Source of the DNA: Rhynchopus sp. YZ270_cl-10
Taxonomy: Eukaryota
Length of the DNA: 64,000 nt
Direction: 5' to 3'
Assembly (NCBI GenBank): GCA_964035575.1
Contig: OZ037846.1
Coordinates: 496,001 to 560,000, forward strand
Shown: positions 1 through 64,000 of the stretch, one piece after another
Numbering within the stretch: position 1 is the first letter of the stretch
How the letters are laid out: the number at the start of each line of letters is the position of its first letter
Notes under the pieces: generated by a model
What the model was told of the DNA's origin: nothing
The model's database searches: none
Seen by the model: the letters and a program-made list of their open reading frames with translations, nothing else
Translations under genes and position numbers: made by a program

Positions 1-706
1 TTGCGGTGACTGCACGCAAGCCACTGAGATTCACTGTCGTCAAAGCTGTACACGAAAATAGGAAACCATCCTCAATCCTGGTGAGTGCAGACAACCCGCT
101 CAGGTCCACTGTAGTTAGGCTTGTGCAACCAGCTAGACACCTATTACCAATTGCGGTGACTGACCGTAAGCTGCTGAAGTTGACTGTCGTCAAAGCTGTA
201 CACGAACATAGGAAATAATCCTTAATCCTGGTGAGTGCACACAAGCCACTCAGGTCCACTGCGGTCAAAGACGTACAGTGCCAGAGGAAGCCGCTCCCAA
301 TCACATCCACAACAGACACGTTGCTGAAATCAATGGACGTTACTGTACTGGATAGGAAGAAGTCGTCAGGAATCGCAGTCGCAACTTCTGCTTGCAGCAG
401 CAAGGTGGCCACCTCCGCATCCCTCACCATCTGCAACCTTCTTTCTGTGATGTCTCTCTCACCCAATGCGTGAAGCGCTGCGATGGCTTTGTACTTCTTC
501 GCCTTCGCCTCTGTCAGCACAACTGTGTCTCCAGCACTCAGCTGCGTGATGTCCTCCACTTCCTCCCCTCCAAACTCCATGTGAAAGTCGTCTTCGCACA
601 ACCCCGTTACAGACGCCACCTTCTCCCGCAACTTCTCCGTTGTGTCGTCCTCACCCACCTCAATCGCATACTGCCTATTGCCAAAGGTACGAACCGTCAG
701 TTCCAT
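1..706 (-). CDS. Ubiquitin-like N-terminal domain plus BspA/LRR_5-type leucine-rich repeat protein (3' end runs off the window)
   Basis: Not in the ORF track. My translation from ATG at 706: MELTVRTFGNRQYAIEVGEDDTTEKLREKVASVTGL... (UBL-like), then repeats such as IGSGFLWHCTSLTAVDLSGLCALTRI and IGNRCLAGCTSLTTVDLSGLSALTRI. Open to position 1. Confidence 0.85.
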   Translation of the reverse strand, partial: MELTVRTFGNRQYAIEVGEDDTTEKLREKVASVTGLCEDDFHMEFGGEEVEDITQLSAGDTVVLTEAKAKKYKAIAALHALGERDITERRLQMVRDAEVATLLLQAEVATAIPDDFFLSSTVTSIDFSNVSVVDVIGSGFLWHCTSLTAVDLSGLCALTRIKDYFLCSCTALTTVNFSSLRSVTAIGNRCLAGCTSLTTVDLSGLSALTRIEDGFLFSCTALTTVNLSGLRAVTA

Positions 707-1393
707 TTTATTTTGTGTGTCTCTGGTGGGTGTTGTGTGGGCGGTGAGGGAACAGCACATTGGCAAGCAGAAAAACGGTGTTATCGGTTGCCCCCTTTTT
801 TAGGGGGGGAGCTCCTACATACACATCTTTGGTTTTGTTGTTGCCATACTATATTTTACGCAAATGCGCACAAAAGAAACAAAAGTGAAGTTATTGCCAG
901 CCATCTGGATGAAAGCACAAGACAACAACAAAATGCGCACCCGCTGCCAAAACATGGCGTTGTGGAAGAAAAGAAGAAAATAGTAAAAATAGGGGGGAAA
1001 AAAATCTAGCTTCGAGAGGGAGACAAAAAAAGGGAGATGTGCACAAAATTAGGTTCGCCACCTCATCTTGGGGGAAAACCCCTCTTTTTCATAGCATTTG
1101 ATGGATTGAATTTCAAAGGTTTGTCGGCTGGAAAGACTTTGCAAAAGGCGTCATAAAAAAATCAAAAAAAAAGATAAATTTACAAGACCAATCTAAGCCT
1201 CTCTGTGTTTAGTCACTTTGATCACAAAAACATTATCGCACAGCCTCGGCTGTGTCGCATTATACACACACACATTTTATACACCTTTTGCAAGGACTTT
1301 GTTAAATCCCGTTCTTTGAGCACCACCATATCTTCTTTCTTTTTGATAAATCTTGCCATCGTTCAGTCTTTTTCTCCCCTACTTCCCTCCACC

Positions 1394-1951
1394 TCACTGC
1401 GGACATCCTTCCGGCATCGCCCAGGTACTTTCCGGGAAGGTGGTGCTGACGATCTCGGAGAAGTTGGCCCCTACCCAGGGAAGGGTTTCGAAAGGCCCCC
1501 ACATGCGTTCTGCATTGCATGGGTGGCCTGCGATCCAGGTACTATTGTCTGGGAGGAAACGCCATTGGATTTTACAGTCGGGGCAGGTTCCGTGGATTTC
1601 ATCGATGTGCCAGTTTGGGTTGGATTCGTCCCAACAGAGTTGCATCCAGGCGCGGGGGTCCTTCGTGTGTGTTCTCTGGCAGTCACCGTTTGGGAGGTCC
1701 AACACCCATGTAGAGCCTGAGTCTGCGTCGCTCCAAAACTGTCTTTCCAGCGCCCCCTTCGTGTCGCGGAAGTCAATCCTCGTCTTGGAGACCTGAAGGG
1801 AGTAGAAGAACTCCCCGGTGCCAGAGGCAGTGCCGTCTGCAGAGAAGGTGGTGATGTTCGAGTGCCACTCCATGTCGCAGCAGCAGCCGCCCTGGGCGGA
1901 GACGCACGCTACTGTGCAGCCGAGGAGGAGGAGGGGGAGCAGGCTCTGCAT
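1394..1951 (-). CDS. Secreted ependymin-related (EPDR-like) protein, 185 aa
   Basis: Signal peptide MQSLLPLLLLGCTVACVSA, N-terminal CCxxxW, GEFFYS..KTRID, central Cys residues and C-terminal WAMPEGC resembling the ependymin F.pP..C end. ATG at 1951 is preferred over the longer track start. Confidence 0.6.
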   Translation of the reverse strand: MQSLLPLLLLGCTVACVSAQGGCCCDMEWHSNITTFSADGTASGTGEFFYSLQVSKTRIDFRDTKGALERQFWSDADSGSTWVLDLPNGDCQRTHTKDPRAWMQLCWDESNPNWHIDEIHGTCPDCKIQWRFLPDNSTWIAGHPCNAERMWGPFETLPWVGANFSEIVSTTFPESTWAMPEGCPQ

Positions 1952-2269
1952 TGTAGGGTGTGTTTGTTTGTTTTTTCCTGATTTTTTGATTTTTGTTTGT
2001 GAAGAGGGGTGTAGGGTGTAGAGAGAGAAGTGGATGAAGGGGCGATAAAGGAAAGGGGGAAAACTAGAAAACGAAACAGGGGGAGAGGTTGTCAGTTGCA
2101 CACTTCACTACAGTGTATAGTATTATAGCAACACGTCGAGTTAAAAAAACAAAAACATGGCATGACGTGAGCTGTGTAGGCTGAATCAACAGAGACTTAG
2201 AGTCTCCAAAACAAAGTTTCGTAAACGCTGTGCAACACAAATCAATGATGACTGGTGTGCGAGAGCAAG

Positions 2270-3751
2270 GTCAAGAGGAAGACAACAACAAACAATACTA
2301 ACGCAAAACACACATTGCATTTGCAGACATAACCTTTGTGTTTGCATACGAAAATACACAACACCCCCCACACAGCAAACATTCCTGAATCCAGTGAAAA
2401 TATACAAATCACACCTAGAAGCAAATCAGCTCCCCTCTGCTGCACAACACACTGGACATCCTTTTTGTCAGGAAAAGGATGGCTGTGGCTCACAGACTGG
2501 CACAAAGGCAGGGGAAGCAGATGCAAGGCAGTGAAGAAGGAGCATTAGCTCCTGCGAATAAAAAGTAGAGCTGAAATACAAAAAGCCCTCTCATGACCGG
2601 CTGTACCGGGGGTGGACACCCCAACCATGCAGTCCTACAATACATTTCGTGGTTTACATCGGAACTAAAAATAAACAAACGCAAACTCTCGAAGATTGAA
2701 TGCGTATCACATGCTGAACACATATGCACCAAACACTAATCTAAGCTGAAAAAAGACGTCAAAAGTGACGAATGATTTTCAATAATGAAAGAGAAAGGGA
2801 AGCAAGCAAGGTGGTGTTCACCAGGCAGCGTCATGAACAAAACACTTCATAGATGAAATGGTCTGTGTTATAGACACAGTATTTAAACTAAACGACACTA
2901 CAACAGATGTGGATGCAGCCACGCTGGGCAGTCACAAGGTCAGGGAAGGACAGCCACGAGGCGCAAACACAACACTGTTAGGGTCATGAGAACACAACAA
3001 CACTGGACGACTGAACGACGGGTGCTGATATTTTTTCTTGGAAGAACACAGCACGTTCCTCATGAAACGGCGGGACAAGCACTCAAGGGTAAAGGGAAGG
3101 GGGTATCACATGGCCTCCTTCACGTGGTCTGGTTTTATTTGGGTTGTTGCTTTCCTAACACAATGCTGTGTGGGGTCAATAAGAGTTGAACGTTGGTTAG
3201 TGGTGTAGCTTTTGGTGCAGCAAGGAAAGGGGCGCTGTCGCTGTGGAGACGTGCACAGCAGTTTGGAAAAAAATAAACTTTAAATATGTATGGATAGAGA
3301 AGCAACTTCGACGCATACTCTCGCTCTGAAAGGCAACCGGCAATAGGTTGGCAAAACGTTGTGCAAGAGAGGGGTTGACAATGAGTGTAATAAAAAGGTC
3401 AAGAGAAACAACAACAACAATAGAAAAGCAATGAAGACAACAAAACAAAGTTAACTTGAAATACAACAGCCCTCTCGTGACAGTGTACCTCACTGACAAA
3501 GAGAATGCGAAACACATTGTATTTGCATTTCATAACCTTTTGTGTTTGCGTAAGAATCATACTACAACACACCTCACACAGCAAACAATTCCTGAATCCA
3601 GTGAAAATATATTAAATCAAATTAGAAGCAACCAGTATCGCTGCACGGCACTAGACATCCTTTTTGTCAGGAAAAGGATGGCTGTGACTCACAGACTTAC
3701 ACAAAGGCAGGGGAAGCAGATGCAAGGCAGTGAAGAAGAGCATTAGCTCCT
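2270..3751. repeat. Diverged direct repeat pair (about 2270-2552 and 3399-3751)
   Basis: Shared blocks such as ATTCCTGAATCCAGTGAAAATATA and GACATCCTTTTTGTCAGGAAAAGGATGGCTGTG...GCAGGGGAAGCAGATGCAAGGCAGTGAAGAAG. Confidence 0.8.
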
Positions 3752-3996
3752 AGTACTTCGCAAATACAAGAAAGAAGCAACAAAAAATAAAACAAAAAAA
3801 CAAATATCTGCAAGCTGCATACGCATGCGCCTCGGAGGTAGATAGTAGACCATATTCTAAACAAAAACCCACACAAAGCTGAAGAAGTTTCAACATTAAA
3901 ACAAGCAAGACACATTTTCACGCATCTCTCGCAACTCACGCGACATAAAAAAAACCACCATTTCTATCCATTTTAAGTCTTCGCTTTCTCTTGTTT

Positions 3997-6900
3997 TCAC
4001 TGCTCCTGCAGCTCAATGATCAAGCTCTTGTTGGAGGCAAGCAGTCTCTGCATCTCACAGTCGTCCTTCACCTTGAAAGTGTGCTCGCGGATGTTGGCCT
4101 GCCCGAGACAGATGACATCGCCTCTGTACCAGGACGTCACCTTGAAGGAGGTGCAGGGCGGGAACATCACCTCTGCGTTGTACGCATGTTGCGAGCAGTG
4201 TCCGATGTGCCTCCCAGACTTGCTCTTCAGGAGGAACACCGTCCCAGACTTACTCTTGGATGCAAAGTCTGTGCCCCCTGTCGCAACCCGCCACAAGGCA
4301 GACCCAAAGACGTACCCCGATGTGGTGACCTCGCTGCCCACAGTGAAGAGCCTTCTGTCCACACTGCGCGCACCCACGAAGACCTCGCCTGTGTGTGCAG
4401 GAAGCTTCTGCAGGGCGCGGTTCAGATGCGCCACGTACGTCGCCACCTTCGCCTGGTCAGCCCAGAGCAGACAGTTCACCGCATGCGCCAGCTCCGCGCT
4501 CGAGGTGTGCAGCGACAGCAGCAGGGCCTCCTGTGGGGTCAGCCCCATGTTGTTCCCAGACGCCACCAGGTCCACGACATGCGCCTTCGCACGCCACACT
4601 GCAGCGCTCTGCGGGAGACACCCCATGCTCTCCACAACCTTCACCAGAGCAGCCTGCCCGCCTGCACAATCAGTGAAGGCAGCTGTGTAGGCCTCCTGCA
4701 TGGCTGCAGTTGCGAGGGGGAGGTTTGCAGACTGTTCCATGCGCGTCTGGATCCCGGAGGCAGTCGTGCCAGTGCCGTCGTTGTCTTGAGCTTGCGGCTG
4801 CAGGAAGAGAACCTGGGCATCTGCAGAAGAGAGCGAGGCAGCGTGCTGCAGACGTGCCAGCTGTGCTGTTGCGTGCAAGGCCCCGGCACAGCCTGGCCCC
4901 CATGGGAGTGCCGCACAGACCCGACTGTGGCACCACTTTGCCAGGGTGAAGCTGTTCACATCGAGCGCATTCCGCTGTGCAGGGTCGGCACCCAAATCCA
5001 ACAGCACCCTTGCAACGTCAACCTGGCCGTGCAGGATCGCACGCAGCAACGGTGTTGCGTTGTCGGTGCCATGCAGGTCGACACACGTCTTTGCCGCAAG
5101 ACAGCCCCTCGCACCGGCATGTTCGCGCAGTACAGAGCAGGCTGCAGACACCTCGGAGGCAGGGAAGAGACCCCCTGCAAGCCCCATGAGGCAGTCCAGG
5201 GCAGGGTCCACAAGAACGCTGCGCACCGCGTCGTCTGTGCAGTACGCCGCAGGGGTGCTCATCGCATCGTCCTTCGCATCCACGTCTGCCCCGTGCTCGC
5301 GGAGGAGGCGGGCCAGAGCAGGCTCACCCTGGAGGACCGCAATGTGCAGGGGTGTTCTGCCGCTGATGTCTCTCGCGTCCGCGTCTGCACCGAGGGTGAG
5401 GAGTGTGCGTGCTGCAGCGAGCCTGCCGTAGTACGCTGCGACGTGGAGCGGGGTGGCCGAGGGCAGGATTGCGTTGCACGCGTCTGTCGTGGTGTCGAGA
5501 GGGATGCCCTCGGCGTGCAGGGTCTCGATGCAGTGCGGCTGGTCCGCCTCTGCGCACGCAAGCATCGCGTCAAAGCCGTCCACATCCGCCTTGAAGGCCA
5601 CGAAGGACGGCGCCACACGCTGCAGCAGCAGCTTCAGCACCTCGTGCCGCCCGTTCCTGCAGCACAGCAGAATCAGGGTGTCCCCGTTTCTGTTCACCAC
5701 ACCCTCGACCTCAGCCCCGCAGGCCAAAAGCTGCTCCGCAATCTTCACCGGGCCACGCTGGCAGGAGCCGTACAGCGGCGGGTTCCCCTTCAGGTTTGCC
5801 GCATTCACATCCGCCCCAGCGTCAATCAAGGCAGCAATGATGCATGGGTAGCACTTCGCGCAGGCCACCCAGAGTGCAGTGTTCCCCAGCGCGTTGCGGG
5901 CGTCCACCGCACACCCCTGCGCAAGGAAGTACGCGACGTGGGGGAGACTCCCTTTTTCTGCTGACTTGATGAGGGGTGTGTCGCCGTCTGCGTTCGTTGC
6001 GTGCAGGAGCGCAGGGCGGTGTGCCACGAGAAGCCTTGTGAGGGCGAGGTATTCTTCCGTCAGCGGGTCGTCCGCCTTCTTCGGGATGCAGTGTGTCAGC
6101 AGCATGTCGGGTGTCGCCACCTCTGCGTCGTTGCACTCGGCAAGCAGCTGTGCCACAAGGGCTGGCATGCGCTTCGCCAGCGCCACCTCCAAACACCGCG
6201 GCACGTCCACATCGCGTCCACTCTCCAACGCAGCCTCGTATTGGAAGCTGATGTACTCACACGTCATCGACATCGCAAAGGCGAGAGGCCCGGCCGCTTC
6301 CGACGCCTTTGCAGCAGCAGCAATGTGCGCTGCTGTCACTGTGAACCTGTTGTCGACAGCATATGCCTGCAGACCCTCCACACGGTGTGCCGGGAACGTC
6401 GCACCGTGCTCCAGAAGAAGCTTCATCACCTTCCAAAACCCACGCGCCTTGATGCTCAGTGTCAGCGGCGTCTCCCCGTCGTTGTTCTCGCAGTCCACGT
6501 CGACCTCCCCGCTGCGGATCCTGCCCGCAAGACTCTGCAGCACTTCTTCCATCGCGTTGTACTGGCCAGCATATGCCATCAGGTGGAGTGCGTTGTTCCC
6601 GTCGTCGTCGCAGTACATCACATCCGCCACACTGCTGCGTGCAAGGTATTGTTCAAAGGCGGTCGAAAGCACTGTGCTGTTGAGCTGCATCAGGTTCTCC
6701 TGCAGGTTGTTGCGGCCACGCGCATCTGCACTGAACGTGTAGGACACACGGTACTCTCTTGTGAAGGAGGGGGCAGCTGTCAGCTGTCGGTCGGGTGTCG
6801 GGGGTGAGGACGTGTCCACGTGGCGCACCGGGAGAGGCCTTGCTGTCTGCTGTGGTGCGATGCTGCAGCCCGCAAAGCGGCTCCCAAAGCGCGAGTCGCT

Positions 6901-8442
6901 CAGCTTCCCGAGGTTCACCTTCAACGGCACACCGTCCTTCAGCGACTGCAGCTCCCCTGCCAGGTACGCAAGACGCTCCTGCAGGGGGGCGTCCCCGACA
7001 GCACGGATCGCCTCAATGCGCTGCTCAAGCAGGCACATGTGGAGGTGCTGTGCAGAGTGCTTCCCCACCTTTGTCTTCGTTGTGGTCGTGGCAGTGCACA
7101 GCGCCATCAGCTCTGCAGAGATCTGGTCGACCAGCACATTCAACCATTTGTTCAGCAGTGCTGTCTTCACTCCCGCAGTCTGCGACGGTGGTGTCTTCAG
7201 CTCAACCATGCAGTCCTCATCAAACAACGAGTTCACCACAACCTGCACAGCGCTGCTGTTGCTGCTGGCGACAGTGCCGTCGGAGACTACCCACTGTCTC
7301 AGCTCCCCGTTGCTCTTCCTGTCGACAGGGAACTGAAGGTCGAGGGTGTTGGTCTCTGTTCCTGTTCCTGTTCCGTCCGTCGTCGTGGTCGGGAAGGCCG
7401 TCAGCCCCTCAGGGAGACGCAGGGAGATCTGCACGCAGGAGGACTGCGCCGCAATTTCAAAGAGAGAGTTGAGCTTGTGGCTCAGTGTGTCGCCGTCGTC
7501 GCTCGGCTCAGCGTATCTGAAGGTGCCGTGTGTTGTGCCCAGCTTCCGCAAGTCCTCAAGGAAGGCTTTGTCGCAGCCAGACCCAAACCCGACGCTGTGC
7601 ACACTGATCGGCGCGTGCACGTCGCTGCGTGCTGTCCAGCTCTCAGAGAGGATCCGCTCAAAGGCCGCCGTCTCCTTTGAGTACGTCTGCCCGTCCGTGA
7701 GAAACGCAATCGTCACATTGCTCACATCGAACTCATCCAGCACAGCGTCCGCCGTCCCCGAGGCCTTGTGCTGCTCAAGAACCGTCGCAATCTTCTCGTA
7801 CGCACCCAAGAAGTTCGTCCCACCCCCCGCAGACATCCCTTCAATCATCCGCCGCGTTTCCGCATCTGTCTTCCCAGCCGTCTCGAGAATCGTCGCATAG
7901 CTGTCGTACGTAATCATCACTGTTTTCACCAACGGGTTGGAAGAGGTTACCCCGGTCATGTGCACCAGGGCCGACTGCACCTGCCGCCACGGCGAACCTG
8001 CCATCGAACCACTCTTGTCGACCACAGCAATGAAGAGCGAGGGCTTTGGTGTGAACTTCCCTTTCCGGAGACGCAGGGAGAGCTCGCAGATGTCTGTTGC
8101 GGTGTTGTCCTTGCCGACGACGGGGGAGAGGGAGGCTGACCACTCGTGTGTCGGCGGTGGTGGTGGTTGTTCTTGTTGCTGCTGTGGTGTGTTTGCCTCC
8201 ACCCCTGCCCCCGCCTGTACAGCAGCAGCCTCCGTGAGCGCAGACAACACAACATTGCCTGCCGCACCCTCAGCATCAAACTCACTCAAGTCCCCGTTGC
8301 AAAGCGGGCACCGTGCCACACTCTCAAACACAGTAAGCAGCGCAGCCCGTCCAAACGCCTTCCCACAGCACGGCACCGAAATGGGGTCCTCCAAAAGCGA
8401 CAGCGTGATGGGGCACGTCAACTCTCCAAGGATGCCGTCCAT
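3997..8442 (-). CDS. U-box/RING-like + VWA + ankyrin repeats + C-terminal ADP-ribosyltransferase-like domain, 1481 aa
   Basis: CPITLSLLEDPISVPCCGKAF..CPLC (U-box/RING). DKSGSM..GGTNF..FLTDG (VWA MIDAS). Many GxTPLH/GNTAL ankyrin repeats. C-terminus ALQKLPAHTGEVFVG..GTVFLLKSKSGRHI..S..NAEVMFPP.T.F.V fits the arginine-type ART fold. Confidence 0.88.
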   Translation of the reverse strand: MDGILGELTCPITLSLLEDPISVPCCGKAFGRAALLTVFESVARCPLCNGDLSEFDAEGAAGNVVLSALTEAAAVQAGAGVEANTPQQQQEQPPPPPTHEWSASLSPVVGKDNTATDICELSLRLRKGKFTPKPSLFIAVVDKSGSMAGSPWRQVQSALVHMTGVTSSNPLVKTVMITYDSYATILETAGKTDAETRRMIEGMSAGGGTNFLGAYEKIATVLEQHKASGTADAVLDEFDVSNVTIAFLTDGQTYSKETAAFERILSESWTARSDVHAPISVHSVGFGSGCDKAFLEDLRKLGTTHGTFRYAEPSDDGDTLSHKLNSLFEIAAQSSCVQISLRLPEGLTAFPTTTTDGTGTGTETNTLDLQFPVDRKSNGELRQWVVSDGTVASSNSSAVQVVVNSLFDEDCMVELKTPPSQTAGVKTALLNKWLNVLVDQISAELMALCTATTTTKTKVGKHSAQHLHMCLLEQRIEAIRAVGDAPLQERLAYLAGELQSLKDGVPLKVNLGKLSDSRFGSRFAGCSIAPQQTARPLPVRHVDTSSPPTPDRQLTAAPSFTREYRVSYTFSADARGRNNLQENLMQLNSTVLSTAFEQYLARSSVADVMYCDDDGNNALHLMAYAGQYNAMEEVLQSLAGRIRSGEVDVDCENNDGETPLTLSIKARGFWKVMKLLLEHGATFPAHRVEGLQAYAVDNRFTVTAAHIAAAAKASEAAGPLAFAMSMTCEYISFQYEAALESGRDVDVPRCLEVALAKRMPALVAQLLAECNDAEVATPDMLLTHCIPKKADDPLTEEYLALTRLLVAHRPALLHATNADGDTPLIKSAEKGSLPHVAYFLAQGCAVDARNALGNTALWVACAKCYPCIIAALIDAGADVNAANLKGNPPLYGSCQRGPVKIAEQLLACGAEVEGVVNRNGDTLILLCCRNGRHEVLKLLLQRVAPSFVAFKADVDGFDAMLACAEADQPHCIETLHAEGIPLDTTTDACNAILPSATPLHVAAYYGRLAAARTLLTLGADADARDISGRTPLHIAVLQGEPALARLLREHGADVDAKDDAMSTPAAYCTDDAVRSVLVDPALDCLMGLAGGLFPASEVSAACSVLREHAGARGCLAAKTCVDLHGTDNATPLLRAILHGQVDVARVLLDLGADPAQRNALDVNSFTLAKWCHSRVCAALPWGPGCAGALHATAQLARLQHAASLSSADAQVLFLQPQAQDNDGTGTTASGIQTRMEQSANLPLATAAMQEAYTAAFTDCAGGQAALVKVVESMGCLPQSAAVWRAKAHVVDLVASGNNMGLTPQEALLLSLHTSSAELAHAVNCLLWADQAKVATYVAHLNRALQKLPAHTGEVFVGARSVDRRLFTVGSEVTTSGYVFGSALWRVATGGTDFASKSKSGTVFLLKSKSGRHIGHCSQHAYNAEVMFPPCTSFKVTSWYRGDVICLGQANIREHTFKVKDDCEMQRLLASNKSLIIELQEQ

Positions 8443-8934
8443 TTCTTTGGTTTTTGTGTTTAGTATTTATCTGTGTCGGGGTGAGTGGGGGTGAGAATTG
8501 ATCTCAAAAGGGTTGGGTTGTGTCGTGCAGTTGGGAAAACCCCCTCTCCTGGAACTCCTTCGCACAGATGCTATCTTTGCCAAAAAGACCATCTTATGCA
8601 AACCCCCTAGATCATTACATATCCCATATCCTGGCAAACCATAGAACAGCTGCTTACCAACAAGCATATTGCATAAAGTACAACTGCAACAAGAAGGGTC
8701 ATCTTGCAAAGCCGGAAAGACACAAAAAAAAAAAAAATAAGAAAATCGAAAAAGGAAAAACTGTTTATTTCTTCGGATCACTCTCAAAAAACGCCTGTTT
8801 AGGTTTTTTTTGAGAGATTTACTTCTTTTTTGCAAAGTATTATTGGAAACTGAAACATGGTTAACACTCCTCAAAAAGCTGCGCAAAAGTACCGCTTTCC
8901 AAGGTGGTCTCATCATATCTCTCGCTATTCACCT

Positions 8935-9573
8935 TTATGTATCGTACATGGAGCCCCCCCGCAGGGACCCAGCAGTTGTCATAAAACTTGACGCTGAGCA
9001 TGCTTCATGGTTTCTCCGACGCCGTTCTTGCTCTGCTTTGCGTTCGTCCCGTTTAATCCCTGCAGCGTGCTTTTTGAGTTCCGCAGCAAGCCACCGGAGC
9101 GGGTCGGTACCATGAACCTTCAGTGGCGTCGGCGGGAGGTACGCTTCGGGATACCACTTCTCCTCTCTTTCATGAGAGAGCTCTGCGTCTAGCGCGTCTT
9201 GGTGGTTGGAAAATGAGGTATAATCAGGCGCCTTTAGTGCCGCATGACGGTCAATGTGGAAATGATGCTGATTTTCTAATACCGCGTGAGTTAAAAGACT
9301 TTCCAATGCAGGCACAATACGTGGCAGCAACTGATCACGGCAGTATTCAGCGTGCTCGCTTTCTGCGCCATACAATGGGAGAAGGTAGAGGTAGGGGCTG
9401 TGTAGATCGCTTGAAGGGTAGGATGTGCCTTTGTGCTCCACGCTTTTCACCGTTTTCACTCCTTTGCTTGCCCGACGCTTCATGCTTGAGGCGCGAGACC
9501 CAGACTTGCTTTTAGCGGTCAGCGGTTCCTCATTGTGCTCATCCACGATAGTCGGAGTCAGTATTGTTGCCAT
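8935..9573 (-). CDS. Hypothetical protein, 212 aa, possibly with a split Dpy-30/RIIa-like docking motif
   Basis: ATG-initiated ORF on the cluster strand. QLLPRIVPALESLL ... DPLRWLAAELKKH resembles dimerization/docking helices. Confidence 0.55.
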   Translation of the reverse strand: MATILTPTIVDEHNEEPLTAKSKSGSRASSMKRRASKGVKTVKSVEHKGTSYPSSDLHSPYLYLLPLYGAESEHAEYCRDQLLPRIVPALESLLTHAVLENQHHFHIDRHAALKAPDYTSFSNHQDALDAELSHEREEKWYPEAYLPPTPLKVHGTDPLRWLAAELKKHAAGIKRDERKAEQERRRRNHEACSASSFMTTAGSLRGGSMYDT

Positions 9574-10151
9574 TAGGAAAGAGAGAAGAGCGGGGAAAGG
9601 GGGAAAAGATGGAGAGGGAGGAGGAAGGAGAAAAAAAAAAAGGAATAAAAGATGATCCTAAGCTTGCGCTTAAGTCACCCTTTTTTTTTTTCACAAATTG
9701 GGTGTCAAAAAATGTAATAGAATCAAATGAAAAATGAAATAAAATGAAAAAACCTCAGTTGTCAGATATATTTGTTAAAACGTTAGAGCAAAGAGGGGGG
9801 GGATAGTTATTAAGAGAAAAGGGTCTGAAGAAAGAGGAGGAAGGAATAGAACGGGAGGGGATGTGTATTTTTTTGTTTCCCGAGGGGGGATCGTGTAAGT
9901 AAAATATCTGTGTTGTTGGAGGGGCTTGGATGGGTATTTTGTGACCTTTTTTTTTTGCATTATTGTGTCCTGGGAGGTAATTCATGTAGGGGTGTAATGG
10001 GGTGAAAGGGTGTGAAATCATGTGAAAGTGGGTGTTAGTGTGGTACCCCCAGGACGCTCCAATTATTCCACCTGATTTTTTTTCGACCCGAGTTGGCGGT
10101 GTTTTGGCGTCTGTTTTGGTGGTGTTTTTCGGAAGCTGCTACCACCACCTT

Positions 10152-10250
10152 CCCCGCGTATAGGCGCGTAAAGGCGTGTACGGACGGTCCGTATATGCCT
10201 GTACGGACCTATACGCGCCTATACACGCCTTTACGCGCCTATACGCGGGG
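10152..10250. repeat. 99-bp hairpin with perfect 29-bp inverted arms
   Basis: CCCCGCGTATAGGCGCGTAAAGGCGTGTA (10152-10180) is the exact reverse complement of 10222-10250. Built from 10-bp subunits. Confidence 0.85.
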
Positions 10251-10521
10251 TAAAAATCAGGTGGTCACTTGCTGCTAGCAGATATGCAACAAAACGCATC
10301 AATGTGAAAACAGGGGAGATAGTGGCGGAGAGTGGTTGATGCAAAGCGTAGTGACCTCCCTGCATTCTTTTTTTTTTCCGTCTACAATCGCCTGAGTACC
10401 CTTGATGGATACATACTTTATTTTTCTTTGACAAATTCTTAGAGTAGCGTAGTCACCTCGGTTGCGTTGCCACAGTTGGTGCAATATCCACTGTCATCTT
10501 TTTTTTTTGAAATCTTGCTTT

Positions 10522-11120
10522 CAGGGTATTAGGGTGAAAATCCAAAATTCCGGAAAAAACTGGTTTTTCTGGTTTTCTCTCCTGGGTGGCGAAAACTAGT
10601 GTTTCCGGCGAAAACCTCCACCATTGACGGACACAGTCACCTTTTTCGGGGGTGGGGTCAGTGTCTTATCCAGGAAGCCAGATTTCAAGTTGGGGAGGTC
10701 AGCTTGTTTTTTGCTCAAAATATTTTTCGGCGCTGCTGACCCAGGGTAGACATTGGGAACATAGGGACTGTATAAAATGGCGCCGCAGGCGAAAATTTTT
10801 GAGGGTACGGTGTAAAAATCTAGCTTTTTACACCACAGAGCCACTCAACGAACCCTTTTTTGCGGAGCAAAAAATGAAAAATGGCGCCGCAGGCAAAAAA
10901 AATTCAAGGAATATCCATTTCTCAAAGGCACTCCCGTGGTTCAACCACGGTTCTACCAGGCGGGGGAAAAATGCGGGGAAAAAAATCGAGTCCGCCCTAA
11001 TCTGGGGACGACATTTACAGAAAGGCCTGGTGAAAAGTGTCGGTTTTTTTTTCCCCTCCAGATTTCTCTGTTTTTTTTTTTTTTTTGAAAACCAGTTTTT
11101 TTAACCACCCTAATACCCTG
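10522..11120. mobile_element. Non-autonomous hAT-like MITE
   Basis: 15-bp TIR CAGGGTATTAGGGTG/CACCCTAATACCCTG. 8-bp TSD CTTGCTTT at 10514-10521 and 11121-11128. Confidence 0.9.
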
Positions 11121-11530
11121 CTTGCTTTTGCACCAGTGAAGGGACACCTCCCTGAGAATGGTGCTATGCTTGCTTTCTTTTGTTTTTTTTGTTTGTTTTT
11201 GATAATCTGTTCAGTGCAGCCGCCATTCAGACAGTCTTCACCACATTTTTTTTTTTTTTTTGTTGTTTGTATCTGGCAATCACCCCGTCCGAAAACGGGT
11301 TCTGTACACAAAAGCCGGTCTGAAAGGCTAATAAATTTTCGAAGTAAGGAAAGATGTTACATTTCAAAAAAGAGAGAGAGAGAAAAAGGAGAAAATGTGA
11401 GAATATGAATGTGCATCTGCACACACACATACACATCTAAAAAAAAGGGGAGGAGGGGAAATTATTCAACAAAGGATTTTGGGAGAGTACAACAGGCTAC
11501 ACGTACAATATACATTCAGAAATTAATTTT

Positions 11531-13731
11531 GGGGAATAGTCAGTTATACCCTACCCTTTTTTTGAAATGGTCAGAGATACCCGAAAATAAGTTCAGATAT
11601 ACCCGAAAACCAGAAATAGGGCATAACTGACTATATCTGAACTTATTTTCGGGTATATCTGAACTTTTTTCGGGTATCTCTGAACTTATTTGGGGTACCC
11701 ACTTATTTGGGGGTACCCCCTTTGATTTTTTGCCCAGTGGGTGAGTGACCCACCATGAGGGAATGCGACAGCAGAGACAGTATTGAAGCAGCATGGTATG
11801 ATTTTCACCCCTCTACCCCACACACAGTTACTTTTAGTGGGGGTAAATACCCGCAAACCCGCAAACCCTTATACATGGTCCCTCGCTTCGCTTGGGAACC
11901 ATTAGTGCAGCAGGAAACTCTCTGTAGCGTGAAAAAAGGCTACCTTATTTCGCGGAAATACATAGTTATTACCACTTTTTTCATTAACCTCACCCTTCCC
12001 GACTACTGCGTTTGTACACCATACTTAATCACACCCCACATTTACACTCATCACAGGATCGTGAAATCTGAACTGCATCCGTGATTGCGATGAGCGCCGC
12101 TCTCCGACATTCAACAACTCAAAATACAAGGCTTCACCCAAATCAATCTATTCTAGATTTGTTTGTGGACGAAGACCTGGGGGTGGGAACACTTTGTCAG
12201 TCACTGCTATAGCCATTAACCCAGGGAGCATAGCTAGTGCAAGAAATTCGACTTTGGAAACCTTCCGGAAAGTCTGTCCTCTGCTTACGGAGGACGAGGC
12301 ACAAGAAAATATTGCGTTCCCCCAGAAAACCAGTGCACATTTCACACTCCTTGTGGGTGGTCTTGTTGCCTTTTTTGTCAAGTAATTTTGGCCCAGGCAT
12401 GCTCTTGAAGCATGACAATTTAGTGTGTATGGGGCAGGGTGTTGTTTTGTTCTGAATTCTCTTTGTTATAACATCTAAGTCAATCGCGGGTGGTGGTTTG
12501 TGTAGCGTGAGGCACTCTTTTTAGCAAACTTCCTGCGGCTGCTAAAGTGTTATTTCTTCGGATTTAACAACGTACAGCGTAACATAGTGGTTTCGCCTGG
12601 TCGACACAACCTTTGATAGATATGGGATAACCAACCCCCTTCGACCCCTCGTGGGTTCACTGAACAAGCCCTAGTGGTAGTTAAACGCGATTGACATTTA
12701 CATTCCTAGAGATGAAAGAACAAGATAACACTTCTGTACCCGCGCATCAAAATTGTGGAAAACTTTGCACCCCAAACACCCTCAACAACGCCCGCCAAAA
12801 GGCGCCCCTTGTTGCTGGGAGTTGGTTCTCATGATACCTGCACAGCGGGCATTCCTCTGAGTCCAACGCATGTTTGGCCTGTCTGCGGCGTTGTACTTCA
12901 GGTGCACGAAGACAGGGTCTGGTGGTAAATTTTGCGTAGTACTGCGACGTGGTACTGCGTGGGTCTGGGAACCTGGGTACCTGGGTACAGGAAATTTGTT
13001 GTGGAAGACATCAACCACCATGCATTGAGGAGGGTAAGACAGTGGTCGCAGTTTCTACCTGATAGCATTACAACATTTAACTTCTCCACGGGGGTCTTGG
13101 GCCGTTCACTCGGTTCTACCTTGACTACCGGAAGATATTCTTGAGGCCTTTCTGGTCTCTAGTATATCCGGTCTTCCCGAACGGAGGCACACTTTGTGTG
13201 TTACTACGACCTGGCAATTTCCAGCAGTAGGTTAAGTAATCTTTCTTGTAAATTGTTGGAACATTATCTCCTCAGTGCATGAATGCCCCACGTGACTGGA
13301 CACTTTTGTGTTTGTCATGTGGAGCTGTGGTTGCTCTTTCACGACTTTTTTCCTGTTCCTGGGTACCTGTTCCTGGACCTGGGTATCTGGGTATCTGGGT
13401 ATCTGGGTATCTGGGTATCTGGGTATCTGGGTATCTGGGTATCTGGGTATCTGGGCATCTGGGTATACCCGAAAACCAACTTTTTTGGGGTGCCCGAAAA
13501 AAGTTGGCGATATGGTCAGACATGCCCGAAAATAAGTTGAGAAATGGTCAGAGATACCCGAAATACCCGAAAATAAGTTCAGATATTGGTCAGTTATGCC
13601 CTATTTTTGAAAATGGGGCATCTCTGACCAATATCTGAACTTATTTTCGGGTATCTCTGACCAATATCTGAACTTATTTTCGGGTATCTCTGACCATTTC
13701 AAAAAGGGTAGGGCATAACTGACTATTCCCC
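11531..13731. mobile_element. Non-autonomous Mutator-like element carrying the shared core (element 1)
   Basis: Long TIR GGGGAATAGTCAGTTAT.CCCTACCC. 9-bp TSD ATTAATTTT at 11522-11530 and 13732-13740. Subterminal repeats include about 10 copies of GGGTATCT at 13381-13460. Confidence 0.9.
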
Positions 13732-13834
13732 ATTAATTTTTTTTGTTTCTTTTATTTTCCTTTCCTTTTTTTCTGTTCTTGGCTATTTGTTAACTCTTTT
13801 TTGTAATCTCCTCTTTATCTTGACATTTTTTTAA

Positions 13835-16750
13835 ACACGGGTTGCCTACGATCGTAGTACGATCGTTTACGATCGTACCAAAAAACGATCGTAACGATCG
13901 TAAAATATCGTACTACGATCAACTACGATCATTACGATCGTAGTACGATCGTAGTACGTTTGCCAAACGAAATAACGAATATCGCTTGAAATACCGTTCG
14001 ATATTCCTTGCATGGTGTGCATGAAGCACACACAAGGTATATCAAACGATAATCAATCAGATAAAACGTTACATCATTGGAAAATTGTTGGCACCGCCGC
14101 CCTGTCTTCGTATTTATTACGTCGACAGGCCAAACAACGTTGGGCTCAGAAGAAGCAGTGCTAGACAGTCACTGGGGATCAACATGAGAACCAACTCCCA
14201 ACAACACAGGCTACCGAAGTAGCAGGTGGGGTGTTGCGGGTGTTTGGGGTGAAAGAAAATCGATTTTGGTAAGTTACAGCAGAAAATTCTTAAGTTTGCA
14301 ATCGCGAGAAGGGTTACACTGCTCTTGCGAGCTGTGAACCGGTAAGGTTGAGAAGGGTGACACGGCATACAAGTACAAGTACAAGTAAGACGTACCTTCT
14401 GCAAAGGCTGAATTCGCAATTCTAAGGGATATGAATTCAGCCCCCACATGTTTTTTTGAGATGATCATTCCATGGTATACTAGGCGTTCCCGAAGAATGA
14501 ATCATCCCCTCCTCGTTCATGCAAACTCAAGAAAATTCTGAAGTAACTACAACCTGGCGTGCGGGTACAGATGCATTGCTTTGTTCTTTCCTCAAAGTCA
14601 TGTGTGATCTCTCGGGTCTGTACTAAAGTCAGTGTTTAGATAAGCATCCACTTGACTCGTTCTAACAACCGTTGAAATCTAGAACAAAACAACACACTGC
14701 CCCTTCTCACACCAAGCCGCCATGCTTCAAGAGCATGCCCTGGGCAAAAATTACTGTGACAAAAATTAGTATTCTGGGGGAACGCAATATTTTCTTGTGT
14801 CTAGTCCTCCGCAAGCAGAGGACAGACTTTCCGGATCCCGAAGTCGAATTTCTTGCACTAGCTATGCTCCCTGGGTTAAATGGCTATAGCAGTGACTGAC
14901 TAAGAGTTTCATAATAATTAGGGTGGTCTATGGGGTGGGTTAATGGAAAAGTTGGTATATAAACCCGACTTTTACGATCGCCACCTGGTTTTGAAATAAT
15001 TGCACCAGCTCTTCCGTGGGCACTGCTTCGCTGTCACGATGAAGGGTCGTCGGTTCGGGTACCTGTTAAGAGAAATTGAATGTAAAAGTAGAGACTACAA
15101 CAAAAAAACAAACAAACAAGAAGCCGCCCCGTACCCCACGTAAAAGTGACATTTTTGTTGACAAAAAAAAAAAAACGTGCCCGTCTAGGTGTCGATAGCA
15201 TCGCTGTTATCAGGTCACAGCTGTCAAGGTCCGTCCGATGGCTCGCTGACGCGGCATGGGGAACTGCACCACTCGATGCCTACGGCCCTAGCATATCAGC
15301 TAGAGCATCTACGTGGTCTTCACCTCCAACCTCCTCTGCTGGCACATCGGAGGGTGACATGATCGACGACGTCCTCGCAGCGGGAGATCGGCCTGCCGCG
15401 AATGACGTGCCGCCTGCTGAGGGTGACCCTGAGCCCAACCGTATTTTAAAACTAAAGCGTTCTGTTTCTCCCCCCTCCCGTAAACAGAATCCATCAACAC
15501 GTTCTTCAAAAAGAAAACGCTCGTCTTCCCCCAGAGCATGCGACAAAACTGCCAAAAAACGGAAGAAATCCGTCATCAATGCCCCCCCCTCCGCCCCGCC
15601 ACCCCCATCTGATGATGGCCCGGTGGGTAGTAGTATCAGCGACATCAGTGTGACATCTGCCACACAAGAGAGATCATCGCGCTCGTCTGCGGTGACATAA
15701 AAATGTTTAGTATAGTGGAGCACACTCTAGGGTGGCTACACTAATACAACCAAGTTTTCAAAAAAAAAAAAAAATAGCGGACATGTCGAAAAGGGAGAAA
15801 ACCGGGGGGTTAAAAACATACCTCGGCCCACTCTCCAGGTACAAAGAACATCACTGCACGACAAACCCACTACTACAATAGAAAATAACTATTTTTTACC
15901 GAACAGAAAGGTCGTTTTATTGATGAGTGTTTTCTGAGTGCACACTCAGTGGGGACAAAATGCAACACTTCAAGGCATGCAATACTCCAAGGAATTTGCT
16001 AAGGAAAAGTCGATATTGTGGGCCCCTGTAGTAGTGCATATAGTTTACCCCCAGATCGTCAAAACACCCGATTTTTGCGTTTTTTTGCACTTTTTGGTGC
16101 CCAAAAACCCAACTCAGGGGTCGAAATTTTCCCGAAAAAAAAAATTTTTTTTTTGAGATTTTTTGATTTTTTGACAAGGCGCTGGCCCATACAAAATGCA
16201 CTGGTGGGACAGAAAATGACTGGGGAATTAACTCTAGATGCTCAAAACAGCCCAATTCTTGCTTTTTTTGACTTTTTGGTCCCAGAAGGGTACCTAGGGT
16301 GTAGTGAGCAGGCCTCAAAAACACTTGTGAAAAAAAAAATTGGGATTTTTTTTTTTGAGATTTTTTCAAAAATCGACTTGTTTTTGGTAAAAATCACGAA
16401 ATTTTGGGTTCGCGGAACCGCGTTTTAGACCCCCCTAGATGCTCAAAAGTGCCAAATTTTGCTTTTAATGGCCTCAAATCGTCGAAATTAGCCCAATATA
16501 GGGGCAAAAAAAAAAAAATTCGAGGGTCTAGGTATGGAGAGCGAGCACCTTAGAAGGAAGATCGTACGATCGTACTACGATCATTACGATCGTACTACGA
16601 TCGTTACGATCGTAGTACGATCGTACGATCATAATACGATCGTAAGTACGATCGCACTACGATCGTACTTTGATCGTAGTACGATCGTAGTGCGATCAAA
16701 AAAGAGCTACGATCGTAAGAGATCGTACTACGATCGTAGGCAACCCGTGT
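13835..16750. mobile_element. Non-autonomous TIR element flanked by TTAA (or TTTAAA), with TACGATCG subterminal arrays, carrying the shared core (element 4)
   Basis: TIR ACACGGGTTGCCTACGATCGTAGTACGATC is inverted at the right end. TTAA at 13831-13834 and 16751-16754. Superfamily unresolved. Confidence 0.85.
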
Positions 16751-17559
16751 TTAAAATACTTTTTTTAACTGTGGCTGGGAGGCCTTCTGCACAACAAGCT
16801 CTATTCTGTCGTGCCCCCCTTTCTCCCTTGCCCACTTTTTTTTTTCAAATACACTTTTAAAGAACAGAAACTCGACCGAGGTGATTCCTACTAACCCCCC
16901 TCTGGAGGACGGCACTGTCGCTCGAATTGCCTGCGAAACTGATTCCACCCCCCCTCCCCTCCCCCCCCTATTTTCCCAAAAAATAATAATACTAGAGAGA
17001 TAGCTGTTGGGCACATCCATCTTTCAAGTGATCTAGCTAATATAAAAAAAAATTTTTTGACTTGAGATGCAGAGCCCTGGACCTACAAAGCATACCCGCA
17101 CATCAAAATAACGAAAGAGAGAGAGAAAGAACATCTAGTACAAATTAAAAGGTTTGCGGGGAGTAGTAGGGCTTGGGGTTCGTTTTGTCATAGGTGTGGG
17201 TGCTCCAGCATAGCGAAGTTCTCGTGCCTGTGGTGTGAATGGTGTAAATGGTGGGAAAGGTGGGAAAGGTGGGAACGGTGTGTTTGAAGCGGAGTGGACT
17301 TATACACTTCAATTTAATAGGAATACAATTTAACTTCAAATACAAAATGTTGAACACGCATCAGGCCTCAGCAACAAGCCACTATGCCTCCTTGGACTGA
17401 CAGGGTTTTAAAAAGGAGCAGCAGCATCCCCGAAACGAGAGATAAGGACGGACGACTGCGTACGAAAAACATACCCCCTCTCTACACGTTGTTGCATTTT
17501 CCCACATCCCCACATCCCCACATCCCCACATCCCCACACCCCCACCGACCATTTTACCC

Positions 17560-19335
17560 CTATCTAACACATACCTTCGCGCTTCTTGGGGAGGAATGCG
17601 CGTACGGCAACGCCTGCGCCACACCCCTTGTACTCGGTGTGAAGAGCATGCTCCGTCCTGGCGAGTTTGACCTTGCGTGCCACGACGCCGTCCGCAGCCT
17701 CGATGAGTTTGTGGCCCCTGCATACCCACCTCCCCCTCCCCCTCCTCCTCCCCCGCCCCCTCCACTGCCACCCTCCGCAGAATCGGTTCTGGACCTACCC
17801 CGAGGGGATGCGGTACGGGTTGCTGTTCCAGCAGAGTGTGCGCTGCCTCCTGAATGCGTTCGGGTGCGTGACGAAGCGCTGTCACCACGTCCCATTCTGC
17901 CTCGGGTTGGGGTCGTGCGTTGGATGGGTGTCGTTTGGCCGGAAGAATGCGCAGCAGGGATAGAAGAAGCCTCTCGCTGCACCCCAGCCACCTCTCTCCC
18001 AATGCATTTTATGAGGCTTCCTAGAAGGTCGATGCGGGAAAGGTACATCTTTGCGCCAAGCCGGTTTTCAGCTTTTCGAAACAACTCTGCGGCAAGGTTG
18101 TCAGATTTTACTTCACGCAGTTTCTCCTCTACCTCCCGTTGGAGCTTCGCGAGGCTCGTAATAGTTGCAGCCGGAATACGCAACGTTTTTTCCTTTCGCT
18201 TTGGTGATGCAGGAGGGGCCTCTCCGTCACGCAGAACTGAGTTGTCTCTCTGCAGTGAGCGTACCTTAGTTTCCAAGAAGCCAATTCGTTTTTGGAGTGC
18301 ATCCTCTCTAGCGCGGGACTCAGCTAGAGCTGAGGGTTCGGCTGAGGTGCTGCGCTTTGCGAAGTTTTCTTCGTGTAGAGTGGAGGCCCTCATAGGCGGG
18401 GTTTCGCCGGTTCCTGGGGTATATCCTGCTGCGGAGAGCTGCGCCGCAATGCTTTCCCGCGTACCTGCTTCATGTGAATTGGTCAATGCTGCGATTTTGC
18501 GTTTTAACTGTCTCACCTCTGCTGCCAGCTCCCCCGCCTTTCTCTTGTAGTAGTCTGTTCCGCGTGCATTCCCTCCTTCCCCAAGCTTCTCCTGCGCAGC
18601 AGTCAGCAACTTCGCTAATTCGCTGTTCTGTGTCCGCAGGTCCACCGGCTCCACCCCTCGCACCGTTACACTCCCTCTTGTTGAAGAGGATGAAGATGAT
18701 GACGAAGTGCTTCTCGCCCCAAATGACGTATTATCCACCCTCAACTGCTGTAGCTGTACCGGGGCTGTGGTTTCGACCTCTCTCTTTGGCGATCCTTCCC
18801 CGTACGGCAAGGTTTCGCTTGGGGTGTCAAGCTTGACGAGAAGGGTGGGCTGGGTGACACTTTCTTCTGAAATTCGGGGGTCCGGGATTGGTTCGGTATG
18901 GGTCGAGACTGGAGAGGTTGGGGAGGTGGGAGCAGGGTTCTCTGGGGGGTGGTCCTCTGCGGGGAGGCGGCCTGGGCGTGGCGTGCATGAAAAGCATCGG
19001 TCGCTCTGGCAGTTTCGGCAATGCCAGCGAAGGCCGTCGCCGAAGTTGTAACAGTTGTCGCAGGCCCATCCGGATGCGTATGCGCCCGATGAATAATCAG
19101 AGACCTTCTGCACACCGATGTCTCCGCAGCGGTCACAGGGCTGCTCCGCGCATACCCGCAAATTCTTCCCCAAAAGCGGTGTCTTCCCCACAGCCAAATC
19201 CACAACGTACCGCTCCGGGTGGTTGCTATCAACCCCCAAAATCCTCCCGCACATTCCATTAAGGCTTTGGAACATATCCATAAGAAGGCCTTCTACCTCT
19301 ACCTCGGTGCCTTCGGTGAGGTTTCGTTTCGACAT
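17560..19335 (-). CDS. KOW/SH3-like + ZZ-like zinc finger + coiled-coil protein, 591 aa
   Basis: GTEVEVEGL..LNGMCGRI..RYVVDL..NL motif. CDRC..WACDNC..RWHCRNCQSDRCFSC Cys cluster. Heptad-rich middle and low-complexity tail. Confidence 0.75.
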   Translation of the reverse strand: MSKRNLTEGTEVEVEGLLMDMFQSLNGMCGRILGVDSNHPERYVVDLAVGKTPLLGKNLRVCAEQPCDRCGDIGVQKVSDYSSGAYASGWACDNCYNFGDGLRWHCRNCQSDRCFSCTPRPGRLPAEDHPPENPAPTSPTSPVSTHTEPIPDPRISEESVTQPTLLVKLDTPSETLPYGEGSPKREVETTAPVQLQQLRVDNTSFGARSTSSSSSSSSTRGSVTVRGVEPVDLRTQNSELAKLLTAAQEKLGEGGNARGTDYYKRKAGELAAEVRQLKRKIAALTNSHEAGTRESIAAQLSAAGYTPGTGETPPMRASTLHEENFAKRSTSAEPSALAESRAREDALQKRIGFLETKVRSLQRDNSVLRDGEAPPASPKRKEKTLRIPAATITSLAKLQREVEEKLREVKSDNLAAELFRKAENRLGAKMYLSRIDLLGSLIKCIGREVAGVQREASSIPAAHSSGQTTPIQRTTPTRGRMGRGDSASSRTRTHSGGSAHSAGTATRTASPRGRSRTDSAEGGSGGGGGGGGGGGGGYAGATNSSRLRTASWHARSNSPGRSMLFTPSTRGVAQALPYAHSSPRSAKVCVR

Positions 19336-19988
19336 TTTTTGAGGAAGAGGGGGAGGGTGTGTCCCCTGTGGTGGTTAGGGGTTGTGTGTGTGGGGGGCGG
19401 GTAGTGAAAGTGAAAATGCATAAAGGAGTTACTACCACTCAATTCAGCGAGGCCAAGTGCGGCTGAAAAAATGGCCTAGGAAAAATGCATCTGAAGCCTG
19501 GCTGAGGCATATGCTCGCCGTAAGGGGGTCTCCCCCCCAGGGTCGCGGCACACTACGGTGACAATAGTTCCTGGTACGGTAAATGCTTTTAATAATGTGC
19601 AGGGGCGATGAACCGTTGATGAACGATAAACAAATTTTGTTGTGTGTTTTCCCCATTTGGTACATAATTTCCGTGAAAAAGAAATTGAAACCGCACCCTA
19701 CTTTTCCTTTTTATGTTCCCCCCCACCCCCGCAAACAATAAAGCAATAAAAACAATAAAGACAAAAGGGAGAGGTTGTGGTGAAACGCACACACCTCGAC
19801 CTGTCGGTGAAAAGTGGCTCTACTCCAACCCGCCCCGGATTAGAAAAATGGAAAAAAGGATGGGAGTAGGGTACGGTGTTCAATTTCCTTTTAGCATTGC
19901 ATGTAATCATAGAATATGGGCTCTAAAAAGGATGGAAGTCTTAGCACTCTTGTGAAGCCAGATGTAAATCTGAGCAAACACAACAGTG

Positions 19989-21728
19989 CTACTTCACGGA
20001 ACACATCTGAGAGCAACACACAACACTGCACGTCCCAGAAGGAACTGCGTGTGCTGGTGTGCCAACCCCTCCCGCAGCTGTCCATGCCTTAGCAACGTCA
20101 AGGTCAGACTGCTCACCACGCAGGTACCCACGCACGGCAATGTTGTACTCCTCCCAATGCTTCTTCCCACCTATCATGTACATCCACTCGTCAACTGCTT
20201 CTGCTGCAGCACTTAGCTGAGCCATCACTTCTGCCACAACCTGTGCCTCACAACCAGAGGCAACCTCCACCTTGCACGGAAGCAGACGCAGCTGGTGTTC
20301 GCACTCAGCATCGCTGAAGCACATCCTGTTGCACACCACATCACACCCCAGCATACGCCCCACACGTTCCAGCCCGTTCACATCACGCACAAGCTCCCCC
20401 ACCATGCTGAACCGACGCATCACCTCACAACCCATGTCACCACGCAGCACCTTCCCAGTCGCAACACCAGCATTCACCTTCTCACAAAAGCTGTTCGCAC
20501 CCTTCAGAAGCAGGCTTGCTGCGTGCAGTGCAGATGTGGCATGTGTCGCACACTGCTTCGAGGCGTTGAACGAACAGTGGATCCTGTCCCCGATGAACAC
20601 GTCCACCATCCCACGTTTTGTCTCTGTTGCCTGCAGGGTCTTCAGGAGGAGAGTGGTGAAGAAGGAGGAGTAGGTCGCACTGTCCTTCTCCAGCAAATGC
20701 AGGGTGTCCTTCACGTTCAGTGTCAGCAGGGTTGTCTTCACCGAGGACAGACCCAGTGGCAGGCACACTGGCAAGTTTGATGCTCTTGAATGATGGGACT
20801 CTGTGGATGTGTCTGCTGTATCTGTCAGGTCACCCCCTTCGCTCTCTGAGTCCATCCTCTCCACCTCATCCTGAAAAGGCAGACACGTCTTCGGGAGGTA
20901 CGCTTTGTACATGCGCAGGTTCTTCTCCAGTCTCCACAGGGCAGCAGTCATCCCCTCAGGCAGGTCACCCCCATGCACGTCCAGCATCTCCGCCACCTGC
21001 TCCACGTCGTACCCCGCAAGAAGCGACGCAATCTCCTGCACAACGCTGATCGTGCGCCTCATTGACTCCTGCTCCTTCAGCACATTGTGCGCAAACCTGC
21101 GTGTCACGAAGAAGTCGATCAGGAAGACAAAAAGTGTGAAAATGAGGCCAACTTGGGGAAATGATGTCTTGCAGGGTGGGAACTCGCAATCTGCCTTTTC
21201 CTGAATCAGCGCTCTTCTGCTGTGCTCACCTTCGTACGGTGGCAACCCAGGAAGGTCAAACAAACCAAACCTGAAGGATTCCTCACATGACATGAGACAC
21301 AGCCACACCACTGTCGCACCCACGAACCATGCACTGTACCGTGATGGGACTTGCATCACAAGCAATATGTCCACAACCAGGATTAGAAATGGCCAGTTAA
21401 GGTAACCGTAAGTACGTGCCTCCAAATCCCACATGCATATTGCAGTGCCAGAGAAGTACATGATGCCCACCACAAACGTGGTGTTGAGTTGCTGTTTGCA
21501 GAGCATCTTAACAATGACAACGGACCCAGCTGCGATGAATATGCAAGACCCGAGAAGGTGAACAATCTGGTGCTGCACGTCGGTCTTCCCCTGATAAGAA
21601 ACGTAGCAAGCAGCAACCAGGTGAGTCAATGCTGAAACCACAGAGACCGCAAACATGATGGTGCGCTTCTTCACCTCGTCAGCACTGAGAGACCCGTCAA
21701 TGGTCAGTGCGCTGTTCAGGCACCGCAT
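19989..21728 (-). CDS. Multi-TM class III nucleotidyl cyclase-like protein, copy 1
   Basis: About 6 hydrophobic helices, LRMYKAYLP helix, then LLTLNVKDT, VDVFIGDRIHCSFNA, GKVLRGDMG..RFSMVGELV and DEWMY. ATG at 21728 (MRCLNSAL). Confidence 0.85.
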   Translation of the reverse strand: MRCLNSALTIDGSLSADEVKKRTIMFAVSVVSALTHLVAACYVSYQGKTDVQHQIVHLLGSCIFIAAGSVVIVKMLCKQQLNTTFVVGIMYFSGTAICMWDLEARTYGYLNWPFLILVVDILLVMQVPSRYSAWFVGATVVWLCLMSCEESFRFGLFDLPGLPPYEGEHSRRALIQEKADCEFPPCKTSFPQVGLIFTLFVFLIDFFVTRRFAHNVLKEQESMRRTISVVQEIASLLAGYDVEQVAEMLDVHGGDLPEGMTAALWRLEKNLRMYKAYLPKTCLPFQDEVERMDSESEGGDLTDTADTSTESHHSRASNLPVCLPLGLSSVKTTLLTLNVKDTLHLLEKDSATYSSFFTTLLLKTLQATETKRGMVDVFIGDRIHCSFNASKQCATHATSALHAASLLLKGANSFCEKVNAGVATGKVLRGDMGCEVMRRFSMVGELVRDVNGLERVGRMLGCDVVCNRMCFSDAECEHQLRLLPCKVEVASGCEAQVVAEVMAQLSAAAEAVDEWMYMIGGKKHWEEYNIAVRGYLRGEQSDLDVAKAWTAAGGVGTPAHAVPSGTCSVVCCSQMCSVK

Positions 21729-23412
21729 CGTTGGGCTTTTGATCCTCACAAACCTTTGCTATGTGTGGAGCAGGGGTGTGTGGATGTGTGTTGTGTGCAC
21801 TGGTGGGTGGTGTGGGTTCAGTGTTGGGAGATGGACGTAACCACCACAATCGGGGTACTTCACACAGAACTTAATCTATCGCGGGAGGAAGAGAAATAGT
21901 AACCCTGATGGTCAGTAAAAGGGGGGGAGAAAGGCTTTTTCGTTGCTCAATTGCCCTGCTGGAGGTGGGAGGGGTGATTGGGCGTATCTGAGGATAGTAT
22001 TTCTCCGACCGAGCCAAGCAGAAAACGGAAGATGCACAGACACTGCAAGTTCAGACAGTGAAACACCACCCGTCAAGAAGTGGAAGCTCAACAAAACAAA
22101 ATGCTACTAACCAACACCAGACCGACAACTACTTCCATTCCGCTGCAGACGGGGCAGTACTGGTACCAGAGTACTGACCTGGAGAGCATCGGCAGGGGGA
22201 TGTTCTCGAACTGGAGCGACACGACCTTCTGGTGCTTTGGCCTGGTGGACGACCCAGGCATCTGACTGCCCTAATGATTCTGATACTGTCGATCACGCGT
22301 TGCACACTTCCGAGCATCGTCTGAGAGAGGCAATGGAAACAGGCCACAGAGTTGTTTACGTCTTCTGTAAGCTACGCTTTGTAGGTTTAAAAAGAAAGAA
22401 AAGATGGGAAATTGAATTTTTTTTTCTTTGAAGATGTGTGAAGGGGATAAGATAGGTAGGCTTTTGATGTGAAGCAGTTCCACTCCTTGTGAAAGGAGGG
22501 TAGGGGAGGAGGAGGGGAAATAGTTCTGTACAAAAAAAAAAAGCAAAACGAAAAAGAAAGAAAAAAAAGAAGTTGAAAGTGCAAACGCCTCACCGTTCAT
22601 CGGCGGACGCAGGCACTGAAAAAAAAAATTATAAGATAAACCTAAGTCTCTCGTGCTTAGCTTATCTTAAACACAACACGCATAACAATATTTGATCAAA
22701 AAAAAGCTGGTATATGTTGCATAAAACATTGGAGCGTAAACCCTGTCCGTGCAAATGCGAGATACCGTACACCTTCTTGGGTGCAACGGCACAGACAGTT
22801 CTCTGCATGAGGCACGCAAGCAGTGTTTTAGTCTCTTCACAAAAAAAAAAAAAAGAGTAAATTTGAAATACAAAAAAAGCCGCGTTCATTTCTTCTCTAT
22901 TATCACCAATCATCCTTTGGAGCGAAAGACGCCACGGAAGTGGTCATAATTTCTCCAAGCAGAGTGGGGGTTTTTTTGTTCTCTTTTTTTTTGAGCAAAA
23001 AAAAAAAAAAAAAAAAGAAAAAAAAAGGGGGGAAAAAAAACTGGTGTGTTGCTACCTCATTTATGTGATGCCCCATTGACTTCTCCATTTAAAAGCAAAA
23101 GTGAAGCTGGTGTGCAAAACGCCTCTGACTGGCACTGACACTCCGCGGGGTTTGAAAATGTTTGTTGTTATGTTTGTACTCTTTGTTTTTGCTATTTTGT
23201 GTTTGTGTTTGTTTAGCTTTTTTAGATCCTTAACCAAAGCGATGTGCGAACTTTAATGTAGTTTCCGGCTTACTCTGTCGCAGTGGTTGTACGGGAACTT
23301 TCAGTGCTTTTTCAAAAAAAAAAAAAGGAAAAAAAGAAAAAAGGAAAAAAAAAGGGGGGAGAAAAAGTCAAAATAACCTTGTTTTTCAAAATAAATGTCA
23401 AAATAAAAAATT

Positions 23413-23483
23413 CTGGTTTCAGCGGTCTGCTCCCTGACCAGGAAAAAGCCCTTCGACCGCGCTCATCAGAAGGAGCAAGGGCT
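23413..23483 (-). ncRNA. Predicted non-circularly permuted hammerhead ribozyme, copy 1
   Basis: Minus strand AGCCCUU-GCUCCUU-CUGAUGA-GC-GCGGUC-G-AAGGGCU-UUUUC-CUGG-UC-AGGGAGC-A-GACCGC-U-GAAA-CCAG. All core motifs and stems I-III are present. Confidence 0.72.
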
Positions 23484-23719
23484 AAAAAATAAAAAGGAGG
23501 GGGAAAAGGTAGGATACAATAAAAAGCTTTTTATGTGAAAGCAATTTTATTGGTTACAATGACGAAAAAACAGCAGCAGGAATTTCATGTTCTTTTTGCT
23601 TTTGTGTACAGGTATCGTAGCACGCCAACCTGTGGGCAGACAGTTTTCACAATATATGGGAAACGTGTCGTATGATGAGGTGTTCTTCACACAATTCGTT
23701 ATGTTTATGGTGCTCCTAC

Positions 23720-26064
23720 TAAAAAGTAACGAGGCGCACAAACCTTAAAGCATGACAACAACCGTTATTTGTGTTTCAGTGATTCCAATAAAGGGTCCTT
23801 GAATCAGAGAAGGAATTTACCAGGCTCCTTTGTCGAACTAGCCAGGTTCGAGACAAGCATGATATTAGGTTTTGGGCCGCATGTTTGTGCTGTTCAAATG
23901 GAAATATATTGGAGGACACAGGAATATACAAATAGTTATTATACATAGCGCTCTAATTAGAGTATTAGGGTATAATTAGAGTCTGGGATTTTGGGCCAAG
24001 TCAGTTAGAGTCCAGTTAGAGTATAATTAGAGTCGCTTTTCTTCAATTAGACTATAATTAGAGTGCAGTTAGAGCATAATTAGACTCTAACTACACTCTA
24101 ATTATAGTCTAATTAGAGTAAAACAACAGGCTTCTTGTAGGTGCAAACGCCGTAAGGAACCGGTTCCCCTAAGGTTCCTCTGTAGGACCCAGGTGCCCAG
24201 ATACCCACATAGCTGAAAATAAGACTTGGGGAACCGAGTTCTCAGCCGGACTGGGACACAATATGTGAAGGCGCTGTGGTCCGCCTGAAAGCGGGTCGGG
24301 GACCCGGTCGCGGGAGGGTGGGGGCCTAGTCCTAGTCCTACTGTACCTAGTACCCAGTACCGGGACTCGGGACCCGGCTTATTCTCAGCTATGGGCACCC
24401 AGGTACTCAGACCCGCGCAGTGGCACATGCCCTCAAGTGTGTGTGCCCCATACATTAGGGAATGCGATGCAAAAACTCTATGTGCACCTCCGGTGCAACG
24501 CCGCAGACAGGCCAAGCAGCGTTGGACTCAGAGGAATGCCTGCTGTGCAGGTATCAAACATGAGAAACTCCCAGCAACAAGGGGCGCCTTTTGGCGGGCA
24601 TTATTGAAGGTGTTTGGGGTGCAAAATTTTCTACAAATGTTGATGCGCGGGTACAGAAGTGGTGTCTTGTTCTTTCATCTGTAGGAATGTAAATATCAAT
24701 CGAATTTAACTACCACTAAGGGGTCGAAGGGGTAATCCCAGTATCAAAGGCTGTGTTGACGGGAAATCTATAGCGAGCATACGTTCATTTCAGCCGAAGA
24801 AATACTACTTATGAACCCAGGAGAGATCCAAGCCTCGCGTTGAACAACTACCCGCGATCGACAATACCAAAAGAGAATTCATAACAAAACAACACTGCCC
24901 CATACACACTAAATAGCCATGCTTCAAGTGCATGCCCCTGGGCCAAAATTCCTGTGCTAAAAAGGCAACAAGACCATCCACAAGGAGTGTGAATTGTGCA
25001 CTGGTTTTCTGGGGGAACAAACAATATTTTCTTGTGTCTGGTTCTCTGCAAGCAGAGAACAGACTATCTGGATTACAAAGTAGAATTTCTTGCACTAGCT
25101 ATGACCCCTGGGTTGATGGCTATAGCATTGATTGATGTGCCCCTCTTTATTGACCCTCTTATAGGACTCTAATTAGACTCTAATTAGAGTCCAGTTAGAG
25201 TATTAGAGTTCAGTTAGAGTTTTAAAGACTCTAATTATACTCGAACTGCCGACTCTAATTATCTAGTTAGAGTCTAATTGGAGCGCTATGTATAAGTTAT
25301 TGTTGCAGTATCTTCTTACTTTATTTGCGACGTAAAAGAAAATGGGGGGGAAACATAGGATCAGACAAGAAAATGCATGTTGCAATCGCGCGTAAAGCTA
25401 ACGATAAGCCACCCTGCAACACGGTTCATCGAGGCTCGTTGACCTACCTCAGGCTAATTTATTCAAAACAAAACCTTTTGGGGGCTTGTGGAAAAATGCC
25501 TTCTATCGTGAAGTGTGGTATCTATAGATGGACTTCATGAAGTACGTAGGTATTGCAAGTCTTGCGTTTCTATTTAAAAATTAACGAGGCACACAAACCT
25601 TAAAGCATGACAACAACCGTTATTTGTGTTTCAGTGATTCCAATAAAGGGTCCTTGAATCAGAGAAGGAATTTACCAGGCTCCTTTGTCGAACTAACCAG
25701 GTTCGAGACAAGCATGATATTAGGTTTTGGGCCGCATGTTTGTGCTGTTCAAATGGAAATATATTGGAGGACACAAGAATATACAAATAGTTATTGTTGC
25801 AGTATCTTCTTACTTTATCTGCGACGTAAAAGAAAATGGGGGAAAAAATCAAAGGATCAGACAAGAAAATGCATGTTGCAATCGCGCGTAAAGCTAACGA
25901 TAAGCCACCCTGCAACACGGTTCATCGAGGCTCGTTGACCTACCTCAGGCTAACTTATTCAAAACAAAACCTTTTGGGGGCTTGTGGAAAAATGCCTTCT
26001 ATCGTGAAGTGTGGTATCTTTAGATGGACTTCATGAAGTACGTAGGTATTGCAAGTCTTGCGTT
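23720..26064. repeat. About 490-bp tandem duplication inside the hammerhead element; first copy split by a MITE
   Basis: 23720-23939 plus 25301-25568 matches 25576-26064 with few substitutions. Confidence 0.85.
23940..25294. mobile_element. Non-autonomous TIR element with TAT..ATA ends and 6-bp TSD (IS3EU-like), carrying the shared core (element 3)
   Basis: TIR TATACATAGCGCTC. TSD AGTTAT at 23934-23939 and 25295-25300. The empty site CAAATAGTTATTGTTGC is visible near 25784. CTCTAATTAGAG-type subterminal arrays. Confidence 0.88.
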
Positions 26065-26543
26065 CCTTCTTGTTCAGGGGGAGGAAACTTAAAATAAATT
26101 GAAAAAGACCCTGCTTCTCAAGGGGTCGTTCAAGGTTTTAAATATAAAGGAGTACTGTTTGTTTTTGTTTCTGGCTATGTACATACACTTTTGTGTAGCT
26201 CAATAACCTATTGCGCCCGGCGCCTCTCTAGTCCAGCAGGCCGTATACCGTAGGCAACGCGGTGACATAGTGATAGGGGAGTTTGAAAATGTTTGTTGTT
26301 ATGTTTGTACTCTTTGTTTTTGCTATTTTGTGTTTGTGTTTGTTTAGCTTTTTTAGATCCTTAACCAAAGCGATGTGCGAACTTTAATGTAGTTTCCGGC
26401 TTACTCTGTCGCAGTGGTTGTACGGGAACTTTCAGTGCTTTTTCAAAAAAAAAAAAAGGAAAAAAAGAAAAAAGGAAAAAAAAAGGGGGGAGAAAAAGTC
26501 AAAATAACCTTGTTTTTCAAAATAAATGTCAAAATAAAAAATT

Positions 26544-26614
26544 CTGGTTTCAGCGGTCTGCTCCCTGACCAGGAAAAAGCCCTTCGACCGCGCTCATCAG
26601 AAGGAGCAAGGGCT
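26544..26614 (-). ncRNA. Predicted non-circularly permuted hammerhead ribozyme, copy 2
   Basis: Identical to 23413-23483. Confidence 0.72.
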
Positions 26615-27659
26615 AAAAAATAAAAAGGAGGGGGAAAAGGTAGGATACAATAAAAAGCTTTTTATGTGAAAGCAATTTTATTGGTTACAATGACGAAAAA
26701 ACAGCAGCAGGAATTTCATGTTCTTTTTGCTTTTGTGTGACTCCGCGGGGTTATCGGACCCTCCCCGGAATGCTGCACTTTGGAGTTGCTGACAGGGAAA
26801 CACAAACGGGGGTGGATTGTGTTTTTGTATAGTTTCTTTTCCTTTTTTTTGATAAATTGTTGGAGTAGTGTAGTTGCCTCGGTTGTGTTGCCACAGTTGT
26901 GCAATCTCCGCTGTGCAGCATTCCGGGGAGGGTTCGGTAACCCCTTTTTTTTTTTTGAATAATCAAGCCTTGCCAAATAGAAATGGAAAATGGCGGATGG
27001 TGCCCGCTTTAGCGGATTTGGTTTGCTTACTTCGACTTTACATGCACCTCACCTCACATTCATCGGTGAAATAAACACAAATTATTTTGCGGTGCAATAA
27101 ACGGAAAAGTGTTTTATTGTCTTTCATTTTATGCATTTATGCTTCACTGTCGTATCCTGAAGTCGTTTTCTATTATTTCATTTTTTTTTTTTGGCCTTTT
27201 TTATTTGCTTCTGCTCTTGTCGTTGCTTTTTTGTTGTATCTCTTTCCTTCCTACTAAGCCATCCCCTCCTATCTAAGAGGTGAAACCAGCCGCGCCACCG
27301 ATGTCGTGAGCTGCTCACGTGTCAGCTTGCTGAACTTAGGGTCCGTTTTGTCTATGTACTTGGCGTACAACTTCTGTCTCAGATCGCGCCTGCAGTCCTT
27401 CCGCTCATAAAACCTATTTTTTTGTTGTTTCGACAAACACCTAAAAGGAACTATCTGAAAATCTGACATCCTTATTTCACAAAAAGAGTAGTTGAAACCT
27501 AAAACGCATCTCAGTCAAGCTCATGCAAAAGGGTGGGACGTGGGCGACAATACAAAATGCCTTTTGATACAAGATCTCAACGATTAAGATATTATTTTTC
27601 AATCGAAAGATGGAGTTTTTATCCACTCTCTACACAGATCTCAAAGAGAAATACGGTAA

Positions 27660-28063
27660 GGGCACGGTAATTTTTTTTCTTGGTAAGCGTCAGAGCACTT
27701 CTCAAAAAAAAGTACGCACGCACGCAAAAAAAAATTATGCAGTAAAAAAAATTATGAGTGGTGAAAAAAATTATAGAGGAAAATTACAGTGGGGGAAATA
27801 CAGGTACCAAAAATATTTTCCCACCAATTTTTGCCCACAAAAAATCGGGGGAAATTTTTTTTGATTTCGGCTCTCAGGAGTCTGTGTGTGCTGTGATGGG
27901 GTCAATTTGCGCTGAAAAATGTACATTTTTTACCTAAAATACATTGTTGAGTTATTGAGGGCCCCCCTTTATAATTTTTTTTTCTGCATAATTTTTTTTC
28001 CCTGGAATCTCAAAAAAAAAGTACGCACGCAGACGATTACCAAAAATAAAAATTACCGTGCCC
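27660..28063. mobile_element. PIF/Harbinger-like MITE
   Basis: TIR GGGCACGGTAATTTTT/AAAAATTACCGTGCCC with 3-bp TAA on both sides. Confidence 0.85.
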
Positions 28064-28208
28064 TAAGTAAAGTTTCTTCATTTTTTTTTTTTTTATTATT
28101 CAAAAATTGCAAAAAACCCTCCTCCTTGAGGAATGATTTGGGCGACCGTACCCAATACTATTTTCTCCTTTTAAAATCTTCGTAGAAATAAAAAAACCCC
28201 CCCCCCAT

Positions 28209-29251
28209 TAGGGGGTGCGATGAGGCCGTTTTTTCTGTAACACACCCGAAAAAATCATAAAAAGTGTAAAAAAAAATCAGTCGAAAACACAAAATCACCC
28301 CAGGAAACACATTTGGTGGACTATTCCTTACTTTTTGGTGCCTTTTTGGCACTTTTTGGCACTTTCCCCCCCGATTTTTTGACACTTTTTGTCGCATTTT
28401 CACCCAATTTCCCCCTTTTCTGAGGGTATTTGATACAGGGCGATTTATCAAAAAATTCAAAAATTTAAAATATTCCAATACAAGAGGAAAAGTGGATTTT
28501 TCCAGTCATATGTGTGCACAGAGTGATTTCCGTGGGGTTTTGGGGCCAAAAGTCCATTTTTCTTTATGTCTTCGCTGAAAATTTTGAATTTTTTTTATAC
28601 ACAAAAACCACATTTTAGCCGGGAGGAGAAAGTGTTGCAAAAGTGTTGCAAGAGGGGTTTTTGACCTGCAGGCACCAAAATCGACCAAAAAGTGGTCGCA
28701 AATATGATTTTCCACCCCTCCTGGGGTGGGGAGGGTAACTCCTGAGGGTTTTTGTGACCTCTGTGGACCTTTGGGTGGAGTTTTTTGGGTTCTCAGGTAC
28801 GGAACAAGTCTGGAAACTACTAATGTATAGGTGATTTTTAGCGTTGCACCCGACGAAACACCTCTTGGAGACCCAACCTGGACCCCTAAAAGTCACAAAA
28901 ACCACATAATTCCACCCTGGGACCCCATATGAGGGCGAATGGAGTGTTTTTTTGGTGTTTGGAGGGTTTTCTGGGGGCTCGGGAGAGTATTTTCGAAAGT
29001 GTTGCATTTCGGCCAAGACGTGTTACATTTTTGTTACATGTTTTTCGTGATTTTTTCAGAAAAAATGCATTTTTTTTGGGTAGGAAAGCTCCTGCGGTGA
29101 TCGTCCGGTATTTTACTGGGATATTTTGCTGGTCCCCAGGCGGATTTGCGGCCAGGTACGCCCTTTTTAGTGGGATTTTTGACCTAAATTTCAAAAAAAT
29201 GGGTTTGTTACACTAATTCCTTAAGGATTTCTACTACCGTTGCACCCCCTA
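28209..29251. mobile_element. Non-autonomous TIR element related to the 41862-44156 foldback
   Basis: TAGGGGGTGC/GCACCCCCTA ends, flanked by C(n)AT on both sides. The right part (AAATTTCAAAAAAATGGGTTTG..TCCTTAAGGATTTC) resembles the foldback arm. Confidence 0.7.
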
Positions 29252-29369
29252 CCCCCCCCCCCCCCCATCCCCTCCCTTTCCTCCCCTTCATGCAGAGTAA
29301 CGCGCCCTTCCTCTCCAACCCCATCTACAAAACTATCAAGCACAATTAAACAGAGCACAAAAAGCACTT

Positions 29370-31841
29370 TCAAAAAAAAAAAAAAACATTTTCAAACCCT
29401 TCATACATTCTGTTATTGCTCTCCTTCTCCTGCTCTGTATTGATGCGGTGCGTGGTAGGTTTAGTCAACCATTTGGCGGTTGCCTTTTTGCTTATTTCTG
29501 CTTCTCTTTGGACCGACTCGTAGAACACCCTGTTTACCAGCATATCTTCTTCCGGCTTATCAAACACCACCTTTTTCACCTTCGCAAGCACACTCACCAG
29601 CTGGCTTTCATCCGCTTTGGTACGCCGTTCATGCCGCATCGTTGTTTCTTGATCATGCAGTCTCAAGGTAAGATTCCTTTGCGATAATGGATCCAATTTT
29701 GGGCCGCGATCCACTAAGGGTAAACTTTTTCGTTTCGGAGGACTTAACAATCTTGTAGAAACCTTCAGTGGAGGCAATGCTGTTGACGCTGTTGAACGCA
29801 ACGCAACAACACGACATCCTTTTGCACTACTCCCACCACCACCACCACCACCACTCTTCACAGGCTGTGTAGACTGTCTTCTTGCGTAGTGACCACGTAA
29901 CACCCTCTCCTCTTGGTGGGTTAAGAGGGCGTCGGAAATGCGAGAGTCATAGTCGCTGTGGAGAACGTCGCGTTGGTCTTCAGTTTTTTCTAAAATGTCG
30001 AGCATCTCAAGGAGGGTGTCTCCAGCGTCGCGGAAGGGCTGTCCGGTCAGTTTTTTGCGTTGTTCTTTGAATTTATCGATTTTGCGGGTATGCATTTCAA
30101 TCTGTTTGTCCTTCTCCCGCAGCGCGGTGTCCCGCTCTTCGCGAAGAGCAGAAAGCTTCTGCGACTTCACCCTCGCCTCCTCAAGCAAGCGTACATCCTC
30201 CTCTTCCGTCTCAATCCTTCCGGTCCGCGATTCCCTGCGGAGCCGAGCGTGCGCTGCATCGACCTGCCGCTCTGCAGCCGTATTCTGTTTGTTCACCATC
30301 AAGGTATGCTCTGCGTGCAGACCCCTTGCGATACGTTCTTCATCTGCAGACAATGTTTCTGGTGGAGATTCGGAAAGAACTGCCTTCAGTGTTGACTCCT
30401 TAGAAGAAAGCTCTGTCTGGATGCGATCTTTTCTTGAAGATGCTGAGTCCGGTTGGGCGTCGATATTGATAAGCTTCTGCCGGAGTGTCCCCACCTCCTC
30501 TGATAAGGCGGCAGCTGCTTCTGCACGGCGTCTTTCAAAATCGGCGTTGGCGCGGAGCTTCGTCTTCACTGCATTGCGCAGCTCCCGCTCCGCAATAATC
30601 TGTTCAGAGTCTCCCTCAGTACGCTTCTTCCCAGAATCGCCCCGTTCTGGATATGGTGGTGGTATGTCACCATCAATATGCGTTTCCTCTGTCTCACCTA
30701 GAGTATTGGAGTCCTTTTTCTCGGACTCTGAAATGGAATCATTTTCAGGCATCTCGTCTGTTTCCTCTTTCGGGGTCTCCTCTGGTGGTGGTGGTGGTGG
30801 TGGTGCCACCTCCTCTGGCGAAGTGCTCTCTGCTGGCGTTTCCGTCTGCTGTGGGTCCTCTGGTGGTGGTGGTGATGGTGGCGGTGCAACCTCCTCTGGC
30901 GAAGTGTCCTCACCAGGTGGCGGTGCTGGCGGTTCGGTCTGCTGTGGTTCTGGGGGTGGTGGTGGTTGCGTCCCCCCCTCACCCTCGTCGTTCGGTGGTG
31001 CGGCAGTATCGGTAGGCCCAGAAGGGGCCTCCCCTGTTGCCGTTCCCTCCTCCGTTGCTTCGGGTGTGGGGATGTCTGTCGCGGGGGGTGGTGATGCTTC
31101 CTCTGCAGTCTCTGCCTCTGTGACAGACGGCTCTGTTGGTGGAGCGGTCTCCTGCGTTTCCTTCGTCTCCTGTGTCTCTTGTGTGTTCTGCGTCTCCTGC
31201 GTCGCTGCCACCTCAGCATCGGGTGGTGTCTCCTTCTCGTCCTCTGCAGGGGGCTCCGGCTCTGGTGGGGTTTCCTCTCCACCTTGAGCAGTGTCCTCTG
31301 CAGGCGGCGTAGCTGCCGTGTTGTCCAGCGCTGTTGTCTCTGCTGGCGTTTCATCTGATTGCTTTGTCTCCTCAGGTGGTGGCGGTGGTGGTGCCACTTC
31401 CTCTGGTGAAGTGTCCTCACCAGGTGTGCTCTCTGCTGGAGTTTCCGTCTGCTGTGGGTCCTCTGGTGGCGGTGGTGGTGGTGGTGGTGCAACCTCCTCT
31501 GGTGAAGTGTCCTCACCAGGTGTGCTTTCTGCTGGCGTTTCCGTCGACTGTGGCTCCTCTGATGGTGGCGGCTGTGTCTCTTCGACAGCTCCCTCTTCTT
31601 CAGGTACTGTTTCGGCCACGGCTGTTTCCTCAGGAGGTGGTGCCTCCGCTTCCGTTTCCGCTTCCGGTGCCTTTTCAGCATCAGCCTGCGTTGTGTGTTC
31701 CTGCCCTGCCTCCTGCGGTGTCTCCTGCGCCTCGCCTCCAGTCTCCTCCGTTACTGTCTCCCCCTCTGCAGGTGTGTCGCCTGCAGGCGCTACGTCTTCC
31801 TGCGTGCAGACCTGCTCTTTCCCCTCATCCTCATCTTCCAT
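29370..31841 (-). CDS. Pro/Glu/Thr-rich repeat plus coiled-coil protein, 823 aa
   Basis: Long ORF with repeats of TPAESTPGEDTSPEEVAPPPPP, a heptad-rich middle and short C-terminal helical repeats. The extreme C-terminus (VFFFF) may be unspliced intron. Confidence 0.75.
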   Translation of the reverse strand: MEDEDEGKEQVCTQEDVAPAGDTPAEGETVTEETGGEAQETPQEAGQEHTTQADAEKAPEAETEAEAPPPEETAVAETVPEEEGAVEETQPPPSEEPQSTETPAESTPGEDTSPEEVAPPPPPPPPEDPQQTETPAESTPGEDTSPEEVAPPPPPPEETKQSDETPAETTALDNTAATPPAEDTAQGGEETPPEPEPPAEDEKETPPDAEVAATQETQNTQETQETKETQETAPPTEPSVTEAETAEEASPPPATDIPTPEATEEGTATGEAPSGPTDTAAPPNDEGEGGTQPPPPPEPQQTEPPAPPPGEDTSPEEVAPPPSPPPPEDPQQTETPAESTSPEEVAPPPPPPPEETPKEETDEMPENDSISESEKKDSNTLGETEETHIDGDIPPPYPERGDSGKKRTEGDSEQIIAERELRNAVKTKLRANADFERRRAEAAAALSEEVGTLRQKLINIDAQPDSASSRKDRIQTELSSKESTLKAVLSESPPETLSADEERIARGLHAEHTLMVNKQNTAAERQVDAAHARLRRESRTGRIETEEEDVRLLEEARVKSQKLSALREERDTALREKDKQIEMHTRKIDKFKEQRKKLTGQPFRDAGDTLLEMLDILEKTEDQRDVLHSDYDSRISDALLTHQEERVLRGHYARRQSTQPVKSGGGGGGGSSAKGCRVVALRSTASTALPPLKVSTRLLSPPKRKSLPLVDRGPKLDPLSQRNLTLRLHDQETTMRHERRTKADESQLVSVLAKVKKVVFDKPEEDMLVNRVFYESVQREAEISKKATAKWLTKPTTHRINTEQEKESNNRMYEGFENVFFFF

Positions 31842-32517
31842 TGTGCAAAGGGTACGGGGTGGGCAGGAGGGTGGGCGGTGGTCCTGCTATGGGGAGGTGT
31901 ACTGCAATAGGAAGGGTGACCCAGTTGTCGTTTTGTCCTTTGTCTATTTAAATAAAAGGGAAAACGATAAGTCACCACGTTGTCATTAGTCGTTGGCCGT
32001 CGTGCATGAAGCGCAACGTCCGTAGTGCCCAGTAGACCTCCAGCGGAAGGAACGGTTCCCTTACTCTACGTTGAGCCTCCGTGGCGAAGAAGTGGATCTC
32101 CGTGGAAGCGGTAGTGTGTGTCATGTCCGCGGATGGAGGGAGGGGAAGGAGGGGGGGAGTGGGTGTGGTAGGGGAAAGGGGAAAGGGAAAAGGGGGAGGT
32201 GTGTCAGTGTTGTTGTTCGGAGGTGTCGGGGGGAAGAGAGATGTGGTTCCTTCCCATCGTAGTGTCCGATAAAGCGAAGTGTGGCAAAGAAAAGAAATGT
32301 TGTCAAGAAAAGTGATGACCCAATCCGTTCGTGTGGGTCAGCTTCTCAAACAGAAATAAGCAGGCAAAGCACACTCATATGTGAGTGTGTGCCTGTACGT
32401 TGTGGAATATAAAAAAGTGGAATGTAACAAAAAGAAGGCAAAACAATAACACAAAAAAAGAGATCACATAAAAAAAGGTGGTCACGCGGAGTGGCGTAAC
32501 CTCTGCTGCCTGAATGC

Positions 32518-33504
32518 TCAGACAATCGAGGTCACAGGGGACTCGTTCAGGCCGCACTCGTTCGAGCCGTAGGACACACGGATGTATCCAGACTCTCCCC
32601 AGGTGGTTCCCCAGGAGTTCTTGATGATCCAGTAGTCAGCGCCGTATCCGACAATGAGCACTCCGTGGTCAAGCTGGCATCCGAAGATTCCACAGCAGGT
32701 CGTCAGCACTCCGCCCGAGTACGACTGCCACTTCTGCGCGTCCACGGCGATGGAGAGGGGTCCTCCGGTCGACACGAAGGTCTTCATCTGTGCCTCGGTG
32801 TGGGTGATGTCCTTGTACGACGAGATCGTGGCCCCAACAGGCTTCCCAGTCAGAGACTCGCAGGTGTGGCGGATCCCGGTCCCCGACTTGTAGGGGTACG
32901 AGTCCTCAGTCACAATGTCTCCGTTGTGGTTCGAGATCAGCCACTTCAGGGCGTTGTCCATCAGACCGCCGTTGCAGCCCTGGTCGACCTTGTCGCACGA
33001 CACAAGCTCCTGCTCCGACACAGAGGTCAGGGTCTTCCCCGACAGCTGCCACTGGCCCTCAATGCCTCCCGTCGTGGAGAACGCCCAGCACGATCCGCAC
33101 TGTGCCTGGTTCTTCACGTGGGTCACGGCACCAGCCGACCTCCAGTCCTTCGAGTCGGCGGCGGCAGCCACCTGCTCCTCAGTGAACATGGCAGGGGGCG
33201 ACTGCTTCTTCTCCACCTTCATGTTGTGGTACGACTTGAACTCAGCAGCAGACATGTCGGAGAACACGTTCATCCCGAACTGGGCTCCCTTGGTCTGCTC
33301 CTTCTCGAAACGCGACGCCTTCAGCATGTTGGCGGTGAAGATCCCGTAGCGGCGCTGCTCCTCCGCGATGCTCGAGTACTGCTTCCCGTGGTCGTTCTTG
33401 AAGGTGTTCCACAGTAGCTGCGAGTTCGCACGCACGTACTGCTCAGAGTAGCCGTGTGCCTGGCTCGCCAGGAGGGCACACACAATAAGGGACAGGGTGC
33501 GCAT
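32518..33504 (-). CDS. Cathepsin L-like papain-family (C1A) cysteine protease with I29 prodomain, 328 aa
   Basis: Signal peptide MRTLSLIVCALLASQAHG, ERFNIN/GNFD-like prodomain, QCGSCWAFS, LDHGVLIVGYG and KNSWG. ATG at 33504. Confidence 0.96.
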   Translation of the reverse strand: MRTLSLIVCALLASQAHGYSEQYVRANSQLLWNTFKNDHGKQYSSIAEEQRRYGIFTANMLKASRFEKEQTKGAQFGMNVFSDMSAAEFKSYHNMKVEKKQSPPAMFTEEQVAAAADSKDWRSAGAVTHVKNQAQCGSCWAFSTTGGIEGQWQLSGKTLTSVSEQELVSCDKVDQGCNGGLMDNALKWLISNHNGDIVTEDSYPYKSGTGIRHTCESLTGKPVGATISSYKDITHTEAQMKTFVSTGGPLSIAVDAQKWQSYSGGVLTTCCGIFGCQLDHGVLIVGYGADYWIIKNSWGTTWGESGYIRVSYGSNECGLNESPVTSIV

Positions 33505-33974
33505 TTTAGTGGATATTACTGTTTTGGTGATGGTGTGGGGGAGTAAATAGTGTGTGGAGCAGGGGACGAGTGCATCGTCTTCACATTCCAACTTACAGAA
33601 CACAGCACAGTTTTTCCTCCACCGTACCATTATCACGTCACAAAGGGTATGTGGTACATTGGCTGGACGCGACACTGTACACCTGTTGCTTGGTGTTGAA
33701 TAACGTCGCCTTTGTGCTGCAGAAACACAGAAATCCAGAGACTGATGCAGAGATGTGTCACAACGACGTCGTGCACTCTCGTTGGGTAAGAACACCACAT
33801 TCTCATCTCGTTCATCACTCGATAAATGACGGTGGGCTTTACATTTCGTGGAATCATGAATTCGACACAGATTGGTACTAAACTGGACCAAACATTTCCC
33901 AAACACAGTTATCAAGAAAGGTCTGTTGAACGTGAAGCAAGTGCCAGATGTAAATCTGAGCAAACACAACAGTG

Positions 33975-35708
33975 CTACTTCACGGAACACATCTGAGGGC
34001 AACACACAACACTGCACGTCCCAGAAGGAACTGCGTTTGCTGGTGTGCCAACCCCTCCCGCAGCTGTCCATGCCATAGCAACGTCAAGGTCAGACTGCTC
34101 ACCACGTAGGTACCCACGCACGGCAATGTTGTACTCCTCCCAATGCTTCTTCCCACCTATCATGTACATCCACTCGTCAGCTGAAACTGCTGTGTCCTCT
34201 TCTTTCGCAATCAGTTCCGCCACAACCTGTGCCTCACAGCCAGAAGCAACCTCCACCTTGCACGGAAGCAGACGCAGCTGGTGTTCGCACTCAGCATCGC
34301 TGAAGCACATCCTGTTGCACACCACATCACACCCCAGCATACGCCCCACACGTTCCAGCCCGTTCACATCACGCACAAGCTCCCCCACCATGCTGAACCG
34401 ACGCATCACCTCGCAACCCATGTCACCACGCAGCACCTTCCCAGTCGCAACACCAGCATTCACCTTCTCACAAAAGCTGCTCGCACCCTTCAGAAGCAGG
34501 CTTGCTGCATGCAGTGCAGATGTGGCATGTGTCGCACACTGCTTCGAGGCGTTGAACGAACAGTGGATCCTGTCCCCGATGAACACGTCCACCATCCCAC
34601 GTCTTGTCTCTGTTGCCTGCAGGGTCTTCAGGAGGAGAGTGGTGAAGAAGGAGGAGTAGGTCGCACTGTCCTTCTCCAGCAAATGCAAGGTGTCCTTCAC
34701 GTTCAGTGTCAGCAGGGTTGTCTTGACCGAGGACAGACCCAGTGGCAGGCACACTGGCAAGTTTGATACTCTCGAATGATAGGACTCTGTGGATGTACCC
34801 GAACACTCTACCACGTCGCCGTCTTCACTATCTGCCTGCATCGTCTTGCCCACCTCATCCTGAAACGGCAGACACGTCTTCGGGAGGTACGCTTTGTACA
34901 TGCGCAGGTTCTTCTCCAGTCTCCACAGGGCAGCAGTCATCCCCTCAGGCAGGTCACCCCCATGCACGTCCAGCATCTCCGCCACCTGCTCCACGTCGTA
35001 CCCCGCAAGAAGCGACGCAATCTCCTGCACAACGCTGATCGTGCGCCTCATTGACTCCTGCTCCTTCAGCACATTGTGCGCAAACCTGCGTGTTACCAAG
35101 AAGTCCACCACGAAGACAGCAAGAGTGGAAAGGGAGCCAAATACGGAAAACGATGTCGCGCAGGGAAGGAACTCGCAGTCTGCTTTTTCTATAACCGCCG
35201 CTCTCCTGCTGTGCGCACCTTCGTACGGTGGCAACCCAGGGATGTCAAACAAGCCAAACCTGAAGGATTCCTCACATGCCATCAGGAGAAGCCACACCAC
35301 TGTCGCACCCACGAAACCTGCACTGCATCGTTCTGGCACTTGCATCACAAGCAACATGTCCACAACCAGGATCAGAATTGGCCAGGCAAAGTAATCATAC
35401 GTGCGTGCGTGCCAGTCCCACAAGCAGATTCCAATGCCAACGAGGTACATGATGCCCACCACAAACGTGGTGTGCAGTTGCTGCTTGCAGAGCACCTTAA
35501 CAATGCCAACAAACCCAGCTGTGACGATGGAGCAGGACCCGAGCATGTTAACAATCCGGTGTTGCATTCTCTTCTCCTTAAAAAATGCCGAAGCAACCAA
35601 AGTCGCCACAGCTGCATACACACAGAACGCAAACATGATGGTGCGCATCTTCGCCTCGACAGCACTGAGAGACCCGTCAATGGTCAGTGCGCTGTTCAGG
35701 CACCGCAT
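33975..35708 (-). CDS. Multi-TM class III nucleotidyl cyclase-like protein, copy 2
   Basis: Paralog of 19989-21728 with near-identical C-terminal half. Confidence 0.85.
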   Translation of the reverse strand: MRCLNSALTIDGSLSAVEAKMRTIMFAFCVYAAVATLVASAFFKEKRMQHRIVNMLGSCSIVTAGFVGIVKVLCKQQLHTTFVVGIMYLVGIGICLWDWHARTYDYFAWPILILVVDMLLVMQVPERCSAGFVGATVVWLLLMACEESFRFGLFDIPGLPPYEGAHSRRAAVIEKADCEFLPCATSFSVFGSLSTLAVFVVDFLVTRRFAHNVLKEQESMRRTISVVQEIASLLAGYDVEQVAEMLDVHGGDLPEGMTAALWRLEKNLRMYKAYLPKTCLPFQDEVGKTMQADSEDGDVVECSGTSTESYHSRVSNLPVCLPLGLSSVKTTLLTLNVKDTLHLLEKDSATYSSFFTTLLLKTLQATETRRGMVDVFIGDRIHCSFNASKQCATHATSALHAASLLLKGASSFCEKVNAGVATGKVLRGDMGCEVMRRFSMVGELVRDVNGLERVGRMLGCDVVCNRMCFSDAECEHQLRLLPCKVEVASGCEAQVVAELIAKEEDTAVSADEWMYMIGGKKHWEEYNIAVRGYLRGEQSDLDVAMAWTAAGGVGTPANAVPSGTCSVVCCPQMCSVK

Positions 35709-36211
35709 CGTTGGGCTTTTGATCCTCACAAACCTTTGCTATGTGTGGAGCAGGGGTGTGTGATGTGTGTTGTGTGCACTGGTGGGTGGTGTGGGTACAG
35801 TGTTGGGAGATAGATGTGACCACCACAATCGGGGTACTTTGCACAGAACTTAATCTCACACGGGACAGGGTTCGCATTTTAGTGAACACGATTGTTTTGG
35901 TGATGGTGTGTCGGAGTAAATAGTGTGCGGAGCAGGGGACGTCAGGTGGGATCAAGACGTACTCTCTGACGTGCGTGCATCGCGGAGACTAAAGGGAGTA
36001 TGGCGAGGATAATAGTACAATTTCTCCCCCTTTTTTTGTGCAAAATGTGTGAAAACAGTGAGACTCGCCGTGTGCCATGTGTTCATAGGCGTCGTCCTTC
36101 GCGTCCACCTCGGCCTTCTTCTCCATAAGTGTCGTGGATTGAAAAACGTTGCCTTTCTGCTATTGAACATGAAGCAAGCGCCAGATGTAAATCTGAGCAA
36201 ACACAACAGTG

Positions 36212-37945
36212 CTACTTCACGGAACAGATCTGAGGGCAACACACAACACTGCACGTCCCAGAAGGAACTGCGTGTGCTGGTGTGCCAACCCCTCCCGCAG
36301 CTGTCCATGCCATAGCAACGTCAAGGTCAGACTGCTCACCACGTAGGTACCCACGCACGGCAATGTTGTACTCCTCCCAATGCTTCTTCCCACCTATCAT
36401 GTACATCCACTCGTCAGCTGAAACTGCCGTGTCCTCTTCTTTCGCAATCAGTTCCGCCACAACCTGTGCCTCACAGCCAGAAGCAACCTCCACCTTGCAC
36501 GGAAGCAGACGCAGCTGGTGTTCGCACTCAGCATCGCTGAAGCACATCCTGTTGCACACCACATCACACCCCAGCATACGCCCCACACGTTCCAGCCCGT
36601 TCACATCACGCACAAGCTCCCCCACCATGCTGAACCGACGCATCACCTCACAACCCATGTCACCACGCAGCACCTTCCCAGTCGCAACACCAGCATTCAC
36701 CTTCTCACAAAAGCTGCTCGCACCCTTCAGAAGCAGGCTTGCTGCATGCAGTGCAGATGTGGCATGTGTCGCACACTGCTTCGAGGCGTTGAACGAACAG
36801 TGGATCCTGTCCCCGATGAACACGTCCACCATCCCACGTTTTGTCTCTGTTGCCTGCAGGGTCTTCAGGAGGAGAGTGGTGAAGAAGGAGGAGTAGGTCG
36901 CACTGTCCTTCTCCAGCAAATGCAGGGTGTCCTTCACGTTCAGTGTCAGCAGGGTTGTCTTCACCGAGGACAGACCCAGTGGCAGGCACACTGGCAAGTT
37001 CACACTTCTCGAATGTGAGGACTCTGTGGATGTGACTGCTGTCTCTGTCAGGTCACTCCCTTCGCTCTCTGAGTCCATCCTCTCCACCTCATCCTGAAAA
37101 GGCAGACACGTCTTCGGGAGGTACGCTTTGTACATGCGCAGGTTCTTCTCCAGTCTCCACAGGGCAGCAGTCATCCCCTCAGGCAGGTCACCCCCATGCA
37201 CGTCCAGCATCTCCGCCACCTGCTCCACGTCGTACCCCGCAAGAAGCGACGCAATCTCCTGCACAACGCTGATCGTGCGCCTCATTGACTCCTGCTCCTT
37301 CAGCACGTTGCGCGCAAACCTGCGTGTCACGAAGAAGTCGATCAGGAAGACAGCAAGGGAGGAAAGGGAGCCATGTGGGGGAAATGGTGTCTTGCAGGGA
37401 AGGAACTCGCAGTCTGCCTTTTCGATAGCCGCCGCTCTCCTGCTGTGTTCACCTTCGTACGGCAACAACCCAGGAAGGTCAAATAGGCCAAACCTGAAGG
37501 ATTCCTCACATGCCATCAGGAGAAGCCACACCACTGTCGCACCCACGAACCATACACTGTACCGTGATGGGACTTGCATCACAAGCAACATGTCCACGAG
37601 TAAGATCAGTATTGGCCAGGTAAGGTATTCATTAGTACGTGCGTCCAAATCCCACAAGCAGATTCCAATGACAAATAAGTACATGATGCCCACCACAAAC
37701 GTGGTGTGCAGTTGCTGCTTGCAGAGCACCTTAACAATGACAACAGACGCAGCTGTGACGAATATGCAAGAGCCTACTTCGTGAACAAGCCGGTCTTGTA
37801 TGCCATTCTTCTGCTCCTGAAGCAAAGAAAAAACAACAGTCAAGACAGCTGCGTACACACAGAACGCAAACATGGTGGTGCGCTTCTTCACCTCGTCAGC
37901 ACTGAGAGACCCGTCAATGGTCAGTGCGCTGTTCAGGCACCGCAT
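36212..37945 (-). CDS. Multi-TM class III nucleotidyl cyclase-like protein, copy 3
   Basis: Paralog with intact ORF. Confidence 0.85.
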   Translation of the reverse strand: MRCLNSALTIDGSLSADEVKKRTTMFAFCVYAAVLTVVFSLLQEQKNGIQDRLVHEVGSCIFVTAASVVIVKVLCKQQLHTTFVVGIMYLFVIGICLWDLDARTNEYLTWPILILLVDMLLVMQVPSRYSVWFVGATVVWLLLMACEESFRFGLFDLPGLLPYEGEHSRRAAAIEKADCEFLPCKTPFPPHGSLSSLAVFLIDFFVTRRFARNVLKEQESMRRTISVVQEIASLLAGYDVEQVAEMLDVHGGDLPEGMTAALWRLEKNLRMYKAYLPKTCLPFQDEVERMDSESEGSDLTETAVTSTESSHSRSVNLPVCLPLGLSSVKTTLLTLNVKDTLHLLEKDSATYSSFFTTLLLKTLQATETKRGMVDVFIGDRIHCSFNASKQCATHATSALHAASLLLKGASSFCEKVNAGVATGKVLRGDMGCEVMRRFSMVGELVRDVNGLERVGRMLGCDVVCNRMCFSDAECEHQLRLLPCKVEVASGCEAQVVAELIAKEEDTAVSADEWMYMIGGKKHWEEYNIAVRGYLRGEQSDLDVAMAWTAAGGVGTPAHAVPSGTCSVVCCPQICSVK

Positions 37946-38164
37946 CGTTGGGCTTTTGATCCTCACAAACCTTTGCTGTGTGTGGAGCAGGGGTGTGTGG
38001 ATGTGTGTTGTGTGCACTGGTGGGTGGTGTGGGTTCAGTGTTGGGAGATGGACGTAACCACCACAATAGGGGTACTTTGCACAGAACTTAATCTCACACG
38101 GTACAGGGTGCGCATTTTAGTGGACACGGCTGTTTTGGTGATGGTGTGGGAGTACAGACAGTAG

Positions 38165-38885
38165 AAGGCGGAGTGGAGGACCAGCAAAGTCACAGCCGAG
38201 GCGCCTCTGGCTGGTTTGCCCAGAGACATAAACGAAGACTACGTGGTCACGAAGTTCGCCGACGTTCCGTTTGAGATACGCGACAGTCTCCTCAGTTCTG
38301 GGATGACAAGCAACGATGGTGTCCTGTGGTGTTCCCTTTGCAGCACCGTCATAAATCACTAGGAGTCAATCGTGGATAAGAACCACCAGAGCAAAGCACA
38401 CGCTTCAAAGAAGCCGCTTTCGCTTGCTCCCACGACGGCGACGACGCGCGCATCCGCGGCAAGGACGCAAGCCGTCTTCTCCCATCGTGTCGCCCGAGGC
38501 CTTCATCGGGCCAGTTCCCTTGGAGTCCTTATTACAGGATTGACGTCCCAGCAGGCAGCTAGCTTGCCTCAACTTCGCACCATTTTTCGCAACCCCATCT
38601 GGTTCGTTGAGGAAACGCAGCAGCTCATCCGGGGGGGGGGAAATTCAGGAAAAGCTGTGGCATTATATTCACCCGGCAGCGCGTTGCGAGCCGTGTGTGC
38701 ATTCATTGGAGAGTCGATACTTCTCTTGGTAAAGGCGCCACAAAAGACGGTGAATGCGACCGCGGTGACGATGTGCATGCAACGTTGGAAGAGGCCCGTG
38801 AGTACTACGGCATACACCGCAGCACTGTGTTGGCTGACTTTGGGAGTATCAACTGCAAAGCAGTGTCGGCAGTGAAGAGGGGGCG
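38165..38885 (+). pseudogene. Decayed CGGBP/hAT-like transposase fragment
   Basis: In-frame DGVLWCSLCSTVINH*ESIVDKNHQSKAH resembles the CGGBP-type C2H2 finger. Internal stop and apparent downstream frameshifts. Confidence 0.5.
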
Positions 38886-39284
38886 TGGTGTCAGAACACA
38901 GCACAGTCTTAACGTAGCGGGACTGTATAATATCCGCCTCACACACTTCACAAAGGGTATGATGTACCTTGTCTGGAGGTGACATTGTACACCTGTTGCT
39001 TGGTGTTGAATAACGTCGCCTTTGTGCTGCAGAAACACAGAAACACAGAGACTGATGCAGAGATGTGTCACAACGACGTCGTGCACTCTCGTTGGGTAAG
39101 AACACCACATTCTCATCTTGTTCATCACTCGATAAATGACGGTGGGCTTTACATTTCGTGGAATCATGAATTCGACACAGATTGGTACTAAACTGGACCG
39201 AACATTTCCCAAACACAGTTATCAAGAAAGGTCTGTTGAACGTGAAGCAAGTGCCAGATGTAAATCTGAGCAAACACAACAGTG

Positions 39285-41021
39285 CTACTTCACGGAACAG
39301 ATCTGAGAGCAACACACAACACTGCACGTCCCAGAAGGAACTGCGTTTGCTGGTGTGCCAACCCCTCCCGCAGCTGTCCATGCCTCAGCAACGTCAAGGT
39401 CAGACTGCTCACCACGCAGGTACCCACGCACGGTAGTGTTGTACTCCTCCCAATGCTTCTTCCCACCTATCATGTACATCCACTCGTCAACTGCTCCTGC
39501 TGGATCACTCAGCTGAGCCATTACTTCCGCCACAACCTGTGCCTCACAACCAGAGGCAACCTCCACCTTGCACGGAAGCAGACGCAGCTGGTGTTCGCAC
39601 TCAGCATCGCTGAAGCACATCCTGTTGCACACCACATCACACCCCAGCATGCGCCCCACACGTTCCAGCCCGTTCACATCACGCACAAGCTCCCCCACCA
39701 TGCTGAACCGACGCATCACCTCACAACCCATGTCACCACGCAGCACCTTCCCAGTCGCAACACCAGCATTCACCTTCTCACAAAAGCTGCTCGCACCCTT
39801 CAGAAGCAGGCTTGCTGCGTGCAGTGCAGATGTGGCATGTGTCGCACACTGCTTCGAGGCGTTGAACGAACAGTGGATCCTGTCCCCGATGAACACGTCC
39901 ACCATCCCACGTCTTGTCTCTGTTGCCTGCAGGGTCTTCAGGAGGAGAGTGGTGAAGAAGGAGGAATAGGTCGCACTGTCCTTCTCCAGCAAATGCAGGG
40001 TGTCCTTCACGTTCAGTGTCAGCAGGGTTGCCTTTACTGAGGACAGACCCAGTGGCAGGCACACTGGCAAGTTCTCATTTCTCGTATGTGAGGACTCTGT
40101 GGATGTATCTGCTGTTTCTGTCACGTCGCCCCCTTCGCTCTCTGAGTCCATCCTCTCCACCTCATCCTGAAAAGGCAGACACGTCTTCGGGAGGTACGCT
40201 TTGTACATGCGCAGGTTCTTCTCCAGTCTCCACAGGGCAGCAGTCATCCCCTCAGGCAGGTCACCCCCATGCACGTCCAGCATCTCCGCCACCTGCTCCA
40301 CGTCGTACCCCGCAAGAAGCGACGCAATCTCCTGCACAACGCTGATCGTGCGTCTCATTGACTCCTGCTCCTTCAGCACATTGTGCGCAAACCTGCGTGT
40401 CACGAAGAAGTCGATCATGAAGACAGCAAGAGTGGAAAACAGGCCAAGTGGGGGAAATGATGTCTTGCAGGGCAAGAACTCGCAGTCTGCCTTTTCCAAA
40501 ATCACCGCTCTCCTGCCGTGCTCACCTTCGTACGGCAACAACCCAGGAAGGTCAAACAAGCCAAACCTGAAGGATTCCTCACATGCCATCAGGAGAAGCC
40601 ACACCACTGTCGCACCCACGAACCATGCACTGTACCGTGATGGGACTTGCATCACAAGCAACATGTCCACAACCAGGATTATAATTGGCCAGGCAAAGTA
40701 ACTATAAGTGCGTGAGTGCAAATCCCACAAGCAGACACCTACGCTGAAAGAGTAGATATACCCCACCACAAACGTGGTGTGCAGTTGCTGCTTGCAGAGC
40801 ACCTTCACAATGGCAACAAACCCAAGGATGACAACTATGCAAGACCCGAGTTCGCTAACCATCCGGTGTTGCACGTCAATCTTCTGTCCCTGGGTCAGCA
40901 AAGCAAAAACAACAGGCAAGACAGCTGAAACCACACAGAACACAAACATGATGGTGCGCTTCTTCACCTCGTCAGCACTGAGAGACCCGTCAATGGTCAG
41001 TGCGCTGTTCAGGCACCGCAT
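39285..41021 (-). CDS. Multi-TM class III nucleotidyl cyclase-like protein, copy 4
   Basis: Paralog with intact ORF. Confidence 0.85.
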   Translation of the reverse strand: MRCLNSALTIDGSLSADEVKKRTIMFVFCVVSAVLPVVFALLTQGQKIDVQHRMVSELGSCIVVILGFVAIVKVLCKQQLHTTFVVGYIYSFSVGVCLWDLHSRTYSYFAWPIIILVVDMLLVMQVPSRYSAWFVGATVVWLLLMACEESFRFGLFDLPGLLPYEGEHGRRAVILEKADCEFLPCKTSFPPLGLFSTLAVFMIDFFVTRRFAHNVLKEQESMRRTISVVQEIASLLAGYDVEQVAEMLDVHGGDLPEGMTAALWRLEKNLRMYKAYLPKTCLPFQDEVERMDSESEGGDVTETADTSTESSHTRNENLPVCLPLGLSSVKATLLTLNVKDTLHLLEKDSATYSSFFTTLLLKTLQATETRRGMVDVFIGDRIHCSFNASKQCATHATSALHAASLLLKGASSFCEKVNAGVATGKVLRGDMGCEVMRRFSMVGELVRDVNGLERVGRMLGCDVVCNRMCFSDAECEHQLRLLPCKVEVASGCEAQVVAEVMAQLSDPAGAVDEWMYMIGGKKHWEEYNTTVRGYLRGEQSDLDVAEAWTAAGGVGTPANAVPSGTCSVVCCSQICSVK

Positions 41022-41861
41022 CGTTGGGCTTTTGATCCTCACAAGCCTTTGCTATGTGTGGAGCAGGGGTGTGTGGATGTGTGTTGTGTGCACTGGTGGG
41101 TGGTGTGGGTTCAGTGTCGGGAGATGGACGTGACCACCACAATCGGGATACTTTGCACAGAACTTAATCTCACACGGGAGAGGGTGCGCATTTTAGTGAA
41201 CACGATTGTTTTGGTGATGGTGTGTCGTAGTAAATAGTGTGTGGAGCAGCGGACGTCAGGTGGGATCAAGACGTACTCTCTGCCGTGCGTGCATCGCGGA
41301 GACTAAGGGGAGTATGGCGAGATAACAGTACAATTGCTCCCCCTTTTTTTGTGCAAAATGTGTGGAAACAGTGAAAACATGGCATACATCCTTGCAGACC
41401 CATCCCCGTTCCGCGTATAAGACCCCACTATGACCACCAGCAGCACCTCTGCCAGTCTGCAAGGGTCATGTGCCGTGTTGTCTTTTTCGTCTTTCGCTGC
41501 AGTGTTGCTTTCTTCCTTCTCATTGCGTCGGTGCGCACGCTTCATGGATAAGGAGAGGTTGTGTGAATGTGGTGAAACGCACACACCTCGACCCGTCGGT
41601 GAAGTGTGGCTCTACTCCAACCCGCCCCGGATTAGAAAAATGGAAAAAAGGAAGGGTGTTCAATTTCCTTTTAGCATTGCATGTAATCAACAGTACTCTA
41701 TTCCTTTTTTAGGAGGAAAAGAGGGGGGTTTTGAAAGTTTGTTTGTTTTGTATTTGTTTTTGCTTTTGCTTTGGAAAAAGGGAGGGGGGAAAGGGGGTGT
41801 TGGTGCTTACCTGGAAAGGCGAAACCTGACTGCAGACAAATCGCTATGCAGTGGGGGGGGT

Positions 41862-44156
41862 TAGGGGGTTCCACGTATAAGGAAATCCTTAAGGACTTGC
41901 TGTCCAAAACCCATTTTTTTGAAATTTCGGTGAAGAAACCCACTAAAATGGGCGTGCCTGGCCGCAAATCGCCCTGGGGATCACCCATATATCCCAATAA
42001 ACCACCTGACGACCTTCACAGAGCATTTCTTGTCTCAAAAAAATCGATTTTTTGTGAAAAAAAGCCCAAAAACCGCGTCACGTTTGCGTCACGCTTGGTG
42101 ACCAAAATTTAACACTTGCCAAGAAATTTCTCCAATCAGACAAAAATCCTTCTAAACACCCGAAAAACACCTCAGTCCACTTCTTCTGGGGTCCCAGGGT
42201 GGAAATATATGGTTTTTGCAGCGTTTAGGGGTCCTGGGAGGGTCCCAGACGTATTCATGAGGGACGGAACCGCTTATAATGCCCGAAATTACCTCTTTTT
42301 TAGGGTGCTTTTTCACCTTAAAAATTCAAAAAAAAGCCCCTCGGAACTACTCGCCAGACCCCCTGCGGGGTGGAGAATCATATTTGCGATCACTTTTTGG
42401 GCTATTTTTCCCAAAATAACCTCATGTTACACTTATGTTACACTTGTCCCAAAATGGGGTATTTTGGCCTATTTTGGGACAAGTGGGACAAAAGTGGGAC
42501 ACGGGGTTATTTTGGGCAAAATAGCCCAAAAAGTGATCGCAAATATGATTCTCCACCCCGCAGGGGGTCTGGCGAGTAGTTCCGAGGGGGTTTGGACACT
42601 TCTGTGATTGTCTGAGCACTTTTTTTTGAATTTTTAAGGTGAAAAAGCACCCTAAAAAAGAGGTAATTTCGGGCATTATAAGCGGTTCCGTCCCTCATGA
42701 ATACGTCTGGGACCCTCCCAGGACCCCTAAACGCTGCAAAAACCATATGGGAGCGTCCGCGAAAGACCCGCCCCTAAAGCTAACATCCATGCTTATTGGT
42801 ATTTCACTAATTAAAATTTTGGTATTTTATAAGATTTTTTTTTTAAATGAACTCAGAGTTAAGTTTCTGAGTTCATTAAAAAAAAAAATCGGTGAAAAAT
42901 TCCGAGTAGGTATTAATTTAGATAGGAAAAGCTATGTCAACAGCTATGTGTCCCCTTATTTTACCTGTAAATACTAAGGATATACAAGGAAATCCTCACA
43001 AACACCCATATAACCACCCACAGAACAACACAACAGGGGGAAATGGAATCAGCAGCCAAAGCATTCGCTCAGGAGCTGAAAACCCGGCCTTTCCGAGTCC
43101 TAAAAAACTTCGCCGAGCTGCAGGTGTATGCAGGGGTTCACTGGCAGGGGGACAAAGGGTGGGACGCGAGGAGCTGGATGCGCGAGGTGTGGAGCTCGAA
43201 GCATATGTCTCTCCATATGCAGAAGAGAACCACCAGGAGAAAAGGGGTGTCAGCCGTTTACTACTCCTGTAGTTGCATCACCGGCACCCCAGGAGGACAA
43301 TGAGAGCGAGACGGAGGAGGAAGAGGAGGAACAGGCGGACAATTGTCTGTAACTCTTGGAGAGACTCATCACGGAGGTCAATAGGGTCACTCAAAAAAGG
43401 GGGGTTTCTGCGAGAAAGTCGGCGTCGCCGCAGACGACCCGGATCGTGAAGCTCTTTCGCGCTCTATTTAGAGTGTTCGGAGGGGGCGACAAGCCTCCAC
43501 CCCCCTTCCCCCCCCCCCCCCCCCCCCCTTTTTGGTAATGGGTTTAGAGACAGATATTAGTGAATTCCTTCCTATATCCTTAGTATTTACAGGTAAAATA
43601 AGGGGACACATAGCTGTTGACATAGCTTTTCCTATCTAAATTAATACCTTCTCGGAATTTTTCACTGATTTTTTTTTTAATGAACTCAGAAACTTAACTC
43701 TGAGTTCATTCAAAAAAAAAGATCTTATAAAATACCAAAATTTTAATTAGTGAAATACCAATAAGCATGGATGTTAGCTTTAGGGGGGGGTCTTTCGCGG
43801 ACGCTGCCATATATTTCCACCCTGGGACCCCAGCGGATGTGGACTGAGGTGTTTTTCGGGTGTTTAAAAGGAGTTTTGTCTGATTGGAGAAATTTCTTGG
43901 CAAGTGTTAAATTTTGGCCCCCAAGCGTTACGCAAGCGTTACGCAAGCGTTACGCAATTTTGGGGTGTTTTTTCACAAAAAATCGATTTTTTTGAGACAA
44001 GAAATGCTCTGTGAAGGTCGTCAGGTGGTTTATTGGGATATATGGGTGATCCCCAGGGCGATTTGCGGCCAGGCACGCCCATTTTAGTGGGTTTCTTCAC
44101 CGAAATTTCAAAAAAATGGGTTTTGGACAGCAAAACGCCCTTGGTGGAACCCCCTA
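41862..44156. mobile_element. Foldback-type (Mutator-like) element with nested inverted repeats
   Basis: Ends TAGGGGGTTCCAC/GTGGAACCCCCTA. Arms about 41894-42212 vs 43807-44133 and 42751-42985 vs 43572-43806. Internal palindrome 42207-42748. TSD GTGGGGGGGGT is restored once the adjacent insertion is removed. Confidence 0.85.
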
Positions 44157-44158
44157 GT

Positions 44159-44994
44159 CATAGGTGCCCGGCGAGTTAAAACAACTCGGCAACTCGCCCA
44201 AATTCGCCCAACAACTCGCCCATTTTTTTTGGGCGAGTTGTTTTTTTTTGGGATTTTTTATACACAGGTACACAGGTACACAGGTACACAGGTACACAGG
44301 TACACAGGTACACAGGTACACAGGTACACAGGTACACAGGTACACAGGTACACAGGTACACAGGTACACAGGTACACAGGTACACAGGTACACAGGTACA
44401 CAGGTACACGGTGGTTTTGTGTATCCCAAAGGAAGTCGTCGCCCAAAGCATTTTGACTAAACGTGCGAACGTTGCGAACCTGTAATCGATAGCAGACAGG
44501 AAAAGAGGATGAGCAGGCAGCGCCTGCCCGACCTGTGTGAAGTGAATCCGTGATTGCCTGACAGATGTCTGGGGAACCGTGTGTTCTGTGTGGGTAGCCA
44601 TGTACGGAGTATATCCCATTCCCCCCAGCAATTACCAAAAACCGTGAGTGTGCACGGTGACCCATGGACCACCGCGACCTAGTTACCACCTATGACTAGT
44701 CATATGACAAGGTGCATGTAATGAGTGGCGTTTGGCCTTAGCCCTGGTTGTTTTTCTTGAGATTATGTGTTGTACCAACGTTACATGTGTGTAACCTTAC
44801 AACGTCCCCTCCCATCCCTGTATGTTTTTGCCTGTATAAATGGGCGAGTTGTGGCCGAGTTGTGGGCGAGTTGTGCCGAGTATAGGGCGAGTTGTGGCGA
44901 GTATAGGGCGAGTTGTGCGAGTTTTGGGCGAGTTGTTTGGTAAAATCGTGGAGTTCGGACAACTCGCCCAAAAACGACTCGGCCGGCACCTATG
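44159..44994. mobile_element. Non-autonomous TIR element with CATAG ends and 6-bp TSD
   Basis: CATAGGTGCC/GGCACCTATG ends. TSD CCTAGT at 44153-44158 and 44995-45000. Inverted GGGCGAGTT subterminal repeats and (TACACAGG)x18 at 44261-44404. Confidence 0.8.
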
Positions 44995-45534
44995 CCTAGT
45001 GGGGGGGGTGGTGGGTTCTGACGTTTCCATGTCAGAAACAGGCACCCAAGCAACTATGTTTTATGCGTTTGATATGTTTCCTCACCCAGATGACACCTAA
45101 ATTGTGGAGTTATACAGCACCGCAGTTCTTAGGAAATAATAAAAACTGGAGGGACGGATCAAAGGATTGGAATGATGTGTACTTCGGAAATAAAAGCCCT
45201 TCTCTTTTTTCTGTCTCGACCCATCTAAGGGGGGTACGTAAGTTTGTGTATAAGTGTGTAAAAATTGACCGGCCCTTTGGGTGTTTGCAAAAAAATAACG
45301 TACCGAGCAAAATTGCCAAAAAATCTACGTCGGTAGCAATCCAGCGCGACCCCTGGAAAAAGGATGTCTCTTTTTCTTTTTTTCTTTTTTTGATAAATTG
45401 TTGGAGTAGTGTAGTTGCCTCGGGTGTGTGTTGCCACAGTTGTGCAATCACCACTGTATTTTTTTTTGTGAATAGCTATCCCGAGGTTGCGCTACACACA
45501 ATAGTAGTAACCCCCTTCTCCTCTCCGCTCCCCT

Positions 45535-48418
45535 CTAGCAGATGTACTTTACATCCTCTGGAGTAAAACATTCGGTCAACAAGCAATTTTTCATATGGCC
45601 GAAGTTCACATCCGCAGCTGTCAAATGCATCAGATCTTCCTTTTCCGAGAGCTTCCTCGCCTGTTCCCACTTCTCTCTCACCAAGCACTCGACCCAGGTA
45701 TTGTACGCTCCGTTCGATGAGAGCTTCGCTGCGTTCTCTAATTGATACATCCATTCATCCTCCGTGCAACGCACAATCGCCTGGAACGCGGTCACAATCA
45801 CTGTTCTCGTCGAATGCTTTGGACACAATATCGCGGAGAAATGCCTGTGCTCAAACCTTCCCTTCACCATTTCGGCGAATAGAGAATCCGCCGCAATCTG
45901 GATATTATGATGCGCACCGTATCTCTCCAACCCGTGCACCCATGCAACAGTTGACCCAAGCATGGTGTATCTCCTCATTGCTTGCGCTCCGATGTTTCCA
46001 GCACGGACACTTCCTGAAGCAATCGACATGTTCACTCCCTCCCCATATCCTTCCGGCCATTTGTCGCGAAGCAGGAGTGAGACTTCTGCAGCAGCTTCAG
46101 GGTGCCCAGAGCATGTTTTTACCCCGTTGAAGGTGATCAGGACGCGGTCTCCCGAGAATGTTTCTGGCAGCCCACCGCGGGTCTGCGAGGAGTCGATGCA
46201 GTGCTGGATGTACCCGGAGTGTCCTTGAATCACGGCTCTCTCTGAGGCACCGTTCATGGAGCGCAGGAACCCCTTCACGTTCACGCAGAGGAAGGACATC
46301 TTCTGCGCCTTCTTGCGTGTTGACAAGCCAGAGAGCCGTGTAGTTCTGGTCTTTCGGAATGTCGGAGTACCACAGTTTTGTGAGCGGGTCGTACAAATCT
46401 TTGCTTCCGGACGAGGACACAGTGCGTGTGTAGTCATAGTTCGAGTTTCTGTGTCCCTCCGAGTCGAGGTAGCCCCCCTCACGCATGTACACTGCCCATT
46501 TGTTGGTGATGCTCCCCTTAACAATAGGGTCCTCCTGCACAGTGAAGAGATTCGGGATTTCGCTCGTGGCGTAGCGCGACCACCCCCACTCGCCACGGTC
46601 CTTGTTGCGGTAGATAACTGACTCCATTCCTGTGTCTCTCTTTCTTGTGAGGCGGGATTTGAATGCTCCTCTCGCAGTGCTGAGCATCTGCACAAGAGTT
46701 CCGTCTGTCAGAGTCTTAACGTTTTGTGTATTCATGTCTGTTGCGAGCTGTGCGACATTTCTTCCTGAGTCAGACGCTGTGTCTACACCACGCTGTCCCG
46801 CGTTGAGAGTCAAAGCGAATGTGATTACCGTCAGCACCACCGCCATCGCCATGGAAAGCAGTGTGGATGACGTCGACAGGCTCACCCCTGTTGCATCCGG
46901 CAGAGGCACAGTGGTTTTCCGTGCCCACCACGTTTTTGCAAAAATCGCAACCACCAACACGGGAATGAGAACGATCGATGCAATCACCCCGGCCTGCTCC
47001 ACAACAGAACTGTTATCCTTCTCCGGGTCCTTCACAGGGTCCACATCTGCCGGTGGAGAAGGGGTGACGGGGAGGGGAACGTGATCTGGTTTCAAAATCA
47101 GAAGTTCACGTTCCCATGCTCTATCCCCCACTACCTTCCCGAGCTTCATGAAGGTGGCCAGCGCAATCATGTCGACAGGGTTCGCAGTGGTGGCGGTGGG
47201 GACGGCAAGCCCGTAAGAAGCACCTCTCACTCTGTCGGGGACAACGTTGATCACACCTTTCACCCCAGCCTTCTGCGCGGCGAGGATTGCGTCTGTTCTT
47301 GTGCATCCGTGAACGTGACCAGGCCCGAACATCACAATTCTCCCCTTCCAAGACTCGTTATAGTACCGCGGGTCGCAATACCATGACATGCTCTGCTGTT
47401 GGAAATAAATCACCTTTTCCTTCAAAGGGAAGGTGAAAGAAAGCGACATTTGTGTTTCAGCTCTTAACGGCGTGAGATCGTGGCTGTAGAGACAAGGCAA
47501 GTTTTCTCCCGTTGCAGGATCTTGGACTTGGAGGGGGCATGTGGTACACAGTCTGCGGGTTTCGTTTGAAAGCTTCGAGCAGAGGTCCTTGTGGGACATT
47601 TTCCATCCAGGGCACGTGTCCGACGCGTATTTTGAAGTATCAACTGAATCGATCCCTCCCAATGGGTCGAAGCTTGTCCCGCAGTTCGAAATCAGCCTCC
47701 CGTATGTGGTGATGTTGAGATCCGCCTTCGCATTTCTGATCGCTTGGAATAAGTTGTGCACAGGGAAGGAGAAGGCGTTGAAGACGGTCATGTTGTTGTA
47801 CTGCGAGTTTGTCATTTTGTCGAAGGGCGGATAGTTCTCATTTTCTTCCTTCAGGTAGCTGGTGGAGGACATCATGTGGATTAGAGCAGGCGCGCCTTTG
47901 CGGTACGGCTCTGGAAGGGCACCACCTGCCCCGCCCCAACAGTTAGGTGTGAGCACGATTTTGTCCGACATATCGCCCAGCGAAGACCACGACCCTGATC
48001 TGCACCCATCCTGCCCCCATCTCGTAGAGGTGGACACAAGGAGCTCCATTTCCTTCATGTGGTTCGGGTGATCTGGGGTCAGGTGGGACCCATCCGTGTG
48101 GGGAAGCATCTCAACCTCAGCAAGGCAGATACGTCTGCTGGTCCACTCCTCCCCAAGCCCTTTCGTCACCTCCAGTTCGTGTGCACAGCCTCCGCAGGCC
48201 TCGGAGCGCTTTTTCCACATATCGGGGTCGCAAAGCGCAGCCTGGAACTTCGGGTTCCCGAGGATGGTGTCGTAGTCCCCGTCTCTGATGCCTTCGCCGT
48301 ACCGAATCCTGTAAGCTTCAGCGAAGGTGAAGTCGACGTTGTAGAGGCACATCTCTGGATCCACAGCGCAACGCCTAGCGGCGAGGGTTGCCGTGAGAAT
48401 CACGGCCAAAGCTGCCAT
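45535..48418 (-). pseudogene. Receptor-type cyclase-like gene with PA domain, frameshifted near 46330
   Basis: Frame 1 has a signal peptide, Cys-rich ectodomain, PA motif KGRIVMF..GC..AQKAGVKGVINV and two TM helices. Frame 2, from about 46325, has SFLCVNVKGF, FSGDRVLITFNG, GNIG..RRYTMLGSTV and DEWMYQLE. Confidence 0.75.
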
Positions 48419-48992
48419 CGTGGGGTTGGTTTTCAAACTCTCCTCACCTATCTGTGTGTGTGTGAGGGAATGGGGACAGGTTGTTGTTGTTCTGAAACTG
48501 GTTCAGTGATGGACGGTGTTTGTTGAGGAGATGTTTGTACAAGGGAGTGAGGTATTTCAGGGGGGAATTCGGGTTTTTTTTTCTTTTTAATTTTTTGCAG
48601 GGGTATTTTTTGAATAACGCAGAGTTATGAAATCAAATTTCAATTCATATACATTCTTTTCGTATCGACACAAAAAAGAATGCAAAGAGGGTGCAAAAAA
48701 TGTACCCTTTCTTTTTTTATTGACATGTTTAGCAAAAAGTAAAAAGTAAAAAAGAGAAGTAAATGCTTAATAACGCAGAGTAATGAAATCAAATTGAAAC
48801 CCCGGAAACCCAAGTACAAGAAACAAAAAATAAAGTTGGTGCTCCTGAAAACCCCATTTTGCGTAGTTGTTGGTATTTTCGTACTTGGTATTTTTTATTT
48901 CTGGAGAACCAAAAGTGGGAGTACACTTATCAAAAAAGGTCTGTCGAACATGAAGCAAGTCCCAGATGTAAATCTGAGCAAACACAACAGTG

Positions 48993-50723
48993 CTACTTCA
49001 CGGAACAGATCTGAGGGCAACACACAACACTGCACGTCCCAGAAGGAACTGCGTGTGCTGGTGTGCCAACCCCTCCCGCAGCTGTCCATGCCATAGCAAC
49101 GTCAAGGTCAGACTGCTCACCACGCAGGTACCCACGCACGGCAATGTTGTACTCCTCCCAATGCTTCTTCCCACCTATCATGTACATCCACTCGTCAACT
49201 GAAACTGCTGTGTCCTCTTGTTTCGCAATCACTTCCGCCACAACCTGTGCCTCACAGCCAGAGGCAACCTCCACCTTGCACGGAAGCAGACGCAGCTGGT
49301 GTTCGCACTCAGCATCGCTGAAGCACATCCTGTTGCACACCACATCACACCCCAGCATACGCCCCACACGTTCCAGCCCGTTCACATCACGCACAAGCTC
49401 CCCCACCATGCTGAACCGACGCATCACCTCACAACCCATGTCACCACGCAGCACCTTCCCAGTCGCAACACCAGCATTCACCTTCTCACAAAAGCTGCTC
49501 GCACCCTTCAGAAGCAGGCTTGCTGCGTGCAGTGCAGATGTGGCATGTGTCGCACACTGCTTCGAGGCGTTGAACGAACAGTGGATCCTGTCCCCGATGA
49601 ACACGTCCACCATCCCACGTCTTGTCTCTGTTGCCTGCAGGGTCTTCAGGAGGAGAGTGGTGAAGAAGGAGGAGTAGGTCGCACTGTCCTTCTCCAGCAA
49701 ATGCAGGGTGTCCTTCACGTTCAGTGTCAGCAGGGTTGTCTTGACCGAGGACAGACCCAGTGGCAGGCACACTGGCAAGTTCTCATTTCTCAAATGTGAG
49801 GACTCTGTGGATGTGTCTGTTGTTTCTGTCAGGTCTCGCCCCTCGCTCTCTGAGTCCACCTTCTCCACCCCATCCTCAAAAGGCAGACACGTCTTCGGGA
49901 GGTACGCTTTGTACATGCGCAGGTTCTTCTCCAGTCTCCACAGGGCAGCAGTCATCCCCTCAGGCAGGTCACCCCCATGCACGTCCAGCATCTCCGCCAC
50001 CTGCTCCACGTCGTACCCCGCAAGAAGCGACGCAATCTCCTGCACAACACTGATCGTGCGCCTCATTGACTCCTGCTCCTTCAGCACGTTGTGCGCAAAC
50101 CTGCGTGTCACGAAGAAGTCGATCAGGAAGACAGCAAGAGTGGCGGTAAAGTCAAATGGGGGAAATGACGTCTTGCAGGGCAAGAACTCGCAGTCTGTCT
50201 TTTCACTCACGAGAGATCTCCGACTTTTGTGTTCACCTTCGTACGGCAACAACCCAGGAAGGTCTAACAAGCCAAACCTGAAGGAACTTTCACATGCCAT
50301 CAGGAGAAGCCACACCACTGTCGCACCCACGAACCATGCACTGTACCGTGATGGGACTTGCATCACAAGCAACATGTCCACAACCAGGATCAGAAGTGGC
50401 CAGTTAAAGAAACCATAAGTACGTGCGTCCAAATCCCACATGAAGACACCTACGCTGAAAGAGTACATATAACCCACCACAAACGTGGTGTGCAGTTTCT
50501 GCTTGCAGAGCACCTTCACAATACCAACGCACCCGCTAACAGCAACGATGCAAGACCCAAGCACGCTAACTGTCTGCACCGTCACATCGTACTGATGCAT
50601 GATGTAGGCTAACACATCCGCGACAACTGAAACCACAGAGAACACAAATATGATGGTGCGCTTCTTCACCTCGTCAGCACTGAGAGACCCGTCAATGGTC
50701 AGTGCGCTGTTCAGGCACCGCAT
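48993..50723 (-). CDS. Multi-TM class III nucleotidyl cyclase-like protein, copy 5
   Basis: Paralog with intact ORF. Confidence 0.85.
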   Translation of the reverse strand: MRCLNSALTIDGSLSADEVKKRTIIFVFSVVSVVADVLAYIMHQYDVTVQTVSVLGSCIVAVSGCVGIVKVLCKQKLHTTFVVGYMYSFSVGVFMWDLDARTYGFFNWPLLILVVDMLLVMQVPSRYSAWFVGATVVWLLLMACESSFRFGLLDLPGLLPYEGEHKSRRSLVSEKTDCEFLPCKTSFPPFDFTATLAVFLIDFFVTRRFAHNVLKEQESMRRTISVVQEIASLLAGYDVEQVAEMLDVHGGDLPEGMTAALWRLEKNLRMYKAYLPKTCLPFEDGVEKVDSESEGRDLTETTDTSTESSHLRNENLPVCLPLGLSSVKTTLLTLNVKDTLHLLEKDSATYSSFFTTLLLKTLQATETRRGMVDVFIGDRIHCSFNASKQCATHATSALHAASLLLKGASSFCEKVNAGVATGKVLRGDMGCEVMRRFSMVGELVRDVNGLERVGRMLGCDVVCNRMCFSDAECEHQLRLLPCKVEVASGCEAQVVAEVIAKQEDTAVSVDEWMYMIGGKKHWEEYNIAVRGYLRGEQSDLDVAMAWTAAGGVGTPAHAVPSGTCSVVCCPQICSVK

Positions 50724-51111
50724 CGTTGGGCTTTTGATCCTCACAAACCTTTGCTGTGTGTGGAGCAGGGGTGTGTGGATGTGTGTTGTGTGCACTGGTG
50801 GGTGGTGTGGGTTCAGTGTTGGGAGATGGACGTGACCACCACAATCGGGGTACTTTGCACAGAACTTAATCTCACTCAGGACAGGGTGCGCATTTTAGTG
50901 AACACGATTGTTTTGGTGATGGTGTATCGGAGTAAATAGTGTGCGGAGCAGGGGTGAGGATGGCAAGGATAACAGTACAATTTCTCCCCCTTTTTTTTGT
51001 GCACAATAAAGTAGTGAAAACATGGCACACGGCGAAAATGCCCTGTGCATCCACCAAAAGAAGAAAAAACTTAAAACCCCTCCCTTCCCCCTCCCCTCTC
51101 TTCTCTCATTC

Positions 51112-52329
51112 TCAGCTCTGTGGCCCTGCCTTGAGGACTGCGAGGATTTCGTTGGGACCTTCCTTGGTTTGTTGGGTGGCGATATCGATTGCGGTTTTGC
51201 CTTGGGTGCTTTTCGCTGTGAGGTTGGCACCCGCATTGACGAGGGCGATGACTGCCTCCTTCCTGAGGTTCATGGTCGCAATCATGAGTGGTGTGTAGCC
51301 TTCGTTGTCCGCAACGTCGATGTCGCGGTCAGGACGGTTCAGGATCGTATTGACCATGTCAATGTTGCCTGTGGACGCAGCCCACCAGAGTGGTGTCTTG
51401 TGCATCTTGTCCACGGAGTTGATGGCTGCTCCAGCATCACAAAGCACTGCAATCAGCTCCGGCTTTTGCGAACGCACCACAGTGCGGATTGCAGAGGTGC
51501 TTGAGCGTGTGGGCTGGTCGTCGGACTCCGCAGACTCGTACTGTACGTTCGCGTTGCCAGCGACCAGCGCACGCACCGTCTCAACGTAGCCGCGTTTGCA
51601 CGCAAGAATGAGAGGCGTCTCGTTGGCGTCGTCCTTCGCGTCCACATCGGCCTTCCTCTCAATGAGGAGCTGCACAGTGTCGTGGCGTCCGGTGATCGCG
51701 CTGACGTGGAGCGGGGTCTGCTTGTACTCGTCAACAGCCTCGATGTTCGCGCCAGCGTCCAAGAGAACCTTGCACACCGCGGTGTTGCCTTTGCGTGCGG
51801 CTGCGAGGAGTGCTGTGTTCTGCGTCTTGTTGCCCGCAACGGCGTTGACGTCTGCGTCGTGCTTGAGGAGGTAGTTCACTGTGTCGACACAGCCCGCCAT
51901 GGCCGCAATCGAGAGTAGCGGGTTGCCCACACCGTCGCGTGTCGTCACGTCGTTCCCGGCACTGATGCACAGCTTGAACTTCTCGAACATGTTTTCGTTC
52001 ACGAGAGTCCCATCTGTAACCTTAGCCGCCCCCTTGCGGGTGTACTCCAGCAGACGGAGGTGCAGTGCCGTGGTTACACCCATCTCCTTCAGGCGCATCT
52101 CGGCAGCCTTCTTCGGGCACACGCTTACCTTAATCACCTCGCCCCCTTCAATGACGGAGTCGCTCAGCTTCTGCTCCTCCTTGTCCAGGACGACTGCGCC
52201 GACCTTCATCTCGCAGCCGTCAATGTCCCAGGCCTCCTGAACTTTCTTGCGCAGGTCTGCCACAGTGGCGTCCTCCTCCAAGGTCACGGTCTTCTGCTCA
52301 GAGTCGAGCATCTGCGTGATGTATTCCAT
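51112..52329 (-). CDS. Ubiquitin-like N-terminal domain plus ankyrin repeat protein, 405 aa
   Basis: TVTLEEDATVADLRKKV..KLSDSVIEGGEVIKV (UBL), then about 7 ankyrin repeats (QTPLH, ETPLI, KTPLW, YTPLM). Confidence 0.9.
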   Translation of the reverse strand: MEYITQMLDSEQKTVTLEEDATVADLRKKVQEAWDIDGCEMKVGAVVLDKEEQKLSDSVIEGGEVIKVSVCPKKAAEMRLKEMGVTTALHLRLLEYTRKGAAKVTDGTLVNENMFEKFKLCISAGNDVTTRDGVGNPLLSIAAMAGCVDTVNYLLKHDADVNAVAGNKTQNTALLAAARKGNTAVCKVLLDAGANIEAVDEYKQTPLHVSAITGRHDTVQLLIERKADVDAKDDANETPLILACKRGYVETVRALVAGNANVQYESAESDDQPTRSSTSAIRTVVRSQKPELIAVLCDAGAAINSVDKMHKTPLWWAASTGNIDMVNTILNRPDRDIDVADNEGYTPLMIATMNLRKEAVIALVNAGANLTAKSTQGKTAIDIATQQTKEGPNEILAVLKAGPQS

Positions 52330-52780
52330 TGTGAGTTATGCTTGTGTTGTGCTGTGTATTGCTGTGATAGGGATCAGGGGTCGTCAAAGGGGAATATTTC
52401 CACTCAAAAATATCATCATATGCAATCAATAAAATAGTATATGAGGGATCAACAACAATGGTCCTATCTTTCTAAGAATAGAGACAGAGATTTATACACC
52501 GTAGTAGAACTGAGGCCAAACCTCAGTTTTGAAAGAAAAAAAAAAATTTTGCAGATTTGGAGAAAAAAATTTTTGCATTTTTTGGGGAACTGGGCTGCTG
52601 ACCGCACCATGAATCCCGTACCATACAGGCTGTACCCAAAATTTTTTTGCCTGCGGCGCCATTTTTCCTTTTTTGCTCCGCAAAAAAGGGTTCGTTGAGT
52701 GACTCTGTGGTGTAAAAGGCTAGATTTTTACACCGTACCCCAATTTTTTTCCGCCTGCGGCGCCATTTTATATTATTTTT

Positions 52781-54973
52781 GGGAAATATTCATATTGGAA
52801 CCGAAACTTTGGGGAACCGGTCATTTCGGAACCGGGAACCGGGGAACCGGGAACCGGTTCCCGGGAACCATACGGGGGGAACCAGGGAACTGGTTCCCGG
52901 GGACCGGTTCCCTGGTTCCCGTGTGGTTCCCCCTGTGGTTCCCCGTTACTGGGTACTGGGTACTGGGTACTGGGTACTGGGTACTGGGTACTGGGTACTG
53001 GGTACTGGGTACTGGGTACTGGGTACTGGGTACTGGGTACTGGGTACTGGGTACTGGGTACTGGGTACTGGGTACTGGGTACTGGGTACTGGGTACTGGG
53101 TACTGGCCAGAGAAGGCACCTTGACAGCTTACAGGTTACGGTGAAGATAAGGTATGTAAATGTGTTTAACTTTCAGTTACTTGTGTAGATTCAACAAGAC
53201 GTCCAGTGGTATTTTTTTAGTGTCTGTTTTAGTGTGAGTTATTGAAAAGGTTCTGTAGTACAACGCTTTCGTACGCCGTGTTTCACCACTTTTTTCATTA
53301 ACCTAACTACTTCTACGTTTGTACACCATAACTTAATCACACCCCACATTTATACAGGATCGTGAAATATGACTGTATCTGCGATTGCGATGAAAGAAGC
53401 TTCGCCTCGTCCGACATTCAACAACTCAAAATTCAACGGGTGTTCACCCGCATCAGTCTATTCTGGTTTGCGGGTGAAATACCTGGGGGTGGAAGGGTGG
53501 GGGGAACATTTTGTCAGTCACTGCTATAGCCATTTAACCCAGGGAGCATAGCTAGTGCAAGAAATTCGACTTTGGAAACCTTCCGGAAAGTCTGTCCTCT
53601 GCTTGCGGAGGACTAGACACAAGAAAATATTGCGTTCCCCCAGAAAACCAGTGCACATTTCACACTCCTTGTGGGTGGTCTTGTTGCCTTTTCGTCATAG
53701 TAATTTTGGCCCAGGCATGCTCTTGAAGCATGACAATTTAGTGTGTATGGGGCAGGGTGTTGTTTTGTTCTGAATTCTCTTTGTTATAACATCTAAGTCA
53801 ATCGCGGGTGGTGGTTTGTGTAGCGTGAGGCACTCTTTTTAGCAAACTTCCTGCGGCTGCTAAAGTGTTATTTCTTCGGATTTAACAACGTACAGCGTAA
53901 CATAGTGGTTTAGCCTGGTCGACACAACCTTTGATAGATACGGGATAACCAACCCCCTTCGACCCCTCGTGGGTTCACTGAACAAGCCCTCGTGGTAGTT
54001 AAACGCGATTGACATTTACATTCCTAGAGATGAAAGAACAAGATAACACTTCTGTACCCGCGCATCAAAATTGTGGAAAACTTTGCACCCCAAACACCCT
54101 CAACAACGCCCGCCAAAAGGCGCCCCTTGTTGCTGGGAGTTGTTCTCATGTTTGATACACTGCACAGCGGGCATTCCTCTGAGTCCAACGCATGTTTGGC
54201 CTGTCTGCGGCGTTGTACTTAAGGTGCACGAAGACAGGGTCTGGTGGTAAATTTTGCGTAGTACTGCGACGTGGTACTGCGTGGGTCTGGGAATTTGGGT
54301 ACCTGGGTACAGGAAATTTGTTGTGTAAGACATCAACCACCATGCATTGAGGAGGGTAAGACAGTGGTCGCAGTTTCTACTTACAACATTTAACTTCTCC
54401 ACGGGGGTCTTGGGCCGTTCACTCGGTTCTACCTTGACTACCGGAAGATATTCTTGAGGCCTTTTTGGTCTCTAGAATATCCGGTCTTCCCGAACGGAGG
54501 CACACTTTGTGTGTTACTACGACCTGGCAATTTCCAGCAGTAGGTTAAGTAATCTTTCTTGTAAATTGTTGGATCATTATCTCCTCAGTGCATGAATGCC
54601 CCACGTGACTGGACACTTTTGTGTTTGTCATGTGGAGCTGTGGTTGCTCTTTCACGACTTTTTTCCTGTTCCTGGGTACCTGTTCCTGGACCTGGACCTG
54701 GGTATCTGGGTACCTGGGTACCTGGGGAACCAGGGAACCAGGGAACCGGTTCCCTGGTTCCCCCTGTACGGTTCCCGGGAACCACAGGGGGAACCACACG
54801 CGAACCACAGGGGAACCACAGGGGGAACCACACGGGAACCAGGGAACTGGTTCCCGGGAACCAGTTCCCTGGTTCCCCCCGTATGGTTCCCGGGAACCGG
54901 TTCCCGGTTCCCCGGTTCCCGGTTCCGAAATGACCGGTTCCCCAAAGTTCTGGTTCCATTATGAATATTTCCC
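52781..54973. mobile_element. Non-autonomous Mutator-like element carrying the shared core (element 2)
   Basis: TIR GGGAAATATTCATA.TGGAACC, about 150 bp and GGGAACC-rich. 9-bp TSD ATTATTTTT at 52772-52780 and 54974-54982. (TACTGGG)x22 at 52947-53100. Confidence 0.9.
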
Positions 54974-55921
54974 ATTATTTTTTTTTGCTCCGCAAAAAAA
55001 ATAGAGTCACGTCCTCATATGGACGTGAAAAATAGCATCCGGGTGCCCTTTGTGGCACTCCTCCTGAAGGGGTGAAAGGTGCTGGGAAAGTCAGGCACAG
55101 TGCATGTGTGGGACCTGCTGGAGCCCTAGCCAGTGAAGCCATGAGGCCCCCTAGGAAACTAGCCGGTAGCCGGGAACCCTCCCTGGACAACGATGATACT
55201 TCAAACTTAAGTCCACTCCTTCCAAAAAAAGCCCCTCCGTGCCTGCAGCCCCCTCAGGAATAGCAACCTCACTTTTTTTGCACTTTTGGTAAGGAAAAAA
55301 ATCGTATATAATAGCCTGTAATAGAGAGGGGGAAAAAAAAAACGAAAAGGGGCCGGAACAACACACTGCATGTTTTTAGTGAATTGCAAAAGCGCCACAT
55401 CCACAACCTACCTGCACCATACATGAATAGACACCACAGTGAGGGTCAGAAGGACTATGTGTACTACAGTGGTGTTGGGCAACAACATTTGCCAAGAACG
55501 ATACGGTTCCCTTCTTATGGCTGCAATGACCTTTATTGTACACAGTGGGCAATATGCAAGAGCATGTGACAGCAACATCCCAACATCGCATCTATTTGAG
55601 AGTTAAGATTCGTAAAATAAGGACACAAATGATACACTCCCCAACACATTTTTTTTTTTTTTTTTTTTTGTTTTTGTTGTTTTTTTTTGTTGTTTTCTGG
55701 GTGGGGAAAGGGGGTACTTGAAAAAAGATGAATTTTACTGCGGAGAGTACGTGCCATCTTTTAAAAAAAAGAATAAAAAAAAAAAAACACTGTCAGATAC
55801 CCTTCAATCATTTTCTTTTGGCGATCAAAGATTTTTTTTTTTTTTTGCAAAAAAAAAATAGAGGCAAATAATAGGAAGATGTTTTTGCAAGACAGATTCA
55901 AACGGATGCATTTTTTTTTTT

Positions 55922-56870
55922 TTTCCCAACCTTCCTGTATACACGCGTCAGCAACCAATACAGGTAGTGTATTGAAATGATTCTGGGGGGGGGTAAGGGG
56001 TCTAATTTTAATTTCGTCGATTTTAAGAAAAATTTTGGCCAAAAATGGGCCCCACGTATAAGGAACCGGGCTCATATTTCTCAAAATTTAAGTGGTCAAA
56101 AAATTGTCCAATTTTCCGAAATGACCCCACCGCTGCACGGGCGGAGCCCAAAAATGCAAATAAGCCACTTTTTCCCAACCTTCCTGTATACACGCGTCAG
56201 CAACCAATACAGGTAGTGTATTGAAATGATTCTGGGGGGGGGTAAGGGGTCTAATTTTAATTTCGTCGATTTTGAGAAAAATTTTGGCCAAAAATGGGCC
56301 CCACGTATAAGGAACCGGGCTCATATTTCTCAAAATTTAAGTGGTCAAAAAATTGTCCAATTTTCCGAAATGACCCCACCGCTGCACGGGCGGAGCCCAA
56401 AAATGCAAATAAGCCACTTTTTGGTTTCATTGAAATGATGCGGCTGACACTGAGGAATTATGGTTTCCGGCGTCCCATTGAGGGGGCGAACCCTTTTTAA
56501 TTTTTCCCAACCTTCCTGTATACACGCGTCAGCAACCAATACAGGTAGTGTATTGATCCCAACCTTCCTGTATACACGCGTCAGCAACCAATACAGGTAG
56601 TGTATTGAAATGATTCTGGGGGGGGGTAAGGGGTCTAATTTTAATTTCGTCGATTTTGAGAAAAATTTTGGCCAAAAATGGGCCCCACGTATAAGGAACC
56701 GGGCTCATATTTCTGGTCAAAAAATTGTCCAATTTTCCGAAATGACCCCACCGCTGCACGGGCGGAGCCCAAAAATGCAAATAAGCCACTTTTTGGTTTC
56801 ATTGAAATGATGCGGCTGACACTGAGGAATTATGGTTTCCGGCGTCCCATTGAGGGGGCGAACCCTTTTT
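55922..56870. repeat. Complex tandem repeat with a unit of about 249 bp, roughly 3 copies plus partial units
   Basis: CCCAACCTTCCTGTATACACGCGTCAGCAACCAATACAGG recurs near 55925, 56174, 56506 and 56558. Confidence 0.88.
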
Positions 56871-58294
56871 AATTTTTTGTTCTCTTGAAATGTGTAATTT
56901 CATGTTTTCGCGAAAACAATACGAACTGATCGGGTTGAAGGAAGGGTGGGGAAAACAATAATAACAAGAACAACTAATTGCTAAGAAAAAAAATGGGGTG
57001 TGCTGTGGATAACTCCGCGCGATTTTCGAAACCACCATAGCATCCTGGCGATTTTCTGGAGGTGCTGATGTGACGATGCCTGGTGCGATCGACGACGTGT
57101 TGTCGTCTGTGCATTATGTGTTCCTTCCGCACTGCTCTGATGACGACGACGATGCGTGGGAGCCTGTGGACGACTACGAGCTGGAACATGCCGAGGCCGC
57201 CCGAGCGAATGGTTATCGAGCCTGCCGAGACTACGTCCAATAACGCGATCGAGCAGATGGTGCTGCACGAAGAGGACAGCCGCACTGTTTAAAAGTTTCA
57301 GATGCAGGCATCCCAGTGGGTTCAGCAGCGTACGAAGAGCGTTTTAGCATACCTGCAGAAGAGCAGAATGCTGGGCGTGTTGTAGATTATATTTTTTTCA
57401 GAGTGGAGTTCCACAGCACACCCGGTTTTTTTTCCGATAGCAATTACTTGTTTTTTTTTTTTTTGAAAACTTGGTTGTATTAGTGTAGACACCCTAGAGT
57501 GTGCTCCACTATACTAAACACTTTTACGTCACCGCAGACGAGCGCGATGACGTATTTCTTTTTCTTTTTTTTTTCACTCACTCAGCGGGGATTTGAACGG
57601 AGGTGGGAGGGTGGGTATTTGGAAGGGGGAAAGTGAAAGACAAACGACAAAAAAAAAAAAAAAAATGTTTTTTTTTGAATTTTTAGCCACATGACCACAA
57701 CGGGAGCAGCCTTTTTTTGTCCCCCATCCCCACAACACAATGGAGTGGAGATACGGAACCACACGGTATCATGTATGTTTTTTTTTCAAAAAAAAAAAAA
57801 AAAAAAAAAAAGAGGGGGATTTTGTTGGTGTGCTCAGAGCGTTTTCAATAAGGGGAAGCTTTGTTGGTAGTGCAGGGAGGGAAATACTTTTTTTTCTTTT
57901 TATTTTTTCCCCTTTTTAAAAAAATCTTGCAATATGGGGAAACTCATTTACTCTTTTCAAAAAATAAAAAATAAAAAACATAAAAAAGGTCAGACTGTGG
58001 GGTTTGGGGCCATTTTATGGGCAGAAAAAAAAAATGTAGGACGACGTTTTTCTTCGATGTATCAACAGAGGAAAAAAAAAACGCTAAAAAAAAAAGCGAC
58101 TTTACTCACTATGGATCAGCGGAGGCTGGTGAAAATGCAAAAAAAAAATATAGTTTTAGATACTTTCAAATTGAAGAGAAAGTACAAAAGTGTCAAGAGT
58201 CGTTCCCTCCTCACCCCCTCCCTTCTTGTAGTTGTTTGATGCGTTGACGCTTTCACACTACTCACTAATGTATCAGCGGAGTCTGGTGAAAATA

Positions 58295-58345
<51 letters not shown>

Positions 58346-58438
58346 TTTTAGATACTTTCTATATCAAAAGAAAGTACTAAAAGAGGGCAAAAAGAATCCA
58401 TTCTAGACACTCCCTTATTTTTGCATATGTTTTCCTTT

Positions 58439-58470
<32 letters not shown>

Positions 58471-58861
58471 TTTTTTTTGGAAACCCCTGCTCTCAAGATG
58501 GGTCGACGATCCTAACGGATGTGCTAACTCATTTAGCCGTGCAGATAATTTCCCCCTCCCCTTTTCACAGTCTGATATCGTTAGCTTGCTTTATTTAAAA
58601 TGTGCGCTTTTTTGTTTGTTTGTTTGTTTTTGTTTTTGTTTTTTTTTTTTGTTTTTCGTATTTTTTTTTTTTTGTTTTTGTGTTTTTTTTTTGCTTGGTT
58701 TTTTTTCGTCCATTTTTAGGACAGACGTTGTAAAGAATATTTTCTTTTCTTTTTCTTCTTTTTCATTCTGTGAAAGGCATTTTTTTTTTTTTTTGAAACA
58801 TTTTTTTTTTGGGGATCTTTTTGTATCAACATATCACCATGTCAAAAAAGACAGGTTTCGT

Positions 58862-60557
58862 CAGGGGTGTCGCTAATTTTGGGGAAATTTTTGAAAAATC
58901 TGAAATCGGGGTGCAAATTTTTTTTTTTACGTGGGGATTTTTTTTCCATTACCAGGGGGCGAAAAAACAGTGTTTTGTGGCATTTCCGAGCCAATCCCAG
59001 GCTGTGGTGGGGGATATTCGGAAAAATGGACAAACTTTTAGTGACTTAAATTTTCACAAAATATGAACCCATACTCTTAAACACGGGTCATTTTCAGGTC
59101 TGAAAACCCAAATTCAGATGAAATTGTGGTGTTTTTGACACCACTGAGAACAGTCGGTAGCGCCGCAGGCGCACGGTACCCAACTTTTGTCTTTTTCTTT
59201 TTCCCTTTTCTCTGCGTTCTTTTGATTGTGCGAGCCGATTGCTCTCCACGGTGGGGTCACATGCGTGCGCTAAAATACGCTAAAGTACCCTTACTATGAA
59301 GTATGAGATTCTCTGGTTTTAGCAAGGAAACCCCTGCAAGCATGTTCCCAGATCACGAAAAAAGGGGAGGCGTTTTTGGGCGTTTTTGTTGATTGCATCG
59401 TCCGATGCGGTGCAATTGCAGAAAGTGATGGGGTCATTTTGGAAAAATGGACGAGTTTTCGGTATTTAAGTTTTCACCATTTTTTTATTCCTGTGCACTT
59501 TTCGAGACTACCGATTCTCGTAAACAAGCTTCAGATGAAATTGTGGTGTTCTTGACTGAGAACGGTAGCGCCGCAGGCGCACGGTACCCAGCTTTTGTCT
59601 TTTTGTCTTTTTGTCTTTTCCTTTTTCTCTGCGTTCTTTTGATTGCGCGAGCCGATTGCTCTCCACGGTGGGGTCACATGTGTGCGCAAAAACACGCTAT
59701 GGTAAGGAAACCCTGGTTTGCAAAAAAAAAGGGTAAGGTAAATCTGGAAATCCTACCCAAAAAAAAAAAAAATCTTCGCGGGGTGAGGGCGGCACCTGGG
59801 GATTTTCCCTGACCCCCAAAAACCTCGTTTTTGGAACGTTCTGACACAACCGAGTTCACGGTGGCCTCTCACTTAAAAAAAGAACAAGTTGTTAACACAT
59901 TAAACCCACCCTGTATTAGGTGCAAATTTTTTTTTTCCTACACAGATTTTACTACTGGGGGGGAGCTATTAAAGTATACGTATACTTTATTCGGCGGGAA
60001 TTACTGCTTAAATGGCCAAAAAACGAAAAGTGGAAGAAAAAAAAAAATCACTGTTATTTTGGGGTTTCTAGTAGCCGAAACCTCGCGAAAACACCACCAT
60101 TGGCATTTTTGGGCCAATCCCAGCCAGTGGTGGGGTCAATGTGGAAAAATGAACAATTTTTTGGTGACTTAAATTTTCACAAATCTGAACCCCATCAGCA
60201 CCAATCGTGTAAAAACTGATACACGCGTTTTAGGTCAAAAATACTCGTTTCTCAGCTCAAAGTGACCCCATCACAGCACGTACAGAATCCGGACCACCGA
60301 AATCAAAAAAAAATTTTTCGATTTTTTGTGCAAAACTTGCTGAAAAATTTTTTTAGTAAGAAAAATGTACACAAAAACCGTATACTTTATTTCACAGATT
60401 TCCACGCTCAAAATGGGTTTCCGCACCGTATACTTTATTACCCCCGTATACTTTATTAGCACCGTATACTTTATTAGCCCCCCCCCAGTAGGGGTGCAAA
60501 TTTTTTTTTTGGTTTTGAAAAAGTCGGGACCCTGGACCCGAATTAGCGACACCCCTG
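58862..60557. mobile_element. Non-autonomous hAT-like element
   Basis: 17-bp TIR CAGGGGTGTCGCTAATT. 8-bp TSD GGTTTCGT at 58854-58861 and 60558-60565. Internal direct repeat about 59113-59280 vs 59531-59700. Confidence 0.9.
59955..60488. mobile_element. Tc1/mariner-like MITE nested in the hAT-like element
   Basis: CTGGGGGGGAGCTATTAAAGTATACG vs CGTATACTTTATTAGCCCCCCCCCAG, with TA on both sides. Confidence 0.7.
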
Positions 60558-61369
60558 GGTTTCGTGCAAAAAAAAAAAAAAAAAAACTAAAGATAAAAAA
60601 TACCACAGTAAGGTGAGGGTGCTTTTTTTTCCCCACACAGAACGGGCACACCTCAATCCCTCAGAAAGTATGTGGCCGGGGGATGAGACACAACAGAAAA
60701 AGTTTTGTAAAGAGGGACCAACAAAATGGCAGACCCCTTATCCTATTTCATTACTTTTTTTTGAAGAAATAAAAATAAAATATAAAGTAAGTTGTTTAAA
60801 GATGAACCTAAGTCTTTTGTGCTTTGTCACCTTTTTTTCCTCTCTCGTACTAATATACCGTCCATCCTCTTGTCACGTCAACTTTTAGGGGAAAAAAATG
60901 TAAAAATCCAACATTAAAAAAAAACAAAAAGAAAGAAAGAAAATAAATATCAAGCATTGAAAAGGTAAGTGAATACTCTCCCAGCCTGACTGACTTTTGT
61001 TTTTTTTCCCCCATTTTTTTTTTTTCTTTTTCTTTTTTTTCTTTTTTGCGTCTTTTGCTACTCTCAGTATTGTCTACAATTTTTTCGTTAAAACTGTTTT
61101 TTTCCCCCTTTTTTTATATAAATTTTGCATTGTATTAGCCGTCATCACACTCTCTTTTTTGTTAAAAAGAGTGGCACGTGGCACTCTCTGGATTACATAT
61201 CCATCACTACTCATCTCTTCCCGACATTCTCATTGCATCTCTTTTGGGAAAGACGTGACAAAAAAATGGCTATTTTTTTTCAAAAAAAATAAAATCCCTT
61301 GAAAAAAAAAACTCACCCTCTCTCTCTCCTTCTTCTCTTCCTTTTCCCCCCAACAAATTTCCATGAAAT

Positions 61370-61677
61370 TTACTTGGAAGGTTGCTTCCTGTGCGCGCGT
61401 CTGTCGAAGTGGAAGGTGTCGAATTGACCTGCCTCTTGGCTTGCGGAGACACACGCTGCAACGCTGTGTCTTGCGGGGAGGTCGGTGAACTCCGCCTCAA
61501 AGTTCATGCTCTTCTGGTCAGGAACGAAGGGCACCTTCAGCTTCTCCGCAAGCAGCGCTTCGAAGTCCATATCGGTGAAGAAGACGTGCTGCTTGAATTC
61601 AGCCTCATCCTGAAGACGCGACTCAGGCTTACGCTCCAAAAGCTTCGTGCACAGGTCCCTTGCCCCAGCGCTCATAC
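61370..61677 (-). CDS. Terminal exon of an AGC-family Ser/Thr protein kinase
   Basis: ARDLCTKLLERKPESRL..FKQHVFFTDMDFEALL..PFVP..NFEAEFT..FDTFHF (subdomain XI, AGC tail, hydrophobic motif). Preceded by the acceptor TTCTTTCCAG. Confidence 0.88.
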
Positions 61678-61767
61678 CTGGAAAGAAAGTATTCTCATCA
61701 TATGCAATCAATAAATTGATAGTATATGGTGAGGGATCAACAAAAAATGTTCCCATCTTTCTTTTGG

Positions 61768-62049
61768 AAAAACTAAACATAACATTATACCAACTGATCT
61801 GTCTTTACTACTCTACTACTATGTCTTTTTTCGTTGACCGCAGCCATTTAGGCTCTTTGCCTATGACGCACATGATAATGGATGAGGGGGAGGATTCAAA
61901 AGGAAAAAGCGTAAAGACAGATCTATCGTTGGTTTTAAATATGTTTAGTTTCCAATCACACTTCGTGTGTGCAAAAACTAAACATAACATTATACCAACT
62001 GATCTGTCTTTACTACTCTACTACTATGTCTTTTTTCGTTGACCGCAGC
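61768..62049. repeat. About 77-bp direct repeat (near 61768 and 61973)
   Basis: AAAAACTAAACATAACATTATACCAACTGATCTGTCTTTACTACTCTACTACTATGTCTTTTTTCGTTGACCGCAGC occurs twice. Confidence 0.85.
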
Positions 62050-62749
62050 ATGACCCAAAGGGACCGCGCAGCGGAATAGTAGCATAGTACGGAGTTAAAC
62101 GGGGAAGAAAAAAGGGGGGAAACGGTAGGAAAAGAAAGAAAAATGGTAAACACAGCACCGAGCAAGCCAGCACTCACAGAAAGAAATCGTGTTGATATCC
62201 ATTCGCCGTCTCGAAGACAGTGGATAAGGGGGGGCCGTAAGCGCAAGGAGTGCCAAGCATAGTCAGCACACCCCATACAGGGGGACACATTTCAAACAAA
62301 AATAAAAGCGCATGGTGCACGAAGCAGAGTCAGTACCATCAAACGGGAGAGCAAAAAATAGGAAAACGGTGTCAGTGATAAGCAGGGACTACAAAAACCA
62401 GCACGGGCGGACCCACCAACGAAACGACAATCTTCCGCGAGAGTCGCCTCTCCAAACTACTGGGCAGCGGACGTTCGTGAAGCAGGGAGGCGTGGTACTA
62501 AAACATGTCCTCAACCGCGTATAGCGGGGCTCGTGGCCATCAGAACAACCCGCCCTTGGCAGGAAAATACCACGTACACAACGCAAGAAAACAGAACGCG
62601 CACGCACAATACGAGGACAAGCTCCTCAAAGAAAAACCAGTCGTCCCGCGACAGGCCCACACAGACCACCATTGAACCCTAGGTGATGAAAAAATAAAAC
62701 AAACACTAAACACTCCTACGACGCACTGTGAGCGGGAAGGCAAACAATA

Positions 62750-63635
62750 AAATGCATGGGGCACTAAGCATAGTCAGCACGCACCAGCGATGAAATGTTG
62801 ATGAACAAGAAACACCCCTTCGTCGCTCCTCGAGCAGGAAGGTAAAATAAAATGCATGGGGCACCAAGCAGAGTCAGCACGCACCAGCGATAAAGTGTAG
62901 ATGAACATTGACACCCCTTCAGGGGAAAAAGTAAAAAGCACAAGGGGCACCAAGCAGAGTCAGCACGCTCCAAGCGAGAAAATGATAACAATAACAAAAC
63001 CCTTCGTCGCTCCGTGAGCGGGAAGGTAAAATAAAATGCATGGGGCACCAAGCAGAGTCAGCACGCACCAGCGATAAAATGTTGATGAACAATAAACACC
63101 CCTTCGTCGCTCCACGAGCAGGAAGGCAAAATAAAATACATGGGGCACCAAGCAGAGTCAGCACGCACCAGCGATAAAGTGTTGATGAACAATAAATACC
63201 CCTTCAGGGGAAGGGGTAAAAAGTACATGGGGCACTAAGCAGAGTCAGTACGCACCAGCGATAAAAGGTTGATGAACAATAAACACCCCTTCGTCGCTCC
63301 ACGAGCAGGAAGGCAAAATAAAATACATGGGGCACCAAGCAGAGTCAGCACGCACCAGCGATAAAGTGTAGATGAACATTGACACCCCTTCAGGGGAAAA
63401 AGTAAAAAGCACAAGGGGCACCAAGCAGAGTCAGCACGCTCCAAGCGAGAAAATGATAACAATAACAAAACCCTTCGTCGCTCCGTGAGCGGGAAGGTAA
63501 AATAAAATGCATGGGGCACCAAGCAGAGTCAGCACGCACCAGCGATAAAATGTTGATGAACAATAAACATCCCTTCGTCGCCCCATGGGCAAAATATAAA
63601 AACTCATGGGGCACTGAGCAAAGCCAGCACGCGCC
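62750..63635. repeat. Tandem array of 87-100-bp units downstream of the retroelement ORF
   Basis: Core GGGGCACCAAGCAGAGTCAGCACGC recurs about 10 times, with a 471-bp higher-order duplication. Confidence 0.9.
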
Positions 63636-63651
63636 ATAACAAACAAAACAA

Positions 63652-64000
63652 TTATTGACAAAACATTGCCTCCACACTCTCGTATACTTTGAGCACAGGG
63701 GGGAGTGACACCATCGTGGGGGCCACCGTCCCGCGAGTGAACTCGTCAGCACGTTGACTTAAAGTGTCCACCCACGTGGCGGATACACACATGTTTGCTG
63801 CCTTTGCAGTGTCAAAAATCGCACACAGCAGCTCGTTAGCTAGATAATTCTTGCTGTGACCTTTGTTTATAGCTGCCACTGCAGCGGCGTTGTCGACCTG
63901 AAGAGACACTTCATGATTAGGGTGGTTTGCGGCCGCTAACCGAACGGCTAGCCAAGCAGCGTATAGCTCTTTCAGGTATATGTGATGTTTCTCAGGATCT
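63652..64000 (-). mobile_element. RNase H C-terminus of a DIRS-group (tyrosine-recombinase) retrotransposon; 5' part outside the window
   Basis: HHIYLKELYAAWLAV..VSLQVDNAAAVAAINKGHS..WVDTLSQRADEFTR matches the DIRS-type RNase HI motifs HI..KEL, DN..AV..INKG and AD..SR. Confidence 0.85.

Follow-up and report, generated by a model that had tools for sequence, protein, structure and literature searches.

Is the interval between positions 23140 and 26752 of the window (the whole stretch of 64,000 nucleotides that was analyzed) a retrozyme, a Penelope-like element or neither? A sequence-only reading had described it as a "Retrozyme/Penelope-like" mobile unit with ribozyme-bearing direct repeats. 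As we describe below, the greater part of that description stands: the unit at this locus is mobile and multi-copy, does not code for protein, lies inside a target duplication and has a hammerhead in both terminal repeats, and Penelope-like is our best guess at its affinities. Membership among the retrozymes is the part that falls, the hammerhead being of type CSG.

Anatomy of the Element

The element, its target and its immediate neighbor are laid out as follows.

23112..23152, no strand: target, a short multi-copy host motif split by the insertion; contig depth rises at 23112
23140..23152, no strand: left copy of the target duplication, of which the final 3 bases are also the final 3 of the element (microhomology at the element's 3' junction)
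23150..23607, minus strand: 3' terminal repeat, pseudo-LTR-like, 458 bp, identical to 26281-26738
23150..23224, minus strand: the element's 3' end, rich in A and C (63% and 20%), the putative region in which reverse transcription starts
23608..26280, minus strand: non-coding body, 2673 bp (1312 bp minus the MITE)
23720..26067, no strand: tandem duplication within the body, about 495 bp; the first copy, interrupted by the MITE, comprises 23720-23939 and 25295-25574, and the second is 25575-26067
23940..25294, no strand: MITE-like DNA element of 1355 bp nested in the body; it has inverted repeats at its ends and subterminal repeats of 11 bp, and a 6-bp duplication flanks it (23934-23939 and 25295-25300)
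26281..26738, minus strand: 5' terminal repeat, 458 bp, from the repeat comparison
26740..26752, no strand: right copy of the target duplication, after the extra base 26739
26747..26944, no strand: neighboring host element, 198 bp, with inverted ends of 39 bp; the duplicated target extends into its left end

The paired 458-bp repeats are just as had been claimed, being 100% identical over their whole length at an offset of 3131. The target duplication, earlier put at 11-13 bp, proved to be exact over 13 bp. Its left copy shares 3 bases with the start of the left repeat and its right copy is preceded by one extra base, the length thus being made up of 10 bp plus the 3-bp overlap. The window contains this 13-mer just twice; by chance, 0.07 matches with at most one mismatch would be expected, and none of 100 shuffles gave two. 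A chance match was accordingly rejected. The 3' junction lacks a poly(A) or simple-repeat tail, nor did we recognize in this copy the 30-40-bp tail that is optional in Penelope-like elements.

Within the body, the two copies of the internal tandem duplication, a feature that the sequence-only reading had missed, are identical in 217 of 221 and in 263 of 276 columns of their alignment, and a 525-nt contig of public run X7 goes once round this tandem unit without the MITE. The inner part of the MITE is 78% like two other stretches of the window, 12197-12907 and 53514-54229.

A Predicted Type-CSG Hammerhead in Both Repeats

A hammerhead is present in both repeats, as the sequence-only reading had it, but it is neither type I nor type III, and the full fold is obtained only in the order C-S-G. 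It is a hammerhead of type CSG, a rare, knotted and non-circularly permuted order that the sequence-only reading had missed, and is predicted to cut itself. Its parts, spelled out for the copy in the 3' repeat (copy A), are these.

23413..23483, minus strand: type-CSG hammerhead, copy A, predicted cut after C 23436
23483-23477 with 23453-23447, minus strand: I-II helix of copy A, 7 bp
23476-23470 with 23435-23429, minus strand: stem I of copy A, 7 bp (up to 9)
23469-23463, minus strand: core CUGAUGA of copy A
23462-23455 with 23427-23421, minus strand: stem II of copy A, a G-U pair and a 1-nt bulge, then 6 bp (6+1)
23441-23437 with 23417-23413, minus strand: stem III of copy A, 5 bp
23420-23417, minus strand: GAAA of copy A
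26544..26614, minus strand: copy B of the type-CSG hammerhead, with its predicted cut after 26567

The layout of copy A was compared with supplementary Figure 10 of Eckert et al. The blocks are ordered C, S, G, the core CUGAnGA, GAAA and UH are conserved, and an A-U pair opens stem III. A descriptor covering six orders found two matches in the window, both CSG with stems of 9, 7 and 5, one in each repeat; applied to both strands of 100 shuffles, it found none in the order CSG and two in any order. With a descriptor of similar design, 3 of 35 phage loci gave ordinary hammerheads of type II. A type I reading was rejected, with GAAG standing where GAAA is expected and no proper stem III. Rfam returned no match for the whole window at the gathering threshold and, at E 10, 11 matches for 23000-27000, none of them to a ribozyme and 7 on the MITE palindrome at about 23950-24130.

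The predicted cuts lie 3131 nt apart at present and 1770 nt apart minus the MITE, in agreement with the unit length put forward earlier. The ribozymes also have the sense that had been claimed, that of the neighboring genes: they lie on the minus strand, as does every one of the five frames of the window for which Pfam gave a convincing match.

Not every feature of the fold is ideal. At its base, next to the core, stem II carries G10.1-U11.1 plus a bulge, as against the G-C of the published search pattern (PMC10085705). At one contig end of run X4 the G-U at 23421 is replaced by G-C and a U-G in stem I by U-A, and the variation of the family within the hammerhead consists of such one-sided changes, all in one contig. 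In the nested fold of minimum energy (z -1.3), CUGA is paired with the cleavage region; this is possibly a misfold of the ribozyme. Meanwhile, a 2417-nt X4 contig retains the ribozyme region alone (23416-23476, with 10 differences), which suggests selection on the ribozyme. Pattern scans for relatives found none that folds as CSG among 84 metagenome loci and at least 155 viral loci, of which at least 120 came from a scan of about half of the viral collection and 0, 5, 29 and 1 from further scans; exact patterns are of a kind that misses most real variants. Moreover, blastn revealed no resemblance between the 84 metagenome loci and the element.

Target Site and Further Copies

Contigs of public runs show that the element is a multi-copy family, and among them are empty sites, of the sort that the sequence-only reading had recommended tabulating. 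Contigs that match as far as 23149 and then pass into sequence like the right flank instead of the element number 12 in run X1, 10 in X4 and 1 in X8, and 7 further X1 contigs run from 23152 into such sequence. These contigs are empty paralogous target sites, and they carry the duplication sequence once. The target sequence is G+C-rich and lies within a dispersed repeat; it is neither A+T-rich nor a microsatellite.

Body contigs are deeper than flank contigs (2380-4462 versus 250-605 in X1, and 1126-1758 versus 75-243 in X4), which is a rough guide and not a copy number. The 3' boundary at 23150 is common to other loci, represented by three X1 contigs and one X4 contig of diverged sequence that cease to match there and pass into unlike flanks. 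Run X9 contributed no contigs. The junction between repeat and body is deeply covered and is bridged by contigs of three of four runs (X4, X6 and X7), some with variants of their own. Under a 31-base rule the outer junctions are unbridged, the left one being reached by contigs that extend 27 bases inside and the right one by none among the contigs listed, and no listed contig spans the whole unit. Contig cover is also very deep at 26839-26995, around the neighboring 198-bp element.

Coding Content

That the element holds no convincing open reading frame was claimed before and is borne out here: none of the 56 stop-to-stop frames of at least 40 amino acids overlapping 23100-26950 has a Pfam match at E 0.01, and the longest frame of the region has 141 amino acids. 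Linked Penelope RT or GIY-YIG frames, which had been proposed as something to look for, did not appear among the 165 frames of the window that were scanned. Lacking a PLE-clade RT, the element could belong to the Penelope-like elements only as a non-autonomous derivative. There are no tRNA genes in the window, and for a neighboring gene ESM Atlas gave only a weak cyclase lead. The words "Penelope" and "GIY-YIG" are absent from four of the seven supplements of the D. papillatum genome paper.

A Proposed Mechanism and Its Rivals

On balance we lean toward the view that the element, which has a type-CSG fold in both terminal repeats, is a non-autonomous Penelope-like retroelement of Naiad/Chlamys type that spreads with the help of the copying enzyme of another retroelement. 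Penelope-like elements form partial tandems with pseudo-LTRs, carry hammerheads inside them and have non-autonomous derivatives such as MRC1 (PMC8557442), and the Penelopes of Adineta have 8-10-bp duplications and have moved unrelated DNA between their pLTRs in trans (PMC3846280). The shape of our element, with pseudo-LTRs of presumed tandem origin and a sense hammerhead inside, fits this pattern, and its short duplication of 10 bp plus the 3-bp overlap is Penelope-like when set beside the 8-10 bp of Adineta.

The best reading of the insertion is that a Penelope-like partial tandem entered by target-primed reverse transcription. The minus strand would be transcribed through read-through of the co-oriented gene cluster, and cuts at the two predicted sites, after 26567 and 23436, would release a unit-length RNA that may circularize. 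A helper endonuclease would nick the target with a stagger of 13 bp, after which the 3' end of the nicked target would form 3 base pairs with the A/C-rich region, which lies 286 nt downstream of the cut, and prime reverse transcription internally. Copying of one whole unit plus 458 nt would then give the two repeats. With 286 nt on the 3' side of the last predicted cut and 172 nt on the 5' side of the first, a linear cut-to-cut RNA alone cannot template the insertion, and the template must therefore be a circle or a longer, uncut RNA. Between a circle and an uncut tandem transcript the balance is about even, with the circle slightly favored for a donor of 1.15 units such as this one. In Poseidon, a Penelope of the anole Anolis carolinensis, uncut RNA is the main template and ribozyme cleavage is dispensable in vitro (Frangieh et al. 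2024, PMC11167929), which counts against a circle step.

The main rival retains the element, the ribozyme and target priming and assigns the help to an RLE non-LTR retrotransposon (of Hero, CRE/SLACS or R2 type) that copied past its own end on circular or tandem RNA. Target-primed non-LTR insertion often leaves a duplication and a 3' junction homology such as these, and the 13 bp of G+C-rich duplication, the 3 nt of homology and the multi-copy nature of the motif would all be at home in such an event. SLACS, R2, LINE-1 and jockey RTs are annotated in D. papillatum (PMC10161547). We nonetheless consider this helper unlikely, if well worth keeping in mind: terminal direct repeats derived from partial tandems are a Penelope hallmark, the intact-block CSG layout matches passages of nematode Naiads (see below), and a tail of poly(A) or simple repeats is missing from the 3' junction. 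It is also improbable that we are dealing with a non-autonomous LTR element (a TRIM/LARD or a plant-type LTR retrozyme) on the plus strand, with the ribozyme antisense to it. On that strand, TG at 23153 and CA at 23610 can be taken as the ends of the left repeat, the right repeat is preceded by a run of purines, and the stretch after the left repeat may resemble an initiator-tRNA primer site. The right repeat, however, ends 3 bases before the CA end, the primer-like site has no TGG start, the duplication is 10-13 bp in place of 4-6, and the ribozyme lies on the opposite strand and is not type III.

Two further readings call into question the ribozyme or the unit itself. If the mobile element were real and the ribozyme a dead or irrelevant passenger, copying would proceed from uncut tandem transcripts only, a notion that draws on the G-U pair and bulge at the base of stem II, on the competing fold and on the dispensable cleavage of the anole Penelope (PMC11167929). 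Yet neither repeat has lost any part of the core or of the four helices, pairing is preserved in the contig variants seen, and the 2417-nt contig hints at selection on the ribozyme region; we judge the passenger reading to be more improbable still. Least probable of all is that two separate copies of a short element, a local duplication or a mis-assembly mimic one unit. Complete identity of the repeats, the lack of a listed contig across the unit and the outer junctions that are not formally bridged would agree with this. Against it, a single duplication brackets both repeats and is held once by the empty paralogues, the repeat-to-body junction has the deep and partly variant support described above, and the protein of a neighboring gene is on record from a 1.56-Mb contig.

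Comparison with Known Systems

The preferred reading, a Penelope-like partial tandem with a type-CSG ribozyme, bears on several known systems. CSG-1 and CSG-2 are validated ribozymes of soil-metagenome origin for which neither a host nor a role is known (Eckert et al. 2023, PMC10085705); that paper found type CSG in no genome of a known organism, grades the evidence for its biological relevance as weaker, and is the only literature in which we found the type, for those two sequences alone. Our ribozymes, found like CSG-1 and CSG-2 in DNA, resemble them in the C-S-G order, the core CUGAUGA, GAAA and GUC, stems I, II and III, a length of about 70 nt, a short link from stem I to stem II, and an additional helix whose strands lie 5' of stem I and 3' of stem II. 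The extra 7-bp helix is placed like their I-II helix, although the stem sequences are unrelated. They differ in having a linker of 5 nt, not 2 nt, before stem III, in the G-U pair and bulge at the base of stem II, and in lying within a mobile element of a eukaryote genome. Type CSG thereby gains a host lineage and a mobile-element setting.

Naiads have been reported without canonical hammerheads and from animals only (Craig et al. 2021, PMC8557442). Among the nematode records in that paper's file of Naiad consensus sequences, eight passages, read by eye, fold as complete type-CSG hammerheads with the I-II helix and supply eight further natural examples with different stems; no CSG fold was seen in the Chlamys passages of that source holding CGAAAC. 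Given that the C-S-G order escapes standard covariance models and descriptors, as when Rfam gave no ribozyme at E 10, the reported absence of canonical hammerheads in Naiads becomes directly testable. Our element shares with Naiad and Chlamys partial-tandem direct repeats and a sense ribozyme near the 3' end, and departs from them in having no ORF, a G+C-rich target without a microsatellite and a host that is likely a diplonemid, a marine protist; the link to Naiads is one of shared architecture only. We tentatively raise a bolder idea, which we hold to be possible rather than probable: that type CSG is the ordinary ribozyme of a Penelope-like lineage thought to lack one, from nematode Naiads to diplonemids, and that the element, a non-autonomous member in a diplonemid, excises itself from host polycistronic RNA and multiplies via a ribozyme-made circle. 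We found no report in the literature of such a type-CSG-bearing retroelement in diplonemids or of CSG folds in Naiads. What is new here is that the host is a protist, that the blocks of the CSG order are intact and that the insertion has a clean anatomy. For diplonemids this is a pointer to a family of ribozyme-bearing retroelements, which co-transcribed gene clusters would feed.

Poseidon begins reverse transcription at an internal site of its RNA, within an A/C-rich region that follows the hammerhead on the downstream side (PMC11167929), and the start proposed here would likewise be internal, A/C-rich and downstream of the hammerhead. Poseidon differs in being autonomous, in its canonical minimal hammerhead, in nicking A+T-rich DNA and in priming without homology, whereas our element has a G+C-rich target and 3 nt of homology.

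Finally, we return to the retrozymes. Those of plants, with LTRs, have type III hammerheads, 4-bp duplications and PBS/PPT, and the non-LTR retrozymes of animals have type I hammerheads in tandem units of 150-300 bp (PMC7761336). Like them, our element is non-coding, has a hammerhead in each direct repeat and would give a unit-length RNA that possibly circularizes (PMC7761336; bioRxiv 10.64898/2026.07.22.740005). Unlike them, it has a CSG hammerhead in place of type III or I, a duplication longer than the 4 bp of plants and a unit of far greater length, and the strand with the ribozyme has no PBS or PPT. Thus, the element shows neither the type III hammerhead, 4-bp duplication and ribozyme-sense PBS and PPT of the plant class nor the type I hammerhead and short tandem units of the animal class; it lies outside both definitions of a retrozyme, yet in its predicted working it works like one.

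Anatomy of the element

The sequence-only reading had described two apparently identical 458-bp repeats lying 3131 bp apart. Our analysis confirmed them and placed them at the ends of a unit of minus-strand sense, flanked by an exact 13-bp target duplication.

Features of the element
23140-23152: left copy of the 13-bp target duplication, overlapping the terminal repeat by 3 bases
23150-23607, minus strand: terminal repeat, 458 bp
23413-23483, minus strand: predicted hammerhead, copy A
23940-25294: MITE-like element, 1355 bp, flanked by a 6-bp duplication
26281-26738, minus strand: terminal repeat, 458 bp, offset 3131
26544-26614, minus strand: predicted hammerhead, copy B
26739: single additional base between right repeat and right duplication copy
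26740-26752: right copy of the 13-bp target duplication

The duplicated 13-mer occurs twice in the window, against 0.07 occurrences expected. The body of the element contains a 495-bp tandem duplication, interrupted by the MITE, and the element has an A/C-rich end (63% A, 20% C). As had been supposed, there is no convincing open reading frame, none of the 56 element frames of at least 40 aa having a Pfam match. Linked Penelope reverse transcriptase or GIY-YIG frames had also been proposed as something to seek, and none of the 93 further frames and 16 long ORFs scanned in the window encodes a reverse transcriptase or endonuclease. Separately, 51 bases at the end of an 823-aa ORF (29349-29399) show an inverted likeness of 73% to the 3' end of the element, with 14 bases exact; two matches were seen in 0 of 100 shuffles. 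This stretch may be the remnant of a decayed 3' end or a chance product of low complexity.

Empty sites and further copies

Twelve public sequencing runs from eight studies share part of the window, five of them at least half of its words, and one run may be its source. Six of the 22 listed runs were aligned to it, all as assembled contigs. These contigs showed both empty sites and signs of further copies. The left flank (23112-23152) is a repeat in its own right, and contigs from three runs follow it and then pass directly into right-flank-like sequence, skipping the element (in X1, 12 contigs from 23149 and another 7 from 23152; in X4, 10; in X8, 1). Given these empty paralogues of the target, the 13 bp were evidently duplicated on insertion. 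The insertion point in them lies where stem meets loop in a small hairpin. The target motif, with 26753-26944, continues into an inverted end belonging to a 198-bp element of very high copy number.

The boundary at 23150 recurs, with unlike flanks, in one contig of X4 and in three further contigs of X1. Contigs of the body are approximately 4-23 times as deep as those of the flanks (X1 and X4), a rough sign of several element copies that gives no copy count. The repeat-to-body junction is bridged by contigs of X4, X6, and X7. At the body-to-repeat junction contigs reach 25-30 bases and at the left outer junction 27 bases, under a 31-base bridging rule; the right outer junction is absent among the matches listed. 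A single X6 contig matches up to 23412 and continues into 255 bases of unlike sequence; it could be a 5'-truncated copy whose start lies 24 nt from the predicted cut, immediately downstream of the ribozyme.

A predicted type-CSG hammerhead

A hammerhead had been claimed for each repeat. Its presence stands, but as a predicted non-circularly permuted form with its blocks in the order C, cleavage, G (type-CSG), an order that accommodates all parts of the hammerhead. A type I reading was rejected, having GAAG where GAAA is required and no proper stem III. Rfam returned no ribozyme, even at E 10. The predicted fold has the core motifs CUGAUGA and GAAA, and the cleavage site GUC. Stem I comprises 7-9 bp, stem III comprises 5 bp, and stem II has 6 bp in addition to a G-U pair and a bulge. 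A fourth helix, 7 bp long, connects stem I, on its 5' side, with stem II, on its 3' side. A descriptor covering all six block orders matched the window twice, at the two terminal-repeat hammerheads, and in 100 shuffles searched on both strands it gave no CSG match and two matches in any order. As a positive control, a similar descriptor recognized ordinary type II hammerheads, two to three per locus, at three loci on viral contigs (L211, L224, and L236).

Against a ribozyme stand the G-U pair and bulge in stem II of the window copy and a nested fold (z -1.3) in which CUGA is paired to the cleavage region, and no two-sided changes were seen among contig variants of the element family. In its favour, two wobble pairs, including the pair closing stem II, become Watson-Crick pairs at the end of one X4 contig. 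We consider it very probable that the terminal repeats have the predicted type-CSG fold. An X4 contig of 2417 nt, with a depth like that of the flanks, matches the ribozyme region alone (23416-23476, 61 bases with 10 differences) and may represent a second, diverged CSG family, possibly that of the helper, the autonomous retroelement supplying the enzyme.

Gene setting

The window is eukaryotic and carries its genes on the minus strand; the five of its frames that have convincing Pfam matches all lie there. A papain-like protease (32518-33504) has its best matches among named organisms in Diplonema papillatum proteins (53-60% identity), which makes a diplonemid other than D. papillatum the likely host. 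D. papillatum is described as having unidirectional gene clusters that are likely co-transcribed (PMC10161547).

Other features of the window
3997-8442, minus strand: 1481-aa protein with zinc finger, VWA, ankyrin repeats, and C-terminal ADP-ribosyltransferase domain
11971-13415 and 53285-54726: 1.45-kb repeat pair, 93% identical; inner part 78% like the element's nested MITE
19989-21749, 33975-35729, 36212-38017, 39285-41042, and 48993-50795: five gene copies encoding a protein of 580-600 aa, DNA 90-93% identical
55920-56877 and 62688-63636: tandem arrays

The five-copy protein is without a Pfam match, has numerous close paralogues on megabase contigs, and gave a weak ESM Atlas lead to adenylate/guanylate cyclase (0.88).

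Proposed mechanism and alternatives

In the mechanism we propose, read-through transcription of the minus strand would produce an RNA that the ribozyme would cut after 26567 and 23436. The nicked 3' end of the target would form three base pairs with the A/C-rich terminus of the element, priming reverse transcription 286 nt downstream of the cut, and copying would extend through a full unit and a further 458 nt. The observed product cannot come from a linear cut-to-cut RNA; thus, the template would be either circular or a tandem transcript left uncut. Poseidon of the anole fits in that it starts within its RNA, at an A/C-rich region lying 3' of its hammerhead, but not in its use of uncut RNA, its A+T-rich targets, or its lack of homology (PMC11167929). 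In Adineta, Penelopes make 8-10-bp duplications, and DNA between their pseudo-LTRs is trans-mobilized (PMC3846280).

That the element retrotransposed by target priming seems to us likely, and we lean slightly toward the whole reading, in which the helper is Penelope-like. Its main rival, an unlikely one even though the nature of the target raises its weight, supplies a non-LTR retrotransposon with a restriction-like endonuclease as helper. An LTR element read on the plus strand finds a few hints there but fails on its ends, its primer site, and the length of the duplication.

Comparison with known hammerheads

Type-CSG was described by Eckert et al. 2023 from two similar soil-metagenome sequences, which cleaved at 0.004 and 0.026 per minute; those authors' own search of the genomes of known organisms yielded no such RNA (PMC10085705). 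The predicted window ribozyme has its four helices likewise placed (supplementary Fig. 10 of PMC10085705) but is unrelated in sequence. The fold was seen at 0 of 155 viral loci among the matches listed and 0 of 84 metagenome loci from pattern scans; since the patterns were exact and the viral loci are those listed, these negatives show no absence of relatives. In a search thin on subscription papers, we found no publication describing a CSG hammerhead in a retroelement or in the genome of a eukaryote, nor work joining diplonemids with Penelope retrotransposons; papers retrieved for hammerheads and diplonemids were unrelated, judging by titles and abstracts.

Craig et al. 2021 describe Naiad and most Chlamys Penelope-like elements as lacking canonical hammerheads and flag "half cores" 35-50 nt apart in them; the spacing in the window element is 42 nt (PMC8557442). 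We read passages of the supplement by eye (CGAAAC, 81 of 81; CTGATGA, 54 of 62; three other core variants, 21 of 21), a procedure that motifs split by a line end could escape. No CSG fold was seen by eye in the Chlamys passages. Eight passages in parts 13-16 of the Naiad consensus file, which list eight nematode Naiads, form a complete type-CSG hammerhead by eye, uncomputed; their stems measure 4-6 bp (I), 4-5 bp (II), and 5-12 bp (III), and their I-II helices 7-16 bp. For three of the eight the header that follows supplies the name (Naiad-1, -2, and -3_Nbra), and five are assigned by file order only. The resemblance, with folds read by eye, shows a common architecture, not descent.

Several non-nematode Naiads from parts 8-12 and 24 of the file (Acropora, Octopus, and one record in part 12, with a weaker case in part 8) show, by eye, this knotted ring with its opening placed immediately after CUGAUGA, such that the order begins with the 5' strand of stem II and ends with stem I and CUGAUGA. 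These opened rings thus conflict with the assumption of Eckert et al. that block C is uninterrupted.

Follow-up and report, generated by a model that had tools for sequence, protein, structure and literature searches.

A candidate type-CSG hammerhead ribozyme in the terminal repeats of a retroelement-like insertion from a likely diplonemid genome

Eckert, Friedrich, Weinberg and Weinberg (2023; PMC10085705) split hammerhead ribozymes into three blocks, C, G and S, and defined type CSG by the 5'-to-3' order of block C (CUGAnGA), block S (cleavage site) and block G (GAAA). As presented there, the type comprises two unique sequences (CSG-1, CSG-2; five in all), which come from soil metagenome DNA, are alike, and have so far appeared in print with neither host nor role. 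Both sequences cut at the predicted site, slowly (0.004 and 0.026 per min), and both contain an additional helix, here called the clamp, which the published search ignored. The closing pair 10.1-11.1 is G-C in both members and is fixed in the search pattern, i.e., an RNAMotif pattern that specifies CGAAA and allows no more than 10 nt in the linker; the type itself is defined by block order, not by this pair. The authors rated the evidence for CSG as weaker than that for type SGC (HRIMA-1 and its variants), which is likewise a non-circular permutation with a clamp helix and differs in its block order and in its 583 sequences from metatranscriptomes. The SGC clamp is needed for cleavage, as determined with compensatory mutants (PMC10085705). 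Our literature search found type-CSG hammerheads reported only in that paper and no later report: PMC13725137 merely cites Eckert et al., and the available sections of PMC10162972 and PMC10761166 contain nothing on the type.

Hammerheads of types I and III are known from retroelements. The published model places them in the flanking repeats of Penelope-like elements (PLEs) and retrozymes, with circles serving as templates for more-than-unit copying in both the PLE (PMC4209133) and the retrozyme version (PMC4918200). Plant LTR retrozymes contain type III hammerheads in two direct repeats, which delimit a unit RNA between the cut sites, a non-coding interior of 300-600 bp with Ty3-gypsy boxes, and a 4-bp target-site duplication (PMC4918200). 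Animal non-LTR retrozymes consist of tandem units of 150-400 bp with a type I hammerhead and have been tied to PLE repeats (bioRxiv 10.64898/2026.07.22.740005). PLEs also contain type I hammerheads, the autonomous members encode a reverse transcriptase, an optional tail of 30-40 bp arises from two priming sites, and algae have non-autonomous PLEs that form partial tandems (PMC8557442). In one PLE, the priming of reverse transcription is internal and falls in an AC-rich stretch that lies downstream of the hammerhead; in vitro, the same element primes without target homology and inserts without a need for ribozyme cleavage (PMC11167929). Among euglenozoans, the ingi/L1Tc elements of trypanosomatids combine a self-cleaving ribozyme with target-site duplications (PMC12278014), and both LINE-type and SLACS reverse transcriptases have been reported from diplonemids (PMC10161547). 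A literature search that covered diplonemids by title and abstract found no paper linking hammerheads to diplonemids or to euglenozoan retroelements, and the available sections of the literature on PLEs, retrozymes and the diplonemid genome do not place PLEs in diplonemids.

The window analysed here, i.e., the whole stretch of 64,000 nt, contains a 71-nt hammerhead motif on the minus strand and a second, letter-identical copy (Table 1). Stem I comprises 7 bp, one of them U·G (23476-23470 with 23429-23435). Stem II begins with the pair G10.1·U11.1 (23462/23421) and a bulged C (23461), followed by six Watson-Crick pairs (23460-23455 with 23422-23427), and stem III has 5 bp counting A15.1-U16.1 (23417-23413 with 23437-23441). 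In a pair-by-pair check, 7/7 pairs of the clamp were Watson-Crick; linkers of 0 and 1 nt connect it to the neighbouring stems. The core elements follow one another 5' to 3' on the minus strand as CUGAUGA, GUC and GAAA. Five of the six helix pairs cross, so the block order is not a circular permutation. Both sites, all four helices and the non-circular order had been described in a sequence-only reading of this DNA and are confirmed here; its proposal that the clamp would replace the usual loop I-loop II contact is upheld as a structural reading. The novelty that it implied for order and clamp does not stand, given that both are already in print as type CSG, as described by Eckert et al. (PMC10085705). 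What is new is the context, in retroelement-like repeats of a likely diplonemid genome.

Table 1. Coordinates of the putative ribozymes and of the surrounding insertion within the window.
Feature	Position	Strand	Remarks
Predicted type-CSG hammerhead, copy 1	23413..23483	-	71 nt; predicted cut between 23436 and 23435
Predicted type-CSG hammerhead, copy 2	26544..26614	-	identical; predicted cut between 26567 and 26566
Block C core CUGAUGA	23463..23469	-	
Block S (stem III strand, GUC triplet, stem I strand)	23429..23441	-	GUC = 23438-23436
Block G (stem II strand, U11.1, GAAA, stem III strand)	23413..23427	-	GAAA = 23420-23417
Clamp helix, 7 bp	23447..23483	-	23483-23477 pairs with 23453-23447; block C lies between
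Terminal direct repeat, 3' copy in ribozyme sense	23153..23607	-	455 bp
Terminal direct repeat, 5' copy in ribozyme sense	26284..26738	-	455 bp
Likely target-site duplication, left	23140..23152	.	13 bp
Likely target-site duplication, right	26740..26752	.	13 bp; one extra base (26739) before repeat
Interior without recognisable coding	23608..26283	-	older tandem duplication of about 500 bp inside
Nested insertion, 1357 bp	23939..25295	.	45-bp terminal inverted repeats, 4-bp duplication; interrupts one copy of the interior duplication
AC-rich 3' part of repeat	23150..23300	-	coverage in public-run contigs far above flanks
Polypyrimidine tract downstream of ribozyme, then AG dinucleotides	23306..23367	-	possible spliced-leader acceptor

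Judged by its sequence, the motif is a type-CSG hammerhead with every defining feature at that level: the block order C-S-G; the core of CUGAnGA, GAAA, NUH and the A15.1-U16.1 pair; stems of 7, 1+6 (one bulge) and 5 bp; and seven Watson-Crick clamp pairs at the position of the helix in the published alignment. It is predicted to self-cleave after GUC. Block order and clamp position are common to this motif, CSG-1 and CSG-2, whereas its stems, compared by eye, are unlike both in sequence, and the G-C closing pair of the published members is replaced by G10.1·U11.1 and a bulge. This difference may slow cleavage; our literature search on the effect of G10.1·U11.1 found nothing relevant. Position 11.1 is U in both window copies and C in one sibling segment from public contigs. 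The U at 11.1, the bulge and a 13-nt linker explain why the published CSG pattern does not match the motif.

The motif is not a chance match. Our own descriptor for the C-S-G order matched exactly two sites in the window, both of them the known copies. As a null set, we used 1500 dinucleotide shuffles of the window (192 Mb). With a loose setting of at least 4 bp in each of stems I, II and III, there were four matches, two of which had a clamp of at least 4 bp; none of the 1500 shuffled windows gave a match with a clamp of at least 6 bp or at the observed stem lengths. The expectation that standard models would miss such a permutation was also borne out, in that none of the 16 Rfam matches at E values up to 1 is a hammerhead and none overlaps the motif. 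The best nested fold (-23.0 kcal/mol) places the core against the cleavage-site strand in an inactive register. With z = -0.07 the motif does not stand out, which is to be expected, since nested folding cannot represent crossing helices. In prefix folding, no helix can form earlier than the clamp. We also scanned for relatives with loose patterns, which matched 68 metagenome loci and 3 plus 116 viral loci; the stems fit in none of these 187 loci, and a family-specific pattern gave no match in prokaryote genomes. Because part of stem III is fixed in these patterns, most of the more distant CSG ribozymes would escape them, both published ones included.

The earlier reading overlooked a more informative feature, namely that a single insertion, flanked by a likely target-site duplication, carries both copies in its terminal repeats. 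The insertion is 3.6 kb long and has no recognisable coding. Its terminal repeats agree at 455/455 bases and the ribozymes lie 3131 nt apart; as both copies sit in identical repeats, they represent a single event rather than independent observations. The 13-mer that forms the likely target-site duplication is present in the window only at the two insertion ends, and none of 3000 random end pairs shared 11 or more bases. The final six bases of the left duplication agree with the inner continuation (26278-26283) at 5/6 positions, and the one that differs would form a G·U pair on the assumption that the minus strand served as RNA template; this is a weak pointer. We consider it probable that the motif is a type-CSG hammerhead acting as the processing ribozyme of a non-autonomous retrozyme or Penelope-like retroelement, in a genome that is likely diplonemid.

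The interior is older than the insertion. Its tandem duplication pairs 23720-23940 with 25575-25795 (215/219 identical) and 25296-25574 with 25790-26070 (270/279), which, set against the unchanged terminal repeats, indicates a young insertion of an older unit. The nested insertion has palindromic 11-bp repeats near both ends, and its core (24482-25135) recurs at 12197-12907 and 53514-54229 with about 78% identity. No frame inside the element exceeds 141 aa. Of the 68 stop-to-stop frames of at least 35 aa in or overlapping it, 25 were scanned, none of which passed the Pfam cut-off, and no reverse transcriptase remnant or autonomous partner was found among them. On the ribozyme's strand, 73% of the last 93 nt of the repeat are A or C. 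The polypyrimidine tract and AG dinucleotides downstream of the ribozyme are a possible spliced-leader acceptor. We also considered a tRNA-derived target; ARAGORN finds no tRNA gene in the window. Directly right of the insertion lies a short element (26747-26944) with inverted ends of 32-39 bp. Its inner part has further copies at 10422-10494 and 45373-45457, and a flanking duplication was not seen.

Thirteen of the 16 listed public sequencing runs contain part of this region and five contain at least half. We compared four runs from four studies (X1, X5, X6 and X8), all as contigs; runs X9-X13 contain a small share of the region's words (0.04-0.18) and were not counted as evidence. The exact ribozyme sequence is present in X1 and X8 (records 5 and 26), hence in at least two studies, and the left junction is unchanged in X5 (record 9). 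Among the loose ends listed for X1, X5 and X6, some run from the left flank into a right-flank-like sequence, which is what a target that is itself a repeat with empty members would give. In X1, contig depth, which when summed is a rough guide rather than a copy number, is about twice as high in the repeat (184-197) as in the interior (89). A deep contig in X5 (record 16) passes from the interior across the inner boundary of the repeat, and another X5 contig skips 112 bases just upstream of the ribozyme (23488-23601), a deletion variant of the unit. Coverage of 23150-23300 exceeds that of its flanks by one to two orders of magnitude, likely reflecting the end of a high-copy family, as for the 3' ends of a truncating retroelement family; this segment may be the 3' end of a SINE-like or PLE-like family. 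The listed contig pieces end near 23172-23175 and near 23147-23152, about 25 bp apart.

Two records match the window over the ribozyme span only, at about 83% identity. Record 6 of X1 covers 23413-23484 with 12 differences in 72 positions, and record 15 of X5, a contig of 2417 nt whose two sides are both unlike the window, covers 23416-23476 with 10 differences in 61. Conservation confined to this span suggests selection on the motif. In a 30-nt sibling segment found in X1 and X5, two changes (23421 A>G, i.e., U11.1 to C; 23434 C>T, i.e., G1.2 to A) would each make a Watson-Crick pair out of a wobble pair, provided that the partner strands are the same as in the window; further changes fall in an unpaired linker. 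Three other single-letter changes listed near the motif lie in linkers (23454 and 23446) or outside it (23409). X5 also contains an insertion beside the clamp end (23447), unphased. In an unphased sibling loose end behind 23472 in X1 and X6, the clamp is separated from the core by just 4 nt, which means a shorter or decayed stem I in that sibling. The sibling changes listed for the four runs include no compensatory change on both sides of a helix.

The insertion would work like a retrozyme, yet falls outside both described retrozyme groups. It shares with plant LTR retrozymes a hammerhead in each of two direct repeats, a non-coding interior and a predicted unit RNA between cut sites, and differs from them in its ribozyme type (CSG rather than III), its 13-bp rather than 4-bp duplication and its interior of 2.7 kb. 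Type CSG and a 3131-bp unit likewise set it apart from animal non-LTR retrozymes. The partial-tandem structure of 1.15 units with the hammerhead in flanking repeats is shared with PLEs and animal retrozymes (PMC4209133, PMC11167929, PMC8557442, bioRxiv 10.64898/2026.07.22.740005), both of which differ in carrying type I hammerheads, and priming inside an AC-rich stretch downstream of the ribozyme would be a further likeness to PLEs (PMC11167929). Long duplications (15 bp) are also reported for Nematostella repeats. The 25 frames scanned in the element include none with a telomerase-like reverse transcriptase, with or without a GIY-YIG endonuclease, so it can be at most a non-autonomous PLE derivative. 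The ingi/L1Tc elements, which resemble it as euglenozoan retroelements with ribozyme and target-site duplications, differ in their 5'-end HDV-like ribozyme and poly(A) tail and, as described in the available sections of PMC12278014, have no terminal direct repeats.

A mobilization cycle that would produce such a structure can be outlined. The minus strand would be transcribed, probably by read-through of a same-strand cluster of host genes; 13 of the 16 long ORFs are on this strand, and genes of Diplonema papillatum are grouped in same-strand clusters that are likely co-transcribed (PMC10161547). The clamp would form first, once the nascent RNA reaches nucleotide 37, and tie the far ends of stems I and II together, standing in for the loop-loop contact. 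Self-cleavage of the two ribozymes would then free a unit of 3131 nt, whose 5'-OH and 2',3'-cyclic phosphate termini could be ligated to give a circle. A borrowed reverse transcriptase would start within the AC-rich part, at 283 nt downstream of the cut, with nicked DNA as primer and the 6-nt microhomology as an aid, and would copy about 1.15 units, crossing the cleavage junction twice; this more-than-unit copying would account for the terminal repeats and the target-site duplication. A stem-loop like that at the PLE priming site is unsupported here, given that the junction of tail and interior has no stable fold (z = +1.89). As for the partner enzyme, a Penelope-like element is our best guess, tentatively made; a LINE of the ingi or CRE kind comes next and seems doubtful.

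The insertion reaches from 172 nt upstream of the first cleavage site to 283 nt downstream of the second. As it spans both sites, its template had both junctions intact, as would a circle that was copied 1.15 times round or a multimer left uncut. Given that published CSG rates are slow and that a nested fold competes with the active one, the template may quite possibly have been uncut; a single insertion fits circular and multimeric templates alike. The same two observations bear on the alternative that the window ribozyme is a decayed or silenced CSG member, in which the G·U closing pair, together with the bulge and a competing helix, prevents cleavage, perhaps the reason why an uncut transcript was copied with both junctions intact. 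The sibling with canonical C11.1 and a Watson-Crick pair at 1.2 would agree with this, since the window copy may then be the derived and weaker form. Against such decay, every core nucleotide and all four helices are intact, and the exact sequence occurs in runs of at least two studies. The hammerhead consensus at 10.1-11.1 is a purine-pyrimidine order, which G·U retains. We regard decay as improbable, if worth keeping in view.

It is also unlikely that a real ribozyme sits in an arrangement made at the DNA level, by local duplication or two independent short insertions, as a passenger or as a cutter of polycistronic pre-mRNA between genes, beside the possible spliced-leader acceptor. The region is rich in nested repeats and contains another tandem duplication, the polypyrimidine tract lies downstream of the ribozyme, and the ribozyme is on the strand of most long ORFs (13/16 on minus). 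A DNA-level origin is at odds with the 13-bp duplication exactly at the outer ends, with the loose ends resembling empty sites and the siblings with unlike flanks, which fit a mobile unit, and with record 16 of X5, whose crossing of the inner repeat boundary fits a repeated unit rather than a solo repeat.

A true LTR element, i.e., a plant-type retrozyme or TRIM that is mobilised by integrase and has the ribozyme in fixed LTRs, would explain two identical 455-bp repeats, each with a hammerhead, around a non-coding interior. LTR elements generally end in TG...CA. The ends on the ribozyme's strand do not follow this rule, the duplication has 13 bp instead of 4 bp, and there is microhomology at the 3' junction. 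The available part of a review of trypanosomatid elements notes that typical LTR elements are absent there, and we judge this origin very improbable. The identical copies are what a mis-join would give, yet a chance match or assembly artefact is already largely refuted and scarcely credible beside the shuffle test, the ribozyme and left junction in independent runs, and the roughly doubled repeat depth in X1, itself a rough guide.

Under the preferred reading of a processing ribozyme in a non-autonomous retroelement, the place of the motif in terminal repeats would give type CSG its first host, context and biological job. The class gains strength from an example that is distinct in sequence yet retains all four helices, the clamp among them, to which the published search paid no regard; if one genome does contain a multi-copy family, this would supply the covariation missing for CSG. 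Our broader proposal is tentative: type-CSG hammerheads may be the signature ribozyme of a diplonemid retroelement family that moves via RNA circles, the non-circular permutation being an inherited design of eukaryotic nuclear retroelements and not a two-sequence curiosity. Such a divergent multi-copy family would have been missed by standard and published CSG patterns alike, the wobble pair hiding the motif from the latter and the permutation hiding it from Rfam.

The surrounding window contains several other features. Among named relatives of a cysteine protease, those of Diplonema papillatum are closest (60, 54 and 53% identity); nearer matches are protist transcriptome proteins (76-78%). 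Together with the long uninterrupted ORFs, most of them on one strand as in D. papillatum gene clusters, this makes a diplonemid host likely, if not proven. Five minus-strand copies of a gene for a membrane protein of 580-600 aa, which may resemble nucleotide cyclases, are located at 19989-21749, 33975-35729, 36212-38017, 39285-41042 and 48993-50795. The two of the five copies scanned had no Pfam match; 380 homologues were found, and the best 120 of the 380 are nearly all on long contigs of apparently one assembly. An ORF of 1481 aa at 3997-8442 (minus) combines a RING-like finger, vWA, ankyrin repeats and a C-terminal ADP-ribosyltransferase domain. Finally, a nested inverted-repeat structure of about 2.3 kb at 41853-44133 is related to 28676-29260, and perfect tandem arrays with units of 8 bp and 7 bp occupy 44261-44412 and 52950-53117, respectively.
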